Source: a phage. From it: 64,000 bases of DNA. A model generated the notes under the pieces. That model had not been told where the DNA came from and ran no database searches. It saw only the letters and a program-made list of their open reading frames with translations. The position numbers were made by a program, and so were the translations under genes. The DNA is taken from the sequence record PX104380.1. One strand, given 5' to 3'. Below are positions 1 to 64,000 of the stretch, piece by piece (within the stretch, counting starts at the first letter, position 1; each line of letters opens with the position of its first letter).

Positions 1-676
1 TTTTAACTTGCTCATGGTATACCAATTCGCCATCAATTAACACACCTTCTGGATGAATCTGGCGAGCTTCTGCAGTCATTTTGATTAACTCTTCCTTAAG
101 AAGATCTAATCCTAGATATTCATTACCAGCTCGTGATAAAAGACGAACATCATCTAATTCATCACCTCTAACTTCAGCAAAGCACCGAGCTCCATCAGCT
201 TTTAACTGGGCAAAAGCTGGAAATTTGATATTCTTATTAATGCCTTTTTCATCATAAGAACTTGCAAGCATTTGAGGTTGTTCAGGAATTAAACCTGGCC
301 AAACTTTGTTTGCAATAGATACTGATGCACCGCATTCAAGGTCTCGCATCATCACTCGACGCAAAACTTCAACATCATCTTTTTTACCGTCAGTAATATA
401 TCCAGTTAATTCCTCAATTGCCGCATTTCCAGTCAATTTCCGAGTAGCTAACGTGAATTCAATGAAGTCAAGCATATCGGTAAGAGTCAACATTCCAAAA
501 CTCTGGGTAGCAATACCAGGTTTAGGCCATTTCTTGATATAATACTGTAACCCACGAGAATAAGTCAGACGATATACTCGTTTAAGCAATTCATTATCTT
601 TATTCTTTTCAAGAATTGCTTGCTTCTGCTTAGTTGAACCAATAGATGCTATTTCGTTCAGAATTTTAAGAATCAT
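1..676 (-). CDS. 30: ATP-dependent DNA ligase (gene 30), N-terminal ~225 codons; 3' end lies beyond the window start
   Basis: Minus-strand translation from ATG at 676 reads MILKILNEIASIGSTKQKQAILEKNK...; KADGAR adenylation motif encoded near 185-205; no stop before window edge; matches recalled T4 ligase N-terminus. Confidence 0.85.
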   Translation of the reverse strand, partial: MILKILNEIASIGSTKQKQAILEKNKDNELLKRVYRLTYSRGLQYYIKKWPKPGIATQSFGMLTLTDMLDFIEFTLATRKLTGNAAIEELTGYITDGKKDDVEVLRRVMMRDLECGASVSIANKVWPGLIPEQPQMLASSYDEKGINKNIKFPAFAQLKADGARCFAEVRGDELDDVRLLSRAGNEYLGLDLLKEELIKMTAEARQIHPEGVLIDGELVYHEQVK

Positions 677-942
677 TATTCATCCTTCAGAGTTTGGTTT
701 ACAACTCTATTATAAATCAATTCATCATTAAGCTCAGGCAAAGACTTATGATATGTAGTTCTAACTTTATTTCCTTGCATCCAGTGCTTGACGTAAATGA
801 AACCTTGCTCTACACATTTTTTAAAAATTCGTTCGTCTTTTTGAGCTCGGAATTCTGGATTGCATCTAAAAAATTGATTTACGTGACCGTAATCACGTGT
901 AGTATTACCTTCATTTTCATAAATAGTATGAACAACAAACAT
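676..942 (-). CDS. hypothetical protein, 88 aa (position of T4 30.1)
   Basis: ORF track; stop overlaps ligase start (TAATG). Confidence 0.5.
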   Translation of the reverse strand: MFVVHTIYENEGNTTRDYGHVNQFFRCNPEFRAQKDERIFKKCVEQGFIYVKHWMQGNKVRTTYHKSLPELNDELIYNRVVNQTLKDE

Positions 943-1778
943 TAGAATGCTCCTTGGAAAATATTATCACCACTAGTAGGTCTATTATACAAATACTCTA
1001 TGCCACCAGGTTTAATATAGTTCCATGTCTGAAACGGATGTGTCTGATATGGATGATATAGATTATAAGGATTAAATCCAGGAGTTCTCCAGGTAGTGTT
1101 CCAAGGAAAAGAATCGTTTTTAACCATCTTCTCGATTACATCTTTTATAGCTTTTTCACGATCAAAACTTTCTTTATTTTCCTTCGGTGAAAAAAGCTTA
1201 TTCTCTACATCATTCCATGTATAAACTCGCTGTGCAGTTTTTGGAATACTGTCACGCTCCCCTCGAGCCATCCAATAAACAGGAACATTTAATATTTCAC
1301 TCGCGTGATCGCAGTGGTGAGCGAGATCGTCAATATAACAAATTACGTTATATTTCTCTTTTGCTTTTTTGAACAACTCTTCTTTTGAAGAATCATGACC
1401 ACACATCAATACTTCTGAGAAGGCACCAGGAAAAAGAGCATTCAAATTAAATTGACGATTCAGCAGAGCGTCAATAGAATCACCCAGTGCTGTAACAGCT
1501 ACAAAATTATAATCTTCTTTTAATTTGTTAATTACACACAGAGCATCTTTATATGGAGACAAGTAACGAATAAAATCCGAACGATTGTATTTTTCAATTA
1601 ACTTGACGCCAAGTTCTTCGTCGCAATTAAAGAGTTTACCTGGAGAAATAAATTTCTCATCTTGGATCATTTTTAAAATATGTTCTAACGGAAGATTATA
1701 TTTCTGAGCAAAATAAGGAAGGCCTGATTGCCAGCTTAAACATACTCCATCAATATCAGTTAAAATAGTAGGCTTCAT
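942..1778 (-). CDS. HAD-superfamily-like hydrolase-fold protein, 278 aa (position of T4 30.2)
   Basis: N-terminal DIDGV (DxDG[TV]) motif and later IDD acidic motif; function unassigned. Confidence 0.55.
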   Translation of the reverse strand: MKPTILTDIDGVCLSWQSGLPYFAQKYNLPLEHILKMIQDEKFISPGKLFNCDEELGVKLIEKYNRSDFIRYLSPYKDALCVINKLKEDYNFVAVTALGDSIDALLNRQFNLNALFPGAFSEVLMCGHDSSKEELFKKAKEKYNVICYIDDLAHHCDHASEILNVPVYWMARGERDSIPKTAQRVYTWNDVENKLFSPKENKESFDREKAIKDVIEKMVKNDSFPWNTTWRTPGFNPYNLYHPYQTHPFQTWNYIKPGGIEYLYNRPTSGDNIFQGAF

Positions 1779-2233
1779 AGAGAGTCTCTTAATAGGTTTA
1801 ACACATCAATAAATTCAGCTTCGGTTAGTATTGTATCATCTTTTGTTAGACCACTAGCCATGCTATGCTTCAAAATTTTTCCTTTAGAGGCTTGTAAGGC
1901 ATCACGAAACCCCTTGTTTTGAATCGCTGCTTCAAAATATGCATTTGTATACAACTCTTTCCATGCTGCAGAGTATCTTGAAAAGGGAATTCCAAGCCAG
2001 AAAAGCGTCCCACGGTCCGCAGCTCTTGCATAAGCTCTTCCACTTTGCTGGGCGGCCAATCCGGAGAGCCTAAATATACGACGTTGTTGTTCAACATTTT
2101 TCACCTTGCATCCTTGGAGGAATCCTTCAAGACCTCCGAATTGAATACCATCCATGACGAAAGGCCATTGGGCGAAATTACTTAATGCGCATGATGGCCA
2201 TCTAAAATTGCTTCTAATCTCTAACTCAGACAT
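1775..2233 (-). CDS. NADAR / YbiA-like (DUF1768) domain protein, ~152 aa (position of T4 30.3)
   Basis: LSNFAQWPFVMDG...EGFLQGCK resembles recalled E. coli YbiA core FSNFAAWP..DG..E.YFQAQK; track start at 2239 is TTG, first ATG at 2233. Confidence 0.6.
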   Translation of the reverse strand: MSELEIRSNFRWPSCALSNFAQWPFVMDGIQFGGLEGFLQGCKVKNVEQQRRIFRLSGLAAQQSGRAYARAADRGTLFWLGIPFSRYSAAWKELYTNAYFEAAIQNKGFRDALQASKGKILKHSMASGLTKDDTILTEAEFIDVLNLLRDSL

Positions 2234-2432
2234 TTTCAATACTTATAATTTCAACATCAGCCCAATGACCATAGCAAGGAAGACGAAATTCAACTGGCCA
2301 GTTAGGGTCCTTTTCTAATATAATAGACTTAACTTGTGGTTCTTCGTGTTCATCAGTATACGGATTTTTATCTGTTACTTTATATGTGACCTTAATGTAC
2401 TGAATTCCAAAAATCTTATTAATTATATTCAT
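2226..2432 (-). CDS. hypothetical protein, 68 aa
   Basis: ORF track; ATG start verified; overlaps neighbours by a few nt. Confidence 0.45.
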   Translation of the reverse strand: MNIINKIFGIQYIKVTYKVTDKNPYTDEHEEPQVKSIILEKDPNWPVEFRLPCYGHWADVEIISIENV

Positions 2433-2626
2433 ACTAATTCCTTTAATCCGTAGATAGGAGATAATTCATCACCCATACGAAGGTCTTCATTTCCATCTAC
2501 CCAGGAAACAATATAAGCCTCTTTTACTTGAACATCTCCCAATTTAAATGCGGGTAAAACCTTAGAAATTAATCCAGGTATACCAACTCCCTTTAATTCA
2601 ACAGTTTGGCCTAAAAAGAATTTCAT
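2429..2626 (-). CDS. hypothetical protein, 65 aa
   Basis: ORF track; compact array. Confidence 0.45.
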   Translation of the reverse strand: MKFFLGQTVELKGVGIPGLISKVLPAFKLGDVQVKEAYIVSWVDGNEDLRMGDELSPIYGLKELV

Positions 2627-2913
2627 TAAAACCTCATCTGAAAACCATGCGATTTAACATTACCGCCATTAATATCAGAACTATTAATTTCACGTGCAAT
2701 TGAGGGATCAATGTCAATTTCGCCATTAAGTTTAACGATAGCTAAAGTATCGCGCCCATTTACAGTACGGAACTCTAAAGGGCAGACTACATTAACGTAG
2801 TTTTTAATCGATTCACTGGTAGGTTGCAAATGAGCAGGAAGGTCTTTAGGCGCCTTAGAGAAAACCACTTCACAGAAATTTTTGCGGGTATCAAAATAAG
2901 TAGTCATAAACAT
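2626..2913 (-). CDS. hypothetical protein, ~95 aa (track ORF extends to 2964 through an intergenic hairpin)
   Basis: Internal ATG at 2913 preceded by GAGG; upstream extension would translate the GGGGCUUCGGCCCC hairpin. Confidence 0.45.
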   Translation of the reverse strand: MFMTTYFDTRKNFCEVVFSKAPKDLPAHLQPTSESIKNYVNVVCPLEFRTVNGRDTLAIVKLNGEIDIDPSIAREINSSDINGGNVKSHGFQMRF

Positions 2914-2930
2914 AATATTTTCCTCAGTAA

Positions 2931-2955
2931 GGGGCCGAAGCCCCTGTTTTATTTT
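2931..2955. other. intercistronic UUCG-tetraloop hairpin
   Basis: ggggccgaagcccc (minus sense GGGGCUUCGGCCCC); T-run follows on plus strand only. Confidence 0.4.
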
Positions 2956-3319
2956 AAATATCAAATTCGTTAAGAACTACATCAAAGATTGCTTCAAGAT
3001 GCTCAGGTTTAGCTCTATTACTCAGAATATGACGAATCCAAGTTTTAACAAGAAGCTTGCGATTAACGCCATTCCAGCAAGGATGAGCCCCTAAATCACG
3101 TTGACGAAAATCATCATCTAATGCGATTTTAAAAGAAGAACCTTCTTTCGTGATTGAAACTGTAATACCGTTTTCAAATCGCATATACACATAGTTAGGA
3201 GTCATATACTGTTCAATTTCGCATACTGATCCATTTTGATGTTTCCAAAGGCAAATAGTATCAATAGAACCTGCAATACCATTAGAAACATATTTACGTT
3301 CAAAGTTGATGTAGTTCAT
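2954..3319 (-). CDS. hypothetical protein, 121 aa
   Basis: ORF track; early-type promoter immediately upstream. Confidence 0.5.
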   Translation of the reverse strand: MNYINFERKYVSNGIAGSIDTICLWKHQNGSVCEIEQYMTPNYVYMRFENGITVSITKEGSSFKIALDDDFRQRDLGAHPCWNGVNRKLLVKTWIRHILSNRAKPEHLEAIFDVVLNEFDI

Positions 3320-3354
3320 TTTTGTTCTCCGAGATGTTTAATTGCGGTACAGGT

Positions 3355-3385
3355 ATATAATATCATATCCTGTACCAAAGTAAAC
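3355..3385 (-). promoter_or_regulatory. early-type sigma70 promoter (GTTTAC -35 / ~18 nt / TATA-rich -10)
   Basis: Minus sense GTTTAC-N17/18-TATTAT/ATATAT upstream of ORF 2954-3319. Confidence 0.5.
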
Positions 3386-3387
3386 AA

Positions 3388-3720
3388 TTATTTTACTACT
3401 TTCCAGTGCTGCATGTCAAGTTTACCGACTTTTTTCATCTTCTCAATTAAGCGTTCGGCACGTTGGCGAGCTGTAACATAATACCATTCACCTAATTCAT
3501 TTTGTTCAATTTTTCCAACGATTACTGTATTCAATTCATAAATCCAACCAGTAAAGAAATTATGAACTTGAATTGTAAAGGTGAAATCTGTTCCCATACC
3601 TTCTGTTGTTTCTACTTCAATAATATCACCTTCAACTGCCATTAAGAACCACATAGTTTCATCATATTTACCATTGAAGCATTTAGTTTTAACTGCAGCG
3701 TTCAGATTAATCGTTTTCAT
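3388..3720 (-). CDS. hypothetical protein, 110 aa
   Basis: ORF track; preceded by terminator plus early-type promoter. Confidence 0.5.
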   Translation of the reverse strand: MKTINLNAAVKTKCFNGKYDETMWFLMAVEGDIIEVETTEGMGTDFTFTIQVHNFFTGWIYELNTVIVGKIEQNELGEWYYVTARQRAERLIEKMKKVGKLDMQHWKVVK

Positions 3721-3742
3721 TTTATTCTCCTTTGTTTGTGTA

Positions 3743-3777
3743 AGATAATACTATCACAAAGGAACCATACTGTAAAC
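3743..3777 (-). promoter_or_regulatory. early-type promoter
   Basis: GTTTAC...TAGTAT just downstream of terminator 3797-3825, upstream of ORF 3388-3720. Confidence 0.5.
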
Positions 3778-3796
3778 AACTTTGTGCAATCTTTGG

Positions 3797-3825
3797 AAAA
3801 TAAAAAAGGACTCCCGAAGGAGTCC
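3797..3825 (-). terminator. rho-independent terminator (UUCG-tetraloop hairpin + U-run)
   Basis: Minus sense GGACUCC-UUCG-GGAGUCC followed by UUUUUUAUUUU. Confidence 0.65.
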
Positions 3826-3830
3826 TTAAC

Positions 3831-4007
3831 TTATGCTTTCTGCTTACCAAAACGAGAAGCATCATCTCGAAGAACCGCACGTGCTCGGCGCATGATCTTC
3901 TCAACAGTTTGATTGATACGAGAGTTCGACCCACGCTTGTAGCCAGCGCGTTTAGAATCACCAACTTTCTTTTCAACTGCTTTCTTTGCTTTAGCTTGTT
4001 TTGCCAT
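3831..4007 (-). CDS. small lysine/arginine-rich basic protein, 58 aa
   Basis: ATG at 4007 with AAAAGAG upstream; MAKQAKAKKAVEKK...; track ORF has N-terminal extension. Confidence 0.45.
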   Translation of the reverse strand: MAKQAKAKKAVEKKVGDSKRAGYKRGSNSRINQTVEKIMRRARAVLRDDASRFGKQKA

Positions 4008-4251
4008 TATAAATTCTCTTTTAAATGAAAATGCAGGACTTATTGGCATTGCCTGCGAAAGCCCTCAAAGGGGTACTTAGGTTTTGAATATTTACCGACA
4101 GGATAACCATAAACCCGTCATCATTCACATTCAAGAGGTACACCATAAAACTGCCGGGGTCTTAAAACTATAATGATTCGCAAATCATTAATCAGACAGT
4201 TCGACGGCTCCTCGATTTTAGCTCACACTAAGGCAGTGAATCTCCAATAAA

Positions 4252-4500
4252 TTACTTCAGTGTTACCACAAAGTGACGAACTGCTTTTCGTGCAGCAGAA
4301 GCCAGAGGCTTAGCATATTTAAGTTCATCTTTTTCCTGAAGCTCAGCAGCTAATGCAGTTTGAGCAGGATTCAGATGTTTGAAATAACGCAGGATTTCAA
4401 GAGCTTCGGCTTCAACATCAATAGATGCGCCATAGTTTTCGTGACCATTATTCCATGCGTTTCGTTGCAGTTCAAGAGCGTGTTGTAATTGTTTAATCAT
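4252..4500 (-). CDS. rIII: rIII lysis-inhibition accessory protein, 82 aa
   Basis: 82 aa, position between 30.x block and gene 31, sequence matches recalled T4 rIII. Confidence 0.8.
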   Translation of the reverse strand: MIKQLQHALELQRNAWNNGHENYGASIDVEAEALEILRYFKHLNPAQTALAAELQEKDELKYAKPLASAARKAVRHFVVTLK

Positions 4501-4639
4501 TTAAAAATTCTCGTTAGAGATTAAAACTCGGTAGTCACGTTCTTCTGAATTTCATCTTCTTTCGACAGATCTCTCAGTTGTAGACTACCACATAGAATTG
4601 TTCGGTTAACTTATTATTCCGACACCCAATTCATATTAT

Positions 4640-4647
4640 TATTTATA
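4640..4647 (-). promoter_or_regulatory. candidate late promoter (TATAAATA) upstream of rIII
   Basis: Minus-sense TATAAATA immediately after gene 31 stop. Confidence 0.35.
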
Positions 4648-4983
4648 TCACTTATAAAGACACGGAATAGCTTTATAGTGACAAGTAACGAATTTTTGTT
4701 TAATTTCTTTTGGCTGCTTAAGACCCAGAGCTACAAAAGGATGCGGAACATTTCGAATTTGACCAACTGGAAGAGAAGTCAAATCACCGACTTCGCAGAA
4801 ACCTTCAGGAACATCAGGACCAACAGAGTGAACTACACACAGTTCAGGAACTTCACCTTGAACACGTTTACCGATAATAAGTCCTGATTCTGTAACTTCT
4901 TCATCACCGGCTTGTGCAGGTTCAGAAACTAAAATAACATATTCACCGACAGCACGAATTGGTAGCTGTTGTACTTCAGACAT
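4648..4983 (-). CDS. 31: gp31 GroES-like co-chaperonin for capsid protein folding, 111 aa
   Basis: 111 aa, [19 protein letters not shown]...; length and position as T4 gp31. Confidence 0.85.
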
Positions 4984-5013
4984 CGTTTTTCCTTTTTGTT
5001 AACAGATGAATTA

Positions 5014-5040
5014 ATAATAACAAATAATTCTTAAAGCATT
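5014..5040 (-). promoter_or_regulatory. candidate MotA-dependent middle promoter for gene 31
   Basis: Minus sense AAATGCTTTA (MotA box) followed ~12 nt later by TATTAT, ~30 nt upstream of gene 31 ATG. Confidence 0.4.
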
Positions 5041-5348
5041 TATTTACCAATAAATTGAAGCAAATGCTCAACTTTCATACCATTAACGGAAATCAATTTG
5101 TCAATAGAAAAACCTCGCCATGCACCAAGCTCAACATCAAATACTGGAATCATATCCGTAGATTCTTTCCGAGTAGATTCAGTCAATTTACCAGTTTGCA
5201 TGGTTGGCATAAAGTCTGCATCACGAGTACCTTTCATAGTACGAATAGTACCATCAGACTTTTCAAAAACTACGTTTGAAACACCCATGGACAATTTGGT
5301 TTTCAAAATTTCGCGAATTGCTACTTTCTGCTCAGTTGTCAGTTTCAT
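5040..5348 (-). CDS. hypothetical protein, 102 aa
   Basis: ORF track. Confidence 0.5.
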   Translation of the reverse strand: MKLTTEQKVAIREILKTKLSMGVSNVVFEKSDGTIRTMKGTRDADFMPTMQTGKLTESTRKESTDMIPVFDVELGAWRGFSIDKLISVNGMKVEHLLQFIGK

Positions 5349-5585
5349 TTATTTACCTATTACAGTTTTAATATGAGTTGTTCCACGTTCTTTAAGGGTG
5401 GAAAGTAATTTTTGACATTTTTCTAAATCAGATTTCCAACTATATGGTCTATCAATACAAACCCAATTTGTCTTATAATACTGCTTCCATTTAGAGAAAA
5501 AATATTTCTTATACTCTACAGCAAATGAAATATTCTCATTAGAATAAGAACTAATTGCTGTAAGCTTTACCAAACGAAATTTCAT
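5349..5585 (-). CDS. hypothetical protein, 78 aa
   Basis: ORF track. Confidence 0.45.
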   Translation of the reverse strand: MKFRLVKLTAISSYSNENISFAVEYKKYFFSKWKQYYKTNWVCIDRPYSWKSDLEKCQKLLSTLKERGTTHIKTVIGK

Positions 5586-6166
5586 TATTCACCGCAGAAT
5601 TCGTTGATATTTTCCCAGTTTAACTTATTCAAGTTTTTCTTAGGAACATTAAACACTTCAATACCCGCATTTCGCAGAATATCATCCCAGCCAGGTTTAT
5701 TTTTATCGTATGTTTCACAATAAACCAACTTTTTAATACCAGATTGAGCTATCGCTTTTGCACAATCTGGACAAGGAGAAAGTGTTACATACATAGTAGC
5801 ACCTTCAATAGAAGAACCATTTCGTGCAGCAAACAAAATTGCATTTAGTTCAGCATGAATTTCATTTTTAGATGACCATTCCGAGTGAGCACTACGATGT
5901 TCTTTCGCCAAGACAAAACGATCAGTTGAACCAAATGATACGCATTCAGGCTTATGACCTTGAATGATAGTATGTTTAGGTTTATTCAGCAACCAACCTT
6001 GCTCGGCGGCATAATCACAACAGTTCACACCACCGGCAGGCGAACCATTATACCCAGTAGAAATAATACGTCCATTCTTTTCAATTACTGCTCCTACCTT
6101 CCAGGAGCAACATTTTGATTCTTGTGATACTAAATATGCAATTTGAAGTACTGTACTCGCTTTCAT
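5585..6166 (-). CDS. cd: dCMP deaminase, 193 aa
   Basis: Cytidine/dCMP deaminase zinc motifs HAELNAI and SPCPDCAKAI; 193 aa as T4 Cd. Confidence 0.9.
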   Translation of the reverse strand: MKASTVLQIAYLVSQESKCCSWKVGAVIEKNGRIISTGYNGSPAGGVNCCDYAAEQGWLLNKPKHTIIQGHKPECVSFGSTDRFVLAKEHRSAHSEWSSKNEIHAELNAILFAARNGSSIEGATMYVTLSPCPDCAKAIAQSGIKKLVYCETYDKNKPGWDDILRNAGIEVFNVPKKNLNKLNWENINEFCGE

Positions 6167-6501
6167 TTCATAATCACCAGATAAGCAGATTTAGCAGTTT
6201 CAACACGATAAATTTCGTGACGAAGTTTAGTTATACTTTTAATAACAGAACTAATTATATTCTGCCCATCTTTAAAGCGGTTTTTCTTGTCAATAAAAAT
6301 TGCGCCAACCATCTTTTTGTGAAGCTCAACTGGATACTTCGTCACAATAATAGCATCATATACAGAAGGATGAATACTATTTACTAGAGTGTCATTCATT
6401 AAAGTTATTCTAATGAACTGTGCTGTTTCAGAGTCAAGCGCTCTATGATCGCCAGTGTCATTTTCAAGACAATTATCAATTATATCAGTTAAATTCATCA
6501 T
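6163..6501 (-). CDS. hypothetical protein, 112 aa
   Basis: ORF track. Confidence 0.5.
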   Translation of the reverse strand: MMNLTDIIDNCLENDTGDHRALDSETAQFIRITLMNDTLVNSIHPSVYDAIIVTKYPVELHKKMVGAIFIDKKNRFKDGQNIISSVIKSITKLRHEIYRVETAKSAYLVIMK

Positions 6502-6737
6502 AGTACGCCATACACCCTTTGTGCTTCAACTAATCCATCAAAATCTAATTTAAGATGCGATATTTGATCGCCATCGCCTGGATTCACAATTACTAATACT
6601 GAACGAGGAGTTTCGGTAATAACACGAACCGATGTTTCAGGAAATCGTTCAGAAACCTTATTTACCAATTCCTGCGCAAATAGCTTAACTTTTTCTTGGA
6701 ATTCTTTAACAGTAATCGGTTTTTCACTTAGCAGCAT
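6498..6737 (-). CDS. hypothetical protein, 79 aa
   Basis: ORF track; early-type promoter upstream. Confidence 0.5.
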   Translation of the reverse strand: MLLSEKPITVKEFQEKVKLFAQELVNKVSERFPETSVRVITETPRSVLVIVNPGDGDQISHLKLDFDGLVEAQRVYGVL

Positions 6738-6763
6738 TTTGTTTTCCTCATTTGTTTGGTAGA

Positions 6764-6796
6764 GCTATAATATCACAACTCTACCGTAAAGTAAAC
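6764..6796 (-). promoter_or_regulatory. early-type promoter
   Basis: GTTTAC-N18-TATTAT upstream of ORF 6498-6737. Confidence 0.5.
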
Positions 6797-6798
6797 TA

Positions 6799-7074
6799 TT
6801 AAATTGCTTTGAATTCTGCTGTCTGCGATTCAAAACGAATATCGCCTTTGATGACTAGCTCAGCATCAAGACCGAATACAACAATGATATGCGCGGAACC
6901 TGGATACAGCGTAATGGCAATAGAATCCACCTGGTCTGGAAGCAAAGTGTTCAATACATGAGTCACTTGAGCATGAATTCGAAGCTCGGCTGCGTTATCA
7001 AGCTTTTCAAACATATTATTAGCGATAATTTGACTAAACACTACTTCTACGATTTTAGAATAAGTCGGAAACAT
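6799..7074 (-). CDS. hypothetical protein, 91 aa
   Basis: ORF track. Confidence 0.5.
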   Translation of the reverse strand: MFPTYSKIVEVVFSQIIANNMFEKLDNAAELRIHAQVTHVLNTLLPDQVDSIAITLYPGSAHIIVVFGLDAELVIKGDIRFESQTAEFKAI

Positions 7075-7076
7075 AT

Positions 7077-7269
7077 TTACCTCACATAATTTTCTTCAAG
7101 CCAATCGATAACATCCAAAGCGTTATCAAAAGTTGAACCATCTACTTTATCTTCTGTTTCATAGTCAAGAACATCTAAACCTACTCTTCCATTAACAATA
7201 GGCCATAAACAAAACAGGTATTTCTTTTCTTTTTCAATTTTATCACAAAGATGATAAATCTTTTCTAGA

Positions 7270-7277
<8 letters not shown>
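7077..7277 (-). CDS. hypothetical protein, 66 aa
   Basis: ORF track. Confidence 0.45.
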
Positions 7278-8664
<1,387 letters not shown>

Positions 8665-8668
<4 letters not shown>

Positions 8669-8901
8669 TTATTTTTCTCAACCAATGATTGAATATAATC
8701 ATGCAGGTCTTTAGATGCTTTACCCCACTTATTTTGATATTCATTTTTGAGATTAGCACGTGATTGAGCTAATAAAACATCATTAGTTGGAGGTAAAGAT
8801 TCTAACCGCTGAATCTGGCGTCCGTAAATCATTGCAGCCATCTCGGATTCATAAATCAATCCTTTGAGATGTTCAAATTGATGCCATGAAATCATTTGCA
8901 T
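8665..8901 (-). CDS. hypothetical protein, 78 aa
   Basis: ORF track. Confidence 0.45.
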
Positions 8902-9191
8902 TTATCCTCTTTTAACTCTTGACGATAATAACATATCATAGTTTTCTGATCATGTACATATCGTTTTACATCATTAAGCCAAATACGAAATTCCTGGGAA
9001 TCTTCAAATGGCATACCGACCCAAGCTTTACCATCAATAACTTTAACTTGCCAAGATAGTTTAGCTTCGTCATATGACTTTATTTGTACAGGCCAATTAG
9101 GATGAACTGTTTCTTTCTTTACTTCTAGAGGCTTTGTCGAACAACCAACTAGAAGACCAATAGATAATATTACTGCTGATAGTTTAATCAT
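8892..9191 (-). CDS. outer-membrane lipoprotein, candidate o-spanin (Rz1 equivalent), 99 aa
   Basis: Signal peptide with lipobox LLVGC (MIKLSAVILSIGLLVGCSTKP); immediately downstream of the candidate i-spanin. Confidence 0.6.
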   Translation of the reverse strand: MIKLSAVILSIGLLVGCSTKPLEVKKETVHPNWPVQIKSYDEAKLSWQVKVIDGKAWVGMPFEDSQEFRIWLNDVKRYVHDQKTMICYYRQELKEDKCK

Positions 9192-9541
9192 TTAGAAAGG
9201 TCCTGGATGTCTTCTGCGAACTTGTTGAAGGAGTTGTTGATTTGTTTTTCAACCAACCCTGGCTTACGAGCCACCACATCCGCCTTCTTTGTGTCTTTGC
9301 GCAGTTTTTCATTTTCACGCTCAATAGCAGCAATCGCCTCACGATTTTTATTATTCATCGCATCAATATAATTATACTGAATTCGCAAATTATCTAATGC
9401 TAAGGCGTTTTCATTGGCTGTTTTTGTAATTTCAGTAACTGATGTTTCTAATCTTTCTACCTTATTTTTTAAAATAATAGATGTTCCGCCTAATGCTATT
9501 ACAATTAATAGCAAACCTGCTGTAGTATTACTTAATTGCAT
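9188..9541 (-). CDS. candidate i-spanin (Rz equivalent), 117 aa
   Basis: N-terminal transmembrane segment (TAGLLLIVIALGGTSIIL) followed by charged coiled-coil-like region; adjacent to lipoprotein gene. Confidence 0.6.
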   Translation of the reverse strand: MQLSNTTAGLLLIVIALGGTSIILKNKVERLETSVTEITKTANENALALDNLRIQYNYIDAMNNKNREAIAAIERENEKLRKDTKKADVVARKPGLVEKQINNSFNKFAEDIQDLSK

Positions 9542-10038
9542 AAAGTTTTAATAACCTCTACAATATCATCTTGAGAAAGACCGTTAATTAAAATATGATG
9601 TTCAGCCGGAGATTTAGAAATTTTAAAGCATGCCTCAACATCTTCTGCCATATCCGATGCACTACGATTTGGATTACTAATTCCAAGACGATGCTTTCCA
9701 GTCAAAGGATTAACGATGATATAGCATTTGCAGCTATTGATATGAACATTAGGTTGAGTCTGATTAATGAACACTTCACAATCATACTTAGCGAGTTGAT
9801 TTTCTAAAAAGACTTTCATCTCCTCAACCGCATCAGGAAGCATATCACGGGCTTGCTCAAGACGACGATTTCGATATTCTTTAATGGTCGTTTTCCGCTT
9901 GACTTGCTTAGCTAAATCTTTCTTAAGATCGGTGATATATCCAACTCGACGATTTCCTTTAAATACAGAAATCCCATCCGTAGTATCACCGTATGCTTCA
10001 ACAACCATTTCAGTAGTAATAAGCTGCAAATCCATCAT
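9532..10038 (-). CDS. alc: Alc-like transcription termination/host transcription shutoff protein, 168 aa
   Basis: Assigned by size (~167 aa) and position between pseT block and rnlA; sequence identity not verified. Confidence 0.55.
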   Translation of the reverse strand: MMDLQLITTEMVVEAYGDTTDGISVFKGNRRVGYITDLKKDLAKQVKRKTTIKEYRNRRLEQARDMLPDAVEEMKVFLENQLAKYDCEVFINQTQPNVHINSCKCYIIVNPLTGKHRLGISNPNRSASDMAEDVEACFKISKSPAEHHILINGLSQDDIVEVIKTLCN

Positions 10039-10063
10039 AAAGTCCTCATGTTATGTCAGTAAG

Positions 10064-10096
10064 ACTACTATAACACAACACGAGGGACTTGTAAAC
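10064..10096 (-). promoter_or_regulatory. early-type promoter
   Basis: GTTTAC...TTATAGTAG upstream of alc-like ORF. Confidence 0.5.
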
Positions 10097-10099
10097 AGC

Positions 10100-11687
<1,588 letters not shown>

Positions 11688-11694
11688 AATAAAA

Positions 11695-11714
11695 TGGGCC
11701 TTGCGGCCCACTCC
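11695..11714 (-). promoter_or_regulatory. hairpin between Shine-Dalgarno and start codon of denA
   Basis: Minus sense UAA-GGAG-UGGGCC-GCAA-GGCCCA-UUUUAUU-AUG: GNRA-loop hairpin separating GGAG from AUG. Confidence 0.45.
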
Positions 11715-12893
11715 TTAAAAATATTTTTTAAAACTCATCATAACTTTATCATCAACATCATTATCAATCTGTGCAACAAGATAAGATGACAGTTCTACTT
11801 CTTGCGGCGCGGATTGAACATTATCAGAATTAAGGTATTCACGAATCCAAGGATATGGATGTTTAACCGGAGCATCGGTAATTGGACATGGAAGACCGCA
11901 CTGTTTCATACGAGATACAGTTAAGTAATCAATAAAGCTCCACATGCTATTTGTATTTAATCCAGGAACATCGCCATCTTTAAATAAATGAACTGCCCAA
12001 TCTTTTTCTTGGCGGTTAACTTCCATGAAAATATCAACTGCTTCTTGTTCACACTCTTGAGCAATTTTAACCCATTCATCACCATCAGTGCCAAGCTGAA
12101 GTTGACGAATAATATATTGAGTGCCTTTAAGGTGAAGTTGTTCATCACGTGCAATGAACTTCATAATCTTGGCATTACCTTCCATGATTTCCATGTTCTT
12201 ATGGAAGTTAAAGGTACATGCGAAAGATACATAAAAACGAATAGCTTCAAGGGCATTAATAACATGCAGACACAGATAAAGCGACTTCATTAGCTCACGC
12301 TTCCAATATGTCTCATGCTCAATAGCATCTTCAATAACGTCTTCGTCTGCATTAATTTCTTTTTGGTATTCGATATCAGCTTTAGCGTTTTCCCAATAAC
12401 GAGTTTTAATCAGAACGTCATCATAATAACGTCCAATGGATTCAGCGCGTTTCATAATAGCTTCATCTAATACAATCTCATCAAATACCTTTGACGGATC
12501 AGTATAAAGATTTCGCATAATATGAGTGTATGAACGACTGTGAATAGTTTCACTAAAAGTCCATGTAGCAACCCATGTATCAAGACTTGGGTCTGAAATT
12601 AATGACATAAGTACAGCAGATGGCGCACGACCCTGAATGCTATCCAAAAGTGATTGATACTTCAGGTTGTTAGTAAAAATATTTTGCTGGTACTGAGGAA
12701 GCTTATTAAACTGTGCAGCATCCATCATTAAGTTTACTTCTTCAGGACGCCAAAAAAATGATAAAGATTTCTCAATAAGTTCTTCAAATACTCTATGTCG
12801 TTGAATATCATATCGAGCTAAACCCAATCCAGAACCAAAAAACATCGGCTCAGTCAAAATATTAACAGGGGATGTATTAAAAACTGTACTCAT
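11715..12893 (-). CDS. nrdB: ribonucleotide reductase small subunit, 392 aa, uninterrupted
   Basis: Full-length contiguous ORF with RNR R2-like features; position between denA and mobE. Confidence 0.9.
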   Translation of the reverse strand: MSTVFNTSPVNILTEPMFFGSGLGLARYDIQRHRVFEELIEKSLSFFWRPEEVNLMMDAAQFNKLPQYQQNIFTNNLKYQSLLDSIQGRAPSAVLMSLISDPSLDTWVATWTFSETIHSRSYTHIMRNLYTDPSKVFDEIVLDEAIMKRAESIGRYYDDVLIKTRYWENAKADIEYQKEINADEDVIEDAIEHETYWKRELMKSLYLCLHVINALEAIRFYVSFACTFNFHKNMEIMEGNAKIMKFIARDEQLHLKGTQYIIRQLQLGTDGDEWVKIAQECEQEAVDIFMEVNRQEKDWAVHLFKDGDVPGLNTNSMWSFIDYLTVSRMKQCGLPCPITDAPVKHPYPWIREYLNSDNVQSAPQEVELSSYLVAQIDNDVDDKVMMSFKKYF

Positions 12894-13531
12894 TTAGAAT
12901 CCTTAAATTTACATTTATCATAATGCCATCTTAAAGCATTGCCTTTATTAACTTTCTTGCCACAATGCGGACAAGGCGGATACTCTGTACCTTGCTTAGT
13001 TCTCAAAGAAATCAAATCACGGGTTTCTTTAGTATGAGGAACATCTCTTGTCGGAGAAATTGTACCATACATCGGATTAAGCACGCCGACTTTAGCAGCA
13101 GCTATATTCTTTTTAGCTTCTTCGGTTTTAGGTTTTCTCATGCGAGCTAAATGCTCTTTGGTAAATTTCCTTCCTTTAAGAGCTCTACTTATCTTTTCTC
13201 TGGTTTCCATAGAAACTTCACGTCCTATAGCAGCTTCAGATAAACGTCGTCTACCTAATTCGTACAGTTGAGAAGAAATTTTATATGAGCGATTTTTACC
13301 AGTCAAGCACATTAAACCAAAAGCTTTCTTTAATCCTGGGGTGTCATATATTTTACATAAAAGCCAATGAGCTATAAAATGCTCTCTACCTGTTAATTCA
13401 ACTAAATTTTCTTTATCATCAGAACCTCCCATGCATTTAGGGACTATATGATGTGTCTCTTTATATTCGGATAAAGGTTCCCGAGCCTGAGCTCGGGAAA
13501 TTAGGTCATTATAGATTTTTTGATAATTCAT
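12890..13531 (-). CDS. mobE: HNH homing-endonuclease-like protein, 213 aa, between nrdA and nrdB
   Basis: HNH motif ETHHIVPKCMGGSDDKENLVELTGREHFIAHWLL; position matches recalled T4 mobE. Confidence 0.7.
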   Translation of the reverse strand: MNYQKIYNDLISRAQAREPLSEYKETHHIVPKCMGGSDDKENLVELTGREHFIAHWLLCKIYDTPGLKKAFGLMCLTGKNRSYKISSQLYELGRRRLSEAAIGREVSMETREKISRALKGRKFTKEHLARMRKPKTEEAKKNIAAAKVGVLNPMYGTISPTRDVPHTKETRDLISLRTKQGTEYPPCPHCGKKVNKGNALRWHYDKCKFKDSK

Positions 13532-15795
13532 TACAATTTACACGCTGCACAATCGTCGGCTTTAGGAGTTTCTATTTCATAATCATCAGTACCAGAACCA
13601 TCACGGGTATTATGATAATAGAAATTTTTAATGCCATAATACCATCCGTATAACATGTCATCAATCATTATTGACATTGGAACCTTTCCTTTTGGAAAAA
13701 TCTGCGGGTCATAGTATGTATTCGCCGAAGCTGATTGACAAACCCATTTCAGCATAATAGCTACCTGCGTAAGATAAGGTTTATTACCTTTCTTAGCTAA
13801 TTTCCATGTATAATCATAGAGGTCTATGTTATGCTCAATATTGGGCACGACTTGATTAAAGGAGCCCTCTTTTGATTCTTTAACAGAGACTGGTCCACGT
13901 GGAGGCTCGATACCGTTTGTACTGTTAGAAACTTGGGAAGATGACTCACATGGCATAAGTGCTGATAATGTGCTATTACGGATGCCAAAGAGCTTAAGGT
14001 CTTCCCGCAGCGACGACCAGTCACAAACGTATTTTGGAGCTGCGATTTGGTCAATCTTTTTATTGTACCAGTCGATAGGTAATTCGCCTCGAGACCAACG
14101 AGTGTCTGAATAATATTCGCAAGGTCCTTTTTCTTTGGCGAGTTTAATGGATGCTTTAATGAGTCCATACTGTAATCTCTCAAATAGTTCATGTGTTAAA
14201 TCGTTAGCATCTTCATAAGAAGCAAAGTTACTTGCCAGCCAAGCTGCATAGTTAGTAACACCTACACCGAGGTTACGACGCTTTTTAGCTTTTTCTGCTT
14301 CAGGAACTGGATATCCTTGGTAATCCAAAAGATTATCAAGAGCACGAACTTGAACTTCTGCCAATTCATTAATTTTATCTTGGTCTTGCCAATCGAAGTT
14401 ATCCAGCACAAATGCAGATAACGTGCACAATCCAATTTCAGCATCGGGGCTATTCACATCATTTGTTGGAATAGCAATTTCACAGCACAAGTTACTCTGA
14501 CGAATAGGTGCCTTTTCACGAATAAACGGAGTATAGTTATTCGTATTATCAATGAACTGTACATAAATCCTTGCTGTTCCTGAGCGTTCAGTCATGAGCA
14601 ATTCAAATAGTTCACGAGCTTTAATACGCTTTTTACGAATATTAGGGTCTTTTTCTGCTGCTTCGTATAATTCACGGAAACGGTCTTGGTCTTTAAAATA
14701 AGAATAATAAAGCTCTCCACCCATTTCATGCGGACTGAACAAAGTAATGTAGTCGTTCTTTCCAAAACGTTCCATCATTAGGTCATTCAGCTGGACGCCA
14801 TAATCCATATGACGGATACGGTTTTCTTCTACACCTTTGTTATTTTTCAAAACGAGAAGATTTTCAACTTCCAAATGCCAAATAGGATAATAAGCAGTAG
14901 CAGCGCCGCCACGAATTCCACCCTGTGAGCATGATTTAACAGCAGTCTGAAAATGTTTCCAAAAAGGAATAACACCAGTATGACGCACTTCACCCATGCC
15001 AATCTTAGAACCTTCGGCACGAATCATACCAACGTTAATACCAATTCCAGCACGTTTGGAGATATATTCAACAATTGAAGCGGAAGCCTTATTGATAGAC
15101 TTTAATGAATCACCTGCCTCAATAACAACACATGAACTAAACTGCCGAGTCGGAGTACGGCAACCAGCCATAATAGGAGTTGGTAATGAAATCTGTCGAG
15201 TAGATACTGCTTCATAAAAACGAATAACATGTTTTAATCTATCAACAGGTTCATCTTGATGCAATGCCATTCCAATAGTCATAAATGCAAACTGAGGAGT
15301 TTCATAAATTTGACCAGTGGTTTTATCTTTAACTAAATATTTTTCTTTTAATTGCATCGCCCCGGAATAAGTAAATTCCATATCCCGCTCGTGCTTAATT
15401 TTTGATTCTAAAAATGTAATTTCTTCTGCTGAATATTTTGACAATAATTCAGGGTCATATTTACCTTCATTTACACAGTAAGAAATATGGTCAATAAATG
15501 AACGCGGTTCATACTGCCCATAAACATGCTTACGAAGAGCGAACATTAGACAACGTGCAGCTACATATTGATAATCAGGCTCTTCAACCGAAATAGAATT
15601 CGCAGCGGCCTTAATGACAATAGTCTGAATATCATCAGTTGTCATTCCATCACGGAGATAAGATTTAATATTTTCATATAATTCATAAGGATCTACTGAT
15701 GTTCCCTCAGCTGCCCAAGATAAAACTTTAATAATTTTTTGTGGGTCAAAGCTCTGAGAAACACCACTACTTTTGATAACATTAATTAATTGCAT
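13531..15795 (-). CDS. nrdA: ribonucleotide reductase large subunit, 754 aa
   Basis: 754 aa with N-terminal ATP-cone and class I RNR catalytic region; ATG verified. Confidence 0.95.
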   Translation of the reverse strand: MQLINVIKSSGVSQSFDPQKIIKVLSWAAEGTSVDPYELYENIKSYLRDGMTTDDIQTIVIKAAANSISVEEPDYQYVAARCLMFALRKHVYGQYEPRSFIDHISYCVNEGKYDPELLSKYSAEEITFLESKIKHERDMEFTYSGAMQLKEKYLVKDKTTGQIYETPQFAFMTIGMALHQDEPVDRLKHVIRFYEAVSTRQISLPTPIMAGCRTPTRQFSSCVVIEAGDSLKSINKASASIVEYISKRAGIGINVGMIRAEGSKIGMGEVRHTGVIPFWKHFQTAVKSCSQGGIRGGAATAYYPIWHLEVENLLVLKNNKGVEENRIRHMDYGVQLNDLMMERFGKNDYITLFSPHEMGGELYYSYFKDQDRFRELYEAAEKDPNIRKKRIKARELFELLMTERSGTARIYVQFIDNTNNYTPFIREKAPIRQSNLCCEIAIPTNDVNSPDAEIGLCTLSAFVLDNFDWQDQDKINELAEVQVRALDNLLDYQGYPVPEAEKAKKRRNLGVGVTNYAAWLASNFASYEDANDLTHELFERLQYGLIKASIKLAKEKGPCEYYSDTRWSRGELPIDWYNKKIDQIAAPKYVCDWSSLREDLKLFGIRNSTLSALMPCESSSQVSNSTNGIEPPRGPVSVKESKEGSFNQVVPNIEHNIDLYDYTWKLAKKGNKPYLTQVAIMLKWVCQSASANTYYDPQIFPKGKVPMSIMIDDMLYGWYYGIKNFYYHNTRDGSGTDDYEIETPKADDCAACKL

Positions 15796-16112
15796 AAGTC
15801 CTCAACTTGAAAATCGTCTTTAAACAATCGGTTAACTATATGAGCTATTATATCACCATGACACGGCTTTGGTTTACATGTGCATCCTAGCCTCATTCCA
15901 CGTAAAGGCTCTAAATGTGCTTTAGTTATTTCTCCGGATTTAATTCGACGTATAAAATCTTTTTTGAATAATTCAATGGCAGCCTCCCGGCTGCCAGCAT
16001 CTTTACCGACGTAATTTCCCCAAAATGTACCACGGTGAATATTAACATCAAAGTCGGATTTGTATTTATTCACTACCCGACATAGACGGCCCGCGCGGTG
16101 ATAATTCGGCAT
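15786..16112 (-). CDS. hypothetical Cys/His-containing protein, 108 aa (position of T4 nrdA.1)
   Basis: ORF track; [11 protein letters not shown] motif; ATG verified. Confidence 0.5.
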
Positions 16113-16329
16113 ATTGTTTTTCCGTTAAAACAGTAATATCGTAGTAACAGTCAGAAGAAGTTTTAACTGTGGAAATTTTATTATCAAAATACTCACGAGT
16201 CATTTTATGAGTATAATATTTTTTGCCATAAATGATAATAGGCTGATTTGGTCCTGGAACTTCCAGTTCACTTGGATTGGGAAGTTCAAAAAGAACAACA
16301 CCAGAAGTATCTTTAAATCGTAAAATCAT
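16066..16329 (-). CDS. hypothetical protein, ~87 aa (position of T4 nrdA.2)
   Basis: Track start 16341 is TTG; ATG at 16329 preceded by GAGGA; 3' end overlaps next gene by ~47 nt. Confidence 0.4.
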
Positions 16330-16352
16330 ATATCCTCGCAATTAAATTAAAA

Positions 16353-17213
16353 TTATACTGCCATTTTTCCTTTAATTGGCGGGTGAGATACATAGTCGTT
16401 AAGAACAAAATTATGCGGCTTTGCGAATTGACTCAACCAAAATACCTGCGATTCTGTATCCCATTCATCAAATTCATCTGGAAATTTTAATTGTAATTCG
16501 CATAAATCCATAGGTTCACGACGCAAAATTTCTTTACATTGTTCTACGTGATTCATATAGATATGAGTATTACCACCAGAAAATATCAAATCTCCCGGAA
16601 TAAGATTACACATCTTAGCTACAATATGAACTAACGTAGCATATGATGCAATATTAAATGGAAGACCGAGGAAAACATCTACCGAACGTTGATACCACTG
16701 AAGGTCAAGGTATCCATTACGAACATTAAATTGATAGAACATATGACAAGGTGGTAATGCCATCTGCTTGAGTTCAGCTGGATTCCATGCTGAAACAATT
16801 TGACGCCTATCATTTGGCAGTTTTTTAATACGATCAATAACTTCTATAATTTGGTCTACACCACCAAAATCACGCCACTGTTTTCCATAAATTGGACCAA
16901 GTTCACCGCTATGGTATCCTAAATCTTTTGCTTGATTTTCGTAATTTTCATCCCAAACTGTTTTGCCTTGGATTAACGAATCATGTTGAATTAATCGCAA
17001 ATCATTGACATTTGTGCTTCCCGATAAAAACCATATTAACTCAGCAATGCAAGCTTTCCAGGCGAGCTTTTTAGTTGTTACTGCAGGAAAACCTTTAGTT
17101 AAATCCCAGCGTAATTTAGTACCGAACAAAGCAATTGTTCCTGTGCCTGTTCGGTCATCGGTTTCATAACCATTTTCAAAAATGTCTTTAATTAAATCTT
17201 GGTATTGTTTCAT
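16353..17213 (-). CDS. td: thymidylate synthase, 286 aa, uninterrupted
   Basis: Contiguous 286-aa ORF with ThyA features (catalytic Cys region PPCHMFYQF). Confidence 0.95.
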   Translation of the reverse strand: MKQYQDLIKDIFENGYETDDRTGTGTIALFGTKLRWDLTKGFPAVTTKKLAWKACIAELIWFLSGSTNVNDLRLIQHDSLIQGKTVWDENYENQAKDLGYHSGELGPIYGKQWRDFGGVDQIIEVIDRIKKLPNDRRQIVSAWNPAELKQMALPPCHMFYQFNVRNGYLDLQWYQRSVDVFLGLPFNIASYATLVHIVAKMCNLIPGDLIFSGGNTHIYMNHVEQCKEILRREPMDLCELQLKFPDEFDEWDTESQVFWLSQFAKPHNFVLNDYVSHPPIKGKMAV

Positions 17214-17228
17214 TTAACACCTATATAA

Positions 17229-17576
17229 TCAATACGGTTTAGCATCAAATTTTCTCTCAATTTCAGGCGTGAAATATAATTCTTTACCGCGTTTGGAAAA
17301 GCGACCAATAATATGATAATTATTCTCATCAAACGTGATATTACCAATATCCATAGCTTTCAACCAAATATCGATATTTCTATCCAGCTTTATGTCAAAA
17401 TTCCAATACGGAGAACTATTACCGAAAATACTGCAAGCGGATTCAGTGAAACAACTGCTATAAATCTTATCTTTAGGAACTACTAATTGATAGACACCTT
17501 TAATAAACTGAGGACCCTGCCACTTTGGCTGTTTCTCGTCTTTTTCTAATAGAATAGGGTAATAATTAAAATTCAT
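17229..17576 (-). CDS. hypothetical protein, 115 aa, between frd and td
   Basis: ORF track; ATG verified; no recognised motif. Confidence 0.5.
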   Translation of the reverse strand: MNFNYYPILLEKDEKQPKWQGPQFIKGVYQLVVPKDKIYSSCFTESACSIFGNSSPYWNFDIKLDRNIDIWLKAMDIGNITFDENNYHIIGRFSKRGKELYFTPEIERKFDAKPY

Positions 17577-17595
17577 ATTTCCGCCACGCGTTATT

Positions 17596-18422
<827 letters not shown>

Positions 18423-18433
18423 ATTATCTCCTA

Positions 18434-18766
18434 TTAAAAAGGATCAGGAACATATCCGCTAGCTTTAATCATTTTAATTAACGTTAACATTCCTTTGTTA
18501 ACTGCTCGTGAGATTTCATCAAAAACTTCATCACTAAAAAGTTCTAACACGCCCTTCTGAACTTTTAATTTACAGCCAACAATTTCTTCATCGCCTATAG
18601 TAAATTCATTACCACCAATTCCACCGAAAAACTTAATTACACCAGTTAACTGTCTTCCACGAGAATATGGGTCGTGTGATAAAGTAATATGAGTCACCCC
18701 GAGTACAGTTTTAAATTGGCAGCGAATATTTACTTGTGAAATTCCAGTTACATGAATGTCAGACAT
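18434..18766 (-). CDS. hypothetical protein, 110 aa
   Basis: ORF track; ATG verified. Confidence 0.5.
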   Translation of the reverse strand: MSDIHVTGISQVNIRCQFKTVLGVTHITLSHDPYSRGRQLTGVIKFFGGIGGNEFTIGDEEIVGCKLKVQKGVLELFSDEVFDEISRAVNKGMLTLIKMIKASGYVPDPF

Positions 18767-18776
18767 AATATTTTCC

Positions 18777-19019
18777 TCAAATAGACTTTTTCACAATTTT
18801 CCAATCAGCTTTAAACTGATCGACGTCAGAGTGATAAATCCAAAATCCTGCGCTTTCACCGTCTTCATAAAGCGGACACCCATCACATTCATCTTCCCAT
18901 CCCATACCACGTAAAAGATGTTCAGCTTTTTCAACAAGTTCAGAATCTTTACCGATGATATTAAAATACCATTTACCTCTAACTTCTGAATCTTTGATGC
19001 TTTGGCGTTGTAATCTCAT
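18777..19019 (-). CDS. hypothetical protein, 80 aa
   Basis: ATG at 19019 preceded by AGGAGAATAAA; track extension runs through the promoter. Confidence 0.5.
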   Translation of the reverse strand: MRLQRQSIKDSEVRGKWYFNIIGKDSELVEKAEHLLRGMGWEDECDGCPLYEDGESAGFWIYHSDVDQFKADWKIVKKSI

Positions 19020-19048
19020 TTTATTCTCCTCATGTAGTTGATAGGGTA

Positions 19049-19078
19049 ATAGTATCACACTACTACCCTACCGTAAAC
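19049..19078 (-). promoter_or_regulatory. early-type promoter
   Basis: GTTTAC-N18-TACTAT plus conserved leader CTATCAACTAC upstream of ORF 18777-19019. Confidence 0.55.
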
Positions 19079-19443
19079 TACTTTTTGAAAGTTTTTCGCA
19101 AAAGTTCAATGATTTCATCTACATTGTTTTCATCTACAATGCAGTGAATTTTTGTTACGCCAGAAACCGGGTCTTTGACTTCATCTTTTTCAGAAGTCGG
19201 TTCTTTATACTCACGAAAACAATGAAATTCGTCTTCACAAACGTTAAAGTAAAAATGCTTTCCATTTGCGCATTCAATGTGTTTTATTACTCTAAATCCA
19301 TCAACAAAGAAAGCTTCTTTAACTTCAAACCATCCGCCATTTTCTTGAATAATTTTAACTATTGCTGAATTAGAACGTGGGCAATAATTAATAAATGTAT
19401 CAATAAGTCTTGGAACAAGTTCATACTTTTTACCGATATACAT
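19078..19443 (-). CDS. hypothetical Cys-containing protein, 121 aa
   Basis: ORF track; ATG verified. Confidence 0.5.
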   Translation of the reverse strand: MYIGKKYELVPRLIDTFINYCPRSNSAIVKIIQENGGWFEVKEAFFVDGFRVIKHIECANGKHFYFNVCEDEFHCFREYKEPTSEKDEVKDPVSGVTKIHCIVDENNVDEIIELLRKTFKK

Positions 19444-19487
19444 TATGTTTTCCTCATTTTAACGGGGCTGTAATAGCCCCTTGATAA

Positions 19488-19715
19488 TTATTGTTCAATC
19501 AATCCCATGTAAAATTCTGCGTCTTCAGAATCCATACCATCACAATATTCATTAGCCATAAAGCGGGTGAGGTCTTCAAGAGGACCTTCAATAACGATTT
19601 GAATACTCCAAAACTTAGAATCTTGCACGCTTGTGATACTAAGTTCAGGATAACGATTACGAATAATTTCTTCGATATATTCAAAATCAACGATGTCAAT
19701 ATCAACTTTAGCCAT
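19488..19715 (-). CDS. hypothetical acidic protein, 75 aa
   Basis: ATG at 19715 preceded by AAAGAGGAAAATAAT; track extension covers promoter. Confidence 0.45.
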
Positions 19716-19756
19716 ATTATTTTCCTCTTTAATCATCAGCAGTATTGCCGATAGTT

Positions 19757-19788
19757 GTATAGTACCATGGAAGGACAAGGATGTAAAC
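19757..19788 (-). promoter_or_regulatory. early-type promoter
   Basis: GTTTAC...GGTACTATAC after gene 32 terminator. Confidence 0.55.
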
Positions 19789-19811
19789 CGTTTTGTGAAA
19801 AAATTTTTGAA

Positions 19812-19839
19812 ATAAAAAAAGGGGACCCTAGAGGTCCCC
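19812..19839 (-). terminator. rho-independent terminator downstream of gene 32
   Basis: Minus sense GGGGACCUCUAGGGUCCCC followed by UUUUUUUAUUU. Confidence 0.65.
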
Positions 19840-19861
19840 AATTAATTAGTAATATAATCTA

Positions 19862-20770
19862 TTAAAGGTCATTCAAAAGGTCATCTAGGTCCGTGTCATC
19901 AGCACTAGATGAACTGCCAGAGCTTGAGCTCATAAAATCATCTTCAGTTTTTGTATTGAAGTCATCAACATTGAATGCATCCAAATCATCAGCAACTTTA
20001 TCAGCTTTCTTAGCAGCAGTTGCAGCAGCACCGCCCATCACAGCAGTTCCCATAACTTGACCGAATTTAGTGCTCAGTTCTTCAAACGATTTGAATTTAT
20101 CTTTAGAAGTCATTTCAGAAAGGTCAACCATTTGTTCGAACAGTTCTTTCTGGAAAGATTCATCGTCAATGTTTGGAATCGCAGATTGATTCAGGAATTT
20201 AGATTCGTCGTAGTTACTAAAACCAGAAACTTGTTTAACTTTCAGTACAAAGTTAGCACCTTCCCACGGACAAGTTACATCAACCGGAGTTTCACCCATT
20301 TCAACATCAACTGCAATCATTGCATTGATTTTATCCCAGATTTTCTTACCGAAACGGTATTTAAATACTTTACCTTCGTTTTCTGGAGTAGCTGGGTCTT
20401 TTACAACAAGAATGTTAGCCCAGTAAGAAGTTTTGCGTTTAACAAGACTGTACTCTTTATTGTCAGTGTTGTACAGATCATTTTTACTGATGTATTGACA
20501 TACTGGGCAAGAATCGTAATCACCGTGGGTAGATGAACATGTTTCAATATACCATTTACCATTTTTCTTGAAACCGTGATTTACAAGAATTGCGAATGGT
20601 GCTTGTTCATCATTTTTAGACGGAAGAAAACGAATTACTGCTTGACCGTTACCCGCATTATCGAGTTTCAGTTTCCACTCGCCTTTATCTTCAGAAGAAA
20701 AACCACCTTTATTGCCATTCAGTTTAGCCATTTGTGCAGCGAGTTCAGCAGTAGATTTACGTTTAAACAT
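19862..20770 (-). CDS. 32: single-stranded DNA-binding protein gp32, 302 aa
   Basis: 302 aa; zinc-binding Cys/His region and acidic Ser/Asp-rich C-terminal tail; matches recalled T4 gp32. Confidence 0.95.
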
Positions 20771-20824
20771 TTTATTTCCTTTTTAACTTAATTTAATTAA
20801 CAGTTGGTGCTATGACACTTTACC

Positions 20825-21454
20825 TCATAGCTGGCATAATTTGCAATACTCTGGGTCTTCGAGAGGTATCCAACCTGAGTTGAAATACTTTACCATCGAT
20901 TTAGCAGTTGTATCAGTTATATTTATATTACCTTTAACTCTTCGCCATCCAGGAGTTTTACCGTACAGATTAGAAGATAATAACACATAATTCTCGTAAG
21001 CAATATGAGATAATTTCCAAGACTCTATATTAGCTCGTGATGTTTTCCAAGGTCTAAAATCGTCACGGTTCATATAATTAGCCAATCTCATATGCTCTCT
21101 AACTTCCGGGTCTTTGGCTGGATGAGTTTCACCACTCACACCAAATCCGCCGCCAGCATATACCAGATTAAAATAGTCTGGATTATCTCTGGCATTTACT
21201 TCAAGTTGGTATTTTCGTTCTGCTTCAATAACATCCAAGCCATCATCAATTTGAATTATTTTAACGCTCGGTTTTTGAAGCATTACCGCATTCAAAAATC
21301 TTTTTTGTTTACATGAACTCCAATATTCCTTTCCGGAAGAGTCATATATTATTCCGTTCTCAAATGAGCAATTTAATTTACTACCGATATAGTAGTATGG
21401 CGGAGTCTTATTTTTGACACGGTCTTCAAATGTAAACCAATATACTATATTCAT
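20825..21454 (-). CDS. GIY-YIG homing-endonuclease-like protein (Seg-like), 209 aa, between genes 32 and 59
   Basis: N-terminal IVYWFTF...YYYIGSK...ERKYQLEVNARDNPDYFN resembles GIY-YIG catalytic core; occupies the recalled T4 segG position. Confidence 0.5.
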   Translation of the reverse strand: MNIVYWFTFEDRVKNKTPPYYYIGSKLNCSFENGIIYDSSGKEYWSSCKQKRFLNAVMLQKPSVKIIQIDDGLDVIEAERKYQLEVNARDNPDYFNLVYAGGGFGVSGETHPAKDPEVREHMRLANYMNRDDFRPWKTSRANIESWKLSHIAYENYVLLSSNLYGKTPGWRRVKGNINITDTTAKSMVKYFNSGWIPLEDPEYCKLCQL

Positions 21455-21455
21455 A

Positions 21456-22109
21456 TCAATACTTACAAGATTTCACAGTTTCAATGAAAACATTTTTAGC
21501 TTTCTGTGAATCAATATTTAAAATTTTTCTATAAGCCTTTAACTTTATAGAATAATTATTCCAGACTAAATTATCAGTCTGTTCATCATGTTTATCAATT
21601 ATATTTAAAAATGAATCAAGCAAAATAAACGTTTCAAACGAAATTATGTTCGACTGAAGCAGTTTAAAAATATAACTTGATTGAACTTTTGGATTATATT
21701 CAAAGATTTCTTTAAAAGCAGAAACTTCAACTTTCTTACTAAAATAATAAATGTTGCGAATATCTTCTTCAAACTTAAATTTAATTTGCTTTAAGCGTCC
21801 GATATATTCACGATAAAACACAAGTGCATCAGCGTCAGAGATATCACCAATCCAAGCATCTTGGTTAGCAACCAAATTACTTATAAAGATTAAAGCAAGT
21901 TCCTTTAATTTATATTTTTCTGATAACTTCTGGAAAAAATACTTATCCCTTCGCTTTTGATAAGCGGCATCAGACACCCGCATGCACCAATTATACTTAA
22001 TAACATCATACTTTCCATTCATATGTTGTTTTATCATTAAGTATAATTTATAAACTGATTTACCATCAATGTATCTTTCACCACCAGCAGGCATGCGGAG
22101 TTTAATCAT
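21456..22109 (-). CDS. 59: gp59 helicase loader, 217 aa
   Basis: 217 aa; position between gene 32 block and gene 33. Confidence 0.85.
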   Translation of the reverse strand: MIKLRMPAGGERYIDGKSVYKLYLMIKQHMNGKYDVIKYNWCMRVSDAAYQKRRDKYFFQKLSEKYKLKELALIFISNLVANQDAWIGDISDADALVFYREYIGRLKQIKFKFEEDIRNIYYFSKKVEVSAFKEIFEYNPKVQSSYIFKLLQSNIISFETFILLDSFLNIIDKHDEQTDNLVWNNYSIKLKAYRKILNIDSQKAKNVFIETVKSCKY

Positions 22110-22444
22110 AGCAGAAAATCTAATGTATTAGTTTTTTCACAACGAACAACAGAAGGACGTAAAAGATTTTCGTCAATAGCTTCCGACTGAATTTTTTCAA
22201 TTATACCCGAAGGAATAAATTTAGCAAATTGAGTTTCAGGAATAGAGTTTTCTTCCAAGAATGCTGTTGTAGCTTCAAGATAACTCATTCCAAACTCTTC
22301 TACCATTTTTTCAATAATAAATCCATTTTCTTGACGATCAAGAAGCTTTGCTATTTCATCCTTTTCTTTCTTGATTGAAAGTTCTTTTTCTGAAAGCCCG
22401 GCCTCATCGACCGGGCGAATATCATTTAGAGAAAACTGTGTCAT
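22106..22444 (-). CDS. 33: gp33 late transcription co-activator, ~112 aa
   Basis: MTQFSLNDIRPVDE... from ATG at 22444; track begins 3 codons upstream; overlaps dsbA 3' end. Confidence 0.75.
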   Translation of the reverse strand: MTQFSLNDIRPVDEAGLSEKELSIKKEKDEIAKLLDRQENGFIIEKMVEEFGMSYLEATTAFLEENSIPETQFAKFIPSGIIEKIQSEAIDENLLRPSVVRCEKTNTLDFLL

Positions 22445-22691
22445 AAAGTTCAACTACCTCTTCAGTTTCAGCTTCAAACACATCACGGTTATCTTTATGA
22501 TACAAAGCTAATAGACGATTAAACATCTTGCCATCAACACCAAGTTCATCTTTAGCACGAATTCGAATATCTTTAATCAGTTCATTATAACCGGAAATTT
22601 TCAGTTTATGATCAGATGCTTCTTTAATAAATTTAGCCAAGTCTTCGCCGTGGATAGCTTCATCAAATTCAACCATTTCTTTTTTAGCCAT
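22422..22691 (-). CDS. dsbA: DsbA double-stranded DNA-binding protein, 89 aa
   Basis: 89 aa; position between rnh and gene 33. Confidence 0.8.
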   Translation of the reverse strand: MAKKEMVEFDEAIHGEDLAKFIKEASDHKLKISGYNELIKDIRIRAKDELGVDGKMFNRLLALYHKDNRDVFEAETEEVVELYDTVFSK

Positions 22692-22699
22692 TATTCACC

Positions 22700-23617
22700 T
22701 CAAAATTCATTAATGCTATTAGTTAATTTAGAAAGACCCGCTTTTACAAAATATGAATAAATTTTGCCACGCGGTGGTAATTTATATGAATTATAGTAAT
22801 TCACAATGTTTGAAGCAATATTATCAGGAATATAATCAAAATCAATTAGAACTAAATTTTCTTTATAACGATTATATTCAGATTCTGTAAGAAGCACCTT
22901 AGCTTGCTCACGGTCATTAGCAATAGCTTCAACGATTGAAGTTTTCATTGAAGGAGTTCGTTCACCTTCAACTCTGGTAAACCAAAAGTCAGATCGTACT
23001 TTAACTGAAGCAACGTTATCCTTTTTGTCGCCTTTAAGGATTTTAGTCATACAGTCAATTTCAGCAGAACCGCTTTTAATTTTAACCCATTTCTTATGCA
23101 TCGGTGACCATTGCTTAACATTTGGGTATTTGTGAAGCTGTGTAAAGTCACCATCCGATGAAATGATTAAAATCTTGTGTCCTTCTAAAGAGAATTTTTT
23201 AACAAGAACAGCAATGTGGTCATCTGCTTCATACTTATCAATATCCATAACAATGTATGGCATATAAGCTTTCAATTCATCTATAACTTTATGACTGGAT
23301 TCAAAATAACCTTCCCAGTCCCAAGTAGATTCTTCTCGTGCTTTTCCACGGTTTTTCTTGTAATAGTAAGCAAAATCACGACGCCAGTATCCAGATTTCG
23401 CGTTATCAATACACAGTACAATTTTAGTGTATCCAAGCGTTTTTGCTTTTTTGACATTAAACTTAATTGAGTTCAATATCAAATGACGAACCATTGATAA
23501 ATTAATTTTTTCTTTATCTGGGAAGTTTACTAAAGCAGTTGAAAGCGCAATTTGACTAAAGTCAATAAAGCAAATTCCTTCTTTGTAATCTTCATCCAGC
23601 ATCATTTCTAAATCCAT
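22700..23617 (-). CDS. rnh: RNase H (5'-3' exonuclease / flap endonuclease), 305 aa
   Basis: ATG at 23617 (MDLEMMLDEDYKEG...); acidic catalytic residues in a FEN-like fold. Confidence 0.9.
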   Translation of the reverse strand: MDLEMMLDEDYKEGICFIDFSQIALSTALVNFPDKEKINLSMVRHLILNSIKFNVKKAKTLGYTKIVLCIDNAKSGYWRRDFAYYYKKNRGKAREESTWDWEGYFESSHKVIDELKAYMPYIVMDIDKYEADDHIAVLVKKFSLEGHKILIISSDGDFTQLHKYPNVKQWSPMHKKWVKIKSGSAEIDCMTKILKGDKKDNVASVKVRSDFWFTRVEGERTPSMKTSIVEAIANDREQAKVLLTESEYNRYKENLVLIDFDYIPDNIASNIVNYYNSYKLPPRGKIYSYFVKAGLSKLTNSINEF

Positions 23618-23646
23618 ATGAACCTCGTTCAATTAGTGAGATTTCT

Positions 23647-23676
23647 ATTATATACCATCCAAATCTTAAAGTAAAC
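23647..23676 (-). promoter_or_regulatory. early-type promoter upstream of rnh
   Basis: GTTTAC-N18-TATAAT, ~30 nt upstream of rnh ATG. Confidence 0.5.
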
Positions 23677-23679
23677 AAG

Positions 23680-23687
23680 TATAAATA
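23680..23687 (+). promoter_or_regulatory. late promoter (TATAAATA) for gene 34
   Basis: Exact TATAAATA ~35 nt upstream of gene 34 ATG. Confidence 0.7.
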
Positions 23688-23721
23688 CTTATTATTGAAA
23701 ACACAATAGGAGCCCGGGAGA

Positions 23722-26700
23722 ATGGCCGAGATTAAAAGAAAGTTCAGAGCAGAAGACGGTCTGGACGCAGGTGGTGATAAAATAATCAACGTAGCTTTAG
23801 CTGATCGTACCGTAGGAACTGACGGTGTTAACGTTGATTACTTAATTCAAGAAAACACAGTTCAGCAATATGATCCAACTCGTGGATATTTAAAAGATTT
23901 TGTAATCATTTATGATAACCGCTTTTGGGCTGCTATAAATGATATTCCAAAACCAGCAGGAGCTTTTAATAGCGTACGATGGAGAGCGTTACGTACTGAT
24001 GCTAACTGGATTACGGTTTCATCTGGTTCATATCAATTAAAATCTGGTGAAGCTATTTCGGTTAACACCGCAGCTGGTAATGATATTACATTTACTTTAC
24101 CATCTACCCCAATTGATGGTGATACTATCGTTCTCCAAGATATTGGAGGAAAACCAGGAGTTAACCAAGTTTTAATTGTAGCTCCGGTGCAAAGTATTGT
24201 AAACTTCAGAGGTCAACAAGTACGTTCAGTACTAATGACTCATCCAAAATCGCAGATAGTTTTAATTTTTAGTAATCGTCTGTGGCAAATGTATGTTGCT
24301 GATTATAGTAGAGAAGCTGTAGTTGTAACGCCTGCGAGTCTCTATCAGGCGCAATCAAACGATTTTATCGTACGTAGATTTACTTCTGCTTCAGCAATTA
24401 ATATTAAACTTCCTAGATTTGCTAATCATGGGGATATTATTAATTTTGTTGATTTAGATAAATTAAATCCGTTATATCATACTATCGTTACTACATACGA
24501 TGAAACGACTTCAGTACAAGAAGTTGGAACTCATTCCATTGAAGGCCGTACAACGATTGACGGTTTCTTAATGTTTGATGATAATGAGAAATTGTGGAGA
24601 TTATTTGACGGGGATAGTAAAGCACGTTTACGCATTATAATAACTAATTCTAATATTCGTCCAAACGAAGAAGTTATGGTATTTGGTGCGAATAACGGAA
24701 CAACTCAAACAATTGAGCTTCAGCTTCCAACTAATATTTCTGTTGGTGATACTGTTAAAATTTCCATGAATTACATGAGAAAAGGACAAACAGTTAAAAT
24801 CAAAGCTGCCGGTGAAGATAAAATTGCTTCTTCAGTTCAATTGCTGCAATTCCCAAAACGTTCAGAATATCCGCCTGAAACTAAATGGGTGACTGTCCAA
24901 GAATTAGTTTTTAACGGTGAAACTAATTATGTTCCAGTTTTACAGCTTGCTTATATAGAAGATTCTGATGGAAAATACTGGGTTGTACAGCAAAACGTTC
25001 CAACTGTAGAAAGAGTAGATTCTTTAAATGATTCTACTAGAGCAAGATTAGGCGTAATTGCTTTAGCTACACAGGCTCAAGCTAATGTCGATTTAGAAAA
25101 TTCTCCACAAAAAGAATTAGCAATTACTCCAGAAACATTAGCTAACCGTACTGCTACAGAAACTCGTAGAGGTATCGCAAGAATAGCAACTACTGCTCAA
25201 GTGAATCAGAACACCACATTCTCTTTTGCAGATGATATTATCATCACTCCTAAAAAGCTGAATGAAAGAACTGCTACAGAAACTCGTAGAGGCGTCGCTG
25301 AAATTGCTACACAGCAAGAAACTAATGCAGGAACCGATGATACTACAATCATCACTCCTAAAAAACTTCAAGCTCGCCAAGGTTCTGAATCATTATCTGG
25401 TATTGTAACTTTTGTATCTACTGCAGGTGCTACTCCAGCTTCTAGCCGTGAATTAAATGGTACGAATGTTTATAATAAAAACACTAATAACTTGGTTGTT
25501 TCGCCTAAAGCTTTGGATCAGTATAAAGCTACTCCAACGCAACAAGGTGCAGTAATTTTAGCAGTTGAAAGTGAAGTAATTGCTGGACAAAGCCAAGAAG
25601 GATGGGCAAATGCTGTTGTAACGCCAGAAACGTTACATAAAAAGACATCAACTGATGGAAGAATAGGATTAATTGAAATTGCTACGCAAAATGAAGTTAA
25701 TACAGGAACTGATTATACTCGTGCAGTCACTCCTAAAACTTTAAATGACCGTAGAGCAACTGAAAGTTTAAGTGGTATAGCTGAAATTGCTACACAAGTT
25801 GAATTCGACGCAGGCGTCGACGATACTCGTATCTCTACACCATTAAAAATTAAAACCAGATTTAATAGTACTGATCGTACTTCTGTTGTTGCTCTATCTG
25901 GATTAGTTGAATCAGGAACTCTCTGGGACCATTATACCCTTAATATTCTTGAAGCAAATGAGACGCAACGTGGTACACTTCGTGTAGCTACACAGGTCGA
26001 AGCTGCTGCAGGAAAATTAGATAATGTTTTAATAACTCCTAAAAAGCTTTTAGGTACTAAATCTACTGAAGCACAAGAAGGTGTTATTAAAGTTGCAACT
26101 CAGTCTGAAACTGTGACTGGAACGTCAGCAAATACTGCTGTATCTCCAAAAAATTTAAAATGGATTGTGCAGAGTGAACCTACCTGGGCAGCTACTACTG
26201 CAGTAAGAGGCTTTGTTAAAACTTCATCTGGTTCAATTACATTTGTCGGTAATGATACAGTCGGTTCTACCCAAGATTTAGAACTGTATGAGAAAAATAG
26301 TTATGCAGTATCACCATATGAATTAAACCGTGTATTAGCAAATTATTTGCCATTAAAAGCAAAAGCTGCAGATAGTAATTTATTGGATGGTCTAGATTCA
26401 TCTCAGTTCATTCGTAGGGATATTGCGCAGACGGTTAATGGTTCACTAACCTTAACTCAACAAACGAATCTGAGTGCCCCTCTTGTATCATCTAGTACTG
26501 CTACGTTTGGTGGTTCAGTTACAGCAAATAGTGTACTAACAATTTCTAATACTGGAACAGCAACTCGATTGATTTTTGAGAAAGGACCTCAAACTGGAAC
26601 AAACCCAGCCCAAACGATGACTGTTAGAGTGTGGGGAAATCAATTTAGTGGGGAATCAGATACAACACGTTCTACCGTATTTGAAGTTAGTGATGAAACA

Positions 26701-27591
26701 TCTAGTCATTTTTATTCTCAGCGCAATAAAGCCGGAAATATAACATTTAATATCAACGGTACAGTAACACCGATAAATGTTAATGCTTCAGGAACATTGA
26801 ATGCAAATGGCGTAGCAACATTTGGTAATTCAGTCACTGCAACCGGTGAAATTATTTCTCGAAGCGCAAATGCTTTCCGTGCTATTAACGGAAATTATGG
26901 TTTCATTGTTCGCAACGATGGATCAGTAACGAATTTTATGCTTACTGCATCGGGTGATCAGACTGGTGGATTCAACGGATTACGCCCATTAGCTATTAAT
27001 AATGCATCTGGTCAAGTAACGATTGGTGAAAGCTTAATCATCGCCAAAGGTGCTACTATAAATTCAGGTGGTTTAACTGTTAACTCGAGAATTCGTTCTC
27101 AGGGTACTAAAACCGCTGATTTATACACCCGTGCACCGACATCTGATACTGTAGGATTCTGGTCAATCGATATTAATGATTCAGCTACTTATAACCAATT
27201 CCCGGGTTATTTTAAAATGGTTGAAAAAACTAATGAAGTGACTGGACTTCCATATTTAGAACGTGGCGAAGAAGTTAAATCTCCTGGTACATTGACTCAG
27301 TTTGGTAACACACTTGATTCGCTTTACCAAGATTGGATTACTTATCCAACAACCCCAGAAGCGCGTACCACTCGTTGGACCCGCACATGGCAGAAAACCA
27401 AAAATTCCTGGTCAAGTTTTGTTCAGGTATTTGATGGAGGTAACCCTCCTCAACCGTCTGATATCGGTGCTTTACCATCTGATAATGCTACAATGGGTAA
27501 TCTTACTATTCGTGATTTCTTACGAATTGGTAATGTTCGCATTATTCCTGACCCAGTGAATAAAACTGTTAAATTTGAATGGGTTGAATAA
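23722..27591 (+). CDS. 34: long tail fibre proximal subunit gp34, 1289 aa
   Basis: 1289 aa, internal ~38-aa repeats (TATETRRGIA.IAT...TPKKL); late promoter upstream. Confidence 0.95.
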   Translation: MAEIKRKFRAEDGLDAGGDKIINVALADRTVGTDGVNVDYLIQENTVQQYDPTRGYLKDFVIIYDNRFWAAINDIPKPAGAFNSVRWRALRTDANWITVSSGSYQLKSGEAISVNTAAGNDITFTLPSTPIDGDTIVLQDIGGKPGVNQVLIVAPVQSIVNFRGQQVRSVLMTHPKSQIVLIFSNRLWQMYVADYSREAVVVTPASLYQAQSNDFIVRRFTSASAINIKLPRFANHGDIINFVDLDKLNPLYHTIVTTYDETTSVQEVGTHSIEGRTTIDGFLMFDDNEKLWRLFDGDSKARLRIIITNSNIRPNEEVMVFGANNGTTQTIELQLPTNISVGDTVKISMNYMRKGQTVKIKAAGEDKIASSVQLLQFPKRSEYPPETKWVTVQELVFNGETNYVPVLQLAYIEDSDGKYWVVQQNVPTVERVDSLNDSTRARLGVIALATQAQANVDLENSPQKELAITPETLANRTATETRRGIARIATTAQVNQNTTFSFADDIIITPKKLNERTATETRRGVAEIATQQETNAGTDDTTIITPKKLQARQGSESLSGIVTFVSTAGATPASSRELNGTNVYNKNTNNLVVSPKALDQYKATPTQQGAVILAVESEVIAGQSQEGWANAVVTPETLHKKTSTDGRIGLIEIATQNEVNTGTDYTRAVTPKTLNDRRATESLSGIAEIATQVEFDAGVDDTRISTPLKIKTRFNSTDRTSVVALSGLVESGTLWDHYTLNILEANETQRGTLRVATQVEAAAGKLDNVLITPKKLLGTKSTEAQEGVIKVATQSETVTGTSANTAVSPKNLKWIVQSEPTWAATTAVRGFVKTSSGSITFVGNDTVGSTQDLELYEKNSYAVSPYELNRVLANYLPLKAKAADSNLLDGLDSSQFIRRDIAQTVNGSLTLTQQTNLSAPLVSSSTATFGGSVTANSVLTISNTGTATRLIFEKGPQTGTNPAQTMTVRVWGNQFSGESDTTRSTVFEVSDETSSHFYSQRNKAGNITFNINGTVTPINVNASGTLNANGVATFGNSVTATGEIISRSANAFRAINGNYGFIVRNDGSVTNFMLTASGDQTGGFNGLRPLAINNASGQVTIGESLIIAKGATINSGGLTVNSRIRSQGTKTADLYTRAPTSDTVGFWSIDINDSATYNQFPGYFKMVEKTNEVTGLPYLERGEEVKSPGTLTQFGNTLDSLYQDWITYPTTPEARTTRWTRTWQKTKNSWSSFVQVFDGGNPPQPSDIGALPSDNATMGNLTIRDFLRIGNVRIIPDPVNKTVKFEWVE

Positions 27592-27599
27592 GAGGTATT

Positions 27600-28715
27600 A
27601 TGGAAAAATTTATGGCAAAGTTTGGACAAGGATATGTCCAAACGCCATTTTTATCGGAAAGCAATTCAGTAAGATACAAAATAAGTATAGCGGGTTCTTG
27701 CCCGCTTTCTACCGCAGGACCATACGTTAAATTTCAAGATAATCCTGTAGGAAGTCAAACATTTAGTGCAGGTCTTCATTTAAGAGTTTTTGACCCTTCC
27801 ACGGGAGCATTGGTTGATAGTAAGTCATATGTTTTTTCGACTTCAAATGATACTACATCAGCTGCTTTTGTTAGTTTCATGAATTCTTTTTCAAACAACA
27901 GACTTGTTGCCATATTAACTAGCGGAAAGGTTAATTTTCCTCCTGAAGTAGTATCTTGGTTAAGAACGGCAGGAACATCTGCTTTTCCATCTGATTCTTT
28001 ATTGTCAAGATTTGATGTATCATATGCTGCCTTTTACACTTCTTCTAAAAGAGCTATCGCACTAGAGCATGTTAAACTGAGTAACAGAAAAAGCACAGAT
28101 GACTATCAAACTATATTAGATGTAGTATTTGACAGTTTAGAAGATGTTGGAGCGACAGGATTTCCTAAAAGAACATATGAAAGCGTTGAGCAATTTATGT
28201 CAGCTGTTGGTGGAACTAATAACGAAATTGCACGTCTACCTACAGCATCTGCAATAAGTAAACTTTCTGACTATAATTTAATTCCTGGAGATGTTCTTTA
28301 TCTTAAAGCACAACTATATGCTGATGCTGATTTACTTGCTCTTGGAACTACAAATATATCTATCCGTTTTTATAATGCGTCGAATGGATATATTTCCTCG
28401 ACACAAGCTGAGTTTACTGGACAGGCTGGGTCTTGGGAATTAAAGGAAGATTATGTAGTTGTTCCTGAAAACGCTGTAGGATTTACGATATACGCACAGA
28501 GAACTGCACAAGCGGGTCAAGGCGGTATGAGAAATTTAAGCTTTTCTGAAGTGTCAAGAAATGGCGGCATTTCAAAACCTGCTGAGTTTGGCGTCAATGG
28601 TATTCGAGTTAATTATATCTGCGAATCTGCTTCACCTCCAGATATAATGGTACTTCCTACGCAAGCATCGTCTAAAACTGGTAAAGTGTTTGGACAAGAA
28701 TTTAGAGAAGTTTAA
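27600..28715 (+). CDS. 35: long tail fibre hinge protein gp35, 371 aa
   Basis: Immediately downstream of 34; length and sequence as recalled T4 gp35. Confidence 0.9.
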   Translation: MEKFMAKFGQGYVQTPFLSESNSVRYKISIAGSCPLSTAGPYVKFQDNPVGSQTFSAGLHLRVFDPSTGALVDSKSYVFSTSNDTTSAAFVSFMNSFSNNRLVAILTSGKVNFPPEVVSWLRTAGTSAFPSDSLLSRFDVSYAAFYTSSKRAIALEHVKLSNRKSTDDYQTILDVVFDSLEDVGATGFPKRTYESVEQFMSAVGGTNNEIARLPTASAISKLSDYNLIPGDVLYLKAQLYADADLLALGTTNISIRFYNASNGYISSTQAEFTGQAGSWELKEDYVVVPENAVGFTIYAQRTAQAGQGGMRNLSFSEVSRNGGISKPAEFGVNGIRVNYICESASPPDIMVLPTQASSKTGKVFGQEFREV

Positions 28716-28720
28716 ACTGA

Positions 28721-28747
28721 GGGAGCCTTCGGGTTCCCTTTTTCTTT
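28721..28747 (+). terminator. hairpin plus U-run between genes 35 and 36
   Basis: Plus sense GGGAGCC-UUCG-GGUUCCC followed by UUUUUCUUU, then late promoter. Confidence 0.5.
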
Positions 28748-28754
28748 ATAAATA
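28747..28754 (+). promoter_or_regulatory. late promoter (TATAAATA) for gene 36
   Basis: Exact TATAAATA ~25 nt upstream of gene 36 ATG, directly after hairpin. Confidence 0.7.
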
Positions 28755-28777
28755 CTATTAAAATAAAGGGGCATACA

Positions 28778-29434
28778 ATGGCTGATTTAAAAGTAGGTTC
28801 AACAATCGGAGGCTCTGTCATTTGGCATCAAGGAAATTTTCCATTGAATCCAGCCGGTGACGATGTACTCTATAAATCATTTAAAATATATTCAGAATAT
28901 AATAAACCACAAGCAACTGATAACGATTTCGTTTCTAAAGCTAATGGTGGTACTTATTTAAATAAAGTAATTTTTAATAAAGGAATGACTGTTCCTGGTG
29001 CTGGGTCAGGTGACAACGGTATTTTTGCCGGTCCTGGTGATAATGCCACATATGATACTACAAATATGGATATTGTTTCATGGTATGGTATCGGCTTTAA
29101 ATCATCACAAGGAGCAGCAGGTAGAACTGTAGTAATTAACACACGAAACGGAGATATTAGCTCAAAGGGTGTAATTGAAGCATCACAAATACGCGCAACT
29201 TCGCTATCACCAGTAAATAATTATGACCTTACGAGAAAAGATTATGTTGATGGAGCAATAAATATTGTTACAACAAATGCAAACTCTAGAGTATTACGCT
29301 CTGGAGACACTATGACAGGAAATTTAACTGCGCCAAACCTTTTTTCACAGAATCCTGCATCTCAACCCTCGCATGTTCCGCGATTTGACCAAATCGTAAT
29401 TAAGGATTCTGTTCAAGATTTCGGCTATTATTAA
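28778..29434 (+). CDS. 36: long tail fibre distal connector gp36, 218 aa
   Basis: Position, size; own late promoter upstream. Confidence 0.85.
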   Translation: MADLKVGSTIGGSVIWHQGNFPLNPAGDDVLYKSFKIYSEYNKPQATDNDFVSKANGGTYLNKVIFNKGMTVPGAGSGDNGIFAGPGDNATYDTTNMDIVSWYGIGFKSSQGAAGRTVVINTRNGDISSKGVIEASQIRATSLSPVNNYDLTRKDYVDGAINIVTTNANSRVLRSGDTMTGNLTAPNLFSQNPASQPSHVPRFDQIVIKDSVQDFGYY

Positions 29435-29442
29435 GAGGACTT

Positions 29443-33562
<4,120 letters not shown>

Positions 33563-33594
33563 TTTTTGAATAAATATCCTTAAAAGGAGGGTCT

Positions 33595-34251
33595 ATGGCA
33601 GCACCTAGAATATCATTTTCGCCCTCTGATATTCTATTTGGTGTTCTAGATCGCTTGTTCAAAGATAACGCTACCGGGAAAGTTCTTGCTTCCCGGGTAG
33701 CTGTCGTAATTCTTTTGTTTATGATGGCGATTGTTTGGTATAGGGGAGATAGTTTCTTTGAGTACTATAAGCAATCAAAGTATGAAACATACAGTGAAAT
33801 TATTGAAAAGGAAAGAAATGCACGCTTTGAATCTGTCGCCCTGGAACAACTCCAGATAGTTCACATATCATCTGAGGCAGACTTTAGTGCGGTGTATTCT
33901 TTCCGCCCTAAAAACTTAAACTATTTTGTCGATATTATAGCATATGAAGGAAAATTACCTTCAACAATAAGTGAAAAATCACTTGGAGGATATCCTGTTG
34001 ATAAAACTATGGATGAATATGCAGTTCATTTAAATGGACGTCATTATTATTCCAACTCAAAATTTGCTTTTTTACCAACTAAAAAGCCTACTCCCGAAAT
34101 AAACTACATATACAGTTGTCCATATTTTAATTTGGATAATATCTATGCTGGAACGATAACCATGTACTGGTATAGAAATGATCATATAAGTAATGACCGC
34201 CTTGAATCAATATGCGCCCAGGCGGCCAGAATATTAGGAAGGGCTAAATAA
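33595..34251 (+). CDS. t: holin t, 218 aa
   Basis: 218 aa; short cytoplasmic N-terminus, one TM segment (VAVVILLFMMAIVWY), large periplasmic domain; matches recalled T4 T. Confidence 0.9.
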   Translation: MAAPRISFSPSDILFGVLDRLFKDNATGKVLASRVAVVILLFMMAIVWYRGDSFFEYYKQSKYETYSEIIEKERNARFESVALEQLQIVHISSEADFSAVYSFRPKNLNYFVDIIAYEGKLPSTISEKSLGGYPVDKTMDEYAVHLNGRHYYSNSKFAFLPTKKPTPEINYIYSCPYFNLDNIYAGTITMYWYRNDHISNDRLESICAQAARILGRAK

Positions 34252-34524
34252 TTATTTGTTCGTATACATCTCTAGATATCGATATACACCCTCAAAACCC
34301 TCGTTGAATTCGTCGATGAGGGTTTTCTTATCTTCTTGAGTTAATTCAGAAACAATTTTACGGAATGAATTCTGATTTAATTTTCTACCTTCATGTGTTA
34401 CTCCAATCTCATTCAGAAATGCAATAAAATTAGCACGATTTTCAACAATATCTTCTCTGGAAAATTTAATTAAAATAGACGCAACAGTAATAATTTCACG
34501 AACTGTATCAATATTTTTATTCAT
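34252..34524 (-). CDS. asiA: AsiA anti-sigma-70 factor, 90 aa
   Basis: 90 aa, MNKNIDTVREIITVASILIKFSREDIVENRANFIAFLNEIG... matches recalled T4 AsiA. Confidence 0.9.
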   Translation of the reverse strand: MNKNIDTVREIITVASILIKFSREDIVENRANFIAFLNEIGVTHEGRKLNQNSFRKIVSELTQEDKKTLIDEFNEGFEGVYRYLEMYTNK

Positions 34525-34530
34525 TAACTA

Positions 34531-34689
34531 TACCACTCAATTAGTTGACTTTGTTATAATATCATCAGACGCTTGATTTGTAAACTGGTCTGTGTTATTT
34601 TCTTCAAAAATTTTTTCTACGAATTCCTTGAACGACTTACGTTCCTGAGCTACATTATGCTCGATTACTTTTTCAAGATTATGACTCAT
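34531..34689 (-). CDS. hypothetical small acidic protein, 52 aa
   Basis: ATG at 34689 overlapping arn stop; below track size cutoff. Confidence 0.35.
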
Positions 34690-34964
34690 TCGAAATAATC
34701 TTCAATTTCATAATCATGGACGTAAATCATTATAGTTTTTAATACATCATCAATACTTTTTCCTGGTGCTGGAATTACGTAGAAATATCCTGCTTTTGAA
34801 AGGTCTTTATAAGTTCCAATCAAGAAATCATTATTCTCGAGATGTAATTCTTCAACTAATTCATTAACAATTGAGTGGTATAAATTTGGTAGAAACTTAT
34901 ATAGCTTTTCTAGAATATCAATTTTGATTGTGTATTGAACCACAGACTGAGAATCAATAATCAT
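34686..34964 (-). CDS. arn: Arn anti-restriction protein (McrBC inhibitor), 92 aa
   Basis: 92 aa, position between asiA and motA; matches recalled T4 Arn. Confidence 0.75.
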   Translation of the reverse strand: MIIDSQSVVQYTIKIDILEKLYKFLPNLYHSIVNELVEELHLENNDFLIGTYKDLSKAGYFYVIPAPGKSIDDVLKTIMIYVHDYEIEDYFE

Positions 34965-35047
34965 AGACCTTCCCCTTATGTTTCTGTTTACGATTAGAAT
35001 CTTTAAACGCTTTCTTCTTATCTTTATGAACAGAAGCTTTATTAAAA

Positions 35048-35266
35048 TTATGTTTTGCGACTAAATTGTTCATAGTGCTGAATTACCTCTCTTAAACATT
35101 TGCATGTAAATGAGAACTTTTTAGCTACACCACATTCAAATATATGTTCTCTTAAATCACGCGTATCAGTATATCCCATCTCAACAATAAAATGCCTTAT
35201 TAGATTTTTATCTTTATCATTGAGAGAATTAAAATAATCAGATTTTGAATTAATTTCCCTGGCCAA
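35048..35266 (-). CDS. hypothetical protein, 72 aa
   Basis: ORF track. Confidence 0.45.
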   Translation of the reverse strand: MAREINSKSDYFNSLNDKDKNLIRHFIVEMGYTDTRDLREHIFECGVAKKFSFTCKCLREVIQHYEQFSRKT

Positions 35267-35546
35267 ATTGAATCACCTTCAGTTGACGTTTTAATTCTTT
35301 TATCATTTCTTCGTTCATCGCAATATAAAGATCGCGTAAAGCAGGTTTTAGCATGTCATTTATTATAGAACTAAATGGACATACATAATCTTTTCCTACG
35401 AGCTTTTTGGTGAATTCCATATCACAGAACTTAAATCCCGGCTCATTGGTATAAATTCCCCAATTAGTTGACATCATTTTATTGGCATATTCTAGTGCCT
35501 GGATTTGATTCATAATTCCATCAATTTGAAACTTTTTAATATTCAT
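35250..35546 (-). CDS. hypothetical protein, 98 aa
   Basis: ORF track. Confidence 0.45.
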   Translation of the reverse strand: MNIKKFQIDGIMNQIQALEYANKMMSTNWGIYTNEPGFKFCDMEFTKKLVGKDYVCPFSSIINDMLKPALRDLYIAMNEEMIKELKRQLKVIQFGQGN

Positions 35547-36007
35547 TAGTAAAGGTCCTCAGAGTAAAGTTCTTTTTCACTACCACCACGTTCAATACGT
35601 ACTTGTCCAGCGTAAGTTGCAATAATCATTGCTTCTTCACGTGTCCAATAATTACTATATTGGTCAATAAACCCTTGGTCATCATCACAAACTTGTTGAG
35701 TAACTAATTGAGGTTTAACTACATCTAAAACTTCTGCCATATCTTTAGAATAATGACGAGCACCTGGAATAATAAGAGTTCGTCCATCTTTTAATTTAAA
35801 ACGATTAGCTGCACAGACAATTCGTCGTTGATACTTTTGGTTTTCATCCCAGTACGCAGTCTGCCAACAGATTTCAGGAACTTCTTTCAGAATATCTTCT
35901 TCTGTGCATTTATAACCATGCGCTTTAAATTTTTGAACAAGACTCTCCGGAGTCTCACGAGATAAAGGCACATTCAGCATTTTTAAACGATTAATAAATG
36001 GGTTCAT
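35546..36007 (-). CDS. hypothetical protein, 153 aa
   Basis: ORF track. Confidence 0.5.
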
Positions 36008-36333
36008 TTAAACCATCCTTTAATACGCTGCCACAAAGTTTTCTGCTGAGCTTTGTTGACACCAATTGAACGAATAACTGGTTGAGATTCCTGGAATTCT
36101 TTATAATCGGCAAGGTAAATTTCGTAAGCTGCATCCGTAAATGAACTTATCGCTGCCATAAAATTATTGCGAATACCTACTGGAGCATCTTTACTTTCAC
36201 GAATAATCATGTATTTACCAGTCTTAATCTTTACAATAGTTCCAAGATAAGCTCCATGATACCAGATGTCCCAACCCTCTTGAGTAGGTTCTGCACAACG
36301 ACGAAGTTCATTAACAATTTCTAACTTGTTCAT
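36004..36333 (-). CDS. hypothetical protein, 109 aa
   Basis: ORF track. Confidence 0.5.
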
Positions 36334-36343
36334 TATTTATTCC

Positions 36344-36979
36344 TCACAGTTCAGATGCTACAGTGATTACTGCTTCAATGTTTTCTGCCGAGCGTTTAAT
36401 GTCAAGATAAACATTACCGTTTTTAGCGATTTTACAAGACATTCCGATATCAGTAAATTTCTGAATATGATGTTCCATCATTTTGTATCCAAAAATTCGC
36501 ATATTTCCATTGTTGTTAATTTCAAAATTACGAATTCCGTGAGTGCGTTTTTCTAAAATAGCGAGATAGTTACTGCGATAAGTTTCAACCTTTTTAAGAA
36601 CAAATCCATTTTCATCTAAAAGTTTTAACATGAGGTCTTTATCTTCTTCCATATCAGAAGTAATCTCACGAGCTTTACGAGTTGCTCGTTTTTTCAGTAG
36701 TTCCGGAGCATTTTCCTGTGCGTATAAAGTTGCTGCATTTGAAATAATATCCTGGGCTTCACCTGTAATGATTAATCCATCACCAGATTTCTCCACCAGG
36801 CCTTTTTTAATCAATACCCCAATATTACTATTAACTACTGCGTTACCTAAATCTGGATGCACCCCACGAACTTCTGCGGCTGTAATGAAATCTTTCTTAG
36901 CAATGGTAATTAAAATCGCAGCAGTTTTTTCATTCAGAACATCGTTAGAAGCTTTGATGATGTAAGTTACTTTAGACAT
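36344..36979 (-). CDS. motA: MotA middle-transcription activator, 211 aa
   Basis: 211 aa, MSKVTYIIKASNDVLNEKTAAILITIAKKDF...; early-type promoter upstream. Confidence 0.9.
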   Translation of the reverse strand: MSKVTYIIKASNDVLNEKTAAILITIAKKDFITAAEVRGVHPDLGNAVVNSNIGVLIKKGLVEKSGDGLIITGEAQDIISNAATLYAQENAPELLKKRATRKAREITSDMEEDKDLMLKLLDENGFVLKKVETYRSNYLAILEKRTHGIRNFEINNNGNMRIFGYKMMEHHIQKFTDIGMSCKIAKNGNVYLDIKRSAENIEAVITVASEL

Positions 36980-37017
36980 TTTCTAATCTCCGTAATTCTG
37001 TATCAGTAGTTGATAGT

Positions 37018-37050
37018 TGTATAGTACCACAGTATGCTTTGGTTGTAAAC
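37018..37050 (-). promoter_or_regulatory. early-type promoter upstream of motA
   Basis: GTTTAC-N18-TACTAT with A/T-rich upstream tract and conserved leader. Confidence 0.6.
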
Positions 37051-37070
37051 CGTTTTATGAAAAAAATTTT

Positions 37071-37100
37071 AAAATAAAAAGGGAGAGCCTCGGCTCTCCC
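37071..37100 (-). terminator. rho-independent terminator upstream of motA promoter
   Basis: Minus sense GGGAGAGCCGAGGCUCUCCC followed by UUUUUAUUUU. Confidence 0.65.
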
Positions 37101-37105
37101 TAAAA

Positions 37106-37255
37106 TTACTGCATGACTGTGATAACTGTCATGATAACACGTTGAATTCCGAACGCAAGAAGACCTCCTGCTACGGCTGGAACAACACCTAAACCCGCCA
37201 GTAAAATGCTACCGGATACTAATGCAGCGCTTGTAATACCAATGAATGGACTCAT
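37106..37255 (-). CDS. small hydrophobic membrane protein, 49 aa
   Basis: MSPFIGITSAALVSGSILLAGLGVVPAVAGGLLAFGIQRVIMTVITVMQ; ATG overlaps gp52 stop (ATGA); below track cutoff. Confidence 0.4.
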   Translation of the reverse strand: MSPFIGITSAALVSGSILLAGLGVVPAVAGGLLAFGIQRVIMTVITVMQ

Positions 37256-38580
37256 TTGATTTCCTCTAAATCTTTAGTGTATTCTGTAACTACATCAGTA
37301 GTTTTCCAATATTCGTTTTCTTCTTTTTTAGCTTTAGCTTCTTCAGCAAGTTTCTTTGCTTCGTCGGAAGTCATATGAAAAATATTCATTCCGACTAGTT
37401 TATCGACATAAGAAGAATACATCTCAATTTTAGAAAGTTCTTCGGTCAGTTCTTTGCGAGTTTTACCCTGTACAACAATTTCACCTGAAATTACTTTCTT
37501 AATGAAATGCGCCTTGGCAAAGGCTAAACGAAAAGCTGACTCAGTTTCTTTGATTTTGTTATCAATTCGTTTTTGGACATAAGTTTTACGAACTTCAACG
37601 AAGTCTTTGATTAAATCAACTACGTTATCGTAAACTTGTAGCTTTCCTTTCTCATTAATAACGGTAATATTTTGGGAACGACGCTCAATCAACCCAAAGT
37701 CTTTCATAATTTTTGCATGGCGTTCTTCTTCGTTATCGCTCAAAGAATATTCTTTGCGGAATTTAACTTTGAAGCCAAAACCATGCTCACCACAAGCATC
37801 ATCCCATGTAATGAAGCCTTTATCTTCAAGTGGATCTAAAATTTTGCTCACATAAGTTTCACGATCATACTTATACGGAATCTCAGTGATATGCATTTGC
37901 GTTCGTGAAGTAAACTTATATGTTCCACGAATTTCATATTGACCGTCAATCTCAACGACTTCACCACGAAATTCTGGGAATTCTACCTTCGGTTTAGTTA
38001 CTTTCTTTCCTTGAAGAGCTTGCAGTACAGCTTTCTTGACAGAAGAAACACTATGAGGAAGAATGTAAGTTGCATAACCAGTTGCAATACCGGAAACACC
38101 ATTAAGAAGAACAGTAGGAATAATAGGCAAATAGAAAGCAGGCGGAATGTGTTCTTTATCTTGATGTACCGGAGCATATTCAGTATCTTTATATACGTTA
38201 TAGAAATTTTTACTTACACGAGCAAAAATATAACGACTTGCTGCTGCTTTTTGAACGGTACGAGAACCAAAGTTTCCTTGACCATCTAACAAAGGAAAGT
38301 TATTATTCCAAGTGTTAGCCATCAAAGCCCCCGCATCTTGTGCAGAGTTTTCACCATGATGATATCCAAGGTCCGCTACACCACCTGCAATAGAAGCGAG
38401 TTTGTGAAACTTATCTTTATTTCCTCGTGCCAAATCAAGAGCTCGAGCAATAACAAATCGTTGAACTGGCTTAAATCCGTCAATCATATTTGGAATGGCA
38501 CGATTTTCAACCGTGTACATAGCATAAGCCAATGCTTCATTATCAATGATACTTTTTAAATCGCGATTATTCAGTTGCAT
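37252..38580 (-). CDS. 52: DNA topoisomerase II medium subunit gp52 (GyrA-like), 442 aa
   Basis: 442 aa; GyrA-type catalytic region (ASRYIFARV). Confidence 0.9.
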   Translation of the reverse strand: MQLNNRDLKSIIDNEALAYAMYTVENRAIPNMIDGFKPVQRFVIARALDLARGNKDKFHKLASIAGGVADLGYHHGENSAQDAGALMANTWNNNFPLLDGQGNFGSRTVQKAAASRYIFARVSKNFYNVYKDTEYAPVHQDKEHIPPAFYLPIIPTVLLNGVSGIATGYATYILPHSVSSVKKAVLQALQGKKVTKPKVEFPEFRGEVVEIDGQYEIRGTYKFTSRTQMHITEIPYKYDRETYVSKILDPLEDKGFITWDDACGEHGFGFKVKFRKEYSLSDNEEERHAKIMKDFGLIERRSQNITVINEKGKLQVYDNVVDLIKDFVEVRKTYVQKRIDNKIKETESAFRLAFAKAHFIKKVISGEIVVQGKTRKELTEELSKIEMYSSYVDKLVGMNIFHMTSDEAKKLAEEAKAKKEENEYWKTTDVVTEYTKDLEEIK

Positions 38581-38584
38581 AAAT

Positions 38585-38725
38585 TTACCATACTAGTGAA
38601 TGTAGTGCCATAATAACATCAGAAATGAAAAGCACGACTTGAATTAATCCGAACATTACTCCATAATATAGTGCTACTAATAAAGTAGCAAGGGCTAATG
38701 AATAGCCCAAGATTTTCTTAATCAT
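38585..38725 (-). CDS. small hydrophobic protein, 46 aa
   Basis: MIKKILGYSLALATLLVALYYGVMFGLIQVVLFISDVIMALHSLVW; below track cutoff. Confidence 0.35.
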   Translation of the reverse strand: MIKKILGYSLALATLLVALYYGVMFGLIQVVLFISDVIMALHSLVW

Positions 38726-38876
38726 TAGTAGATAACAACACAAATGTTAAATATGCACACATACCCTGAGCTAAAGCTTGCGAAAACACACTGCTGGCAT
38801 CAATACAGATAGTTAAAACACATGCTACTATCCAACAAATAAATGAAATAACTCCTAATAATTTTGCAATATTCAT
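38718..38876 (-). CDS. small hydrophobic Cys-rich membrane protein, 52 aa
   Basis: MNIAKLLGVISFICWIVACVLTICIDASS...; below track cutoff. Confidence 0.35.
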   Translation of the reverse strand: MNIAKLLGVISFICWIVACVLTICIDASSVFSQALAQGMCAYLTFVLLSTND

Positions 38877-38883
38877 ATTTTCC

Positions 38884-38997
38884 TCACATAAATCCAAAGT
38901 AAACGTTTAATACATCAATCATTAAAACGATTGGGAATATACTCAAAACTACTAGTATTATAACTACATTCCATATAGCTTTAACAATCTTTTTCAT
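38884..38997 (-). CDS. small membrane protein, 37 aa
   Basis: ATG at 38997 after GGAGGAACAG; MKKIVKAIWNVVIILVVLSIFPIVLMIDVLNVYFGFM; track extension covers promoter. Confidence 0.4.
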   Translation of the reverse strand: MKKIVKAIWNVVIILVVLSIFPIVLMIDVLNVYFGFM

Positions 38998-39023
38998 TTT
39001 CTGTTCCTCCGTAGTTGATAGGG

Positions 39024-39055
39024 TAATAGTACCACGGAAGAACAGTCTTGTAAAC
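39024..39055 (-). promoter_or_regulatory. early-type promoter
   Basis: GTTTAC...GGTACTATTACCC; leader plus RBS nearly identical to cassette at 39530. Confidence 0.55.
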
Positions 39056-39062
39056 AGCTTTT

Positions 39063-39161
39063 TTAAAAATATTCGTAATAAATGTGAATACCAACTACTA
39101 CCGCTGAAACCTGTGCAACCCACCACGCACAAGCAATAAGTACAGAATTCAAAATTTTCAT
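39063..39161 (-). CDS. small hydrophobic peptide, 32 aa
   Basis: MKILNSVLIACAWWVAQVSAVVVGIHIYYEYF; overlapping ATG/TGA with next mini-ORF. Confidence 0.3.
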   Translation of the reverse strand: MKILNSVLIACAWWVAQVSAVVVGIHIYYEYF

Positions 39162-39244
39162 AATAACCTCATTACAAAAGTAAATGTTAAACAAATTACT
39201 GGAATACTAATTAACCAAACAAAACACCACCATAGTGAACTCAT
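39158..39244 (-). CDS. small hydrophobic peptide, 28 aa
   Basis: MSSLWWCFVWLISIPVICLTFTFVMRLL; start overlaps stop of upstream ORF. Confidence 0.3.
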   Translation of the reverse strand: MSSLWWCFVWLISIPVICLTFTFVMRLL

Positions 39245-39504
39245 AGCTCAATCTCAGCGATTTTCATTTCATTACTATTAATAGCCGCTTTAAGACTATC
39301 TGAAAGAATTACATTCCAATGGTCATTCATATGACCATTAACTAAGCGTGTAATTTCTTCGGGAGTTGAAAAATAAGGCTGATCAGACTCCCAATGCGAT
39401 AGTCCCAAGCGAGTATAAATCATACCTTCATCATCGCTAGAATATTCAACTGACACAAACTCATCAGTTATTTTATGTTTAGCGTAATAAAATTTAAATT
39501 TCAT
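39241..39504 (-). CDS. hypothetical protein, 87 aa
   Basis: ORF track; early-type promoter upstream. Confidence 0.5.
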   Translation of the reverse strand: MKFKFYYAKHKITDEFVSVEYSSDDEGMIYTRLGLSHWESDQPYFSTPEEITRLVNGHMNDHWNVILSDSLKAAINSNEMKIAEIEL

Positions 39505-39529
39505 TTTCTGTTCCTCCGTAGTTGATAGT

Positions 39530-39562
39530 TATATAGTACCACGGTCCTTGTGGTGTGTAAAC
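39530..39562 (-). promoter_or_regulatory. early-type promoter
   Basis: GTTTAC...GGTACTATATAAC; near-identical to cassette at 39024. Confidence 0.55.
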
Positions 39563-39580
39563 CATTTTGTGAAAAATTTT

Positions 39581-40138
39581 TTAAATGGAAAGATACCATC
39601 CGTTGTAGTTGCTTTTTCGCACTACCTTACGAAGGTCTTCTCTGTCACCGATGAACTTCGGAGTGTACTGGATGACACCTGGATGAATTTCTTTAGTGTT
39701 GAATATAATTATACAGTCCGCGACTTGATGATTTAGAATGGGCCCTAGATTTATTCCAGAACCATATGGATACTCTCCGCTGCATCCCGTTGTTACCGAA
39801 ATCCAACGCGAGTCAGTTTGATGTGTCTTAACTTCTACACGGAGCCCACAGTATTTTGGATGTGCTAAAACATCCCATGCATACGTGTACGGATCATCGG
39901 CATCTTCTTGACCTTTGTTAACATATCCACTCAACCAATCTGCTACCACATACTCGGCATACACAGCAATACGGCATCTTTCGATAACTTCTGCCTTATC
40001 CTGATTTGGGTTTTGTTTTAAAGAGTATCTTGCAGTATCAGCAATTTTGGCCTTCATTTCACTAGTCAAGTCACTGTTAGATAGTGTAAATGACGGAATC
40101 TGAAATAGTCTCTGCAAACCCGGATTCGTTTTCTGCAT
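39581..40138 (-). CDS. denB: endonuclease IV-like protein, 185 aa
   Basis: 185 aa, position upstream of rIIB; assignment by size and synteny. Confidence 0.7.
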   Translation of the reverse strand: MQKTNPGLQRLFQIPSFTLSNSDLTSEMKAKIADTARYSLKQNPNQDKAEVIERCRIAVYAEYVVADWLSGYVNKGQEDADDPYTYAWDVLAHPKYCGLRVEVKTHQTDSRWISVTTGCSGEYPYGSGINLGPILNHQVADCIIIFNTKEIHPGVIQYTPKFIGDREDLRKVVRKSNYNGWYLSI

Positions 40139-40175
40139 TTAAACTTTCCTTTATGTCGGAATCATAATTTCTCTT

Positions 40176-40208
40176 AAAACAAAAGGGCCGAAGCCCTTAT
40201 TTTATTTG
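40176..40208. terminator. bidirectional terminator-like hairpin between denB and upstream ORF
   Basis: GGGCCGAAGCCC hairpin (UUCG loop on minus sense) flanked by A-run on one side and T-run on the other. Confidence 0.45.
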
Positions 40209-40396
40209 AATTGTGCAATTCTTTTTTCTAAACAATCTGCGTAAGATTTCATTGAGATGAACTGTGAAAGCAGTAATTCTTGCTCAACTGCATTAACTGT
40301 TAGAAACTTTGCGCTTTCTAAAAATTTACTCAGTGCATTAATTTTGAGCATTAATTGATCGTATTCTTCTTTTACTCGTGCTTGATAACCTAACAT
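40202..40396 (-). CDS. hypothetical protein, 64 aa
   Basis: ORF track; flanked by tetraloop hairpins. Confidence 0.45.
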   Translation of the reverse strand: MLGYQARVKEEYDQLMLKINALSKFLESAKFLTVNAVEQELLLSQFISMKSYADCLEKRIAQFK

Positions 40397-40428
40397 AATT
40401 TTCCTTAATGTGATAAGGGACGAAGCCC

Positions 40429-41367
40429 TTATTTAAATTGTTCTGTAACGTCTTCAACTACTTCGTATTGGCAGGTACGCATTTTAGCATCGTTGTAATC
40501 AATCGGAATTGATACTACATCACGCGGATGTACTTTAACTTTTACAACTCGGCTAGTTGAACTGCCAAAGTGACGAATATAAGATTTAGAACACACATGC
40601 AGACCGCGAGAACAAGTTTGTGTATCATCGTCATTCACACGAGTACGTGGCATTTTAACTACTTTACCAGGGCTGTTATCAAAAGTATTTGAATGACAGT
40701 CAAAGTAATTGCTGCGAACTACTTTCCAAGCATAGAAGTAACCGTCTTCTGTAATTTCAATATCGTTTGCTACCAAGAAATCAAAGAGTCGAGATACCGC
40801 TTTTTGGCTTGGGTTTTCCAGCAGATTTTCCAAGAACGGAAAATAGAATTCAAAGTTTTCGCCTTTTTCCATCGAGTCAAGAATACGATCAACCAAACCA
40901 GACCGTAATTCGATATTTTGATAGAACAAGCTTCCACCTTCAATTCGAACATCGCCGGAAATATATTTTTCAACAGCGCGGCGAACATTAATTTTTTGCG
41001 CAGCTTCTTCCAGCTTATCTGCTACAAGCAGATTAAGAATTTCCTGGAAGTTTGAATGAGTATTAGGAGTTGCGTTATAAGTTACACCGTCAACAGTAAT
41101 TGAAATGAATTTTTTAGATGCATTCCAAATAATGTCAGATTTAGCAACTGGAGCAATAGCTACATCACTCTTAACTTCAACTGTAATGTCACCGCTAATA
41201 GTAACTTTGGAGCGTTTAGCTTCTTCAGCATTTTTCAAAACACGACGGATTGTGTCAACCGATACACCTTGCCAATCAGCCAATTCCTGTTGGGTGTAAT
41301 TACCACTTGAATACAGCTTAACAATTTCAGCTTGTTCGTTTTTGGTCAGGCATTTAATATTGTACAT
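40429..41367 (-). CDS. rIIB: rIIB, 312 aa
   Basis: 312 aa, immediately downstream of rIIA; N-terminal HTH-like region (YTQQELADWQGVSVDTIRR). Confidence 0.9.
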   Translation of the reverse strand: MYNIKCLTKNEQAEIVKLYSSGNYTQQELADWQGVSVDTIRRVLKNAEEAKRSKVTISGDITVEVKSDVAIAPVAKSDIIWNASKKFISITVDGVTYNATPNTHSNFQEILNLLVADKLEEAAQKINVRRAVEKYISGDVRIEGGSLFYQNIELRSGLVDRILDSMEKGENFEFYFPFLENLLENPSQKAVSRLFDFLVANDIEITEDGYFYAWKVVRSNYFDCHSNTFDNSPGKVVKMPRTRVNDDDTQTCSRGLHVCSKSYIRHFGSSTSRVVKVKVHPRDVVSIPIDYNDAKMRTCQYEVVEDVTEQFK

Positions 41368-41378
41368 AATTTTCCTTA

Positions 41379-43556
41379 TTAGGCCGCAAGGGCCTTCATA
41401 GTTTTAGCGATTTGAGAAACTTCATCATCACTTAAAGAGTTGCGATATCCGATGAAGTCGGAAACAATACGGAATTTCTTGGTAAACTCAGCAACCATTT
41501 TATCACTGTTTTTTGAAGCATTATTTGATAATACATCAAAAAGATTAGTTACTGTCCAGATGTCATGACCGATGGTATCTTTTCCACCATTAAAATACAC
41601 ACCCTGCAATGAACTAACCATATTAGCGAGTCGTGTATATTCTTCAGAAACTTCATCTGTACTGAAGTACTTCATCATAAAATCTAGTTCAGGATGCTTG
41701 ATAATTTTATCAATATATCGTTGAGCTGAACTTGAATAACCTACATACTTATCATAATCTACATCATCAAAAGCATCTACATATAAATCACGTAAAGCTT
41801 CAAAAATACATTGGCACTGACCAAGCTCTTTTACCTTTTTCTGCAAAAGCGGACGAATAACATAAAATTCATTAATGCCAATAAGATTAGCCATACGAAT
41901 CAAAATATTCATAGATGGATGACAAAGCGATGTAGTACCATCCATAGAGAAAATATCAGAACGATGCATATACGCTACATACCCAGTAATTTCATCTGCT
42001 TCTGATGTGAGCGTAAATAATTCCTCTTTTTCCCAGCGCCCGTCTTTAATTTCAAACTTAAATGCTGTAGCAGCTTTAGGACGAGGAGCTTTACTTTTAA
42101 CTACCTTTGGAATATAGCTTTTAACTAAAGCTTCAATTTCTGACAAATAATGAATGTTAACTTCATCACTTTCAAACATCGCCATAATATCAGGAAGCAA
42201 ATCAATCTGCGATTCTACTTCTGGATTAATAAACAGAAGGCGTTCGTTGTGATGAATATTTAAGGTGTTATTAAATTCACTATCATCTAACGCATGTGCT
42301 AATCCACGGACAATATTAACACGATTTTTAATATTATCAATAACGATATTAATTTTTGTTGCATTAATACCAAACAGACGATAACTTGATGCAACGGCTG
42401 AAGTTTCATGACTTTGCTTAATGCGTTTCAGTCGAGGGTCAAGATTTACTTCATACACAACTCCTGCATTGCATAACTTACTATCAGGTTCAAACATACT
42501 CTGCATCTTTTTATATGACAGATTTTTAGTCGTGAATTTGACTGAATTACTAATCATATAATCTCGAGCAGAATACCCCATCTTCATCAATTCACGATAT
42601 GTGTGACGAGGAGATGTAGATTCTTTAAATCGTTTTACATCTTCATTAAATGCTTTCTCACTGAGTTCTTTAACTCGTTCAATAATATTTTTACGAGTAC
42701 GATCATCCAGTGAAAGAGCCTCACGAGATGGAGCAATATCAAGTGAACCCATTGGAAACTTAATGTAATTCACTTCATTGCGAATGCTTAGCCAGTTACG
42801 GTCTCTAATAACACCGTCGATAGGATAAACAATACCGCCATAGATAGCATATAATCCGCCGCGATCTGGCCAGTATCTTTCTGGATTTACACCGTAATAA
42901 TCATCAAAATCCGGAAAATAATCAATTTCGCGGTCAAGACCGTTAATGATAGCCAAATCTTTGAACGGTCGCATGATATAAGAAACTTCATAAGCAAAGT
43001 TTCTAAAGTCTTTTTCTTCAACTGGAACTACGATTTCAATACCAGTTTTATCATCTGGATCCATTTCTTTTACGAATGTAGGTTTAATCTGTGGACCATC
43101 ACCATCCATGTAAGCTACATAACCACGAATTTCACCTTTATGATACGAAGTAATACTAAACGTATCAGTATAACTAAACGGAGATTTAGAACCTAAACCA
43201 AATCCACCAATGAAATCATTAGATTCAGCTTTAGATGAACTGAAATATGAATTATACAGACCAGGAGAATTATCATCACCCTGAATATCAAAATCACTCA
43301 TACCCGGACCAAAATCTCGACAAACAAATCGTGGATCTAAACGTCCAGGAACTTGAATGATAAATTTTTCAGGATTTCCATTGAGAGAATGGGCATCAAT
43401 CATGTTGGTAATCAATTCACGGACTACTGCGCGAATCTTGTTTGTATACAAATCAGACGACAGAATTTTAAATACTTTAGGAGATGCTGTGATGCTAAAT
43501 GCTTTTGATTTAGAACCATTGCCAAGAATTGTTTCTTTTTCAGTGGTGATAATCAT
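41379..43556 (-). CDS. rIIA: rIIA, 725 aa
   Basis: 725 aa; N-terminal GHKL-ATPase-like motifs ([10 protein letters not shown]..., GFGLGSKS). Confidence 0.9.
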
Positions 43557-43566
43557 AATTTCCTCA

Positions 43567-43770
43567 TTAATTCATATTACGCTTAATAACTTCAGCAACT
43601 TCTAGTAATTCATCTTTAGTTGCAGTGTCGGATTGAATTTTATCTCTAATATCTTTAAAGCGGTTTTTAAATTCTTCGGCTTCTCCCATATCGAAAAAGC
43701 GTTGAATGATTCTATATTCTCGATGAACTGCTTTATCAAAAAGTTCTAAATTTACTTTATATGATTTCAT
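43567..43770 (-). CDS. hypothetical protein, 67 aa
   Basis: ORF track; early-type promoter upstream. Confidence 0.5.
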
Positions 43771-43795
43771 TTCAATATCCTCATTTGCCCAATTA

Positions 43796-43825
43796 ATTAT
43801 ACCACATCCTTGTGGTAAAGTAAAC
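43796..43825 (-). promoter_or_regulatory. early-type promoter
   Basis: GTTTAC-N18-TATAAT upstream of ORF 43567-43770. Confidence 0.55.
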
Positions 43826-45642
43826 TACTGGCTCATCCATTCTTTACGAAGGTCAGCATTATCTCCCATGAGCATTTCAAAAAGCTCATTCCAGTTCTCA
43901 GGAAGTTTAACAACATCATATACCGGATTTTGAATCATCTCACGATATTCAGATTTTTCCAAAGAGCCAAGTCCCTTAATATAACGGATGCTATGTTTAG
44001 GTAGAGCATCTTTAGCACTCTCATATTCAGCGACTGTATAAAACCATTCTTGTTTTTTACCGACCTGAGCGATGATTACAGGAGTTTTGACAAAGCGAAT
44101 TCTTCCTTGTTCAAACAGTTCTGGCCAATTACTAAAAAATCCGAGCAGAGAAGGATAAATGCTTCCTAGACCATCATGGTCAGCATCGGTCATAATAGCA
44201 ATATTATGATAATTCAAGTTTTCAGCTTTTTCACCAAGAACTAATCCAGTGATTGCGCAAATATCAAACAGTTCTTTGTTTTTAAGCATATCAGCATATG
44301 ACATACCCCAACTGTTGAGAACTTTACCGCGCAATGGATAGCCACCATGAAGTTCTTTATCACGAACATCGATTAAATAACCAATTGCAGAATCACCCTC
44401 AGTCAAGAAAAGAGTAGTGTCAGCATCTTTACCACAAAGATTCGCTTTGATATGTTTATGAACCTTAGCTTTAGAAGCCTTTTTAGCTGCTTTAGTTTCT
44501 GCTGCTTTTTCTGCCGCCAATTTACGAGCCAAGGCAGCTTCAATAATCGGCATTAAAATTGCTTCATTATTTAGAATAGCGCGTGAAATCTTTTTAGCAT
44601 CAAGTTGAATATGACTACGAATTTCGCCAAATGGAGAAGTCAAACGCTCTTTAGTTTGAGAATCAAATCGCATGTTTTTCATATCACGGACAAACATAAC
44701 GATAGTCAAACATTCTTTAACGCGTGCTTTAGTCACATCAATTTTGAACTTACGTTTGATTTGTGGAATAAGGTCTTCACAAATATCATCCATAACACAG
44801 TCAATGTGATGGCCACCATTCTTAGTGTGAATGTTATTCACATAAGTTAATTGACGAAAACCATCCGGTGAACGACCAACCGCAATAGAGCAATTTTCTT
44901 GTTCTTGAACGATAGCATGCTCATCATATTGGCGTGCATATTTCTTAAAATTGCCCTGAACCTTTTTACCATTAAAGGTAAATTGAATATCAGGATAAAC
45001 TACTGCAAGTGTCTGGAGACGATCTAGTGTAATGTCAAGATAAACTTGGGACAGCTCATTAGTTTCAAATGACATAAAATCAGGAATGAAAGTAACACGA
45101 GTTCCTTTCCATTTTCCAGGAATAGTTTCCCATGATTTATTTTCCATGCCATTTGAACAACGAACTACAATATTATTTTGACCATCACCAGTTTCACCGA
45201 CAAACATCACAGAAAAAATGTTTGTCAAACTAGAACCAACACCATTCATACCGCCAGTGACGCGTTCTTTATCATCACCGAAGTTACCACCTGCTTTTGG
45301 AATAGTCCAGGCAGCAACAGGACCAGGAATTTCTTCACCGGTAGGTGTTTTGACCATCGCTTGTGGAATACCGCGACCGTTATCTTCAACTGTTACCTGA
45401 TTATTTTTAATGGTAACATTAATTTTATTCGCGAATTTAAACTTAGTACGAATACCTTCATCTACTGAGTTATCGATAATTTCATCAATAAGCTTAACAA
45501 GACCAGGTACATACTGAACACTTTCCCATTTACCAAACAGAAAGCGCTCATGCATTTCATTAGCAGAAGAGCCAATATACATGCCGCTACGCTTTTTGAT
45601 ATGTTCAATATCGCTCAGAATTTTAATTTCATTCTTAATCAT
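43825..45642 (-). CDS. 39: DNA topoisomerase II large subunit gp39 (GyrB-like), contiguous 605 aa
   Basis: GHKL ATPase N-terminus (IDEIIDNSVDE, GRGIP), TOPRIM region; single uninterrupted ORF. Confidence 0.9.
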   Translation of the reverse strand: MIKNEIKILSDIEHIKKRSGMYIGSSANEMHERFLFGKWESVQYVPGLVKLIDEIIDNSVDEGIRTKFKFANKINVTIKNNQVTVEDNGRGIPQAMVKTPTGEEIPGPVAAWTIPKAGGNFGDDKERVTGGMNGVGSSLTNIFSVMFVGETGDGQNNIVVRCSNGMENKSWETIPGKWKGTRVTFIPDFMSFETNELSQVYLDITLDRLQTLAVVYPDIQFTFNGKKVQGNFKKYARQYDEHAIVQEQENCSIAVGRSPDGFRQLTYVNNIHTKNGGHHIDCVMDDICEDLIPQIKRKFKIDVTKARVKECLTIVMFVRDMKNMRFDSQTKERLTSPFGEIRSHIQLDAKKISRAILNNEAILMPIIEAALARKLAAEKAAETKAAKKASKAKVHKHIKANLCGKDADTTLFLTEGDSAIGYLIDVRDKELHGGYPLRGKVLNSWGMSYADMLKNKELFDICAITGLVLGEKAENLNYHNIAIMTDADHDGLGSIYPSLLGFFSNWPELFEQGRIRFVKTPVIIAQVGKKQEWFYTVAEYESAKDALPKHSIRYIKGLGSLEKSEYREMIQNPVYDVVKLPENWNELFEMLMGDNADLRKEWMSQ

Positions 45643-45696
45643 TACTTATCCTCGTTTGGTTTCGGGAATATTATACTCCAATAATCATAAAGCTAA

Positions 45697-45714
45697 AGGC
45701 CCGAAGGCCTTTTA
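45697..45714. other. UUCG-tetraloop hairpin overlapping stop of lipoprotein ORF
   Basis: aaaggcccgaaggccttt; minus sense GGCC-UUCG-GGCC. Confidence 0.4.
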
Positions 45715-45972
45715 TTTAAAACGAATAGTTGAATCCTTAAAGAACAGCCCAGAACATACTGTTCCTTCTACTTTCTGCCCGGTAGGTCCAATAGCACGAA
45801 ATCCAGTATGCTGGAAATCATTTTCAGAGCAACCGAACCAATTATATCCAGTGATTTCAATATTAGTAAAACCACTTGAAGACAAAACTTTGGTTGCATT
45901 ATCAGCATCAGTACATCCTACTAAAGATACTGCTAATACTAATGCCGCGATAGAACGATTAACATATTTCAT
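45712..45972 (-). CDS. small lipoprotein, 86 aa
   Basis: Signal peptide with lipobox LVGC (MKYVNRSIAALVLAVSLVGCTDA). Confidence 0.5.
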   Translation of the reverse strand: MKYVNRSIAALVLAVSLVGCTDADNATKVLSSSGFTNIEITGYNWFGCSENDFQHTGFRAIGPTGQKVEGTVCSGLFFKDSTIRFK

Positions 45973-45976
45973 AATT

Positions 45977-46354
45977 TCACTTAAATTTAATGGCTTGAAG
46001 GAGACTAATAATTCTTAAACGGCTTCTTTCATCTTTAACTGTAAAGGAAAGAGGGTCACCAGATTTCATAGTGATAGTGCATCCAAAATCAAAATTTTCG
46101 GAAACTTCTTCGAAGAAGTCAAATTCTTCAGCATAAATTAGAACATTACTCTGCATACTGTGAAGAATTTTTCCATCATTTCCAGATGCTGTACTAATCA
46201 TCGTAACATTATGACCTTTCATATCTTCAACGATAAATTCGCTTGTAGATATTACAGCATTAATAGAACCATTCCTATAAATAGCAGACATTAGATATTT
46301 CTTTTCTTCACCTTCGCGAACACGATATTTCTTACCGATTTTAAACATAATCAC
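45977..46354 (-). CDS. hypothetical protein, 125 aa
   Basis: ORF track. Confidence 0.5.
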   Translation of the reverse strand: MIMFKIGKKYRVREGEEKKYLMSAIYRNGSINAVISTSEFIVEDMKGHNVTMISTASGNDGKILHSMQSNVLIYAEEFDFFEEVSENFDFGCTITMKSGDPLSFTVKDERSRLRIISLLQAIKFK

Positions 46355-46527
46355 CCTTTAAGTAAATCGTAAAAACCACCATTCACATGCTTAGGAGCAG
46401 AAGGCCGACGAGTAGACAAACGATGACATTTAGGGCAAACATCATTTTCTCGTTCAGAAATCTTTTTAATTTTTTCATATTCATGCCCGCAGTCTTCAGA
46501 TTGGCATTTATAATCATACATTGGCAT
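46351..46527 (-). CDS. small zinc-ribbon protein, 58 aa
   Basis: MPMYDYKCQSEDCGHEYEKIKKISERENDVCPKCHRLSTRR: CxxC...CPKC; below track cutoff. Confidence 0.4.
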   Translation of the reverse strand: MPMYDYKCQSEDCGHEYEKIKKISERENDVCPKCHRLSTRRPSAPKHVNGGFYDLLKG

Positions 46528-46529
46528 AA

Positions 46530-46934
46530 TTATTCCTTAAAGTGTGCTTTCAACATCTGATACAAGGACCATGCTTGTTCATTATTTTCAATAGTAACTT
46601 TCATTACCGGGAATTCTGAGAAATCTTCTATCTGTTCTTGCTCTTCAGAAGCTTGGTATGGATTTTCAACTTCATCAAAGAACCCAGCTTCGTTAGTAGA
46701 GAGCCAGATAAAGTTTTCGTCAAGGATATCACCGCCGGCACAACGTTTGAGTACACCTGTGGATGTCATAATTTTAGTAGGACGCCCAAGATAATCAGCA
46801 TCTAAAATTTTAAAAGGCTCCATACCTAAACGTCGTGCATAGATTCCGTTATCAGTATGGTCTTTAATAAAATTTTCTTGAGCTTGTTTATTTTTAAATT
46901 GATACCATTTATTAACTTCAAATTTAATAGCCAT
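46530..46934 (-). CDS. hypothetical protein, 134 aa
   Basis: ORF track. Confidence 0.5.
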
Positions 46935-47149
46935 TAATAAATTTCCTTCCAGTAAGTTGTGCCGTCTTCAGTAATTTCACGGAATACACCATAAATCGGT
47001 TGTTTATCACCGACTTTCTCATACACATAAACCGAAGTCAAGTGAGTAAACTTAACGGTATGTTCCTTTTGAACCACTACCAAATCTGGATCGAATAATA
47101 CATCTTCAAATTCGTCATTAGTACAGTTCTGAACAATTTTACGTTTCAT
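46934..47149 (-). CDS. hypothetical protein, 71 aa
   Basis: ORF track. Confidence 0.45.
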
Positions 47150-47162
47150 TACAATTTCCTCA

Positions 47163-47432
47163 TTAATTGAACAGCGGAGCGATACGTTTCAGAAGAGTAG
47201 CAGCACCTTTAGCGAATTTTACATCATGAAAAACAGTTTCTTCTTCTGTAACAACTCGAACTTTAATATTTTCACAATCCCAATTTTTACGAACAATCTT
47301 CAAAAGCTGCAGTAAATCTTTACATTCAGCAATATCGATAACACATCCACGAGAATCTTCCATTATCGCACGATAACCGTAAGCCATACCATAATCGTTG
47401 AAAGATTGCTCGATGATAATTAAGTTTTCCAT
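47163..47432 (-). CDS. hypothetical protein, ~89 aa
   Basis: Second ATG at 47432 has GGAG at correct spacing. Confidence 0.45.
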   Translation of the reverse strand: MENLIIIEQSFNDYGMAYGYRAIMEDSRGCVIDIAECKDLLQLLKIVRKNWDCENIKVRVVTEEETVFHDVKFAKGAATLLKRIAPLFN

Positions 47433-47529
47433 TTTATTCTCCAAGTTGTTTTCTGTATCAGTAGTTGATATTGATATAGTACCATAATCAACTACTGATG
47501 TATATAGTTTTATGAAAAAATTTTAAACT

Positions 47530-48027
47530 TTATGCATAGCGAGCTTTGCTGTAGTGTTTAATCCAACTTTCAGGAATGACTTTGTATGTTCCCAAAAATA
47601 CCACGTTGTACAACTTAACACCATCTTCTACCCACTGATCGGTAATGTATGCACACATAGCACGAGTATGATGTTTTTGAACAACCCCTTCCTCATCTTC
47701 AGTAAATTCGAATTCATAAGGAGCAACGAACTTAATAGCTTGACCGAGTTTCCACTTAAAGTCTACACCTACATGTGAAGTATCAATCGTTTCAATTCCT
47801 TTAGCAGGAACAGCTTTCAAAAACGCAGACTCAAGAAATTTCGCACGAACATAGCCAAACTGAGGTTTAGACTTTCCATCTTTAGGAATGATACGCACTT
47901 TTACTTCAGAATCTTCATCTTTAACACCATGTTTAAGCTGAATGCTTACAATTTCGACCAATTTTCCTGCTGCTTTAGAACGGGATTTATCAGATACACG
48001 AGCAATTTCACCAATATTAATAATCAT
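47530..48027 (-). CDS. hypothetical protein, 165 aa; paralog of the next gene
   Basis: C-terminal AYITDQWVEDGVKLYNVVFLG similar to GWVTDQWIEDGVELLNVVHAG of 48104-48649. Confidence 0.5.
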   Translation of the reverse strand: MIINIGEIARVSDKSRSKAAGKLVEIVSIQLKHGVKDEDSEVKVRIIPKDGKSKPQFGYVRAKFLESAFLKAVPAKGIETIDTSHVGVDFKWKLGQAIKFVAPYEFEFTEDEEGVVQKHHTRAMCAYITDQWVEDGVKLYNVVFLGTYKVIPESWIKHYSKARYA

Positions 48028-48071
48028 AGTTATCTCTCACTTGTTAAAAAGATTTTATACTCCACGGGACC

Positions 48072-48101
48072 AGAGTATAATGGTCCCAAGAGTTTGTAAA
48101 C
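48072..48101 (-). promoter_or_regulatory. possible early-type promoter
   Basis: GTTTAC present; -10 less clear (TTATAC/TACTCT); flanking inverted repeat GGGACCA/TGGTCCC. Confidence 0.35.
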
Positions 48102-48103
48102 TA

Positions 48104-48649
48104 TTAATTTAAAATAGCTACCACCGCACTACGAGGTACTACACTAAAATCACCTGCATGAACAACGTTCAGAAGTTCAACACCATCTTCAATCCACTGG
48201 TCTGTTACCCAACCACAGATAGGATTATCAAAAGGACGACGGATAGACACAGCAGCACACAACAGGTCTGTAGGGTCTTGTTCTTCAACTTCTTGGAACA
48301 GGATGAACTCATCTTCATAAACCAGGTTTTTCTTTATTTTGTTATTATCTAACCGGCGACCGTGGATGACGTAAGATTTGTCAAACCACTCACTTTTGGC
48401 AAATTCTTCAACAATAAATTCGCCTTCGCCAAAAACATCAGTCAGAGTTTTATGACCAGAAATCAAGGCATTAGTTTTAATTTTAGGTTCAACCAGTTTG
48501 TAGGTTTTGCCGATTTCAATAGCGATAGTCATAGTAGGTTCCTTAATTTCCAGTGGTTTAACAGGGCATACATAAGTGCTTACAACATCAAAATCAATCA
48601 GTTTAGCTACCGGATTTGGTATGTATTCAGGATTATAATTAAATTTCAT
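48104..48649 (-). CDS. hypothetical protein, 181 aa; paralog of previous gene
   Basis: Shared C-terminal motif with 47530-48027. Confidence 0.5.
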   Translation of the reverse strand: MKFNYNPEYIPNPVAKLIDFDVVSTYVCPVKPLEIKEPTMTIAIEIGKTYKLVEPKIKTNALISGHKTLTDVFGEGEFIVEEFAKSEWFDKSYVIHGRRLDNNKIKKNLVYEDEFILFQEVEEQDPTDLLCAAVSIRRPFDNPICGWVTDQWIEDGVELLNVVHAGDFSVVPRSAVVAILN

Positions 48650-48651
48650 AA

Positions 48652-49152
48652 TTATCTCATTTCAATAAAATCTACGAGTTCAGCATGCGATTTGCGGAAC
48701 ATTACTTGGTGCCCACCAATGATAACTTCATCTTCAGGAACTTCGTATACAGCGAGATAAAATCCTTTAGAAGATAATTCTTCCCGCTCTTCTCGTGTGA
48801 ACCATCTCATCATATCATACTCACTAGCGAAAGCAAAATGATAAAGAGCTATAAACCATCCTGGAATATGATATTCTACTCCAACATAATCTTTCTTGAA
48901 CTTAGTATTAATTACTATATTAGCGTTTTTAACTAATAGTTTATCTTCGTGTGGTAAAGGAATTCTTTTATTATTATCGCTATGATGCATAAAATTAGGT
49001 CTGTCATAACCTACGTGTAATAGCCACTCTTCGCTCCATGAATCTATTATACTCCTGTACGGAGTTATTTGAACACAAAGATTTCGACGTATTGTTATAG
49101 CATCTTCATAATCAAGAATACTAAACGATGATTCAACACGATAAATTTTCAT
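48652..49152 (-). CDS. hypothetical protein, 166 aa
   Basis: ORF track; ATG verified; early-type promoter upstream. Confidence 0.5.
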   Translation of the reverse strand: MKIYRVESSFSILDYEDAITIRRNLCVQITPYRSIIDSWSEEWLLHVGYDRPNFMHHSDNNKRIPLPHEDKLLVKNANIVINTKFKKDYVGVEYHIPGWFIALYHFAFASEYDMMRWFTREEREELSSKGFYLAVYEVPEDEVIIGGHQVMFRKSHAELVDFIEMR

Positions 49153-49176
49153 TTTATTATCCTCAGTAGCTATGGT

Positions 49177-49209
49177 GTTATAATACCATAACTAACCGAG
49201 GAAGTAAAC
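49177..49209 (-). promoter_or_regulatory. early-type promoter
   Basis: GTTTAC...GGTATTATAAC upstream of ORF 48652-49152. Confidence 0.5.
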
Positions 49210-49215
49210 AACTTT

Positions 49216-49899
49216 TTATCGTTTTGTTGGAAGAGATAGAGGATCACACTCTTCCTCTGACGGAGCATCTTCAAGACCCATAGCATATCGCAAAGCATAC
49301 TTCATCATCAGGATGTCTTTCGCACAGTCATGAATAGAATCATGCGCAACGAATCCATTTAAGGTTCCCTTCGGAAGAGGACACGTGGTCATATCACGAA
49401 CAAGGAGAAGTGCTTCAATTCTAGTACGAATATCACGCTGATTCCAAAATTTACAAGGTTCTAACTTAAATGTATCAAGCTCATTCTCGGAAACGCCGTT
49501 AAGACGTTGAATATCGCGAATGAGATCGACTAAAATTGGAAAATCAAACGACATTCCACGGCACCAGCCTTGAGATTTCCAAGGATCGATATTATGTGCA
49601 TTGATGTAATCATTGAATTTTGCAATACCATCAATGGTGCTTACATCTTCATCTGATGGTGCAATATTTTTTCTAGCTTCAGGCGATTGATTTTTCCACC
49701 ATTCAATAGTGCTTTTAGTAAAAAGACGGTGTCCTTTTTGACTTTTTAAGTCAAATTTAATTTTAATGCCACGTGAAACTAGTTCATCGAATGTTTCAAC
49801 AACTTCCGGGTTAGGGTCAAAGGCAATAACAGCCAAATCAATAACAGCTGCCTTTTCACCGCTTCCCATTGTTTCAAAATCTATAATAAAATCAAACAT
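49216..49899 (-). CDS. dexA: exonuclease A (DnaQ-like 3'-5' exonuclease), 227 aa
   Basis: 227 aa; MFDFIIDFETMG exo I motif; matches recalled T4 DexA. Confidence 0.9.
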   Translation of the reverse strand: MFDFIIDFETMGSGEKAAVIDLAVIAFDPNPEVVETFDELVSRGIKIKFDLKSQKGHRLFTKSTIEWWKNQSPEARKNIAPSDEDVSTIDGIAKFNDYINAHNIDPWKSQGWCRGMSFDFPILVDLIRDIQRLNGVSENELDTFKLEPCKFWNQRDIRTRIEALLLVRDMTTCPLPKGTLNGFVAHDSIHDCAKDILMMKYALRYAMGLEDAPSEEECDPLSLPTKR

Positions 49900-50141
49900 T
49901 AAACTTTCCTCGCTAAATCGCGAATTTGACCTACAGTATAATCTTGAATATAAACTTTATTAATAGGCTCATCCATAAATTTTGCCATAGATTCAATATC
50001 TTTTTGCATCTCTTCAAGACTGTATACTATCTTTGAAGCTTTTTCACGAATAGTTACATTTTCAGGTCCTGGATTTTCTTCAATGACAGCTTTAACATTT
50101 GCCATAAGAGATTTAAACTGATACCAACTTAATTCAATCAT
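49899..50141 (-). CDS. hypothetical protein, ~81 aa
   Basis: Internal ATG at 50141 with AAGGCGG upstream. Confidence 0.4.
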   Translation of the reverse strand: MIELSWYQFKSLMANVKAVIEENPGPENVTIREKASKIVYSLEEMQKDIESMAKFMDEPINKVYIQDYTVGQIRDLARKV

Positions 50142-50394
50142 TAATAACCGCCTTATAAAGATGGTTAATTTCACCCAAAACATAATCACTTATTGTAACA
50201 GTTTTTACTTCACCACAAAAGAATTCTAACGCAATTAAATCTCGTTCAATTTCTTCTAATTGAAGCATTAACTTGCCAGATTCAATTTTTACATTTCTAC
50301 GATTTTTACTATAAGCTATTTCATAAATTTCGCTCACTTTATCTTGAAGAAGATAAAACTGGTCTTTAGTTATTTCCACGAATAGCTTCCTCAA
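50134..50394 (-). CDS. hypothetical protein, 86 aa
   Basis: ORF track. Confidence 0.4.
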   Translation of the reverse strand: MRKLFVEITKDQFYLLQDKVSEIYEIAYSKNRRNVKIESGKLMLQLEEIERDLIALEFFCGEVKTVTISDYVLGEINHLYKAVIND

Positions 50395-50626
50395 ATTTAA
50401 TTAGTAATTTACAGACACTTTCATCTAGTGTAATTACCGTATCTGTATTACTGTGATATGATTGTTTTTCAATTCGTTTAATTGCTAATATAGTATCACT
50501 TATAAGATAAAGCTTATGAAGGAGCTCAGCTCCTGTTACCATAACATCGAGATTATCTTGCTTATTAGTATGCTTCCTTATACCATCTATTAGACGATTT
50601 AAATATTTTGAATTGATGTTAATCAT
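50366..50626 (-). CDS. hypothetical protein, 86 aa
   Basis: ORF track. Confidence 0.4.
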   Translation of the reverse strand: MININSKYLNRLIDGIRKHTNKQDNLDVMVTGAELLHKLYLISDTILAIKRIEKQSYHSNTDTVITLDESVCKLLIKFEEAIRGNN

Positions 50627-50632
50627 ATAGCC

Positions 50633-51952
50633 TCACACATAAAATACATCATAACGACCACGAGTTACACCAACATAAAGAAGTTGTTGGGCCAATTCAG
50701 CATCTGCATAATGAATACAAGGCGTATAAATGAAAGCACGGTCTACAGACATACCCTGAGCTTTATGGAATGTTGATGCAGGAAGTGCTTTCACTTTACT
50801 AAACTGTGATTTAGCATCCCAAAAATCACTCCATGGAGCTTTTCCGCCTTTGTTCCAATTTTTATAAGTTTCTGCCGTTTTACCTAAAAATAGGTTAAAC
50901 TTATACAATTCTTCATCAGATGAAATTATTTTAATCTTTTCACGATAATATTCATCATCGCCGTAAGTTTCTACTGTTAAATCCCAATGACGAATTAAGT
51001 ATTCTCCAGGAACACCACGAGCTTTAACAAACGTCGATGTATACTCTGCTTCTATAATACGAACTAATTGTCCGTTATTAAAAATAATTTCTGACACAGG
51101 CTTTCCATCAATTTTATATGTTTTAATTAATGGTTCCTGCATTACAATAATTTCACCAACAATAAAATCTTTATCAGTTTCAAAAATCTTTTTACGAATA
51201 ATGCTATTTAACTTGTCAACAGATTTATTCGTAAATGCCATTACGCGATTTTCAAACAAATCATCTAAAGATTTGACGATTGAAAAATAATTTACCATAA
51301 AATCGCGTAAAGCGGTATCACCAGTAAATCCACGTACTCCATGCCCGTCAACAACTTTATCATAAATCCACTTACCGTTACGAACATCAGTAGCTACATC
51401 AATAATAGGAGCATTACTGCGTTTAACTTCAGTAAGTTCACACTGATAAAAATCTTTGTGTGTAAAGAATGGACTGATATAAGCAGTATTTTCTCCTGGG
51501 TCAACAGGTCTAATTTGCTTATTATCGCCTATTCCAATTATAGTACACCACGGTGGGATAGTTGAAAGCAAAATTTTGAAGAGCTTTCTATCATACATTG
51601 ACACTTCGTCGCAGATTAATACCCTGCATTTAGCTAAATCTGGTACTTCTTTTTGTTCAAAAAGAACGTTTTCTTCATACGTAACTGGGTTAATTTTAAG
51701 AATACTGTGAATAGTACTCGCTTCTTTCCCCGACAGTTTTGAAAGAATCTTTTTAGCTGCATGAGTAGGAGCTGCTAAAATAATACCAGTTTCACCCGTA
51801 GATATTAAAGCTTCAATGATGAACTTAGTAAGAGTAGTCTTACCAGTACCAGCAGGTCCATTAATAGTTACATGATGTTTCTTTTCTTTAATAGCCCTCA
51901 TAACGATGTTAAAGGCATTTTTCTGGCCTTCTGTCAAATCATCAAATGTCAT
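50633..51952 (-). CDS. dda: Dda SF1 DNA helicase, 439 aa
   Basis: Walker A GPAGTGKTT, Walker B LICDEVSM; 439 aa. Confidence 0.9.
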   Translation of the reverse strand: MTFDDLTEGQKNAFNIVMRAIKEKKHHVTINGPAGTGKTTLTKFIIEALISTGETGIILAAPTHAAKKILSKLSGKEASTIHSILKINPVTYEENVLFEQKEVPDLAKCRVLICDEVSMYDRKLFKILLSTIPPWCTIIGIGDNKQIRPVDPGENTAYISPFFTHKDFYQCELTEVKRSNAPIIDVATDVRNGKWIYDKVVDGHGVRGFTGDTALRDFMVNYFSIVKSLDDLFENRVMAFTNKSVDKLNSIIRKKIFETDKDFIVGEIIVMQEPLIKTYKIDGKPVSEIIFNNGQLVRIIEAEYTSTFVKARGVPGEYLIRHWDLTVETYGDDEYYREKIKIISSDEELYKFNLFLGKTAETYKNWNKGGKAPWSDFWDAKSQFSKVKALPASTFHKAQGMSVDRAFIYTPCIHYADAELAQQLLYVGVTRGRYDVFYV

Positions 51953-52260
51953 CGGAAAGCCCCTGCAATTGGAATACTAACAATACGCCCAGTATCTAGA
52001 ATTCGTTGATATAATCTTTGTGTATCTACATCAGGCTTAACATGTTTAACTTCTATTTTATTAAACCAAAACTTGCGTGGAGTCTCAACTAATCTTGGAA
52101 TTCCCTTACCTAAAGCTAGTTGATACTGCTCTTTAAGAGTGGTAAATACTTTATCAGCAATCTCTCTTTCAAAAAATACAGCAGGACGATGTTCATCAAG
52201 TGGAACTGGCGCCGTAAATCCGTCTTTGTCTCGGTAAACTATCGCATATACATAAACCAT
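51949..52260 (-). CDS. hypothetical protein, 103 aa
   Basis: ORF track. Confidence 0.5.
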   Translation of the reverse strand: MVYVYAIVYRDKDGFTAPVPLDEHRPAVFFEREIADKVFTTLKEQYQLALGKGIPRLVETPRKFWFNKIEVKHVKPDVDTQRLYQRILDTGRIVSIPIAGAFR

Positions 52261-52261
52261 A

Positions 52262-53008
52262 TTATCCTCGGATAAGTTTAAAAATTGAACAATTTAGCGG
52301 GTATCCTCTTTTCAGTTTAAGTTTATCAATAAAAGACAAGTTTTGATACCGCTCTACACCTTGAATAATTTTATCACACATATCATATTGCATTTCTGCT
52401 TCTGACAACTTTTTCACAGTTTTCCAATCCGAGCCTTTAAGAAGAACGTTCAATTTAACAACTTCAGCGCCTTCTGCTATGCGAGAACCATCAATACGAG
52501 CTTTAAGTGCTATAATCGTTAGCTTAACGTCAGAAGTTTGTTTTGATTTAGAAAGCTGAGAAATGTGTTCAATTCGGTTTTCACGTTTTTTCTGTATAGC
52601 TTTAATTTGATTATAAGTCTTTTTGATTTTAGCCCATTTCTTTTCATCTAAATTTAGTTTATGAACTTTTTTCGCAGATGAACGACCAATTCGCAAAGCA
52701 AATAAATCACGTTTTTCAATTAACTCCTCTAAAGTATAATCAGAACGAAATGTATTATACTTTTTCTTTACTGCAATAACATTCCCTTTAATGTATCCAA
52801 TGTTATTATCAAAACGTTCTAATGATAATTTCTCTCCTTCAATACGATTATCAAAAGGTTCTCCTGAATAGGCACAAACTTTTTGATCTAAAATGTTCTT
52901 AATGTAATTGAAGTCTAAGTTAAAATCTTTAGAACGTCTTTTTGCAGATGCCTGAGTATGCTCTAAACGACGTTTAATTTTACGAATTTGATTATTAGAC
53001 AGTTTCAT
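52262..53008 (-). CDS. srd: Srd-like protein, 248 aa
   Basis: Assigned by size and position between dda and modA; sequence not independently verified. Confidence 0.5.
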   Translation of the reverse strand: MKLSNNQIRKIKRRLEHTQASAKRRSKDFNLDFNYIKNILDQKVCAYSGEPFDNRIEGEKLSLERFDNNIGYIKGNVIAVKKKYNTFRSDYTLEELIEKRDLFALRIGRSSAKKVHKLNLDEKKWAKIKKTYNQIKAIQKKRENRIEHISQLSKSKQTSDVKLTIIALKARIDGSRIAEGAEVVKLNVLLKGSDWKTVKKLSEAEMQYDMCDKIIQGVERYQNLSFIDKLKLKRGYPLNCSIFKLIRG

Positions 53009-53029
53009 ATTTTTCTCACATCTTACGGA

Positions 53030-53063
53030 CGATTGACTACTATACTATAACATTTTTACCTTA
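53030..53063 (-). promoter_or_regulatory. early-type promoter
   Basis: GTTTAC...TTATAGTATAG upstream of srd-like ORF. Confidence 0.5.
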
Positions 53064-53130
53064 GCTTGTAAACAACTTTATGTAAAAATGCTTTAAAAAT
53101 TTCATGGTATAATGAATCTAAGTCCTTCCA

Positions 53131-53733
53131 TTATAGATTAAATCCTTCAAAATCAAGAGTATAGATAGTGTATGTTGAATACTTTTTATACTCATATCTA
53201 TCTGCAATTCTAAATACACTTCCAGCTGGTATCATTACTTCTTGTTCATCTGAAACTAATTCCATATTACGATAACGATGGCTATCCGGAAACTTAAAGT
53301 TTGGATTGTATTCTTTACAGCGTAGAGCTTTTATAGCATACTCCTGGAAATTGAATACCATAGGAGCTTTGAATTCAAAAATAACCTGTGTGCTATACTC
53401 TAAACCAGAAGCAAAATGTAGAGCTATATTTTTATCATATGAAGCTGATACGACTTTATCAAATGTAATAATATCAATTCCTTGATTTAACACCTGCTTA
53501 GTCTCAGCTGGAACACCTCTCCAAAGAGGTTTATCGTTTGGTTCCAAACGAGATTTGATTATTTCATTTAACCAAGTATGGTCATCTGGCTTATTAGTAA
53601 TACAATGAATTAAAAGTTCAATTTCAGATAAATTAAACCCTTCAGAAAGTAATTCTTCACGAATAGAAGCACGCACCGATGCATCCATTGATTTTATTTT
53701 AAAATCTTTTAGTTGCATTACTGAGTATTTCAT
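53131..53733 (-). CDS. modA: ADP-ribosyltransferase ModA, 200 aa
   Basis: 200 aa; tandem with 207-aa paralog; ATG verified. Confidence 0.8.
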   Translation of the reverse strand: MKYSVMQLKDFKIKSMDASVRASIREELLSEGFNLSEIELLIHCITNKPDDHTWLNEIIKSRLEPNDKPLWRGVPAETKQVLNQGIDIITFDKVVSASYDKNIALHFASGLEYSTQVIFEFKAPMVFNFQEYAIKALRCKEYNPNFKFPDSHRYRNMELVSDEQEVMIPAGSVFRIADRYEYKKYSTYTIYTLDFEGFNL

Positions 53734-54353
53734 TCAACTACCTCAATATCATAAACTTTAAATGTTCCAAACGAATCGTGTAATTTTTCTTTTGAAATAG
53801 AAGTTATTTTATACTTTCCAATTGGAATCATCCATTCTTGTTCACGCACGATCATCATTAAGTTATCAGTACGCTCTGAATCTAATCCATCAGTATCTTC
53901 ATATGTATACTTAAACTCAGTATTAGGAGAAGAAAGTATAATATCGCTGATATGGTCAGAGTAATTAAAAGCTTTATCAGTTTTTAAGCGGAATATTATT
54001 TCAGTGAAATATTCAGCATAAGAAAAAGAACACGCTGTGTGTAAACTAGTAGTAAATGAATCTACCCTATTCGTTGAAAACACATCTCCAACCTGTAAAT
54101 TTTCTATTATTTCTTTTGTTGTTTTTGATATACCACGATATAACTGATAAGGCGATTTAGTTAAATGCTTTTTAATGATTTTATTCAACTGTCTGTGAAG
54201 AGCTTCATTCTTTTTGGCTTCCATACATTGCCAAAGAATTGATTGTTCAAAATCAGTAAACTTTTCACAAACCTTTTTATACATATCATATTGAAAATCA
54301 ACGCTTTCAGCTTTTATAGATAACTGTTCAACATCTGCAAGATTAATAATCAT
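53730..54353 (-). CDS. modB: ADP-ribosyltransferase ModB, 207 aa
   Basis: 207 aa, upstream of modA, shared architecture. Confidence 0.8.
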   Translation of the reverse strand: MIINLADVEQLSIKAESVDFQYDMYKKVCEKFTDFEQSILWQCMEAKKNEALHRQLNKIIKKHLTKSPYQLYRGISKTTKEIIENLQVGDVFSTNRVDSFTTSLHTACSFSYAEYFTEIIFRLKTDKAFNYSDHISDIILSSPNTEFKYTYEDTDGLDSERTDNLMMIVREQEWMIPIGKYKITSISKEKLHDSFGTFKVYDIEVVE

Positions 54354-54376
54354 GATAGCCTCCGTATACTTCAGAA

Positions 54377-54409
54377 GCTATCATATCATTGTTAGAAAGG
54401 AAAGTAAAC
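54377..54409 (-). promoter_or_regulatory. early-type promoter
   Basis: GTTTAC-N18-TATGAT upstream of modB. Confidence 0.5.
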
Positions 54410-54420
54410 AACTTTTTGAA

Positions 54421-54603
54421 TTATTTTGCCCAGGGAGCCCAAGGCGGAGGGTCAAGATGGTATGAAGCCAGTTCTTCTAGAAGAGCATCTGGGGCTTCAA
54501 TTCCATAATTCTGTAATACTATACGGTATTCTTTCTTATAATCACTAGAATCATTCTGGATATTCGTAGAATGATTATCTTCTAACATCTCAAATAAATC
54601 CAT
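54421..54603 (-). CDS. hypothetical protein, 60 aa
   Basis: ORF track. Confidence 0.4.
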   Translation of the reverse strand: MDLFEMLEDNHSTNIQNDSSDYKKEYRIVLQNYGIEAPDALLEELASYHLDPPPWAPWAK

Positions 54604-54611
54604 ACTAATTC

Positions 54612-55082
54612 CTAGCGATAAAAACCAAATTGACGATTAGCTTCAATAATCTTTCTTTCTTCTTCGGACATTCTCCAGCGTAGTCCAACATCAAAATGAG
54701 CCCAGACCATCTTAACAAATGCATTTATATCTTTAATATCTTCAATAATGAATGTTTTACTTTTAGAAGGTTGACTCGCTAATTTAACTTTATCATCTTC
54801 AAATAGGTCAAAAAGACCATATTCATGAGCTCTTTTATAGCCTTTAATAGTTAAAGCTTCAGAAGAAGAAAACGGTGAATCGGTATTATGCAAAATATCT
54901 TCAGTATGCTTTATAATTAGAATAACATTTTCTGGATATTTTCTTTCTTTTATATCTTTAATTAAAAAATCCGGATTTTCTGCTAAAGGAATAATTAATG
55001 AGCATTTTTTATCAAGTGTATTTACTGATTTACCTTCTTTAGACATAAATTCTATTGAATATAATTTTGCTACTTCAATCAT
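54612..55082 (-). CDS. hypothetical protein, 156 aa
   Basis: ORF track; ATG verified. Confidence 0.5.
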
Positions 55083-55239
55083 GTGATTTCCTTTTGCCTA
55101 CTAATGGACCGTCAGGAACTTTGTTTTCCTGAATGTATTTCTCATTTTCTTCCATCATTTTACTACCAATTTTAAGAAGCAAATCCATTGCTTCATTTGC
55201 TTTTGCTTTAGCCTCTTCCAATGTCATATCTTTGCTCAT
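55075..55239 (-). CDS. hypothetical small protein, 54 aa
   Basis: ATG at 55239 overlapping upstream stop; below track cutoff. Confidence 0.35.
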
Positions 55240-55439
55240 GATTTATCACCATAGATGTCTCTCATCAATTTAAGCGCTGAGCGTTCTAATTTCTTTTCTT
55301 TCTCAGCACTAATCATTGATTTCATCCATTCTTCTGATTCGTTCTGCATTTCTTTATTTGCTTGTTCAACCCAACCATCATCAATATACATTGAGTTTGG
55401 TCTATTGAACCATTCAAGAATCTTCTTGAGAGCTTTCAT
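55236..55439 (-). CDS. hypothetical protein, 67 aa
   Basis: ORF track. Confidence 0.45.
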
Positions 55440-55911
55440 TTATTTTACCTAAAACAATAGTATGGACACCGTCAAATTTATGAATTTTTAGCAAATTAGG
55501 ATTTAAATTATTCCATAAAGAGGTAATAAAATATGATAGTGCATTTTCTTCTGTAATTATAAATTTATTTCCCTTATCTATTTTCCAGTCATATATTGAA
55601 TCGTATGAATATAATGGCAATGGTTTATTGTTATAATATGATTCAGCAACATCAATATAGTTAGATTTAGTAAATGCTTGAATTGACATAAATGGAGAAT
55701 TTCGTACAGTTTCAATAATTCCGATCTTTTTAAGTTTTATTTCAACATCTTCTGGAACTGGCATTGAAATAAAATCTTCTACTAGATACATGTTATTATC
55801 ATATCTTTTATCAATCATTACTGCTACTGTAATTGGAATATCTTTAGCAAACGCCATGCTATCACTATTGATAGACATTTCAAACAAAATCGCTTCCATA
55901 ATTTTCCTCAA
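55414..55911 (-). CDS. hypothetical protein, 165 aa
   Basis: ORF track. Confidence 0.5.
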
Positions 55912-56249
55912 TCACAAGATGTAGATGAACAACCAGAATCACAAGAACTTCCACATGAATCGCCCGTCCATACATGAACAGGAACATTAGTGTCATATGA
56001 ATCAGAACTAGACTGTGTATTCTGCGTATTAGATGATGTAGTAGGTGTTGACCAGCGCCAAGGATTTTTATAATATTCTTGGGCTTCTTCATAAGTCATA
56101 GTAACTGCTTCTACTGTTCCATCTCCCATATAAACATATTCAACTACAGTTAAAGGAAGGTAGTCATTTGAAATAGGAACTACACCTTCTCCGGGAGTTG
56201 TAGAGAAAAAATCCGTAAAGAAACTTTTAAACCAATTAAAGATAAACAT
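55908..56249 (-). CDS. hypothetical protein with Ser/Thr-rich linker and Cys-rich C-terminus, 113 aa
   Basis: C-terminus [18 protein letters not shown] after [15 protein letters not shown] low-complexity stretch. Confidence 0.45.
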
Positions 56250-56461
56250 TACAAAAAGCCTCTCTTAAATTCGATTCTTTGAAATCCACCCCAGTCAGTG
56301 TATCGCATTTCAGCATTGAACTCGACTGAACCATCTGCATGCATCATGAATGAATGCGTGACGATATCACAATCCCAGCTTTTCATACCCCATTTATCAG
56401 AGATAGCTTTATCAAGAACCTTCTGGAGGTCTTCATTTGGTTTAATCCAACGATTTAACAT
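56249..56461 (-). CDS. hypothetical protein, 70 aa
   Basis: ORF track. Confidence 0.45.
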   Translation of the reverse strand: MLNRWIKPNEDLQKVLDKAISDKWGMKSWDCDIVTHSFMMHADGSVEFNAEMRYTDWGGFQRIEFKRGFL

Positions 56462-56485
56462 AGTGCTCTCCTCTATAAGATAATT

Positions 56486-56517
56486 CTATTATACCATACT
56501 CATTTTGGAAAGTAAAC
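56486..56517 (-). promoter_or_regulatory. early-type promoter
   Basis: GTTTAC-N18-TATAAT directly after soc terminator. Confidence 0.55.
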
Positions 56518-56526
56518 CAGTAAAAT

Positions 56527-56551
56527 GAAAAAAGGACTCCCGAAGGAGTCC
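56527..56551 (-). terminator. rho-independent terminator downstream of soc
   Basis: Same 18-nt hairpin GGACUCCUUCGGGAGUCC as at 3808-3825, followed by UUUUUUCAUUUUA. Confidence 0.65.
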
Positions 56552-56559
56552 TTGAATTA

Positions 56560-56796
56560 TTAACCACCTATTTGTGTAGGCGTAAACATTGCAGCATTCT
56601 TAGTTTTCCAAGTTGCTGCATCAGAAACTACAGTAGAATATGCCGCCTTTTCAGAAGGAAAGGTCTGATAATGAGAATCTGCAATACGATGCTCGTTAGA
56701 ATAAATTTCAAACGGAACAGAAACTTCCATACCTTTAACTTCTTTGCCTTCACCTGCTGGATGAGTAAAGGTCTTGATGTTAACGAAACCACCCAT
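56560..56796 (-). CDS. soc: Soc small outer capsid protein, 78 aa
   Basis: ...VNIKTF...HYQTFPSEKAAYSTV... matches recalled T4 Soc; TATAAATA late promoter upstream. Confidence 0.85.
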   Translation of the reverse strand: MGGFVNIKTFTHPAGEGKEVKGMEVSVPFEIYSNEHRIADSHYQTFPSEKAAYSTVVSDAATWKTKNAAMFTPTQIGG

Positions 56797-56827
56797 AATA
56801 AACTCCTTTATTGTTTAATTACAAGTG

Positions 56828-56835
56828 TATTTATA
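56828..56835 (-). promoter_or_regulatory. late promoter (TATAAATA) for soc
   Basis: Minus-sense TATAAATA ~30 nt upstream of soc ATG, overlapping the 3' end of the HNH ORF. Confidence 0.65.
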
Positions 56836-57667
56836 ATCCATTTTCAAATCTCTTTATCATGTTTATATAATTTTCGTCAGGATAACCTAGGCTAACTGCT
56901 AGTTTTCTAAAATTGACATATTTAGGTTTGTTGTTATTAATCCATAATTCTCTAAGCTCTTTTTCATAATTCCATTTAAGTTGATTTCTGCGTGCAGTTT
57001 TGCTTAAAGTTTTTCCTTTAGCTTTTAAAGCTTTTTCAGATGACTGTTTTAATTTTTGAATATTTAAAACTTCTTCTATAGATAAATTATTTTCCTTTGA
57101 ATATCTTATGCAAAAATCTTTTACTGCGGCTATTAGGCAATTTTTGTGAGTACCTAAAATTTCTGGGTTATTTTCTTCAACTAAAATTCCCCAATATCTT
57201 CGGTAGCGAGGCATATCTCTTGAAATCCAGTCATTATACCAAAAATCAAAGTTGGAATACATGAAAGATTTTCTTTTACGAAGAGTATCTTGGTTTATCC
57301 ATTGCTCACGTTTATCAGCCCATAACTTAATAGTAAAGTCTTTTTCTGAGTCAGAAAGCTTCTTAAATTGCGAGCTATTTACTGAGGTCATTCTCTGGAA
57401 TGCATTCAGCAATCCAAATCTTCCAGTTGAACATAAGAGATAGTGAACATATATGTGTTGATATATTGGGAGATATACTCTATTCCAAGGATGTATTTTA
57501 AAATCACTATACTCAGGAAATGCGCATTTAGGAAGTATATGATGGGCTTCTGTTTTAGATTTGATGTGAGTGTTTAACTTATATTTATCTATAATTTTTA
57601 AGTACTCATCTAAAAGTTCCCATTGCGGGAACTTTTCTTTAAGAGCAGATTTGAAATTAATATCCAT
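56831..57667 (-). CDS. HNH homing-endonuclease-like protein, ~278 aa, between soc and gene 56
   Basis: HNH motif EAHHILPKCAFPEYSDFKIHPWNRVYLPIYQHIYVHYLL, similar to the mobE ORF; track start 57682 is TTG, ATG at 57667. Confidence 0.6.
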   Translation of the reverse strand: MDINFKSALKEKFPQWELLDEYLKIIDKYKLNTHIKSKTEAHHILPKCAFPEYSDFKIHPWNRVYLPIYQHIYVHYLLCSTGRFGLLNAFQRMTSVNSSQFKKLSDSEKDFTIKLWADKREQWINQDTLRKRKSFMYSNFDFWYNDWISRDMPRYRRYWGILVEENNPEILGTHKNCLIAAVKDFCIRYSKENNLSIEEVLNIQKLKQSSEKALKAKGKTLSKTARRNQLKWNYEKELRELWINNNKPKYVNFRKLAVSLGYPDENYINMIKRFENGL

Positions 57668-58175
57668 TATCTTGACGTTCAAAATTATGCTTGTTCTTCA
57701 GATAATAAAGTTTAAAGATTTCTTCAGCAGTAAGGCCGAGACCTTGGAACATGTTCAGAACGAAATGAAGAATATCAATCATTTCGAATTTAATTTCCAA
57801 CTGGTCTTGTGGAGACAAATCAGTAATCAGAGTTTCACGACGTTCACCATGCTGCGACTTCCAAGGCTTCCATACAGCAGATGCATCTTTTTCACCATTG
57901 CTCATACCACCAAGAGAAGTCAGAAGTTCACGGAATTCATCATCAATGTAATCTTTCTGATTACGCAGCCAATCGACAACTTCACCTGCAGTAGCCAAAT
58001 CATCAGGATGACGGTTATATTCAGGTTTATCTTTAGCTAAACGAACCTGCAGAGATTTCTGCATATCAAGCATAACTTGCAGTGGGTCTTTTTCATCACC
58101 GAGAATATCCCAGTATTCATTTTGAGCTTTATCAGCACCAGCGATCAGATGACTACATTCGTTGAAATGTGGCAT
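57657..58175 (-). CDS. 56: dCTP pyrophosphatase (dCTPase/dUTPase) gp56, 172 aa
   Basis: 172 aa MazG-like; position upstream of soc. Confidence 0.85.
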   Translation of the reverse strand: MPHFNECSHLIAGADKAQNEYWDILGDEKDPLQVMLDMQKSLQVRLAKDKPEYNRHPDDLATAGEVVDWLRNQKDYIDDEFRELLTSLGGMSNGEKDASAVWKPWKSQHGERRETLITDLSPQDQLEIKFEMIDILHFVLNMFQGLGLTAEEIFKLYYLKNKHNFERQDNGY

Positions 58176-58248
58176 GTTATTTTTCCTTTCAATTCATGGG
58201 TTAGTAGATTAATTATACAATAAATATATAAAGCAATAAGGAGGACAT

Positions 58249-58449
58249 ATGGTACAAAAATTAATGGCACTTGTTAATGCCATAAAAGGTAATAAAAAAC
58301 GTATAGCTTTTACTATTTCTGCTATGGTAGGAATTTTACTCTGGAACTTTATTTTATCACCTGTTGCAATTGCACATGGTGTTAATATTCCAGTAGTTAC
58401 TCTTGATACATTTGTAGATTTAGCATTTGCTTTAGTTGGGTTAATTTAA
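58249..58449 (+). CDS. small membrane protein, 66 aa, plus strand
   Basis: ATG at 58249 preceded by AAGGAGG; two predicted TM segments (IAFTISAMVGILLWNFIL, LVGLI). Confidence 0.45.
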   Translation: MVQKLMALVNAIKGNKKRIAFTISAMVGILLWNFILSPVAIAHGVNIPVVTLDTFVDLAFALVGLI

Positions 58450-59474
58450 ATCTTAGCATATTTAGATAACCGCATTTTAGCCATTAACCCCTGGGCAATA
58501 TTATTTTTCATATATTCCATAATTTGTTCAGGGGTTGCACCTTCCTTTCTAATCATATCATTAACATCTTTTGATTTCCAGGGAGATTTATCCCAAAACA
58601 TAACCCTTTCTCCTGCATCAACTAATTTAGTCATTCGCTTGATAGTGTCAGGATGACGAGGTTCATTATCTAAAACCCACACTCGTCTATCTTTAAATGG
58701 AACAACTTCTAGGTCTAATTGACCACCCGTAATAGCTATACCATTTTCAATGAAAAGGGAATCGATAGGTCCTTCTAGAACATATACATCGCCATCTTTA
58801 ACTCGTTCAACTCCATAGATTTTTGTTGCCTCAGGATAAGCTTTAATGGTGATATATTTTTGAGGAGCATCTTTCTTTAATGCGCGTCCTTGAAAAGACT
58901 CAGCCTTTCCGTCAGCATTATAAATTGGAATAACAAGACGAGGCTCAGAAATTTCCTTTTTGTATGTTCCCGGTGCGATGCTATTAACTAATTTAGGCCA
59001 TTCGGTTGTAAACCAAAGATATTTCCATTTATCCTTTGGAATACAACGAGCTTTTACATATTTTATAATTGGATGGTCTTCCGCCAGTTTATCTAATCTA
59101 ACACATGACGGAAGAGATTTAATTATTTTCTTCTCAGGTTGTTTAGGAAGTTCTTTAGGTTTTTCTACTGAACGACTTTTACCTTTTTCTTTTCTTATTT
59201 CAAAGATATACTCACGATATAAATCAGGTTCAAACTCCTTTAAATATATTCCGATTGGTGCATGATAGTTACAGTTATAACAATGAATATTTCCTTCATT
59301 ATTATCACCATAATACCATCCACGGGCTTTATTCTGGTCGGTTTTTGAATCTCCACAAACTGGGCATCTAAACCGTAATTTAAAAGTTGAACTATTATTT
59401 ACTTGTGTGAATTTAGGTAAATGAGCTAATGCACGGTATGCAAACTCATTATCAATCCAAGGTATTGATGACAT
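58446..59474 (-). CDS. 61: DNA primase gp61, 342 aa
   Basis: N-terminal zinc ribbon CPVCGDS...CYNC; TOPRIM region; 342 aa. Confidence 0.9.
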   Translation of the reverse strand: MSSIPWIDNEFAYRALAHLPKFTQVNNSSTFKLRFRCPVCGDSKTDQNKARGWYYGDNNEGNIHCYNCNYHAPIGIYLKEFEPDLYREYIFEIRKEKGKSRSVEKPKELPKQPEKKIIKSLPSCVRLDKLAEDHPIIKYVKARCIPKDKWKYLWFTTEWPKLVNSIAPGTYKKEISEPRLVIPIYNADGKAESFQGRALKKDAPQKYITIKAYPEATKIYGVERVKDGDVYVLEGPIDSLFIENGIAITGGQLDLEVVPFKDRRVWVLDNEPRHPDTIKRMTKLVDAGERVMFWDKSPWKSKDVNDMIRKEGATPEQIMEYMKNNIAQGLMAKMRLSKYAKI

Positions 59475-59476
59475 TT

Positions 59477-59641
59477 TTACTCTTCTTTTTCTTTAGATTC
59501 CTCTTTTTTCTTTTTAGGAATCTGTTCAGGACCTTTATTTACTATAGCACCTGATGTTGTTCCAGTAGAGATATTTTCAGGATTACCACCTGAATCTCCA
59601 GCAACCATATCTTCTTTAATAAATTCTTTATATGTTTTCAT
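59477..59641 (-). CDS. hypothetical small lysine/glutamate-rich protein, 54 aa
   Basis: ATG at 59641; below track cutoff. Confidence 0.35.
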   Translation of the reverse strand: MKTYKEFIKEDMVAGDSGGNPENISTGTTSGAIVNKGPEQIPKKKKEESKEKEE

Positions 59642-59642
59642 A

Positions 59643-60290
59643 TTAACCTCTATTCATAAAAGCATTAAAAATTTGATCGTCAATAGAAACTTTTACTTTA
59701 GGCTGTTCTTCAAACGGTAATTCATATCCACATATTACAATTTTGTGATCGATACCAAAATACACAGAAGCAATATGATTAATATTATTTTCAGTGAAAT
59801 CTAAATCAACATCAACATCTTTTTGACTAACGCTCAAAGGATAATTAATACGAATAATTCGATTATCTTTAACAAAGATTCCACCGACATACTCTGTGTT
59901 GCGTTTAAAGTTTACACGTTTCCTAAATGAAAAATATTCAGGTTCTTTATGAGCCCGACTCATAGGACACAATGAGTAGCTAGAATAAGAGATGTCAAAT
60001 CCTACACCTTCAATATGAATATGAGCCAACGTGTCATGATTAAACCAATTATAATCATATGCCAAATCCATTATATTGTAATATGTGAAAGGCACCGGAT
60101 TAACATCATGTGTTGTACCTTTAAAATCTGCCCAGGCAACGATTTCGTTATCTTTAACAATTACAAAAATTGTGCCAATAAGATATCCACGGTTATTTTC
60201 ATCAGGCGTTATAGTATAACATTGTGCATCAGGAAATTTACCGTATTTAAACGGTGGATTTTTGTGCATATAATAAATCATATTATTCAC
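59643..60290 (-). CDS. hypothetical protein, 215 aa
   Basis: ORF track. Confidence 0.5.
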   Translation of the reverse strand: MNNMIYYMHKNPPFKYGKFPDAQCYTITPDENNRGYLIGTIFVIVKDNEIVAWADFKGTTHDVNPVPFTYYNIMDLAYDYNWFNHDTLAHIHIEGVGFDISYSSYSLCPMSRAHKEPEYFSFRKRVNFKRNTEYVGGIFVKDNRIIRINYPLSVSQKDVDVDLDFTENNINHIASVYFGIDHKIVICGYELPFEEQPKVKVSIDDQIFNAFMNRG

Positions 60291-60576
60291 CTGTGATTTC
60301 GGTTACGATATTTTTGTTATTAAAGTTTTTATCGCAATACAGAACATAATTATACTGCATTACACCACCAGACTTAAGCTGTTTTTGTACTTCAGCTTTC
60401 ATTTCAGGACGATCGCGCTCAACAATATTCATAATATCCGCTTCAATTTGAGTTTCAACTTCAGTCTGATCTGCAGTCATAGACCATTCACACAAATCTT
60501 TATCATATCCTGCCATAGCAGGCTGAGCAGCACAAGAAGCCAAAGTAAAAATTGTAGCAAAAATAAATTTTTTCAT
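60283..60576 (-). CDS. secreted/periplasmic protein, 97 aa
   Basis: N-terminal signal peptide MKKFIFATIFTLASCAAQPAMA. Confidence 0.5.
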   Translation of the reverse strand: MKKFIFATIFTLASCAAQPAMAGYDKDLCEWSMTADQTEVETQIEADIMNIVERDRPEMKAEVQKQLKSGGVMQYNYVLYCDKNFNNKNIVTEITGE

Positions 60577-60602
60577 GATAATCTCCTCAGTAGTTTATGT
60601 TT

Positions 60603-60634
60603 ATATAGTATCTCAATTTCCAACAAAAGTAAAC
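60603..60634 (-). promoter_or_regulatory. early-type promoter
   Basis: GTTTAC...TACTATATA upstream of ORF 60283-60576. Confidence 0.5.
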
Positions 60635-60636
60635 AG

Positions 60637-60894
60637 CTATTTTAAAACTTCTGTATAATCACATGTTACAAACTGTTTCTCTAACTTGACGATTTTACGA
60701 AAATACCTTTTACACTGACGAATCTGTCGCTTCGTAGGACGTACAGCAAACTTAATAAATTCCACTCGACCAAATGGAGGACTTTCTTCTGCTGGAATAT
60801 CTAGCACCAATTCCCACGTATCTGCAATAAGTGCTTTGAATTGAGTATTTTTCCTGACGTTATACGGAGTAGGTTTAAATAAAACAATATGCAT
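60637..60894 (-). CDS. hypothetical protein, 85 aa
   Basis: ORF track. Confidence 0.5.
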   Translation of the reverse strand: MHIVLFKPTPYNVRKNTQFKALIADTWELVLDIPAEESPPFGRVEFIKFAVRPTKRQIRQCKRYFRKIVKLEKQFVTCDYTEVLK

Positions 60895-60895
60895 A

Positions 60896-61078
60896 TTATC
60901 CTCGGCAATCTACTTCACATACTTTCTTGTCATCAATGAAAGCTTTAACTAATGCTGTATTAACTTCAGCATATTGAGTAGTAGCCCATTGAACGTCATC
61001 TTTCATCATTGTGATTTCTTTAGTAAACGTACTTTCATTCTTAAACCACCCCATAAAAACTACCTTTACCAATTCCAT
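60896..61078 (-). CDS. dmd: Dmd (discriminator of mRNA degradation; antitoxin against host RnlA/LsoA), 60 aa
   Basis: 60 aa MELVKVVFMGWFKNES...; matches recalled T4 Dmd; immediately downstream of gene 41. Confidence 0.75.
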   Translation of the reverse strand: MELVKVVFMGWFKNESTFTKEITMMKDDVQWATTQYAEVNTALVKAFIDDKKVCEVDCRG

Positions 61079-61104
61079 AACAATCTCCTCATTTAACCAA
61101 CAAG

Positions 61105-61137
61105 ACTACTATACCATAGTCTTGTCAGCTTGTAAAC
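61105..61137 (-). promoter_or_regulatory. early-type promoter
   Basis: GTTTAC-N18-TATAGT upstream of dmd, overlapping gene 41 stop. Confidence 0.5.
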
Positions 61138-62564
61138 TAAAATTTTAATTCATTTGCCAAAGCATCTAACTGAGCTCGAGCTGATTCGTTTCTTTGATAG
61201 CGATTCTGTTCAGCCTGAATCTGCTGTGAACCTGCTACTTCACTCACTTCGGTTGGAGTAGAATCTTGTTCAATTTCTACCCATTTTTGATTTCCTTTTT
61301 GAACACCCATCAAAAACTTATTCCACTTATTCTTATCGCCATAACGTGATTTGATTTGCTTAATGAGTTGTTGTTCAGCAGCTGCTAGCTCCTCGGTTTC
61401 AATGACCGCAAGCATAAAATCAGCTGTTGCTGGAAGACCAGCAGATTCTGCAATATCGCTCATGTTAACATCGGAAGAGTCCCAAGCTTGTTTACCAACC
61501 TGTGCTGCAGTCCAAAGAACAGTTTCGGTTTCAACAGCCAGAGCACGCAATTCCTCTGCAATAGCTTTAACAGTTGTGTAACTATTTTCTGAGTAAACTC
61601 TGATGCGGCAAGATTTACAAATACCTAGATAGTCGACAATAATGATTGTTGGAACAAAATTCTTCTTGAGCTTTAATTCATTTAAAAGTGATCGAAATGT
61701 ATTAGCGTCTGCTCCACCAGTAGGATATTGCTTAACGATTAAACGACCGAGAGTAGATTTCTCACGCCATTTTTCCATTTTTCCTTTATACTCGGCATAA
61801 GAAATATGTCCATCATCAATGTCATCAAGAGAAACATCAAGCATGTTAGCGTCAATACGTTTAGCGCAGACTTCTTCTGCCATTTCCATGGAGATATAAA
61901 GAACGTTATGACCAAGCTGTAAATAATCCGCTGCTAATGAACACAATCCTAATGACTTACCAACGTTAACGCCAGCCATTAAAACGTTCAGTGTTCCTGT
62001 TTCAGCTCCGCCTTTTGTAATTTTATTCAAAATACGGAGTTTAAATGGAACCTTACGAGCTTTATTCATATAAGATAGCCAGCGTGCTTCGTAGTCATCC
62101 ATCCAATCATGACCAACGTAGCTATCAAATGAAATTGATAATGCTTGACGCATGATGTCAGGAATAGCACCAACATCCGGCATTTTCTTATTTCGTTTTT
62201 CCGGAGGAAGCTCAGCATTAGTTTGAATTTCAATTATTTTAGACGTAGCATTAAACATCGCCCTTTGCTGAACATATTTTTCTGTTTCTTTTATTAACCA
62301 ACTGTGGTCTTCTGGAGAATCAGCTAGTTTTGAAATAAGTGTTTTTACACCAGAATATTCTGTTTCAGTAAATGAACTATTTTCTAATGCAACATTTAAC
62401 GCATTAATAGATGGAACGCTATGGTACTCATTAACATGAGATTTAATTAATTTGAATGTATTTTTAGCTGGACCACTTTCAAAATATTCTGAATCCATAT
62501 ATGGCCAAACTTTTGAAAAATAAGCTTGATCAAATATGAGATGAGAAAGAATAATTTCTACCAC
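61137..62564 (-). CDS. 41: replicative DnaB-like helicase gp41, 475 aa
   Basis: Walker A GVNVGKS, RecA-like core; 475 aa; apparent GTG start with AAGGAG 5 nt upstream. Confidence 0.95.
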   Translation of the reverse strand: MVEIILSHLIFDQAYFSKVWPYMDSEYFESGPAKNTFKLIKSHVNEYHSVPSINALNVALENSSFTETEYSGVKTLISKLADSPEDHSWLIKETEKYVQQRAMFNATSKIIEIQTNAELPPEKRNKKMPDVGAIPDIMRQALSISFDSYVGHDWMDDYEARWLSYMNKARKVPFKLRILNKITKGGAETGTLNVLMAGVNVGKSLGLCSLAADYLQLGHNVLYISMEMAEEVCAKRIDANMLDVSLDDIDDGHISYAEYKGKMEKWREKSTLGRLIVKQYPTGGADANTFRSLLNELKLKKNFVPTIIIVDYLGICKSCRIRVYSENSYTTVKAIAEELRALAVETETVLWTAAQVGKQAWDSSDVNMSDIAESAGLPATADFMLAVIETEELAAAEQQLIKQIKSRYGDKNKWNKFLMGVQKGNQKWVEIEQDSTPTEVSEVAGSQQIQAEQNRYQRNESARAQLDALANELKF

Positions 62565-62573
62565 ACTTACTCC

Positions 62574-62918
62574 TTAAAAGAATTTAAATTTTTTCTTTGA
62601 CCTTTTATTAAATGCATCTTGTAGTTGCATTGTAATACATTTTTCTACATGAGGAGCTAACTCAGCTTTTCTTTCTTGGTCAAGAACAGCAAAGTCCATT
62701 ACGACTTTTCCATCAACCCAATCTAATTTTGTCACATACACAATGTGTGTAGAACCATCTTCTAGTTTAATGACAATCTCCTGGATAACATTTTCCATGG
62801 CAGATTTAATTATCTTAAGAGATTCATTAAAAAGACGTTCTTTTCTTTCTTCTTCCCCCTCCGAAGAGGGGGATTCATCGATAATTTCTAGATCTAAATC
62901 TAAATCATCTTTATTCAT
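62574..62918 (-). CDS. 40: gp40 head-vertex assembly protein, ~114 aa
   Basis: Track start 62936 is GTG; ATG at 62918 overlaps uvsX 3' end; assignment by position between uvsX and 41. Confidence 0.5.
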   Translation of the reverse strand: MNKDDLDLDLEIIDESPSSEGEEERKERLFNESLKIIKSAMENVIQEIVIKLEDGSTHIVYVTKLDWVDGKVVMDFAVLDQERKAELAPHVEKCITMQLQDAFNKRSKKKFKFF

Positions 62919-64000
62919 TAAATTCTTCCATATCACTTAACTGCTCGAGGTCAGTTTCTAAATCAGCAGCTGATTTACTTTTACTTTCTGAAGATTTAAA
63001 TTTTTCAACTTTTGAGTTAATTAATTCATCAACTTCAGCTTCAACAATTTCATTACTATCAATAGCACCTAACTGATAAGCACGTTTAATAGCATCTCGG
63101 AATGGTTGATGCTTAAATAAAGGACCCCAGAATGTAGTGCAGTTGGTATCTTTTGCACGCCAAGATTTTTCTTCGCGAATCATCTCACCGGTTTCTTCAT
63201 CAAGAAATTCACGAGCATACCAACCATTTTTAGGTTTTACCACGAATCCTAATTCTAGAGCCATATCTAACAATCCAGAATAAGGATCAATACCACCGTC
63301 AAATTTAACATCAATAAAGAATTTACTTTTTTCTTTAACGGTACGAGATTTTTCTACATTTAGAACAAATTGATACCCCTGAAGATCAGAGCCATCTTTA
63401 ATCTGACGTTTACCGATAATGAATACGGTATCAGCCGAATACATTACGCCTGTACCACCTGTCATCACGGTTTTACTAAACATTTCAATTGTTTCAATTG
63501 TATGGTTAACCGCAACACATGGAATATTTTTAATGCTAAAGTAAGGAGTAACAATACGGAATAATGACTTCAGTGATTTAGCACGAGTCATATCTGCCAC
63601 AGATTTTTCATTCAAGGCATCTTCCGTTTCTTTCTTAGAAGCCATATTACCAATTGAGTCGATGAATACAATAACCTTTTCACCACGCTCAATAGCTTCA
63701 AGCTGATTCACCATATCAATTTTCAGCTGTTCAACTGACTGAATTGGCGTATGAATTACTCGTTCCGGGTCAACTCCCATGGATCGCAAATAAGCTGGAG
63801 TAATACCAAATTCGCTATCATAGAATAGACAAACCGCGTCAGGATATTTGTTCAAATATGCCGCAACCATAGTCAAAGACATATTTGATTTAAAGTGTTT
63901 AGAAGGTCCTGCGAAAATAGTTAAACCAGACTGCATACCGCCATCAATCGCACCAGAAATAGCAATATTAAGCATTGGGATTTTTGTACGAATTACATCC
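62911..64000 (-). CDS. uvsX: UvsX RecA-like recombinase, C-terminal ~360 codons; N-terminus beyond window end
   Basis: Walker A GPSKHFKSN, RecA-fold core, acidic C-terminal tail; ORF open to window edge. Confidence 0.9.
   Translation of the reverse strand, partial: DVIRTKIPMLNIAISGAIDGGMQSGLTIFAGPSKHFKSNMSLTMVAAYLNKYPDAVCLFYDSEFGITPAYLRSMGVDPERVIHTPIQSVEQLKIDMVNQLEAIERGEKVIVFIDSIGNMASKKETEDALNEKSVADMTRAKSLKSLFRIVTPYFSIKNIPCVAVNHTIETIEMFSKTVMTGGTGVMYSADTVFIIGKRQIKDGSDLQGYQFVLNVEKSRTVKEKSKFFIDVKFDGGIDPYSGLLDMALELGFVVKPKNGWYAREFLDEETGEMIREEKSWRAKDTNCTTFWGPLFKHQPFRDAIKRAYQLGAIDSNEIVEAEVDELINSKVEKFKSSESKSKSAADLETDLEQLSDMEEFNE

Follow-up and report, generated by a model that had tools for sequence, protein, structure and literature searches.

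Gene td.1 between frd and td of a T-even phage: probably an old resident of the locus that T4 has lost

In the T4 reference genome (NC_000866) the stop codon of frd (145109–145690) overlaps the start of td (145112) and no gene lies between them. The locus analysed here, in a window of 64,000 nucleotides of phage DNA (sequence record PX104380.1), holds a 115-codon open reading frame at this point, td.1, and raises the question of how long the frame has stood there and what its product might do. A preliminary description, correct on the direct adjacency of frd and td in T4, had read it as an extra ORF inserted as lineage-variable cargo. The locus comprises the following features:

18434–18766: next ORF upstream of the 81-aa ORF, a DUF7247 protein
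18177–18422: 81-aa ORF upstream of frd, with no Pfam match
17596–18180, minus strand: frd, dihydrofolate reductase, upstream of td.1 (ORF call with the T4-like start)
17577–17595, minus strand: frd–td.1 spacer of 19 nt (alignment and junction listing)
17581–17585, minus strand: Shine-Dalgarno-like GGCGG, 4 nt 5' of the td.1 ATG (...gtggcggaaat/ATG; read from the sequence)
17229–17576, minus strand: td.1 coding sequence, 115 aa plus stop (ORF call, phrog_1928 match, dN/dS)
17214–17228, minus strand: td.1–td spacer of 15 nt with the AGGTG ribosome-binding site for td at 17218–17222 (alignment)
16353–17213, minus strand: td, thymidylate synthase, intronless, 286 aa, downstream of td.1 (ORF call)

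ORF calling on the window places the td.1 start at the first ATG, GTG or TTG past the upstream in-frame stop, which bears out the coordinates and ATG start first described, and GGCGG is a candidate Shine-Dalgarno-like element for it. The frame of frd reaches back to an earlier ATG at 18204 (202 aa), whereas a T4-like protein (MIKLVF...) begins at the ATG at 18180, part of an ATGA that also contains the stop codon of the 81-aa ORF before it.

The frame already has a name in GenBank, being td.1 in T2H (AY262132.2) and T6 (AY262134.2) and RB32ORF229c in RB32 (DQ904452.1), where it is annotated as "flanked by 9 bp repeat". The window protein is 97–99% identical to these products, of equal length and in the same position between frd and td; the window copy differs in that its td.1–td spacer is 30 nt shorter and has lost a promoter-like segment. 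T4 itself has no named gene at this position, whereas T2 and T6 have td.1. A tblastn search of 50,697 phage records finds td.1 in 582, with 363 at protein identity of at least 90% and many at 100%. The protein also matches phrog_1928 (E 3.1e-36, residues 4–111 on profile positions 2–125 of 126), a family that PHROG labels "unknown function" and that tandem paralogues of other genera match as well; profile match, frd–td location and conserved residues alike place it in this family. The absence of a recognisable motif, as first described, holds across Pfam, NCBIfam and PADLOC, none of which matches td.1; the window protein gives no Pfam match at E up to 10, and no recurrent family appears among the 23–37 members scanned individually. 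A literature search found no paper on td.1, RB32ORF229c, phrog_1928 or a gene between frd and td, and two Edgell-lab papers on mobile elements of T4 are silent on both td.1 and frd. Since it is named in T2H, T6 and RB32 records that give it no function, belongs to a PHROG, and has neither a known domain nor a paper, the ORF is, by homology and position, the already annotated but uncharacterised T-even gene td.1.

Pairwise Nei-Gojobori comparison of five alleles gives dN/dS of 0.01–0.16. Specifically, the window differs from T2H at 14 synonymous and one non-synonymous sites, from AdolfPortmann at six and none, and from a Mosigvirus copy at 30 and ten. With its presence in 582 records and its phrog_1928 match, this low ratio takes td.1 beyond a chance ORF and marks it as a real gene under selection in T-even phages. 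The reading of td.1 as a random open frame or a pseudogene in decay, in keeping as it might be with the missing known domain and with T4 managing without the gene, has a negligible probability, being already refuted by the selection signal and opposed by full length in 581 of the 582 records, by a confident AlphaFold2 model and by family conservation down to 22% identity with invariant residues.

A 901-nt locus probe sorts the Tequatrovirus-like records into three span classes:

363 records (~68%): td.1 only between frd and td
135 records (~25%): a 68-aa ORF only, at identity of at least 90%
32 records (~6%): empty interval with the exact T4 junction
about 530 records: all frd-bearing records (megablast)

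The three classes sum to exactly 530, a fit that owes something to chance, as a few of the records are incomplete. The td.1, orf68 and empty states clearly partition Tequatrovirus, and the gene is lineage-variable, as the preliminary description had it. The empty junction is limited to T4 and close relatives, for example RB55, RB59, vB_EcoM_112, HY03 and SG1. The 68-aa ORF belongs to phrog_9550, to which PHROG gives no function; its ATG overlaps the frd stop, its own stop overlaps the td ATG, and its identity to orf69, the gene just before td in fuller arrays, is 81%. The copies of orf68 and orf69 are located as follows:

L014, 814–1020, minus strand: Yersinia phage PYPS2T
L013: a further copy
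L019, 4670–4879: a further copy
L004, 3173–3379: a further copy
L012, 2806–3018: a further copy

Homologues of the 68-aa ORF at 40–43% identity occur in Phapecoctavirus-type phages, and some records misname it "flagellar biosynthesis protein". In Shigella phage Shf125875 (L015, Mosigvirus), frd and td.1 are Tequatrovirus-like (93% amino-acid identity) and td is RB69-like according to its annotators, and a joint left by recombination between genera may thus lie at or close to the boundary of td.1 and td. The td intron and the td.1 allele vary separately: T4 has only the intron, T6 has both, T2H and the window have only td.1, and Paracelsus combines the intron with an orf68-type interval. In the window, td (16353–17213) and nrdB (11715–12893), both on the minus strand, are uninterrupted; in T4 td carries an intron with I-TevI and nrdB one with I-TevIII.

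The td.1–td spacer measures 15 nt in the window versus 45 nt in most relatives. The absent 30 nt read TTAGCTTCATAAAATGTATTATAATTTATA in AdolfPortmann and hold a MotA-box-like GCTTCA together with a −10 element (TATAAT/TAATTT); this spacer carries a "promoter" annotation in the Lutter record. Among the matches listed, three phages (REP1, Ge15 and Phaginator) share the short spacer as one uninterrupted match. Because the promoter-like 30 nt are missing, td of the window phage may rely wholly on read-through transcription from upstream. A promoter and terminator scan yields nothing exceeding shuffled background, and Rfam on 16000–18600 gives only a chance match (E 0.4).

Beyond Tequatrovirus, other T4-like genera account for 219 distant tblastn matches (identity under 60%). 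Nine of these loci were inspected, in Enterobacter phage MY742 (unclassified), Edwardsiella PEi26 (Kanagawavirus), Klebsiella ValerieMcCarty04 (Jiaodavirus), Erwinia Cronus (Roskildevirus), Proteus ABTNLPp2 (Gelderlandvirus), Klebsiella F48 (Marfavirus), Citrobacter Moon (Moonvirus), Serratia CBH8 (Winklervirus) and Serratia WSPA (Muldoonvirus). All nine carry a td.1 homologue between frd and td, which in eight lies directly 3' of frd, usually overlapping its stop; Erwinia Cronus has the paralogue ahead of it. Overlap with the frd stop, as at loci L019, L004, L005 and L006, contrasts with the 19-nt spacer of the window. The closest relatives outside Tequatrovirus, at 63–66% identity, lie on two metagenomic T4-like contigs; the first has the order frd, td.1, paralogue, orf69, td, and MY742 shows the same full array. 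Within full arrays, every gene begins on or right at the end of the one before it; on the metagenomic contig, ATGA overlaps form three of the four junctions. In all 13 related loci inspected, td.1 lies in the frd–td interval, the second metagenomic contig ending just past the paralogue, and the synteny comparison proposed at the outset finds the slot occupied across T4-like genera. The tandem paralogue (about 115–145 aa; hhalign probability 99.2%, E 1e-19) is present in seven of the nine inspected loci and has an extra conserved segment, WALV..PTI..YKRNP, that td.1 lacks; a profile scan of all window ORFs finds no td.1 paralogue elsewhere in the window. The paralogues lie at these positions:

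L004, 2817–3176: td.1 paralogue
L005, 2817–3173: td.1 paralogue
L007, 2059–2493: td.1 paralogue
L008, 2809–3156: td.1 paralogue
L009, 2790–3143: td.1 paralogue
L010, 2787–3134: td.1 paralogue
L011, 2814–3188: td.1 paralogue
L019, 4332–4673: td.1 paralogue

Across the nine loci, and for the same phage pairs, identity to the window is 22–46% for Td.1, 33–52% for Frd and 69–79% for Td, as would be expected had td.1 long been inherited together with its neighbours. The family is small and phage-only: searched exhaustively with HMMER, 1.84 billion representatives yield 52 clusters at 50% identity. Its members are stand-alone proteins of about 95–148 aa, save two weak partial matches and two short fragments; the partial matches, the long repeat proteins P0078 (visibly low-complexity) and P0081, were treated as spurious.

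Some records label members of this family "putative homing endonuclease" (MZ501046 and OR271596, among some BASEL records and one Klebsiella phage). According to this reading, td.1 would be a free-standing homing endonuclease that spreads by cutting genomes without it, a behaviour with which its presence/absence polymorphism beside td, a known mobile-element target, would agree. However, 37 members searched at E up to 10 contain no GIY-YIG, HNH, LAGLIDADG, PD-(D/E)XK or NUMOD domain, save one HNH_repeat match at E 0.097, and their alignment has no invariant acidic or His residue. Moreover, 115 aa is about half the size of the T4 Seg and Mob proteins, and Pfam recognises at once a real HNH plus NUMOD3 gene in the same window. 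In its distribution td.1 is polymorphic within Tequatrovirus, and one inter-genus frd–td.1 transfer is seen; across genera, however, pairwise divergence is at least that of Frd, and inheritance looks vertical. The T-even homing endonuclease genes mobE, segG and hef are likewise small, variable and wedged between conserved nucleotide-metabolism genes, but td.1 is half their size, lacks a nuclease or DNA-binding motif, looks vertically inherited and keeps to one slot across genera. The homing-endonuclease reading, to which we give very little probability, is effectively refuted at the sequence level, and the label is unsupported and not to be propagated. The recognised gene is a 213-aa HNH plus NUMOD3 ORF (12890–13531, minus strand) between nrdA and the intronless nrdB; at the same site T4 has mobE and nrdB.1, so the window holds a different free-standing homing endonuclease there.

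The junctions of td.1 carry a direct repeat, in two copies:

17591–17602, minus strand: left copy, TAAATGAAATAA, across the frd stop codon (direct-repeat search, family D2)
17205–17216, minus strand: right copy, TAAATGAAACAA, across the td start codon (direct-repeat search and alignment)

The two copies match at 11 of 12 positions, lie 386 nt apart and have the form TAAATGAAA[C/T]AA, in which the 9-mer core TAAATGAAA is exact. Alignment of the window, AdolfPortmann and T4 reveals that the T4 junction equals the td.1-bearing sequence minus everything between the copies. The first 23 nt of T4 td are exactly those of the td.1-type allele and differ at two positions from PYPS2T, the one orf68-type allele examined, which hints that the T4 junction came from a td.1-type parent. 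The same geometry has been open to another reading, namely that td.1 is recently acquired mobile cargo that entered a T4-like frd/td junction and duplicated a 9–12-nt target. An 11/12 repeat whose collapse restores the T4 junction exactly is what such an event would leave; the RB32 annotators recorded the repeat; in Tequatrovirus the junctions of td.1 do not overlap, a spacer and a promoter-like segment taking their place; and one Mosigvirus carries a Tequatrovirus-like frd–td.1 block. The repeat as proof of a target-site duplication was nevertheless dropped, the motif being about threefold over-represented in the genome: the 64-kb window contains 12 copies of TAAATGAAA (one at 17594–17602) against 4.0 ± 1.9 expected, and four of the longer form TAAATGAAAYAA against 0.17. 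Both resemble sequences that this genome favours where a stop meets a start, and since TAAATGAAA is common at gene junctions, the flanking repeat by itself fits deletion and insertion with target duplication equally.

The polarity rests instead on distribution across genera and across the Tequatrovirus states. The td.1 family occupies the same slot in many genera with Frd-like divergence, the closest outgroups carry the full array, and the empty junction is confined to the 32 records of T4 and near relatives; in addition, the ORF has no transposase, integrase or nuclease domain. Foreign origin by composition was also set aside, the GC content of td.1 being 0.328 against 0.355 for the whole window and its GC and GC3 resembling those of neighbouring genes. 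Recent acquisition is thus improbable. With its slot shared by many genera, its divergence at or above that of Frd and its unremarkable GC, td.1 is by these comparative signs an old resident of the frd–td slot, and T4 the reduced state. The preliminary description accordingly stands on variability and absence from T4 and fails on insertion and cargo: homologues lie between frd and td in at least nine other T4-like genera or lineages and on two metagenomic contigs. The fuller interval of some T4-like phages reads frd, td.1, td.1 paralogue, orf69, td, and on the most economical view the Tequatrovirus intervals are differential reductions of such an array, to td.1 only (the window, T2 and T6), to orf68 only, or to nothing in T4, the most reduced. 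Since the T4 junction equals the collapse of two TAAATGAAA copies, T4 most likely lost td.1 by deletion between these short junction repeats, a step that would have left frd and td intact and coupled. Identity and evolutionary history of td.1, taken together, are highly probable.

The product is about 13 kDa (GRAVY −0.59, pI 7.7, 17% aromatic) and, by its composition, is a soluble and near-neutral protein. In a 37-sequence alignment with the window protein as first row, Q16, W19, Y29, G91, F93, K95 and G97 are invariant and L9 and G27 nearly so. The same alignment contains no conserved Asp, Glu, His or Cys, which disfavours an enzyme or a metal site. Protein and HMM searches and structure prediction had been proposed as checks; the former gave phrog_1928 and nothing from Pfam or NCBIfam, and AlphaFold2 with the family alignment gave a confident model (pLDDT 81.8, pTM 0.78). 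Predicted strands span residues 8–12, 27–34, 38–40, 48–50, 62–64, 80–82, 86–96 and 99–104, with a helix at 68–77. The placing of the helix after the third and before the fourth main strand follows the order of an OB fold, and td.1 is predicted to fold into a small beta-barrel of OB-like layout, its single helix set between strands, for which the OB-fold nucleic-acid-binding domains (RPA, Stn1, Teb1, HIN and S1/cold-shock type) serve as comparison. Foldseek against the PDB finds no match below E 0.77, a profile search of PDB sequences returns noise only (E above 1), and BFVD matches to the model are exclusively uncharacterised T4-like and Aeromonas phage proteins. The conserved W, Y, F and K residues are only suggestive of a binding face.

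The predicted barrel, the invariant W, Y, F and K residues and the lack of invariant acidic or His residues together argue for a binding protein rather than an enzyme. Td.1 would bind nucleic acid or a protein partner and, made early with Frd and Td, would serve the thymidylate/dNTP module as an accessory factor that the phage can spare; this mechanism is tentative. A bolder form, in which Td.1/phrog_1928 would be an undescribed OB-like binding family dedicated to the T-even thymidylate/dNTP module, is unlikely. Under it, Td.1 might act as a tether at replication forks, linking Frd and Td to ssDNA or gp32, or might bind the frd–td mRNA and tune coupled translation, and the tandem paralogues could form a heterodimer. 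The best-surviving alternative is that Td.1 is an anti-defence or host-takeover accessory that binds and neutralises a host factor, is kept or lost according to the hosts met, and owes its place in the operon to history. Such a role, itself doubtful, is nearly as likely as the OB-like binding role. A small, dispensable early-region gene that lacks an enzymatic motif, is polymorphic in close relatives with three mutually exclusive alleles, and shows the tandem duplication and fast divergence typical of host-conflict genes would suit it. Against this, the position of td.1 is fixed across distant genera, whereas counter-defence genes tend toward hyperplastic regions and move; purifying selection in Tequatrovirus is very strong, with no diversifying selection seen; and the protein matches no described family, which leaves nothing positive in favour. 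As an overall account, a resident td.1, its loss from T4 and a predicted binding accessory protein form the best explanation, held with moderate confidence.

The T4 gene 32–frd–td–nrdA region contains comparable genes, namely frd.1 (DUF5417), frd.2, frd.3, nrdA.1 (DUF4326) and nrdA.2, which like td.1 are short early-region ORFs without known function. They are syntenic across T4-like phages and often start/stop-overlapped with their neighbours. They differ from td.1 in being present in T4 and having Pfam entries; td.1 is not in T4 and has no Pfam family.

The finding is modest on its own, as hundreds of T-even genomes already carry an annotation of td.1. At the frd–td junction, the T4 reference is the exception, and reading other T-even genomes against it makes an old gene resemble an insertion. 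The interval appears as an array of zero to three genes trimmed at short junction repeats, with frd and td intact in the three Tequatrovirus states examined. With td.1, the T-even phages have an uncharacterised family that is conserved and under selection, and T4 supplies its natural null; if the family were indeed dedicated to the thymidylate/dNTP module, this natural knockout would explain why td.1 is absent from the classic T4 literature.

What the first reader, a model, noticed from the sequence alone, without database searches (positions are those of the whole stretch)
20825..21454. GIY-YIG endonuclease-like ORF between genes 32 and 59
The N-terminus (IVYWFTF...YYYIGSK...ERKYQLEVNARDNPDYFN) resembles a GIY-YIG catalytic core, followed by ~100 aa that could be a DNA-binding domain. 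Its position corresponds to the T4 segG locus. Such genes mediate marker exclusion during mixed infection.
Basis: partly seen in the sequence, partly recalled or inferred. Interest (0 to 1): 0.4.

Follow-up and report, generated by a model that had tools for sequence, protein, structure and literature searches.

The report
Phage T4 SegG homing endonuclease gene

Summary
The 209-aa ORF at 20825-21454 (minus strand) is real. It lies between gp59 (helicase loader) and gp32 (ssDNA-binding protein). It is 98.2% (nt) and 99% (aa) identical to T4 SegG; the differences are L57V, D72G, loss of one Leu in a Leu triplet, and E206K in T4 numbering. About 141 of 511 related Tequatrovirus genomes carry the gene and the rest have an empty 59-32 spacer, as expected for a mobile homing endonuclease gene.

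It also fails for T4 SegG and SegF themselves. A 130-member family profile links the N-terminal 101 residues to SegA/D/E (hhalign 94.5%, E 7e-8), and SegA is a Pfam GIY-YIG member. Tyr5, Tyr22-Ile-Gly24, Glu79 and Asn96 are essentially invariant. No counterpart of the canonical Arg was found.

The gene also carries the motifs of a middle and a late promoter for gene 32, and its stop codon lies inside the gene 32 operator pseudoknot. The mechanism, a double-strand break in gene 32 of segG-less phages followed by gene conversion and marker exclusion, comes from the T4 literature and was not tested here.

Verdict: already known, low interest.

The parts
20825..21454 (-). segG coding sequence (209 aa plus stop), orthologue of T4 SegG (210 aa)
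   Evidence: ORF list. 98.2% nt and 99% aa identity to T4 SegG. phrog_7504 at 1.6e-131.
21131..21454 (-). N-terminal domain (aa 1-108): divergent Seg-type GIY-YIG nuclease domain. Conserved residues are Y5, Y22-I23-G24-S25-K26, Y44, S47, E79 and N96.
   Evidence: hhalign of the 130-sequence family profile against SegA/D/E gives probability 94.5%, E 7.4e-8, over residues 1-102; against SegA/D/E/F/I-TevI it gives 93.8%, E 1.8e-7. The AF2 model has the element order b1 3-8, b2 21-26, a1 51-59, b3 63-69, a2 75-85, with pLDDT 90-96 in this part.
20828..21130 (-). C-terminal domain (aa 109-209): all-helical and family-specific. Presumed to be the sequence-specific DNA-binding domain.
   Evidence: AF2 predicts helices 116-125, 143-146, 149-162, 170-174, 181-192 and 201-208. 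There are weak PHROG matches of aa 124-205 to other 'homing endonuclease' families. Relatives keep the N-domain but swap the C-terminus for NUMOD3 or zinc-finger modules. The DNA-binding role is inferred, not shown.
21258..21282 (-). MotA-box type T4 middle-promoter motif (TGCTTCA, 12 nt, TAAAAT) inside segG, reading towards gene 32
   Evidence: The pattern search finds 11 matches in the window against 1.96 expected. The review PMC2988022 states that the middle and late promoters of gene 32 lie within segG. Activity was not tested here.
20920..20927 (-). T4 late-promoter box TATAAATA inside the 3' part of segG, about 150 nt upstream of the gene 32 ATG
   Evidence: The motif count in the window is not above chance on its own, but the site is identical in T4 and matches the literature statement. 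segG-less RB27 has its own TATAAATA in the short 59-32 spacer that segG replaces.
20806..20834 (-). Sequence forming the gene 32 translational-operator pseudoknot (CCAGCUAUGAGGUAAAGUGUCAUAGCACC). The segG stop codon TGA (20825-20827) lies in its 5' stem arm.
   Evidence: Sequence read directly. The overlap of the pseudoknot with ORF 32.1/segG is described in PMC535899. Homology with segG-less RB27 resumes at CCAGCTATGAGG.
19862..20770 (-). Gene 32 (gp32, 302 aa). In segG-less phages this is the published target of SegG and the marker that hitch-hikes with it. Here it carries the segG-linked alleles at nt 52-57 (20714-20719) and nt 230-231 (20540-20541).
   Evidence: PHROG match. Allele comparison of 12 segG+ and 12 segG- genomes. 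The target gene is named in the literature.
21456..22109 (-). Gene 59 (helicase loader), the upstream flank. Its TGA stop is 1 nt from the segG ATG, and there is no recognisable Shine-Dalgarno sequence in between.
   Evidence: PHROG match. Junction sequence ...TGTAAGTATTGATATGAAT.

Best explanation
The ORF is an intact segG gene, a free-standing homing endonuclease of the Seg branch of the GIY-YIG superfamily, inserted between genes 59 and 32 of a T4-like (Tequatrovirus) phage. By orthology with T4 SegG it would act as follows. It is made in small amounts from read-through transcripts of gene 59. Its C-terminal helical domain binds a specific site in gene 32 of a co-infecting relative that lacks segG. 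Its N-terminal nuclease domain makes a double-strand break there. The break is resected and repaired by phage recombination using the segG-bearing genome as template. This replaces the rival's gene 32 alleles (marker exclusion) and sometimes copies segG itself. The element is hard to lose because it carries gene 32's middle and late promoters and part of gene 32's translational operator. Shown here: identity, synteny, presence/absence polymorphism, conserved catalytic-type residues, purifying selection, and the embedded motifs. Taken from the literature and inferred for this copy: cleavage, target and gene conversion.
For: It is 99% aa and 98.2% nt identical to T4 SegG, with the same flanking genes. 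Of 511 related genomes, 141 carry the full gene; the others listed match in two pieces that span about 515 bp of the record, i.e. an empty site, and the RB27 empty site was read directly. The closest overall relative, AugustSocin, carries a frameshifted copy, the decay stage expected for a homing endonuclease gene. The family profile links to the bona fide GIY-YIG proteins SegA/D/E at E 7.4e-8. Foldseek finds Seg-like, GIY-YIG and NUMOD3 viral proteins. In relatives the same N-domain is fused to NUMOD3 modules in 86 of 130 cases. Y5, Y22, G24, E79 and N96 are invariant or nearly so, and none of the four window-specific changes touches them. Synonymous changes outnumber non-synonymous ones 14 to 4. 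Gene 32 alleles at nt 52-57 and 230-231 track segG presence in 12 versus 12 genomes, and the window has the segG-linked type. Literature: SegG cleaves T2 gene 32 and causes its exclusion, gene 32 promoters are embedded in segG, and the pseudoknot overlaps segG.
Against: There is no direct match to Pfam GIY-YIG, NCBIfam or any PDB sequence. Foldseek against the PDB finds no nuclease fold. The family profile does not align to I-TevI directly. No conserved equivalent of the canonical catalytic Arg was found, since R52 is variable. This exact protein, with D72G and the one-Leu deletion, is not in the 15-billion-sequence collection, so its activity has never been observed. The primary paper (Liu et al. 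2003) could not be read.
Confidence: 0.9

Rival explanations
1. The ORF is intact but the enzyme is inactive or weakened. On this view the DNA is retained because it carries gene 32's promoters and part of its operator, so it now serves as a regulatory cassette and not as a working endonuclease.
For: The window allele has two changes not seen in the other six intact alleles examined here, D72G and loss of one Leu at 158-160, and the exact protein is absent from public collections. Its closest genome-wide relative has a frameshifted segG yet keeps the whole segment, which shows the DNA can persist without the protein. The embedded promoter motifs give a reason for retention.
Against: The reading frame is complete and every invariant family residue is kept. 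Position 72 is naturally variable (D, N, S, T). The deleted Leu lies where homologues differ in length. There is strong purifying selection across the intact alleles. Gene 32 carries the segG-linked alleles at nt 52-57, which the frameshifted AugustSocin lineage has lost.
Confidence: 0.07
2. The protein is not a GIY-YIG nuclease at all. On this view the IVY...YIG resemblance is superficial and the N-domain is a different fold or function.
For: No Pfam, NCBIfam or PDB sequence hit. No PDB Foldseek hit at E<1. No conserved Arg at the expected place. The small-family profile gives only 26% hhalign probability.
Against: The deeper profile reaches 94-95% probability and E about 1e-7 against SegA/D/E, aligning GIY, YIG, Glu and Asn in register. 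SegA passes Pfam PF01541. Eight relatives hit Pfam SegE_GIY-YIG. BFVD structural hits include GIY-YIG-named proteins. SegF, a proven enzyme, is equally invisible to Pfam. The literature classifies SegG as GIY-YIG.
Confidence: 0.03

Closest known systems
Phage T4 SegG (gene 32.1; AAD42455.1), free-standing GIY-YIG homing endonuclease
   Same: Same locus between genes 59 and 32, same orientation, 99% aa identity over the full length. Same embedded late and middle promoter motifs and the same overlap with the gene 32 pseudoknot.
   Different: 209 instead of 210 aa (one Leu of LLL158-160 missing), plus L57V, D72G and E206K in T4 numbering (K also in RB3). The host genome is not T4: it has no td or nrdB intron, its gp32 is 302 aa, and its best overall match is about 96% identity to phage AugustSocin.
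T4 SegA, SegD, SegE (Seg-type GIY-YIG homing endonucleases; Pfam PF01541 / PF19835)
   Same: Same modular plan, with an N-terminal nuclease domain of about 100 aa followed by a DNA-binding C-terminus. The aligned motifs are the (G)IY strand, YIG strand, Y-x-G/S-S motif, Glu and Asn. All are free-standing genes between conserved phage genes.
   Different: Sequence identity in the aligned 86 columns is only about 20%. SegG has an extra hairpin (aa 30-37) and a short helix (10-15) between the motifs. Lys26 stands where SegA/D/E have His. Pfam does not recognise it. The C-terminal domain shows no significant similarity.
I-TevI (td intron GIY-YIG endonuclease; structures 1MK0/1LN0, recalled from memory)
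   Same: The superfamily and the general way of working are presumed the same: a monomeric two-domain enzyme in which a catalytic domain is tethered to a DNA-binding domain.
   Different: No direct sequence or profile match was found and no PDB Foldseek hit. The I-TevI Arg27 helix has no counterpart. I-TevI is intron-encoded and cuts 23-25 bp from its insertion site, whereas free-standing Seg enzymes cut hundreds of bp away.

Membership tests
T4 SegG orthologous group | Full-length high identity to T4 SegG | tested here: met
   99% aa, 98.2% nt identity.
T4 SegG orthologous group | Located between genes 59 and 32, same strand | tested here: met
T4 SegG orthologous group | Site-specific double-strand cleavage in gene 32 of segG-less phage (T2) | not testable with these tools
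   Known for T4 SegG from the literature. Indirect support comes from gene 32 alleles at nt 52-57 and 230-231 co-varying with segG presence.
GIY-YIG nuclease superfamily | Significant match to the Pfam GIY-YIG model PF01541 | tested here: not met
   No hit at E<=10, and none of 130 relatives hits it at E<=0.01. Controls: I-TevI 2e-18, SegA 3e-9, but T4 SegF and T4 SegG also give no hit. The model is therefore not sensitive enough to define membership for this branch.
GIY-YIG nuclease superfamily | Homology to accepted members detectable by profile-profile comparison | tested here: met
   hhalign probability 94.5%, E 7.4e-8 against SegA/D/E. 93.8%, E 1.8e-7 against SegA/D/E/F/I-TevI. SegA/D/E against I-TevI gives E 4.6e-5.
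GIY-YIG nuclease superfamily | The two motif tyrosines (GIY ... YIG) | tested here: met
   I3-V4-Y5 and Y22-I23-G24 are present. Y5 is found in 127 of 127 relatives, Y22 in 129 of 130, G24 in 130 of 130. The spacing is 16 residues, against about 10 in I-TevI.
GIY-YIG nuclease superfamily | Catalytic Glu and structural or metal-site Asn | tested here: met
   E79 in 129 of 130 and N96 in 129 of 130 relatives, aligned with the invariant Glu and Asn of SegA/D/E.
GIY-YIG nuclease superfamily | Conserved catalytic Arg in helix 1 (I-TevI Arg27) | tested here: inconclusive
   R52 at the start of helix 51-59 is not conserved. The conserved basic residues are K26 (128 of 130) and R12 (105 of 116), at other positions. 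In the SegA/D/E alignment the I-TevI Arg27 segment is also an insertion.
GIY-YIG nuclease superfamily | Three-stranded sheet with flanking helices (b1-b2-a1-b3-a2 fold) | tested here: inconclusive
GIY-YIG nuclease superfamily | Cleavage leaving 2-nt 3' overhangs | not testable with these tools
   Biochemical property; not examined.
Free-standing homing endonuclease gene (mobile element) | Presence/absence polymorphism at one locus among close relatives, with decayed copies | tested here: met
   141 of 511 genomes carry the full gene, and the other genomes listed have an empty site. AugustSocin carries a 2-bp frameshifted copy.

The most novel reading that the evidence does not exclude
The SegG clade (514 cluster representatives at E<=1e-3) may be a GIY-YIG branch that current domain models do not see. 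It may have replaced the canonical helix-1 Arg with another basic residue, Lys26 after the YIG strand or Arg12 in the GIY-YIG loop. Separately, the natural-population data may locate SegG immunity or target determinants in gene 32 at nt 52-57 and/or nt 230-231, the latter next to the zinc-ligand Cys codon. The window phage would then be a self-immune carrier of a new but active allele.
Probability: 0.3. Interest if true: 0.3.

Novelty: already known. Interest (0 to 1): 0.12.

Why it matters
It matters little beyond correct annotation. segG is a textbook example of intronless homing and of T2/T4 marker exclusion. Three modest points are useful. (2) The gene is tied into gene 32 regulation through embedded promoters and the operator overlap, which explains why it persists even when frameshifted in a close relative. 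(3) Comparison of 24 genomes shows that gene 32 alleles co-vary with segG, a natural footprint of co-conversion or of target immunity.

Tried and rejected
- Direct domain and sequence searches gave nothing for a nuclease fold. These were Pfam, NCBIfam and PDB phmmer with the single protein, a PDB hmmsearch with the 29-sequence profile, and hhalign of the family against I-TevI alone.
- Foldseek of the AF2 model against the PDB gave no hit below E=1; the best were weak helix-turn-helix or sigma-factor-like matches to the C-domain.
- hhalign of the C-terminal domain against the SegA, D, E, F and I-TevI C-termini was not significant. Only a short NUMOD3-like stretch (DPEVREHMRLANYM) lined up weakly.
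- An Rfam scan of the whole window found no family, so neither the gene 32 operator nor any group I intron is detected.
- The sigma-70 promoter scan of the region was at chance level.
- A sliding-window comparison of the window with T4 and with AugustSocin across 17.8-24.6 kb showed no distinct ancestry tract around segG.
- An IMG/VR scan for gene 32 alleles returned only 3 loci.
- The primary paper (Liu et al. 2003) and Sandegren et al. 2005 are not held. The mapped cleavage site could therefore not be compared. My recollection that cleavage and insertion sites are 332 bp apart is from memory only.

Full report
OBSERVATION. Downstream on the same strand is a 302-aa ORF (19862..20770) that matches the PHROG family for single-strand DNA-binding protein (6e-117). 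Upstream is a 217-aa ORF (21456..22109) that matches the DNA helicase loader family (2.9e-87). The ORF therefore does sit between genes 32 and 59 of a T4-like phage.

IDENTITY. Megablast of 20771-21500 against 50,697 phage records finds 496 records. The best are 98.2-98.6% identical over the full length, and phage T4 itself (AF158101.6 147855-148587) is among them. In that record the ORF is annotated 'SegG homing endonuclease; site-specific DNA endonuclease; GIY-YIG family', between gp32 and gp59. The protein alignment with T4 and RB3 SegG shows 99% identity. The differences from T4 are L57V, D72G, loss of one Leu from LLL158-160 (a TTA-repeat slip) and E206K in T4 numbering, the last shared with RB3. 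This exact protein is not in the 15-billion-sequence collection. It is therefore a new allele of a known gene.

The host genome is not T4. Over 24 kb the best match is about 96% identity to phage AugustSocin. td (16353..17213, 286 aa) and nrdB (11715..12893) are uninterrupted ORFs, and Rfam finds no group I intron.

IS IT A GIY-YIG ENZYME? Pfam-A returns no family at E<=10. NCBIfam returns none. PDB sequences return none, either with the single protein or with a 29-sequence profile. None of the 28 close homologues has a precomputed Pfam domain.

Controls show that this failure is a sensitivity problem. I-TevI (2e-18) and SegA (3e-9) pass PF01541, and SegD and SegE hit PF19835 'SegE_GIY-YIG'. 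T4 SegF and T4 SegG, both experimentally proven endonucleases, return nothing.

An exhaustive HMM search with the family profile finds 514 cluster representatives at E<=1e-3. They share the N-terminal ~105 residues and have varied C-termini. Of 130 of these relatives, 86 carry NUMOD3 motifs, 8 hit SegE_GIY-YIG (best 3.3e-4) and none hits PF01541.

The profile-profile comparison depends on profile depth. The 28-sequence profile against five T4 GIY-YIG proteins gives only 26% probability. The 130-sequence profile gives 93.8%, E 1.8e-7. Against SegA/D/E alone it gives 94.5%, E 7.4e-8 over SegG residues 1-102. That alignment puts I3-V4-Y5 on the GIY strand, Y22-I23-G24 on the YIG strand, E43-Y44-W45-S46-S47 on the Seg motif G-Y-M-G-S-G, E79 on the invariant Glu and N96 on the invariant Asn. 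SegA/D/E in turn align to I-TevI at E 4.6e-5.

The AlphaFold model (mean pLDDT 87) has strand 3-8, strand 21-26, helix 51-59, strand 63-69 and helix 75-85. This is the order expected for the fold, with an added short helix (10-15) and hairpin (30-37). Foldseek against the PDB found nothing below E=1. Foldseek against predicted viral structures gave 23 hits at E<=1e-3. These include proteins named SegG homing endonuclease, 'GIY-YIG domain-containing protein' (9.6e-5), Seg-like homing endonuclease and NUMOD3 proteins. A further hit at 1.4e-3 is T4 P04523, which I believe is the old gene 69 product that includes SegF.

In the 130 relatives the conserved residues are Y5 (127/127), Y22 (129), G24 (130), K26 (128), Y44 (129), S47 (128), E79 (129) and N96 (129). 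R12 is present in 105 of 116. R52, at the start of helix 1 where the canonical Arg would be expected, is not conserved.

My reading is that SegG belongs to the Seg branch of the GIY-YIG superfamily. This rests on an intermediate-sequence link and on the conserved Tyr, Tyr, Glu and Asn. The equivalent of the catalytic Arg remains unresolved.

SECOND DOMAIN. Residues about 109-209 are predicted to be all-helical. They match only other phage 'homing endonuclease' PHROGs weakly. They show no significant similarity to the C-termini of SegA, D, E, F or I-TevI. Close relatives keep the N-domain but carry a different C-terminus with NUMOD3-like repeats and a Cys/His cluster. This domain swapping is what is expected if the C-terminus is the specificity (DNA-binding) module. 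That role is inferred, not shown.

MOBILE-ELEMENT BEHAVIOUR. With an 1101-bp query, 141 of 511 matching genomes contain the whole gene. The others listed match in two pieces spanning about 515 bp. In segG-less RB27, genes 59 and 32 are separated by 99 bp. That spacer contains its own TATAAATA and a T2-type pseudoknot sequence, and homology with the window resumes at CCAGCTATGAGG. The last codons and the stop of segG therefore lie in resident operator sequence, as Borjac-Natour et al. noted (PMC535899).

The window's closest overall relative, AugustSocin, has the same segment with a 2-bp TA insertion in the YYYIGS codons. This is a frameshifted pseudogene. Across seven intact alleles, variable codons are 14 synonymous and 4 non-synonymous (P 2.4e-7 against the neutral expectation). 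The protein is therefore under selection where the frame is intact.

LINKS TO GENE 32. Inside segG there is a MotA-box middle-promoter motif at 21258-21282 (minus strand); the motif class occurs 11 times in the window against 1.96 expected. There is also a late-promoter box TATAAATA at 20920-20927 (minus strand). The review by Edgell et al. states that the middle and late promoters of gene 32 lie within segG, that segG lacks a promoter-containing cassette of its own, and that RNase E processes the transcript (PMC2988022). The segG ATG follows the gene 59 stop by one base, with no evident Shine-Dalgarno sequence. This fits low, coupled expression.

I compared gene 32 in 12 genomes with intact segG (including the window) and 12 without. 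Nt 53 is A in 12/12 and C in 12/12 respectively. Nt 52 and 57 nearly follow the same split. Nt 230 is C in 12/12 against A in 10/12. A GGT codon at nt 64-66 is absent from 10 of 12 segG+ genomes and present in all segG- genomes.

The window has the segG-linked bases at nt 52-57 and 230-231 but keeps the GGT, as does Pu-Krd-SF4. AugustSocin, with its dead segG, has the segG-less type at nt 52-57. These genomes are not phylogenetically independent, and physical linkage alone could explain nt 52-57. Nt 230-231 lie next to a zinc-ligand Cys codon. If the insertion point is counted from the gene 59 stop, they lie near the distance I recall from Liu et al. 2003 (332 bp between insertion and cleavage sites). 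I could not verify that recollection.

MECHANISM. The T4 literature states that SegG is a site-specific endonuclease that cleaves T2 gene 32. In T4 x T2 co-infections it starts a gene conversion that excludes T2 gene 32 markers. Free-standing endonucleases cut hundreds of bp from their own gene, so they are inherited only when resection reaches the flanking homology. For this copy I infer the same mechanism, because it is 99% identical and keeps all conserved residues.

RIVALS. One rival is an inactive relic kept for its promoters. It is possible because of the two unique changes and the decayed relative. The intact frame, the tolerant positions of the changes and the selection signal argue against it. 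A second rival is a non-GIY-YIG fold. The profile-profile result and the structural neighbours argue against it.

VERDICT. The feature is already known (the T4 segG orthologue) and the interest is low. The main practical lesson is that direct Pfam, NCBIfam and PDB sequence searches do not recognise this branch, so a negative HMM result should not be used to reject such calls.

Noticed in passing
L007:3447-4132 (Escherichia phage AugustSocin MZ501052.1, 52446-53131): AugustSocin is the window's closest overall relative. It carries segG with a 2-bp TA insertion inside the YYYIGS codons. This breaks the frame, and the record annotates only a 153-aa remnant as 'putative homing endonuclease'. Its gene 32 has the segG-less alleles at nt 52-57.
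   Followed up: yes
window 19862-20770 (gene 32), especially 20705-20719 and 20540-20541: Gene 32 is a mosaic. It has the bases typical of segG-bearing phages at nt 52-57 and 230-231, but keeps the extra GGT codon (nt 64-66) that is otherwise typical of segG-less phages. As a result gp32 is 302 aa, against 301 aa in T4.
   Followed up: partly
window 16353-17213 and 11715-12893: td (286 aa) and nrdB (392 aa) are single uninterrupted ORFs, and Rfam finds no group I intron anywhere in the window. This phage therefore lacks the T4 td and nrdB introns and their endonucleases I-TevI and I-TevIII.
   Followed up: partly
window 12890-13531 (-): A 213-aa ORF lies between nrdA and nrdB. It has Pfam HNH (8e-5) and NUMOD3 (7e-9) matches and hits PHROG 655 'homing endonuclease' at 1.7e-66. 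It is a second free-standing homing endonuclease gene, at the position of T4 mobE.
   Followed up: partly
window 17229-17576 (-): A 115-aa ORF lies between td and frd. It has no Pfam match and hits PHROG 1928 (unknown function). AugustSocin has a CDS annotated 'putative homing endonuclease' at what appears to be the corresponding position just downstream of frd; I did not align the two.
   Followed up: no
window 18200-18750: This segment, which includes the 110-aa ORF 18434-18766, has no counterpart in T4 between frd and gene 32 but is nearly identical in AugustSocin.
   Followed up: no
window 59643-60290 (-): A 215-aa ORF matches Pfam AdfA (Anti-DarT factor A) at 1.2e-135. By position it should be the T4 gene 61.2 homologue; that assignment rests on the T4 map, not on an alignment.
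   Followed up: no
window 11277-11711 (-): A 144-aa ORF passes Pfam GIY-YIG (PF01541, 5.4e-6). It is probably endonuclease II (DenA). The window therefore holds a second GIY-YIG protein, one that Pfam does recognise, unlike SegG.
   Followed up: no
window 53131-53733 and 53730-54353 (-): Two tandem ORFs of about 200 aa both match PHROG 832 'RNA polymerase ADP-ribosylase'. They look like a modA/modB-type pair.
   Followed up: no

Follow-up and report, generated by a model that had tools for sequence, protein, structure and literature searches.

Six mini-ORFs around gene 52 correspond to genes of phage T4

The source phage is T4-like (Tequatrovirus), and the window, by which we mean the whole 64,000-nt stretch of DNA analysed, runs in the T4 orientation. 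An ORF check of the window revealed six mini-ORFs of 28-52 codons around gene 52, all on the minus strand and inside 37106-39244, where the initial annotation had located them. Judged from their sequences, these mini-ORFs are the T4 genes motA.1, 52.1, ac, ndd.4, ndd.5 and ndd.6; the T4 annotation (NC_000866: T4p263, T4p265, T4p266, T4p273-T4p275) lists these genes in an identical order, and strand, overlaps and promoters are shared between the two phages as well. Full-length PHROG family matches were obtained for all six (E 1e-17 to 2e-31), and the genes, being already annotated in the T4 reference record and placed in curated families, do not constitute a discovery. The proteins of motA.1, ndd.5 and ndd.6 are identical to those of T4, whereas the others are 1-2 residues or one inserted Thr apart. 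The mechanical ORF list stretches four of the ORFs to an upstream TTG (52, 59, 82 and 43 aa). Here translation was taken to begin at the ATGs, and it is these, not the upstream TTGs, that are conserved among relatives. The 442-aa ORF in their midst (37252..38580, minus strand) is gene 52, encoding the topoisomerase II medium subunit, which bears out the expectation that gene 52 is flanked by genes for small membrane-type peptides of the kind usual in T-even phages.

The gene downstream of gene 52, motA.1 (37106..37255, minus strand), encodes a hydrophobic Gly-rich peptide of 49 aa. It matched phrog_3487 over residues 1-49 of 49 (E 2e-31), and by tblastn it was found in 493 phage records, in 492 of them at full length; 49-aa homologues of 38-45% identity were also found at the equivalent position. 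All the characters of the motA.1 family are present: the full-length match, the length of 49 aa, an ATG overlapping the gene 52 stop (ATGA), and then a terminator and the motA promoter. The start is preceded by GAGGA 7 nt upstream. The intrinsic terminator (37080..37101, minus strand; 9-bp stem with 6 GC pairs, T-run) lies directly after motA.1 and is followed by the motA early promoter (37021-37049).

Upstream of gene 52, an interval of 664 nt extends to an 87-aa ORF, and 588 nt of it are taken up by the other five mini-ORFs. The one nearest to gene 52, 52.1 (38585..38725, minus strand; 46 aa, one substitution relative to T4), has its stop 4 nt ahead of the ATG of gene 52, and its start, which carries no Shine-Dalgarno sequence, overlaps the end of ac by 8 nt. 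It matched phrog_3595 and the Pfam family DUF7396 (PF24129; positions 1-46 of 46 at 81.9 bits, the cut-off being 27), and its homologues of 44-46 aa, collected from 36 loci, were directly upstream of gene 52 in 36 out of 36. The ac gene (38718..38876, minus strand; GAGGA 5 nt upstream of the start; phrog_2501) encodes 52 aa, corresponding to T4 Ac with one Thr added before the C-terminal ND; all 51 residues of T4 Ac are kept, including the central SSVFSQALAQG segment and G38. ndd.4 (38884..38997, minus strand) encodes 37 aa from an ATG located 7 nt after GGAGGA, with two substitutions relative to T4; the upstream ATG annotated in T4 as the start of a 42-aa protein reads ACG here. It matched phrog_3098 at full length (E 2e-21).

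The remaining two genes, ndd.5 (39063..39161, minus strand; 32 aa) and ndd.6 (39158..39244, minus strand; 28 aa), matched phrog_5011 (E 4e-26) and phrog_8851 (E 2e-17), respectively, again at full length. ndd.5 has GAGG 5 nt upstream and an ATGA overlap with the ndd.6 stop; ndd.6 has a weak GAG only, and its ATG overlaps in the same manner the stop of the 87-aa hydrophilic ORF (39241..39504, minus strand; phrog_2390). This 87-aa gene is absent from T4; in T4 and RB6 the stop of an 8-codon relic ORF overlaps the ndd.6 ATG, and the relic is retained there solely to end at that ATG. Of the plausible ribosome-binding sites ascribed to the mini-ORFs, those of motA.1, ac, ndd.4 and ndd.5 (GAGGA, GGAGGA or GAGG) were recovered; 52.1 has no such site and ndd.6 a weak one. 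The reported stop-to-start overlaps were recovered as ATGA at motA.1, ndd.5 and ndd.6 and as the 8 nt shared by 52.1 and ac.

Predicted early transcription units and the loss of stp through ndd.3

The genes are predicted to form two early-promoter units. A T4-type early promoter identified in a promoter scan at 39533..39561 (minus strand) would drive the 87-aa ORF, as the first gene of the upstream unit, together with ndd.6 and ndd.5, and another at 39026..39054 (minus strand; TTTACA, 17 nt and a TG-extended TACTAT) would drive ndd.4, ac, 52.1, 52 and motA.1 up to the terminator. Since the starts are chained to upstream stops by ATGA or 8-nt overlaps, coupled translation is probable for several of the mini-ORFs.

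As in T4, the region between denB and ac or stp reads ndd.6-ndd.5-promoter-ndd.4. Unlike in T4, ac comes directly after ndd.4 here, and stp, ndd, ndd.1, ndd.2, ndd.2a and ndd.3 were found nowhere in the 64,000-nt window; for stp, the 26-aa ORF upstream of ac, tblastn across the window gave nothing better than E 0.3. The junction is a 16-nt sequence, GTGAGGAAAATATGAA (38872..38887, minus strand), that occurs twice in T4, at the stp-stop/ac-start and at the ndd.4-stop/ndd.3-start. In T4, stp belongs to the same cluster as a very small early gene immediately upstream of ac, and its 26-aa product activates the host PrrC anticodon nuclease. It had been cited beside ac as an example of the small membrane peptides of this region. 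This proved right for ac, which is one of the six, but not for stp: besides the absence of the gene, Stp has a Kyte-Doolittle maximum of -0.54 and is, unlike the six, hydrophilic, basic and not membrane-like.

The cluster resembles in part the PeSL cassettes (early promoter plus stem-loop) of the hyperplastic regions of T4-like phages (PMC2839356, PMC4122927). It is likewise punctuated by a 71-nt cassette in three copies, one of which is the early promoter at 39026..39054; one copy is directly preceded by a terminator stem-loop, and the gene content among relatives differs exactly at the cassettes and at repeated ribosome-binding-site junctions. On the other hand, two of the three cassettes here have no strong stem-loop, and the stp-ndd.3 deletion used the 16-nt repeat, made up of a stop, a ribosome-binding site and a start, instead of a complete PeSL.

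The reading frames are conserved as proteins

Conservation of each reading frame across related phages had been proposed as a check, its lack counting against the mini-ORFs, and the frames were found to be kept. The substitution patterns indicate that all six ORFs encode proteins whose amino-acid sequences are subject to purifying selection. When the variable columns of the six were pooled, 15, 7 and 38 fell at codon positions 1, 2 and 3 (chi-square p = 2e-6); motA.1 and ndd.5 each had 1, 0 and 10 variable sites at the three positions. Within the genus, dN/dS was about 0-0.3 for motA.1, ac (full range 0-0.5), ndd.5 (0.04-0.09) and ndd.6, and up to 0.45 for 52.1; the value for ndd.4, which shows 0-1 synonymous and 1-3 non-synonymous differences, was uninformative. 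Across genera, pS was far above pN for 52.1 (0.39 against 0.04-0.06, in comparison with loci whose gp52 is 81% identical) and for ndd.4 (0.66-0.84 against 0.24-0.27), and the contrast was weaker for ndd.6.

Five of the six ORFs hold their length in homologues down to 25-45% identity, at 44-46 aa (52.1), 47-52 aa (ac), 36-39 aa (ndd.4), 28-29 aa (ndd.6) and 49 aa (motA.1) in 18-36 loci each, with 30 loci for ndd.4 and 23 for ndd.6; the ac family profile reached homologues of 47-51 aa that are only 26-35% identical. Polar and aromatic positions are fixed, with Trp, Pro, Asp and Lys invariant among variable hydrophobic residues. The invariant residues are L32, F33, V37 and W46 in 52.1 (down to 25% identity), W15, T22, V30, Q33 and Q37 in ac, K2, K6, I8, W9, F21 and D28 in ndd.4, and S3, W6, W10, I14 and P15 in ndd.6. 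Asp36 of 52.1 was considered as a conserved intramembrane acid and rejected, as the alignment shows D, N, R or C at this position. Homologues of ndd.5 were confined to Tequatrovirus among the sampled loci; a tblastn search of the phage collection gave no match, the 32-aa query probably being too short for the E-value limit, and absence is not implied. An Rfam scan of 36300-40500 gave a single sub-threshold match, on the terminator hairpin, and offered no RNA-family explanation of the conservation. In codon usage, five of the six ORFs had log-odds above at least 92% of spurious ORFs, whereas ndd.6 was ambiguous, with 22% of the control ORFs scoring as high.

Predicted membrane character of the six peptides

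The description of all six peptides as hydrophobic or transmembrane-like was confirmed by Kyte-Doolittle analysis: each has a segment of membrane-spanning grade, with 19-residue maximum means of 2.17-3.05. As a control, we scored 132 spurious ORFs with ATG starts and lengths of 28-55 aa that lie inside the long genes of the window but in a different frame. A value of 2.0 was reached by 19% of those on the same strand and 7% of those on the opposite strand, and 36% of the same-strand ORFs were above the classical 1.6. Hydrophobicity is therefore weak evidence for any single ORF, but six out of six is well beyond the control rate. The conservation evidence is independent of this hydrophobicity rate.

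AlphaFold2, run with no alignment, predicted one long helix for motA.1 (pLDDT 90.9) and for 52.1 (pLDDT 94.5), a single span and a hairpin not being distinguishable in either case. Sequence searches of NCBIfam, PADLOC and the PDB with the peptides gave nothing significant.

Expression and phenotypes known from T4

In T4, all six genes are transcribed early, but LC-MS of infected cells revealed none of their proteins (Class_P = NA; PMC9697503 Table S2). Such a miss is expected because the peptides are tiny and hydrophobic and have few tryptic sites. The initial annotation had called it unknown which of these ORFs are expressed; this has been overtaken by the early T4 transcripts of all six and by the genetic proof of the Ac protein, and it still stands insofar as LC-MS detected none. 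When each of the six was knocked down by CRISPRi-ART it was classed as 'Not Fit', gene 52 being the only member of the group classed as 'Fit' (PMC11879866 supplement); therefore, no function of the mini-ORFs is visible on the laboratory host. T4 also remains viable when the region from 52.1 to denB is removed by the sa-delta-9 deletion, with loss of the stimulation of phosphatidylglycerol synthesis after infection (PMC6071114). Searches of the literature turned up no relevant ribosome-profiling work on small T4 proteins and no relevant main text naming the genes, and the six go unmentioned in the main text of the HIDEN-SEQ transposon preprint.

Among the six, ac alone has a phenotype, acriflavine sensitivity. 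Deletion of ac as well as the G38R point mutation gives acriflavine resistance, plasmid-expressed Ac sensitises E. coli to the dye, and its expression alone is tolerated by E. coli when acriflavine is not present (bioRxiv 10.1101/2025.06.30.662393). Cells that express Ac or are infected accumulate acriflavine and turn sensitive (bioRxiv 10.1101/2025.06.30.662393; PMC13250531). The Thr-containing variant found here is common (e.g. in PP01) and was reported to be sensitive like T4 Ac, and a block of AcrAB-TolC efflux was put forward by the authors as a proposal, not a demonstration (bioRxiv 10.1101/2025.06.30.662393).

In this respect Ac recalls AcrZ, the 49-aa AcrB accessory peptide of E. coli (PDB 4c48 chain C), which is of similar size, is likewise a hydrophobic helical peptide of the inner membrane, and acts on the same pump, AcrAB-TolC, that is proposed for Ac. 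AcrZ, however, consists of a single helix and tunes the pump; for Ac, two short helices are predicted and the proposed action is a block, and its contact with AcrB is putative. With the AcrZ query checked against 4c48_C, no BLASTP alignment with Ac was obtained at E <= 100, so that membership of the AcrZ family finds no support in the sequence.

Proposed role and alternative explanations

Taken together, we consider it highly probable that the six mini-ORFs are non-essential, early-transcribed T4 genes whose hydrophobic helical peptides of 28-52 residues serve as accessory modulators of the host envelope. Within minutes after the onset of infection, all six would insert into the inner membrane of the host, where the peptides may act, as proposed for Ac, as accessories that bind and alter host envelope machines or lipid metabolism; the outcome would be a conditional advantage, invisible on laboratory hosts. 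The five genes besides ac are under clear purifying selection, yet have no laboratory fitness effect or protein-level detection, a combination that suggests roles at the host envelope under particular conditions.

It is less likely, though still to be weighed, that the peptides are membrane-damaging or defence effectors, such as toxins that kill the host by depolarisation, factors of superinfection exclusion, or peptides that inhibit or trigger abortive-infection systems acting at the membrane. Many small immediate-early genes of T4 are lethal to the host when cloned (PMC6071114); the cluster lies in a variable region by rIIA/rIIB, which counter RexAB, and in T4 also by stp, the PrrC trigger; its gene content changes fast between relatives, and motA.1 is Gly-rich like pore-forming peptides. 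However, no matches were obtained in PADLOC, NCBIfam or the PDB, and the tolerance of E. coli for Ac alone speaks against such an effect.

Only a modest chance is likewise given to more specific assignments, namely that one or more of the uncharacterised peptides is a modulator of a particular host inner-membrane machine, or else that the ORFs adjacent to gene 52 have a topoisomerase-linked role. By analogy with what is proposed for Ac and AcrAB-TolC, such a modulator could be among motA.1, 52.1, ndd.4, ndd.5 and ndd.6, and it could be the factor behind the phosphatidylglycerol synthesis stimulation that is lost in T4 sa-delta-9; the natural lack of stp through ndd.3 here would narrow the candidates to 52.1, ac, ndd.4-6 and denB. 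As for gene 52, a tiny hydrophobic ORF, often of unrelated sequence, recurs across the Straboviridae with its start within a few nt of the gene 52 stop (usually overlapping it), and one to four small hydrophobic ORFs are found just upstream of the gene. This positional pattern could reflect a topoisomerase-linked role, e.g. in holding the replication complex at the membrane.

Certain frames, above all 52.1 and ndd.6, might instead be translated spacers that deliver ribosomes to the next gene by coupling, the peptide itself being functionless. These two have no good Shine-Dalgarno sequence and start over upstream stops, 52.1 ends just 4 nt before the gene 52 ATG, the T4/RB6 relic does nothing more than terminate on the ndd.6 start, and knock-down was of no consequence for fitness. 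Nevertheless, the amino acids are constrained and not only the openness of the frame, as seen from the low pN of 52.1 and the invariant residues of both peptides, and knock-down at the 52.1 start failed to bring about the fitness defect of gene 52, which makes this explanation quite improbable.

The T4 record labels motA.1 as periplasmic and ndd.5 and ndd.6 as outer-membrane proteins, as would apply e.g. to cleaved lipoproteins, and lipobox-like motifs do occur in ndd.5 (LIAC, residues 8-11) and ac (IVAC, residues 16-19). We regard these labels as very unlikely to be right, since a peptide with one hydrophobic helix is expected in the inner membrane, and a length of 28-32 residues is too short for an outer-membrane barrel. 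The lipoprotein reading was rejected for Ac, whose Cys19 is not conserved (F, C, G or A in homologues), and for ndd.6, which has no lipobox. For ndd.5, whose LIAC could be compared within Tequatrovirus only, it is unlikely: the would-be signal peptide is just 10 residues long, and the part left after cleavage would again be a hydrophobic helix.

Finally, the idea that these are chance ORFs of AT-rich DNA, hydrophobic-looking by accident and kept by annotation habit, could draw on the frequency of hydrophobic segments in spurious same-strand ORFs, the failure of proteomics to see any peptide and the inconsistent GenBank calls, in which 52.1 and ndd.6 are often absent, but it can practically be dismissed in view of the third-position peak of substitutions with pS far above pN, the lengths and specific residues kept in highly diverged homologues, the codon usage of five of the six, the want of any Rfam family to account for the conservation and, for ac, where it is already refuted, the point-mutant genetics. 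The accessory role at the host envelope is our preferred explanation.

GenBank annotation of these genes is uneven in general: 52.1 and ndd.6 are often uncalled, and motA.1 is labelled 'transcriptional regulator' in some records. A reading from the sequence alone was able to recover genuine genes of less than 60 codons that many automatic annotations of T4-like phages miss or mislabel.

Identity and arrangement of the mini-ORFs

The source is a T4-like phage of the genus Tequatrovirus, with the plus strand of the window equivalent to the T4 plus strand, and megablast with 36900-39600 matched 912 phage records, 398 of them with at least 80% query coverage and 95-99% identity. All genes of the region lie on the minus strand: rIIA (41379-43556), rIIB (40429-41367), denB.1 (40202-40396), denB (39581-40138), a hydrophilic 87-aa ORF (39241-39504; phrog_2390) between denB and ndd.6, five mini-ORFs interrupted by a promoter gap, gene 52 (37252-38580), a sixth mini-ORF, a terminator and motA (36344-36979). 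The mini-ORFs are ndd.6 (39158-39244, 28 aa), ndd.5 (39063-39161, 32 aa), ndd.4 (38884-38997, 37 aa), ac (38718-38876, 52 aa), 52.1 (38585-38725, 46 aa) and, after gene 52, motA.1 (37106-37255, 49 aa). The six frames of 28-52 codons that the initial annotation had placed at 37106-39244 were confirmed, each with an ATG start kept in the relatives. Of the 664 nt that separate gene 52 from the 87-aa ORF, 588 belong to the five upstream frames; the remainder consists of the promoter gap (65 nt) and of short spacers (4-7 nt). Across the early promoter upstream of ndd.4 runs a further 37-aa ORF with a TTG start (38981-39094, minus strand), which the records of phages PEC04 and pSs-1 list as a CDS of 114 nt; it looks spurious.

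In the T4 reference record, motA.1, 52.1, ac, ndd.4, ndd.5 and ndd.6 are annotated in the same places. The window proteins of motA.1, ndd.5 and ndd.6 are identical to those of T4, 52.1 differs by one substitution, ndd.4 by two, and Ac by one extra Thr ahead of the C-terminal ND. Every protein matched a PHROG family over its full length (E-values 2e-17 to 2e-31), and 52.1 belongs to Pfam DUF7396 (81.9 bits against a cut-off of 27). The six mini-ORFs are therefore already known T4 genes, and the finding is a rediscovery; it is very probable that they are genuine, conserved genes and specify the same set of membrane-type peptides as in T4. In GenBank, 52.1 and ndd.6 are often uncalled, and motA.1 is widely labelled 'transcriptional regulator' (hits H5, H11, H12, H27, H28 and H102-H109) although it encodes a 49-aa hydrophobic peptide, apparently by name transfer from motA.

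Transcription units and translation starts

A 71-nt cassette occurs three times (37003-37073, 39008-39078 and 39515-39585; 68-79% identity), every copy with TTTACA, a 17-nt spacer and a TG-extended TACTAT, and two of the three copies are followed by ATCAACTACGGAGGAACAGAAA-ATG. We take these cassettes to be putative promoters of the T4 early type. A strong terminator (37080-37101, minus strand) follows motA.1 directly before the first cassette, and together they resemble the PeSL promoter-terminator modules of hyperplastic regions in T4-like phages. One unit would run from the promoter at 39533-39561 through the 87-aa ORF, ndd.6 and ndd.5, and another from 39026-39054 through ndd.4, ac, 52.1, gene 52 and motA.1 to the terminator.

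Plausible ribosome-binding sites had been proposed for all six frames. Shine-Dalgarno sequences were recognisable for motA.1 and ac (GAGGA), ndd.4 (GGAGGA) and ndd.5 (GAGG); upstream of the other starts, none was seen for 52.1 and a weak GAG only for ndd.6. The reported stop-to-start overlaps were borne out at four starts, three of them as ATGA (gene 52/motA.1, ndd.6/ndd.5 and 87-aa ORF/ndd.6) and one as an 8-nt overlap (ac/52.1). T4 (L003, 5498-5603) lacks the 87-aa ORF, yet keeps a relic of 8 codons (MKIAEIEL-stop) with a stop codon that overlaps the ATG of ndd.6, and RB6 (L045, 4573-4900) carries an unrelated 68-aa gene in that slot, followed by the same relic. The relic ending on the ndd.6 ATG supports translation of ndd.6. 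The slot between denB and ndd.6 is itself one where genes are swapped at an early-promoter cassette.

Conservation and selection

Orthologous frames were collected from 41 IMG/VR loci around gene 52 (gp52 47-100% identical) and nine GenBank loci. Conservation across related phages, the check named in the initial annotation, was found for every gene, with near-constant lengths in 15-36 loci. Homologues of 52.1 (44-46 aa, 36 loci) always lie just upstream of gene 52, at identities down to about 25%; those of ndd.4 (36-39 aa) were found in 30 loci, of ndd.6 (28-29 aa) in 23, and of ac (47-52 aa) in 21 by profile search, counting a second paralogue beside ac in phage pSs-1. The motA.1 homologues are exactly 49 aa in 18 loci, four of which, at 38-45% identity, still overlap the gene 52 stop, and ndd.5 (32 aa, 15 loci) is confined to Tequatrovirus. 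In one relative (L005, IMGVR_UViG_2974742932_000001, 169650 bp), a frame change near the C-terminus has removed the ndd.6 stop, and the resulting 83-aa product is a natural ndd.6 variant.

In T4-like phages with gp52 only 56-81% identical (loci L008, L010, L014-L016, L021, L023, L025, L028 and L040), gene 52 is still immediately preceded by one to four small hydrophobic ORFs. About half of the loci have a 22-77-aa hydrophobic ORF that starts at or within a few nt of the stop of gene 52, in most cases with an overlap, and often without detectable similarity to motA.1; here position is conserved and sequence is not. A rival reading, which overlapping starts would suit, is that some frames serve translational coupling only; against it stands the selection on the peptides themselves. 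Within Tequatrovirus, the six genes together have 15, 7 and 38 variable nucleotide columns at codon positions 1, 2 and 3 (chi-square p = 2e-6), with 1, 0 and 10 for motA.1 and likewise for ndd.5. Within the genus, motA.1, ac, ndd.5 and ndd.6 have Nei-Gojobori dN/dS values of about 0-0.3, and the values for 52.1 reach 0.45; with 0-1 synonymous versus 1-3 non-synonymous differences, ndd.4 is not informative at this level. Across genera, pS exceeds pN for 52.1 (0.39 versus 0.04-0.06) and ndd.4 (0.66-0.84 versus 0.24-0.27), with a weaker contrast for ndd.6 (about 0.6 versus 0.35). The alignments keep invariant polar or aromatic positions amid freely varying hydrophobic ones; invariant residues are W15, T22, V30, Q33 and Q37 in Ac, L32, F33, V37 and W46 in 52.1, K2, K6, I8, W9, F21 and D28 in ndd.4, and S3, W6, W10, I14 and P15 in ndd.6. 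None of the Rfam families explains the conservation of the mini-ORF region. The identity of the mini-ORFs, their coding status and purifying selection on them are demonstrated.

Membrane character

All six products are hydrophobic, as first described (GRAVY 1.25-1.86; 19-residue Kyte-Doolittle maximum 2.17-3.05). Among 132 control ATG ORFs of 28-55 aa nested in other frames of long genes of this 35% GC genome, a maximum of at least 2.0 was reached by 19% on the same strand and 7% on the opposite strand; for an individual ORF, hydrophobicity by itself would thus say little, and it is conservation that carries the case. Chance ORFs, which such hydropathy would permit, are opposed by that conservation and by codon-usage log-odds, in which five of the six exceed at least 92% of similar-length spurious ORFs and ndd.6 is ambiguous.

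AlphaFold2 run without an alignment returned single confident helices for 52.1 and motA.1 (pLDDT 94.5 and 90.9), which supports their being helical; the models fit a single span or a hairpin alike. Lipoproteins or outer-membrane proteins are the alternative suggested by the T4 record, which labels motA.1 'periplasmic' and ndd.5 and ndd.6 'outer membrane'. These labels have the look of output from older predictors, and for peptides only 28-32 residues long that consist of a single hydrophobic helix the inner membrane is the location indicated. A lipobox reading of Ac was rejected, as the lipobox-like Cys19 is not conserved in the alignment.

Loss of the stp-ndd.3 block

Missing from the window phage, compared with T4, is a precisely bounded block of stp, ndd, ndd.1, ndd.2, ndd.2a and ndd.3, no member of which was found at any other place in the 64 kb. 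The 16-mer GTGAGGAAAATATGAA at 38872-38887 forms the junction (compare T4 165498-166635). T4 has this 16-mer twice, at stp-stop/ac-start and at ndd.4-stop/ndd.3-start, the two ends of the missing block, exactly as expected for a deletion by recombination between stop/ribosome-binding site/start repeats. Among 758 matching phage records, only that of Shigella phage ESH35 shows the same layout. Without stp, the host PrrC anticodon nuclease should lose its trigger. The mini-ORFs had been likened to the T-even membrane peptides ac and stp: ac is indeed one of the six, but Stp is not a membrane peptide and is missing here. With this exception, the earlier interpretation was essentially right. Several GenBank records give the name 'naphthalene 1,2-dioxygenase' to ndd.1, ndd.2 and related genes.

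Possible roles

In T4, all six genes have transcripts of the early class, and LC-MS detected none of their proteins (PMC9697503 Table S2). CRISPRi-ART knock-down scored all six 'Not Fit' and gene 52 'Fit' (PMC11879866 supplement). The T4 sa-delta-9 deletion, which removes 52.1, ac, stp, ndd, ndd.1-6 and denB, is viable with about half the burst size and has lost the post-infection stimulation of phosphatidylglycerol synthesis (PMC6071114).

Only ac has a defined phenotype. T4 becomes acriflavine-resistant upon ac deletion or a G38R substitution (10.1101/2025.06.30.662393; repeated in PMC13250531), and plasmid-expressed Ac sensitises E. coli to acriflavine (3-log reduction) and ampicillin (10.1101/2025.06.30.662393). 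The extra-Thr variant that the window encodes is described as common, with the behaviour of T4 Ac (10.1101/2025.06.30.662393). The authors propose that Ac becomes inserted in the membrane and acts by blocking efflux through AcrAB-TolC (10.1101/2025.06.30.662393; PMC13250531). Ac has no sequence similarity to AcrZ, the natural AcrB accessory peptide, so any resemblance between them is functional only.

All six may be mini-proteins of the inner membrane, synthesised in the first few minutes after infection, that bind or perturb host envelope components, with a conditional benefit that would be invisible on laboratory strains. We tentatively suggest that the five uncharacterised peptides could be accessory modulators of host membrane machines, a reading to which we give somewhat less than even weight. 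Toxin or defence effectors are a rival reading of lower weight. The residual value lies in the functions of these five conserved mini-proteins and in the natural deletion as a genetic tool. Shigella phage pSs-1 (L049, 1821-1976) has a second, diverged ac-like gene adjoining ac (51 aa, 35% identical to Ac), and the Aplg8 annotation has two 'acridine resistance' genes.

Follow-up and report, generated by a model that had tools for sequence, protein, structure and literature searches.

A stretch of 64,000 nucleotides of phage DNA (sequence record PX104380.1; referred to throughout as the window) carries two different small open reading frames (ORFs) that begin with nearly the same promoter, ribosome-binding site (RBS) and first two codons, roughly 500 bp apart. 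A preliminary description of the DNA, prepared from its letters alone, had read this as recent duplication or recombination between promoter cassettes, and as a plausible means of shuffling small accessory genes. The locus thus raises the question of how two unlike ORFs came to be preceded by such similar sequence, and what this similarity has to do with the coming and going of the genes around them.

The region is 95–97% identical to many Tequatrovirus genomes and its genes follow one another as they do in T4 (52, 52.1, ac, ndd.x, denB, rIIB, rIIA); on account of these two features we assign the window to a T4-like phage of the genus Tequatrovirus. Read against the T4 annotation, all genes here lie on the minus strand. 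Gene 52 (37252–38580) is followed by 52.1 and ac, and these by an ndd.4-like ORF (38884–38997; phrog_3098) that encodes a predicted membrane protein of 37 residues, the corresponding Ndd.4 being annotated in phages PST and Sf23. Further on lie homologues of the T4 genes ndd.5 (39063–39161, 32 residues, with its ATG at 39161; phrog_5011) and ndd.6 (39158–39244, 28 residues; phrog_8851), and then ORF87 (39241–39504), an 87-residue homologue of the ORF annotated as ORF268 in PST (phrog_2390, E=1e-46), whose stop codon overlaps the start of ndd.6 in the sequence ATGA. Next comes denB (39581–40138), with denB.1, rIIB and rIIA beyond it. The family phrog_2390 is one of unknown function, as are the PHROGs of the other small ORFs, and a Pfam search of the small ORFs at the locus returned no match for any of them. 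ORF87 is absent from T4 except for a remnant of 8 codons. In what follows, site A denotes the promoter before ORF87 (the second copy in the preliminary description), site B that before the ndd.4-like ORF (the first copy), and site C a third promoter at 37021–37050. From this arrangement, site A would drive an ORF87-ndd.6-ndd.5 unit and site B the ndd.4-like ORF.

The similarity between the two cassettes is real and precisely delimited. The segments 38992–39037 and 39499–39544 constitute a direct repeat of 46 nt with 91% identity and a start-to-start spacing of 507, within which 30 nt (38992–39021 and 39499–39528) are identical and read CTATCAACTACGGAGGAACAGAAAATGAAA on the minus, that is coding, strand; the limits originally proposed, 38991–39055 and 39501–39562, were right to within 1–2 nt. 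In coding orientation both copies share the layout GTTTAC-N18-TACTAT-N4-CTATCAACTACGGAGGAACAGAAA-ATG-AAA. The exact 30-nt segment consists of a core, CTATCAACTAC, directly 3' of the -10 element, a leader with the Shine-Dalgarno sequence, GGAGGAACAGAAA, and the ATG AAA that forms codons 1–2 of the 37-residue and the 87-residue ORF respectively, which bears out the RBS and Met-Lys starts that the preliminary description had seen in both. Only these two copies of the segment occur in the 64 kb at up to 3 mismatches, where 100 shuffles give an expectation of 0.

That the pair stands apart from other promoters of the same kind is evident from a comparison with all cassettes of the pattern GTTTAC-N17/18-TAnnnT. 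There are 20 of these on the minus strand of the window (4.1 are expected for the pattern on both strands together), and when they are aligned in register the site A/site B pair (39562/39055) is the top outlier, with a longest exact run of 30 nt as against 21 nt in the pair that ranks second. Between -10 and +30 the identity of sites A and B is 0.89, compared with a mean of 0.41 (sd 0.10) for the 190 cassette pairs, and the leaders of the remaining 18 early cassettes are very different from the one that sites A and B have in common. The core CTATCAACTAC, which is common to at least 5 cassettes of the window, defines a sub-family TACTAT-N4-CTATCAACTAC with members at 39562, 39055, 37050 and 19078 and related copies near 19788 and 47500; in a self-comparison of the whole window this promoter sub-family accounts for the top two of all repeat families. 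Within it, the closest paralogue of site B is the minus-strand cassette at 19049–19078, which has TACTAT-TACC-CTATCAACTAC and an exact run of 21 nt, and the paralogue of site A is site C, upstream of motA.1 and gene 52 on the minus strand, with the same TACTAT-ACAA-CTATCAACTACTGATAC. Another minus-strand segment, 47451–47527, matches the site C cassette with 78% identity across 77 nt and has the same CTATCAACTACTGATACAGAA leader and TACTAT -10 element; with TATATAC where the GTTTAC -35 is expected, it could be a variant of the sub-family or a decayed member. Repeats of a different kind lie at 25123–26048, where imperfect direct repeats with units of 68 nt and 30 nt appear to keep the reading frame; they are 66–83% identical, are spaced about 110–680 nt apart, and probably reflect peptide motifs that recur within the product of a structural (fibre-like) gene.

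Both cassettes have the appearance of ordinary T4 early promoters, a class that has been reviewed (PMC2988021) and for which a GTTTAC consensus at -36 to -31 has been described (PMC1524935). Site A (39533–39562, minus strand) has its -35 element GTTTAC at 39557–39562 and its -10 element TACTAT at 39533–39538; in site B (39026–39055, minus strand) the same elements lie at 39050–39055 and 39026–39031. In each case the 18-nt spacer ends in TGG, which adjoins TACTAT and supplies the TGn of an extended -10. The -35 GTTTAC is invariant at both sites across 24 genomes; AT-rich, UP-like tracts precede it (TTTAAAAAATTTTTCACAAAATG at about 39563–39590 for site A, ATATTTTTAAAAAAGCT for site B), and both leaders have the Shine-Dalgarno sequence GGAGG 8 nt from the ATG. 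With these elements, their leftward (early) orientation and their orthology to promoters annotated in the T4 record X75802, sites A and B, as predicted promoters, display every sequence-level attribute of the T4 early class. The promoters themselves offer no difference from the T4 class, and what distinguishes the window is the leader allele at site A and the ORF behind it. By analogy with T4 (PMC2988021, PMC1524935), each cassette would still act as a strong early promoter, its leader being unstructured and provided with GGAGG. Folding predicts both leader RNAs to be unstructured, and on this ground we rejected a riboregulator or translational operator shared by the leaders.

The surroundings of the three promoters differ. 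No terminator-like hairpin was found beside site A or site B, and folding of the 78 nt upstream gave z = -2.4 and -1.4 respectively, with weak structures that lie within coding sequence. Site C, in contrast, has directly upstream, at 37080–37101 on the minus strand, a terminator that was recovered in a terminator scan and consists of a 9-bp GC-rich hairpin and a T-run (folding z = -4.5). It therefore presents a full terminator-plus-promoter arrangement for which sites A and B have no equivalent. An Rfam scan of 36800–41500 at E<=1 gave as its sole match a sub-threshold CrcZ on the site C terminator, and none for the repeat. Elsewhere on the minus strand, GC stems with UUCG-type tetraloops (GGGC-UUCG-GCCC) followed by T-runs occur at 40183–40198 and 40415–40430, on the 3' side of denB.1 and rIIB, and near 2.9 kb (2930–2945); in appearance they are typical of the T4 hairpins that act as intrinsic terminators or stabilise RNA.

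The age of the two promoters was approached through related phages. An IMG/VR scan for the site-A-specific spacer yielded 4 contigs, and the annotated phage collection was sampled for comparison; together these provided 24 independent relatives (20 GenBank phages and the 4 IMG/VR contigs) out of roughly 590 matching genomes. Alleles were read from the 24 explicitly fetched loci, and BLAST identity bands, which join the site A and site B pieces lying ~507 bp apart, are not usable as frequencies. Site A is present in 24/24 relatives and site B in all of those with enough downstream sequence. The sequence of the T4D ndd region (X75802) has a promoter with -35 and -10 annotated at both homologous sites, 279 nt apart, and in phage fPS-65 a 'predicted early promoter' is annotated at site A. 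The ORFs at the locus vary among the same phages, T4 being without ORF87.

A recent tandem duplication of the whole promoter/RBS/start cassette, followed by capture of a different ORF, would account for two similar cassettes 507 bp apart in direct orientation, but it sits badly with the presence of both at the same positions in T4 and the sampled relatives. The internal structure of the cassettes argues against it as well: 12 of the 18 spacer positions between -35 and -10 are not shared by sites A and B of the window, the upstream tracts are different too, and the upstream half of site A is closer to site C than to site B. Accordingly, we regard such a duplication as highly improbable. As judged from these alignments, both cassettes appear to be old, with their unusual identity confined to the leader patch. 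The two processes put forward in the preliminary description therefore part company: recent duplication falls, both promoters being orthologous in T4 and its relatives, and recombination survives in the form of mosaic alleles.

These mosaics are found in the leaders. Nucleotide diversity of the leader is 0.020 at site B as against 0.249 at site A. At site B the leader GGAGGAACAGAAA occurs in 19 of the 24 relatives with a B site, whereas at site A the 24 relatives show at least 6 leader alleles, along with 3 upstream types. A long site A leader, TGATACGGATTTGGAGAATAAA, placed after CTATCAACTAC, is found in T4, PYPS2T and KAW1E185; the long leader also exists without the terminal TAC of the core, in T6, D5505, fPS-65 and the 4 IMG/VR contigs, and before an extra ORF in slur02, PST, UFV-AREG1 and RB5. 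Short site A leaders take the form GGAGGAGTAAAA in ESh17, GRNsp7, KNP1, Paracelsus and CHD94UKE2, GGAGGAGCGGAAA in ESH35, JLBYU31 and FT, and AGAGGAACAAAA in Pu-Krd-SF5, each 1–3 changes from the site B leader; a separate donor copy of GGAGGAGCGGAAA was not found within the window. The exact site B leader, GGAGGAACAGAAA, stands at site A in the window and, among the 24 relatives, in Sf23 only. The longest exact run between sites A and B of one genome is 9–12 nt in most, but it reaches 25 nt in UFV-AREG1, 30 nt in both the window and Sf23, and 33 nt in ESH35.

The exchanged pieces are not limited to leaders. The 4-mer TACC, which is of B type, is found at site A in ESH35 and JLBYU31, and the A-type ACAA at site B in ESh17, GRNsp7 and UFV-AREG1. 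Site A of phage FT is a three-part mosaic, in which an A-type upstream flank is followed by the complete 18-nt spacer of site C and then by a short leader; because site C is ~3.6 kb away, this spacer is an unambiguous case of ectopic exchange. The mosaic promoter of FT (at about position 2433, in coding orientation, of the fetched locus L013) precedes ORF87. The leaders are likewise uncoupled from the genes that they precede: the common haplotype of ORF87 (0–13 differences in 264 nt) is found with every leader type, and the leader of the Paracelsus type is followed by either this haplotype or an allele of ORF87 that is only ~65% identical. From this lack of coupling it follows that breakpoints cluster at the -10/core and at the ATG. 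These alignments support the view that sub-segments move between cassettes, with probable boundaries at the -10/4-mer, the CTATCAACTAC core and the ATG. ORF87 itself has at least 3 deeply diverged alleles (91–102 differences in 264 nt), in Paracelsus, CHD94UKE2 and Pu-Krd-SF5; in genomes otherwise ~95% identical, this pattern indicates probable replacement of the whole ORF.

We therefore favor, as the probable explanation of the 30-nt identity, a short non-reciprocal exchange that placed the leader and RBS of site B onto site A, both cassettes being long established. The starting point would be two sigma-70 early promoter cassettes, each with an AT-rich tract, GTTTAC, TGn/TACTAT, a short leader with GGAGG, and an ATG. 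During the recombination-dependent replication of T4, ectopic gene conversion or template switching would let the site B leader/RBS overwrite that of site A in a converted patch of 13–30 nt. The upstream limit of this patch would be set by the core CTATCAACTAC common to both sites, or by the -10 region, and its downstream limit by the AAAATGAAA that both sites also have. Site B is the putative donor because its leader is nearly invariant and that of site A variable. It is from the directly observed sequence relationships, mosaic alleles and indel junctions that we infer the conversion event, its direction from B to A and its enzymology. No rare SNP common to sites A and B within one genome is available as proof of intragenomic transfer. 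Reciprocal excision of a mini-circle with re-integration was rejected as the route, since no long leader is seen at site B, where this cycle would have left one.

The donor need not have been the phage's own site B. As two of the other short leaders occur with ~65%-identical ORF87 alleles, a short leader could be native to an imported ORF87 module; in that case it would have reached site A with, or next to, an ORF87 allele of another Tequatrovirus by homologous recombination in co-infection, and the A/B identity would reflect old paralogy of the cassettes instead of a B-to-A transfer in this lineage. Leaders clearly do move between phages, as the short ones accompany ~65%-identical ORF87 in Paracelsus, CHD94UKE2 and Pu-Krd-SF5, and the Paracelsus-type leader precedes a window-like ORF87 in KNP1, ESh17 and GRNsp7; T4-type phages are, moreover, known to recombine freely in mixed infections (PMC1524935). 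Yet the patch in the window agrees with its own site B at 13/13 diagnostic positions, which none of the other short alleles does, and its ORF87 is the common haplotype that also occurs behind long leaders, with 4–5 differences to KAW1E185 and PYPS2T. The upstream 4-mer and spacer are still of A type, so that an imported tract could have been at most 30 nt long. We consider such an import unlikely, if by no means negligible; it too is recombination at cassette homologies, and differs from conversion by site B in the donor only. Far less credible is that selection for an optimal leader and RBS produced the same 30 nt independently at the two sites. The unstructured leaders with a strong GGAGG at 8-nt spacing, and the extended consensus regions of T4 early promoters (PMC2988021), lend this idea some appeal, but 18 other early cassettes of the window manage with very different leaders, orthologous site A leaders vary widely within otherwise near-identical genomes, and block-wise mosaics, including the 18-nt spacer swap in FT, are unlike convergence by point mutation.

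A more speculative proposal concerns the core. Instead of being just the initial transcribed sequence, CTATCAACTAC might be a preferred crossover point, acting as a nick, pause or site-specific recombination signal. We rate this as improbable; if true, a CTATCAACTAC signal would actively promote patch exchange among members of an early-promoter sub-family 0.5–20 kb apart, and these cassettes would form a semi-autonomous recombination system, not passive homology. The choice between homologous and site-specific recombination was left open by Arbiol et al. (PMC2839356).

The shuffling of small accessory genes suggested in the preliminary description finds support in the presence and absence of ORFs at this locus, with junctions in promoter or RBS/ATG homologies. 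The promoter and RBS/ATG homologies held to have mediated conversion of the site A leader by site B would also have served as crossover points for this gain and loss. In T4, a 237-bp deletion between 8-bp repeats, AAATGAAA, has removed ORF87: its long leader is followed by ATG AAA and then ATC GCT GAG ATT GAA CTA TGA, that is by codons 1–2 of ORF87 and its final 6, and the ATGA overlap with ndd.6 is retained. This remnant, MKIAEIEL, is unannotated (about 4480–4520, plus strand, in the fetched T4 locus L004, between ndd.6 and the site A promoter), and through the ATGA overlap it may still provide translational coupling to ndd.6. In slur02, PST, UFV-AREG1 and RB5 an additional ORF of 68 residues (PST ORF269, phrog_4535) has been placed precisely at the junction of the site A leader with the gene that follows, which in slur02, PST and UFV-AREG1 is ORF87. 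A further indel or replacement lies just upstream of site A: denB is annotated with 477 nt in slur02 (fetched locus L003, 3936–4755), ESh17 (L009, 676–1495), Sf23 (L010, 478–1297) and Paracelsus (L020, 75–894), as against 558 nt in the window and T4, and these four phages have an extra ORF of 330 nt between denB.1 and denB.

The window has itself lost 1131 bp comprising stp, ndd, ndd.1, ndd.2 and ndd.2a/ndd.3. At the junction (38872–38887, minus strand) there is a single copy of a 16-bp repeat spanning RBS and ATG, GTGAGGAAAATATGAA on the coding strand, of which T4 and PYPS2T have two copies (fetched loci L004, 2994–4140, and L002, 1870–3016). Only one of 496 matching records, Shigella phage ESH35, has this junction in common with the window. 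The deletion leaves ac directly behind the ndd.4-like ORF with its RBS intact, and a natural Tequatrovirus that lacks both Ndd, which disrupts the nucleoid, and Stp, which activates PrrC, may be biologically interesting. The homogenized cassettes would now form a 30-bp direct repeat that favors excision of the 507-bp ORF87-ndd.6-ndd.5 block; a full deletion between A and B would fuse site A to ndd.4, and no such product turned up in the best 30 of 578 records matched. Studies of the T4 rII region have made deletions between short direct repeats familiar. The 1131-bp and 237-bp junctions, with their 16-bp and 8-bp repeats, resemble the deletions of this type by Albertini et al. (1982), as these are cited in PMC4122927, but the repeats here are not random, being the conserved RBS/ATG ends of gene cassettes. 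For this reason the products of deletion stay correctly expressed, as in the case of ac behind the ndd.4-like ORF.

Among known systems, the closest are the promoter-early stem-loop (PeSL) cassettes of T4-type phages (Arbiol et al. 2010, PMC2839356; Comeau, Arbiol & Krisch 2014, PMC4122927), in which PST and T4 early promoters have the consensus TTTACW-N17-TAYWAT. Sites A and B share with them the AT-rich tract, the sigma-70-like early promoter, the Shine-Dalgarno sequence and the start codon at the 3' end, and also the setting in a hyperplastic region beside ORF indels, as seen in the absence of ORF87 from T4, the extra 68-residue ORF, the ~65% ORF87 alleles and the loss of ndd from the window. 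Experiments located the crossovers of mini-circles in the part of the PeSL that runs from the -10 to the SD/ATG (PMC2839356), and sequence comparison places the exchange boundaries at sites A and B in the same interval. Unlike typical PeSLs, sites A and B are without a convincing stem-loop, such as site C has, and are at best 'half' PeSLs; since published accounts call the stem-loops of PST and T4 variable (PMC4122927), a weak or decayed hairpin may still exist there. A second difference is that the patch in the window is non-reciprocal and 13–30 nt long, in contrast to the reciprocal excision and integration of mini-circles. A more distant likeness is to the 'morons' of lambdoid phages, which are insertions of promoter, ORF and terminator (PMC1524935). 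These are comparable as small accessory ORFs with their own promoter that are present or absent among close relatives, but the T4-type ORFs match the genome in composition and are exchanged via homology of regulatory cassettes, not by illegitimate insertion (PMC1524935).

PeSL-mediated shuffling as a mechanism, and this locus as an instance of it, are already in the literature (PMC2839356; PMC4122927), where Fig. 6A of the latter paper illustrates PeSL exchange with T4 ndd.4/.5 versus PST ORF268/269. What is new here is descriptive: the exchange of sub-segments among three promoters in natural populations, together with a rare stp-ndd deletion, likewise natural, that was made at an RBS/ATG repeat. 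The locus offers a natural example, at the nucleotide level, of promoter and RBS/start cassettes as portable homology in T4-type phages, by which regulatory segments are converted and small early genes inserted, deleted and swapped without breaking expression. For annotation, it means that identical leaders do not imply gene duplication; for phage engineering, that regulatory repeats of 16–30 bp are prone to deletion. The same considerations are relevant to how pangenome variation is read in therapeutic Tequatroviruses.

Follow-up and report, generated by a model that had tools for sequence, protein, structure and literature searches.

An unsplit T2/T6-type gene 39 for the large topoisomerase subunit of a T-even phage, with an apparently empty site for the MobA cassette of T4

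The analysed window, a 64,000-nucleotide stretch of phage DNA (sequence record PX104380.1), carries at 43825..45642 on the minus strand a gene that we identify with high confidence as a Tequatrovirus (T-even) gene 39 in the unsplit form typical of T2 and T6. Judging from the open reading frame (ORF), the Pfam domains and the identity to the T6 and T2 proteins, it encodes the large subunit, GyrB-like with ATPase and TOPRIM regions, of the type IIA DNA topoisomerase made by the phage. In the ORF listing, the gene is a single 605-aa frame with an ATG start and zero internal stops. An earlier reading of this DNA from the letters alone (the sequence-only reading) had described a single uninterrupted ORF lacking a gene 60 split, and this description stands: there is one ORF, its product aligns without gaps to that of T6, and the T4 alignment agrees. 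The unsplit gene, the protein structure, the relation to T4 genes 39 and 60 and the explanation by a mobile cassette are all published, so that none of this is new. Indeed, gp39 of T2 and T6 has been known for decades as part of the two-subunit form, and its relation to the split T4 gene is textbook phage biology; the GenBank record of RB32 even names the gene '60plus39'. What the window provides is an "empty site" of the MobA cassette, cleanly resolved to the base, at 44161..44223.

The domains and motifs of a B-type subunit are found along this one polypeptide, and all the Pfam domains score above the curated cut-offs. The GHKL ATPase core (HATPase_c, PF02518, E=1.9e-9) occupies aa 47-149 (45196..45504, minus strand); the GHKL motifs are the N-box EIIDN at residue 54, G1 (DNGRG) at 87 and G2 (GMNGVG) at 131. 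The transducer domain (DNA_gyraseB, PF00204, E=1.5e-13) spans aa 250-384 (44491..44895, minus strand), and its QTK loop, lysine included, is at aa 329. The TOPRIM catalytic glutamate motif EGDSA (aa 415-419; 44386..44400, minus strand), located by motif search and alignment, and the metal-binding DxDxD motif, here DADHD (aa 486-490; 44173..44187, minus strand), located by motif search and in the codon printout, form a metal site within the same chain, whereas in T4 the former is on gp39 and the latter on gp60. The C-terminal TOPRIM-associated domain (TOPRIM_C, PF16898, E=4.4e-7) covers aa 519-604 (43831..44088, minus strand), corresponding to the body of T4 gp60. Among the TOPRIM models only TOPRIM_C was detected, the core Pfam Toprim model giving no match to the 605-aa protein at E<=0.001; the TOPRIM region is covered by the motifs and by full-length alignments to the solved T6, ParE and Topo II chains.

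Sequence comparison and neighboring genes agree that the window is DNA of a T-even phage (Tequatrovirus). With a 20-kb query taken from it, many Tequatrovirus genomes of Escherichia and Shigella phages show ~95% identity. A shorter query of 2.7 kb around the ORF matched 549 phage records, 494 of which align to it as one place over at least 80% of its length, with 95-99% identity; the annotation under those matches runs rIIA, rIIA.1, "DNA topoisomerase II large subunit" and then hypothetical proteins. In the window, rIIB lies at 40429..41367 and rIIA at 41379..43556, and the downstream neighbor of gene 39 is rIIA.1 (67 aa; 43567..43770, minus strand; PF24210, E=1.4e-33), a place that it also holds in T4, T2 and T6. 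In the two-subunit holoenzyme, gp39 pairs with gp52, a 442-aa GyrA-like DNA breakage-reunion subunit (PF00521, E=1e-76) encoded 5 kb away by gene 52 (37252..38580, minus strand). The GHKL fold, the transducer with the QTK lysine, the TOPRIM metal site and the GyrA-like partner, by which a B-type subunit is recognized, are thus all present.

Several other features of the region deserve mention. A sigma-70-like site (TTTACT, 17 nt, TATAAT, with an upstream TG) is located at 43796..43824 (minus strand), directly after the gene 39 stop and before rIIA.1; in a promoter and terminator scan around gene 39, sites were no more frequent than in shuffled sequence. Upstream of gene 39, an 86-aa gp39.1-like ORF (45712..45972, minus strand) begins with a lipoprotein-like signal (MKYVNRSIAALVLAVSLVGC; ...LAVSLVGC); 39.1 is annotated with only 65 aa in the T4 reference but is longer in T4T (record 5387..5647, 261 nt). 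Between 39.1 and the zinc-ribbon gene 39.2 there is a 371-nt stretch (45975..46345) with a 125-aa ORF (45977..46354, minus strand) that produced no Pfam match; T2 and T6 share this stretch (92-95% identity), and T4 lacks it. Farther away, the GC skew turns positive over the plus-strand block 24000..34300, the tail-fibre block, which ends with a glycine-rich 268-aa ORF (32756..33562, plus strand) containing long glycine runs (GGGGGGGG, GGGGG) and followed by a 218-aa membrane-protein-like ORF. The 268-aa protein may correspond to the tail-fibre adhesin gp38 of the T2/T6 type, which it resembles, rather than to the T4-type chaperone.

In T4, the same subunit is divided between two genes. In the annotated T4 record the order is rIIA, rIIA.1, gene 60 (two joined pieces), 60.1, a mobA pseudogene and gene 39, and the pieces of gene 60 flank a 50-nt "non-coding translational bypass region"; the record and the literature thus bear out what the sequence-only reading stated about T4, namely that gp39 and gp60 are parts of one split subunit and that mobA and a bypass of 50 nt go with the split. 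In the alignment to gp39 plus gp60 proposed in the same reading, residues 1-473 of the 605-aa protein correspond to T4 gp39 1-473 (98% identity), and residues ~477-605 correspond to T4 gp60 32-160, that is, up to its end, the alignment starting with N-Y-H-N-I-A-I-M-T-D-A-D-H-D-G. The flanking genes are the same in T4 and in the window. The 43-aa C-terminal tail of T4 gp39 (FEEKEDGEW...RKNL) and the first ~30 aa of T4 gp60 find no equivalent in the window, and likewise the mobA pseudogene, 60.1, the 5' end of gene 60, the homR segment and the 50-nt gap are without counterpart at the window locus. The two motifs separated by the T4 split, the EGDSA glutamate (aa 415) and DxDxD (aa 486-490), are halves of one metal site, so that the split falls inside TOPRIM, a separation that has also been remarked upon in the literature. 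Accordingly, the earlier statement that the GHKL and TOPRIM regions share one ORF is correct, but a placement of the T4 split between these two regions would need a minor correction.

At the DNA level, window positions 45700..44225 match T4 5386..3911 (95.9% identity) and window positions 44160..43517 match T4 2793..2150 (98.3%), with just one weak 35-nt match (80%) between both blocks. The match to T4 ends sharply at gene nt 1419/1420 and picks up again after nt 1482. These breaks delimit a 63-nt parental segment (gene nt 1420-1482, aa 474-494; 44161..44223, minus strand) that is replaced in T4 by the ~1.1-kb mobA/bypass cassette. Within it, the Gly491 codon GGT (44170..44172, minus strand) is at the position of the T4 take-off codon GGA, and in the codon printout it is immediately followed by CTA (Leu), without UAG, hairpin or 50-nt gap: the window reads GAT GCT GAC CAT GAT GGT CTA GGA AGC ATT TAT, whereas T4 has GAT CAC GAT GGA, then TAGCCTTCGGGCTATCTATAGAAATACCTCATAATTAAGAGATTATTGGA, then TTA GGT TCT ATT TAT.

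The T4 reference shows one peculiarity in gene 39. Around NC_000866 ~4340..4370 (window ~44650..44680), gp39 of the reference reads MRLIRQTKE, as opposed to MRFDSQTKE in the window and in T2, T6 and T4T. The difference stems from two 1-nt indels that compensate each other (ATTGATTCGTCAA vs ATTTGATTCTCAA) and shift three codons immediately ahead of the catalytic QTK loop. The MRLIRQTKE variant is most likely an old sequencing error.

The boundaries so defined, the 63-nt deletion and the identity between homR and the window agree with the published description of the MobA element. According to this description, the element inserts at aa 466-473 of Topo2L, its 3' end lies just after D490/G491 (+9 nt in clade 1), 55-75 nt are deleted upon insertion (64 nt in the HY01 example), and homR is 67-81% identical to the parental sequence (Manning and Atkins 2022). 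The nick site of MobA was placed in the replaced segment, approximately 20 nt upstream of where the bypass is inserted, and the unsplit gene was regarded as parental, the same segment serving to tell parental from inserted genomes (Manning and Atkins 2022). Furthermore, in experiments T2 acquired both the split and the 50-nt insert through MobA (Bonocora et al. 2011, as cited by Manning and Atkins 2022). The conversion of T2 is reported to be nearly complete.

The MobA cassette is recognizable by a Topo2L ORF split near aa 466-473 with cassette-encoded tails, by mobA between the halves and by the signals of the 50-nt gap (a GGA take-off codon with a stop codon after it, a take-off stem-loop and a matched GGA landing codon), and none of these is present at the window locus. 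The T4 take-off hairpin GGATAGCCTTCGGGCTATCTATAG had 0 matches in the whole window with up to 3 mismatches allowed, in agreement with the expectation of the sequence-only reading that no bypass hairpin would occur; a blastn-short search of the window with the 50-nt T4 gap yielded only chance matches of at most 11 nt; and tblastn searches of the 64 kb with the C-terminal tail of gp39 (CTE) and the N-terminal tail of gp60 (NTE) produced nothing better than E=0.35. A gene-60-like fragment elsewhere had been named as a potential contradiction, but tblastn of the 64-kb window with full gp60 finds no second copy. The T4 alignment likewise reveals no extra DNA and no HNH gene (mobA) within the gene 39 locus.

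The search for a mobA-like ORF, negative at the locus itself, was not negative over the window as a whole. A tblastn search with intact MobA (from T4T) resulted in one significant match, which covers 13250..13531 with 55% identity to MobA aa 1-90 (E=5e-24) and belongs to a 213-aa homing-endonuclease ORF with HNH and NUMOD3 domains (12890..13531, minus strand; MobA tblastn and Pfam), the sole Mob-type gene detected in the window with the MobA query. This ORF is flanked by nrdA (13531..15795) and nrdB (11715..12893), with overlaps of 1-4 nt on either side, and it is in the nrdA-nrdB interval that MobE, a related endonuclease, has been described. We considered and rejected the possibility that the ORF is a displaced mobA, given its position between nrdA and nrdB, the restriction of the likeness to MobA to the HNH-containing N-terminus, and the C-terminal NUMOD3; most likely, it is MobE, a paralogue at its own homing site. 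The adjacent nrdB (minus strand) is a single uninterrupted 392-aa ORF. In T4, nrdB carries a group I intron with I-TevIII, and the window nrdB may be another intron-less 'empty site'.

Is the contiguous state ancestral, as the sequence-only reading presumed when it called the locus uninvaded? Among Tequatrovirus layouts, 494 records are contiguous (at least 95% nucleotide identity) vs 43 with the T4 cassette, and the latter include several T4 laboratory strains. As an outgroup test, a 161-aa query spanning the junction (aa 401-561) was searched against phage records. It matched 2025 of these, in 1932 of which at least 80% of the query is found as one continuous place, at identities down to ~33%; the records with a continuous junction include Dhakavirus, phages of Klebsiella, Raoultella, Acinetobacter, Erwinia, Vibrio, Sinorhizobium and Campylobacter, and LIMEstone/PhiSH19-type and Ackermannviridae-type phages. 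In this search T4 gave a half-length match and two places, whereas nearly all related complete genomes gave a single place. TOPRIM is also continuous in the cellular GyrB, ParE and Topo II structures. These comparisons confirm that, across ~2,000 phage genomes, the contiguous state is the rule and the split T4 gene with its bypass a rare exception. The 63-nt segment tells the same story at the nucleotide level: the window differs from T2 by one silent change (ACC vs ACT at Thr485), whereas homR, the substitute borne by the T4 cassette, is identical to the window at only 33 of 45 positions (73%), and the window also shows the parental type in the 9 nt that directly follow the bypass position, CTAGGAAGC vs TTAGGTTCT in T4. 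Because the unsplit layout prevails in Tequatrovirus, the junction is continuous in outgroup phages and the 63 nt are kept near the T2 type, the "ancestral, uninvaded" reading is supported, and the unsplit form represents the parental state, in agreement with Manning and Atkins (2022), with Bonocora et al. (2011) as cited there and with the 2024 T4/T6 structural paper.

The same nucleotides bear on the most serious alternative, namely that the MobA/bypass cassette was once present and has been precisely lost by gene conversion from a co-infecting naive phage, a secondary restoration of the 'hit and run' kind. The element has been described as decaying progressively and getting lost, and as possibly mildly deleterious, its loss balancing its spread (Manning and Atkins 2022); moreover, T-even genomes are highly mosaic, and over 20 kb even the best full-length relatives reach just ~95% identity to the window. 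If the locus had been restored in this manner, it would exemplify the cycle of invasion and loss proposed for the MobA element. However, the published cases of loss keep the split gene and the tails, whereas the window lacks both the CTE and the NTE peptides and its 63-nt segment is of the parental rather than the homR type, as are the 9 nt just past the bypass position. Since no scar of any kind is present, we consider such a restoration improbable.

Far less credible still is the opposite polarity, with the split genes 39 and 60 being ancestral and the 605-aa form produced by joining them. The introduction of the 2024 T4/T6 structural paper (PMC11461880) formally leaves 'gene-fusion or gene-separation' open, but the outgroup comparison effectively refutes a fusion: TOPRIM is continuous in those 1932 of the 2025 phage records, across distant genera, as well as in the cellular enzymes, the T4 split parts the two halves of a single metal site, and the T4 insert bears a homing endonuclease gene that is reported, in the work as cited above, to move the split state into T2. 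Finally, an assembly or consensus error hiding an interruption in the ORF, a possibility that came from the sequence-only reading and has nothing specific in its favour, can be given hardly any weight because the 1818 nt and the frame recur in T2, in T6 and in hundreds of further genomes, all sequenced independently, and the protein aligns without gaps to the solved T6 chain.

With the unsplit, probably parental gene as the preferred reading, certain functional expectations follow. There being no trace of the MobA/50-nt bypass cassette at the locus, translation of gene 39 needs no recoding. From the near-identity to T6 and the general knowledge of type IIA enzymes, gp39 and gp52 would be expected to form an A2B2 heterotetramer that binds the G-segment; the tyrosines of gp52 together with the TOPRIM-bound Mg2+ would cleave both strands; ATP-driven dimerisation of the GHKL domains would capture the T-segment; and passage of the T-segment through the break would relax and decatenate the phage DNA during replication. 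We infer that the window enzyme would perform ATP-dependent relaxation and decatenation. The T4 topoisomerase relaxes DNA but does not introduce supercoils. Furthermore, because the 63-nt target segment is nearly identical to that of T2 (one silent base), we predict that the phage would be susceptible to acquiring the MobA cassette in mixed infection with a MobA+ phage, whether its locus was never invaded or has been restored.

The closest known systems are the topoisomerases of T6 and T2. The T6 gp39 (YP_010067157; PDB chain 8ylu_C) is identical at 603 of the 605 residues, end to end and without gaps, the 2 substitutions being Q526H and N585K; T2 gp39 is identical at 602 of the 605, again gap-free, with 3 substitutions (F70L, T173D and N585K), and in both proteins the differences are outside the catalytic motifs. 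At the nucleotide level, gene 39 is 97.0% identical to that of T6 and 95.7% identical to that of T2; both genes have 1818 nt, the same length as in the window, the same locus and the same domain order, and the gene order rIIA, rIIA.1, 39, 39.1 is common to all three phages. A PDB search aligned T6 gp39 (8ylu and five further entries) over residues 1-605. The cryo-EM structure of T6 gp39 (8ylu) was solved in the 2024 study, in which the topoisomerase II of T2 and T6 is described as consisting of two subunits (gp39 and gp52), that of T4 uniquely of three, and the T6 holoenzyme is active in relaxation assays (PMC11461880). Compared with the B subunits and regions of the cellular type IIA enzymes (GyrB, ParE and the N-terminal half of eukaryotic Topo II), the phage protein is shorter (605 aa), is without the GyrB insertion and tail, and pairs with the short, 442-aa gp52. 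ParE and GyrB match it over nearly the full length (E 1e-37 to 1e-48) and share its architecture, and human Topo II alpha and beta match over nearly the full length as well (E ~1e-59), having in common with the phage subunit the succession of GHKL, transducer and TOPRIM domains.
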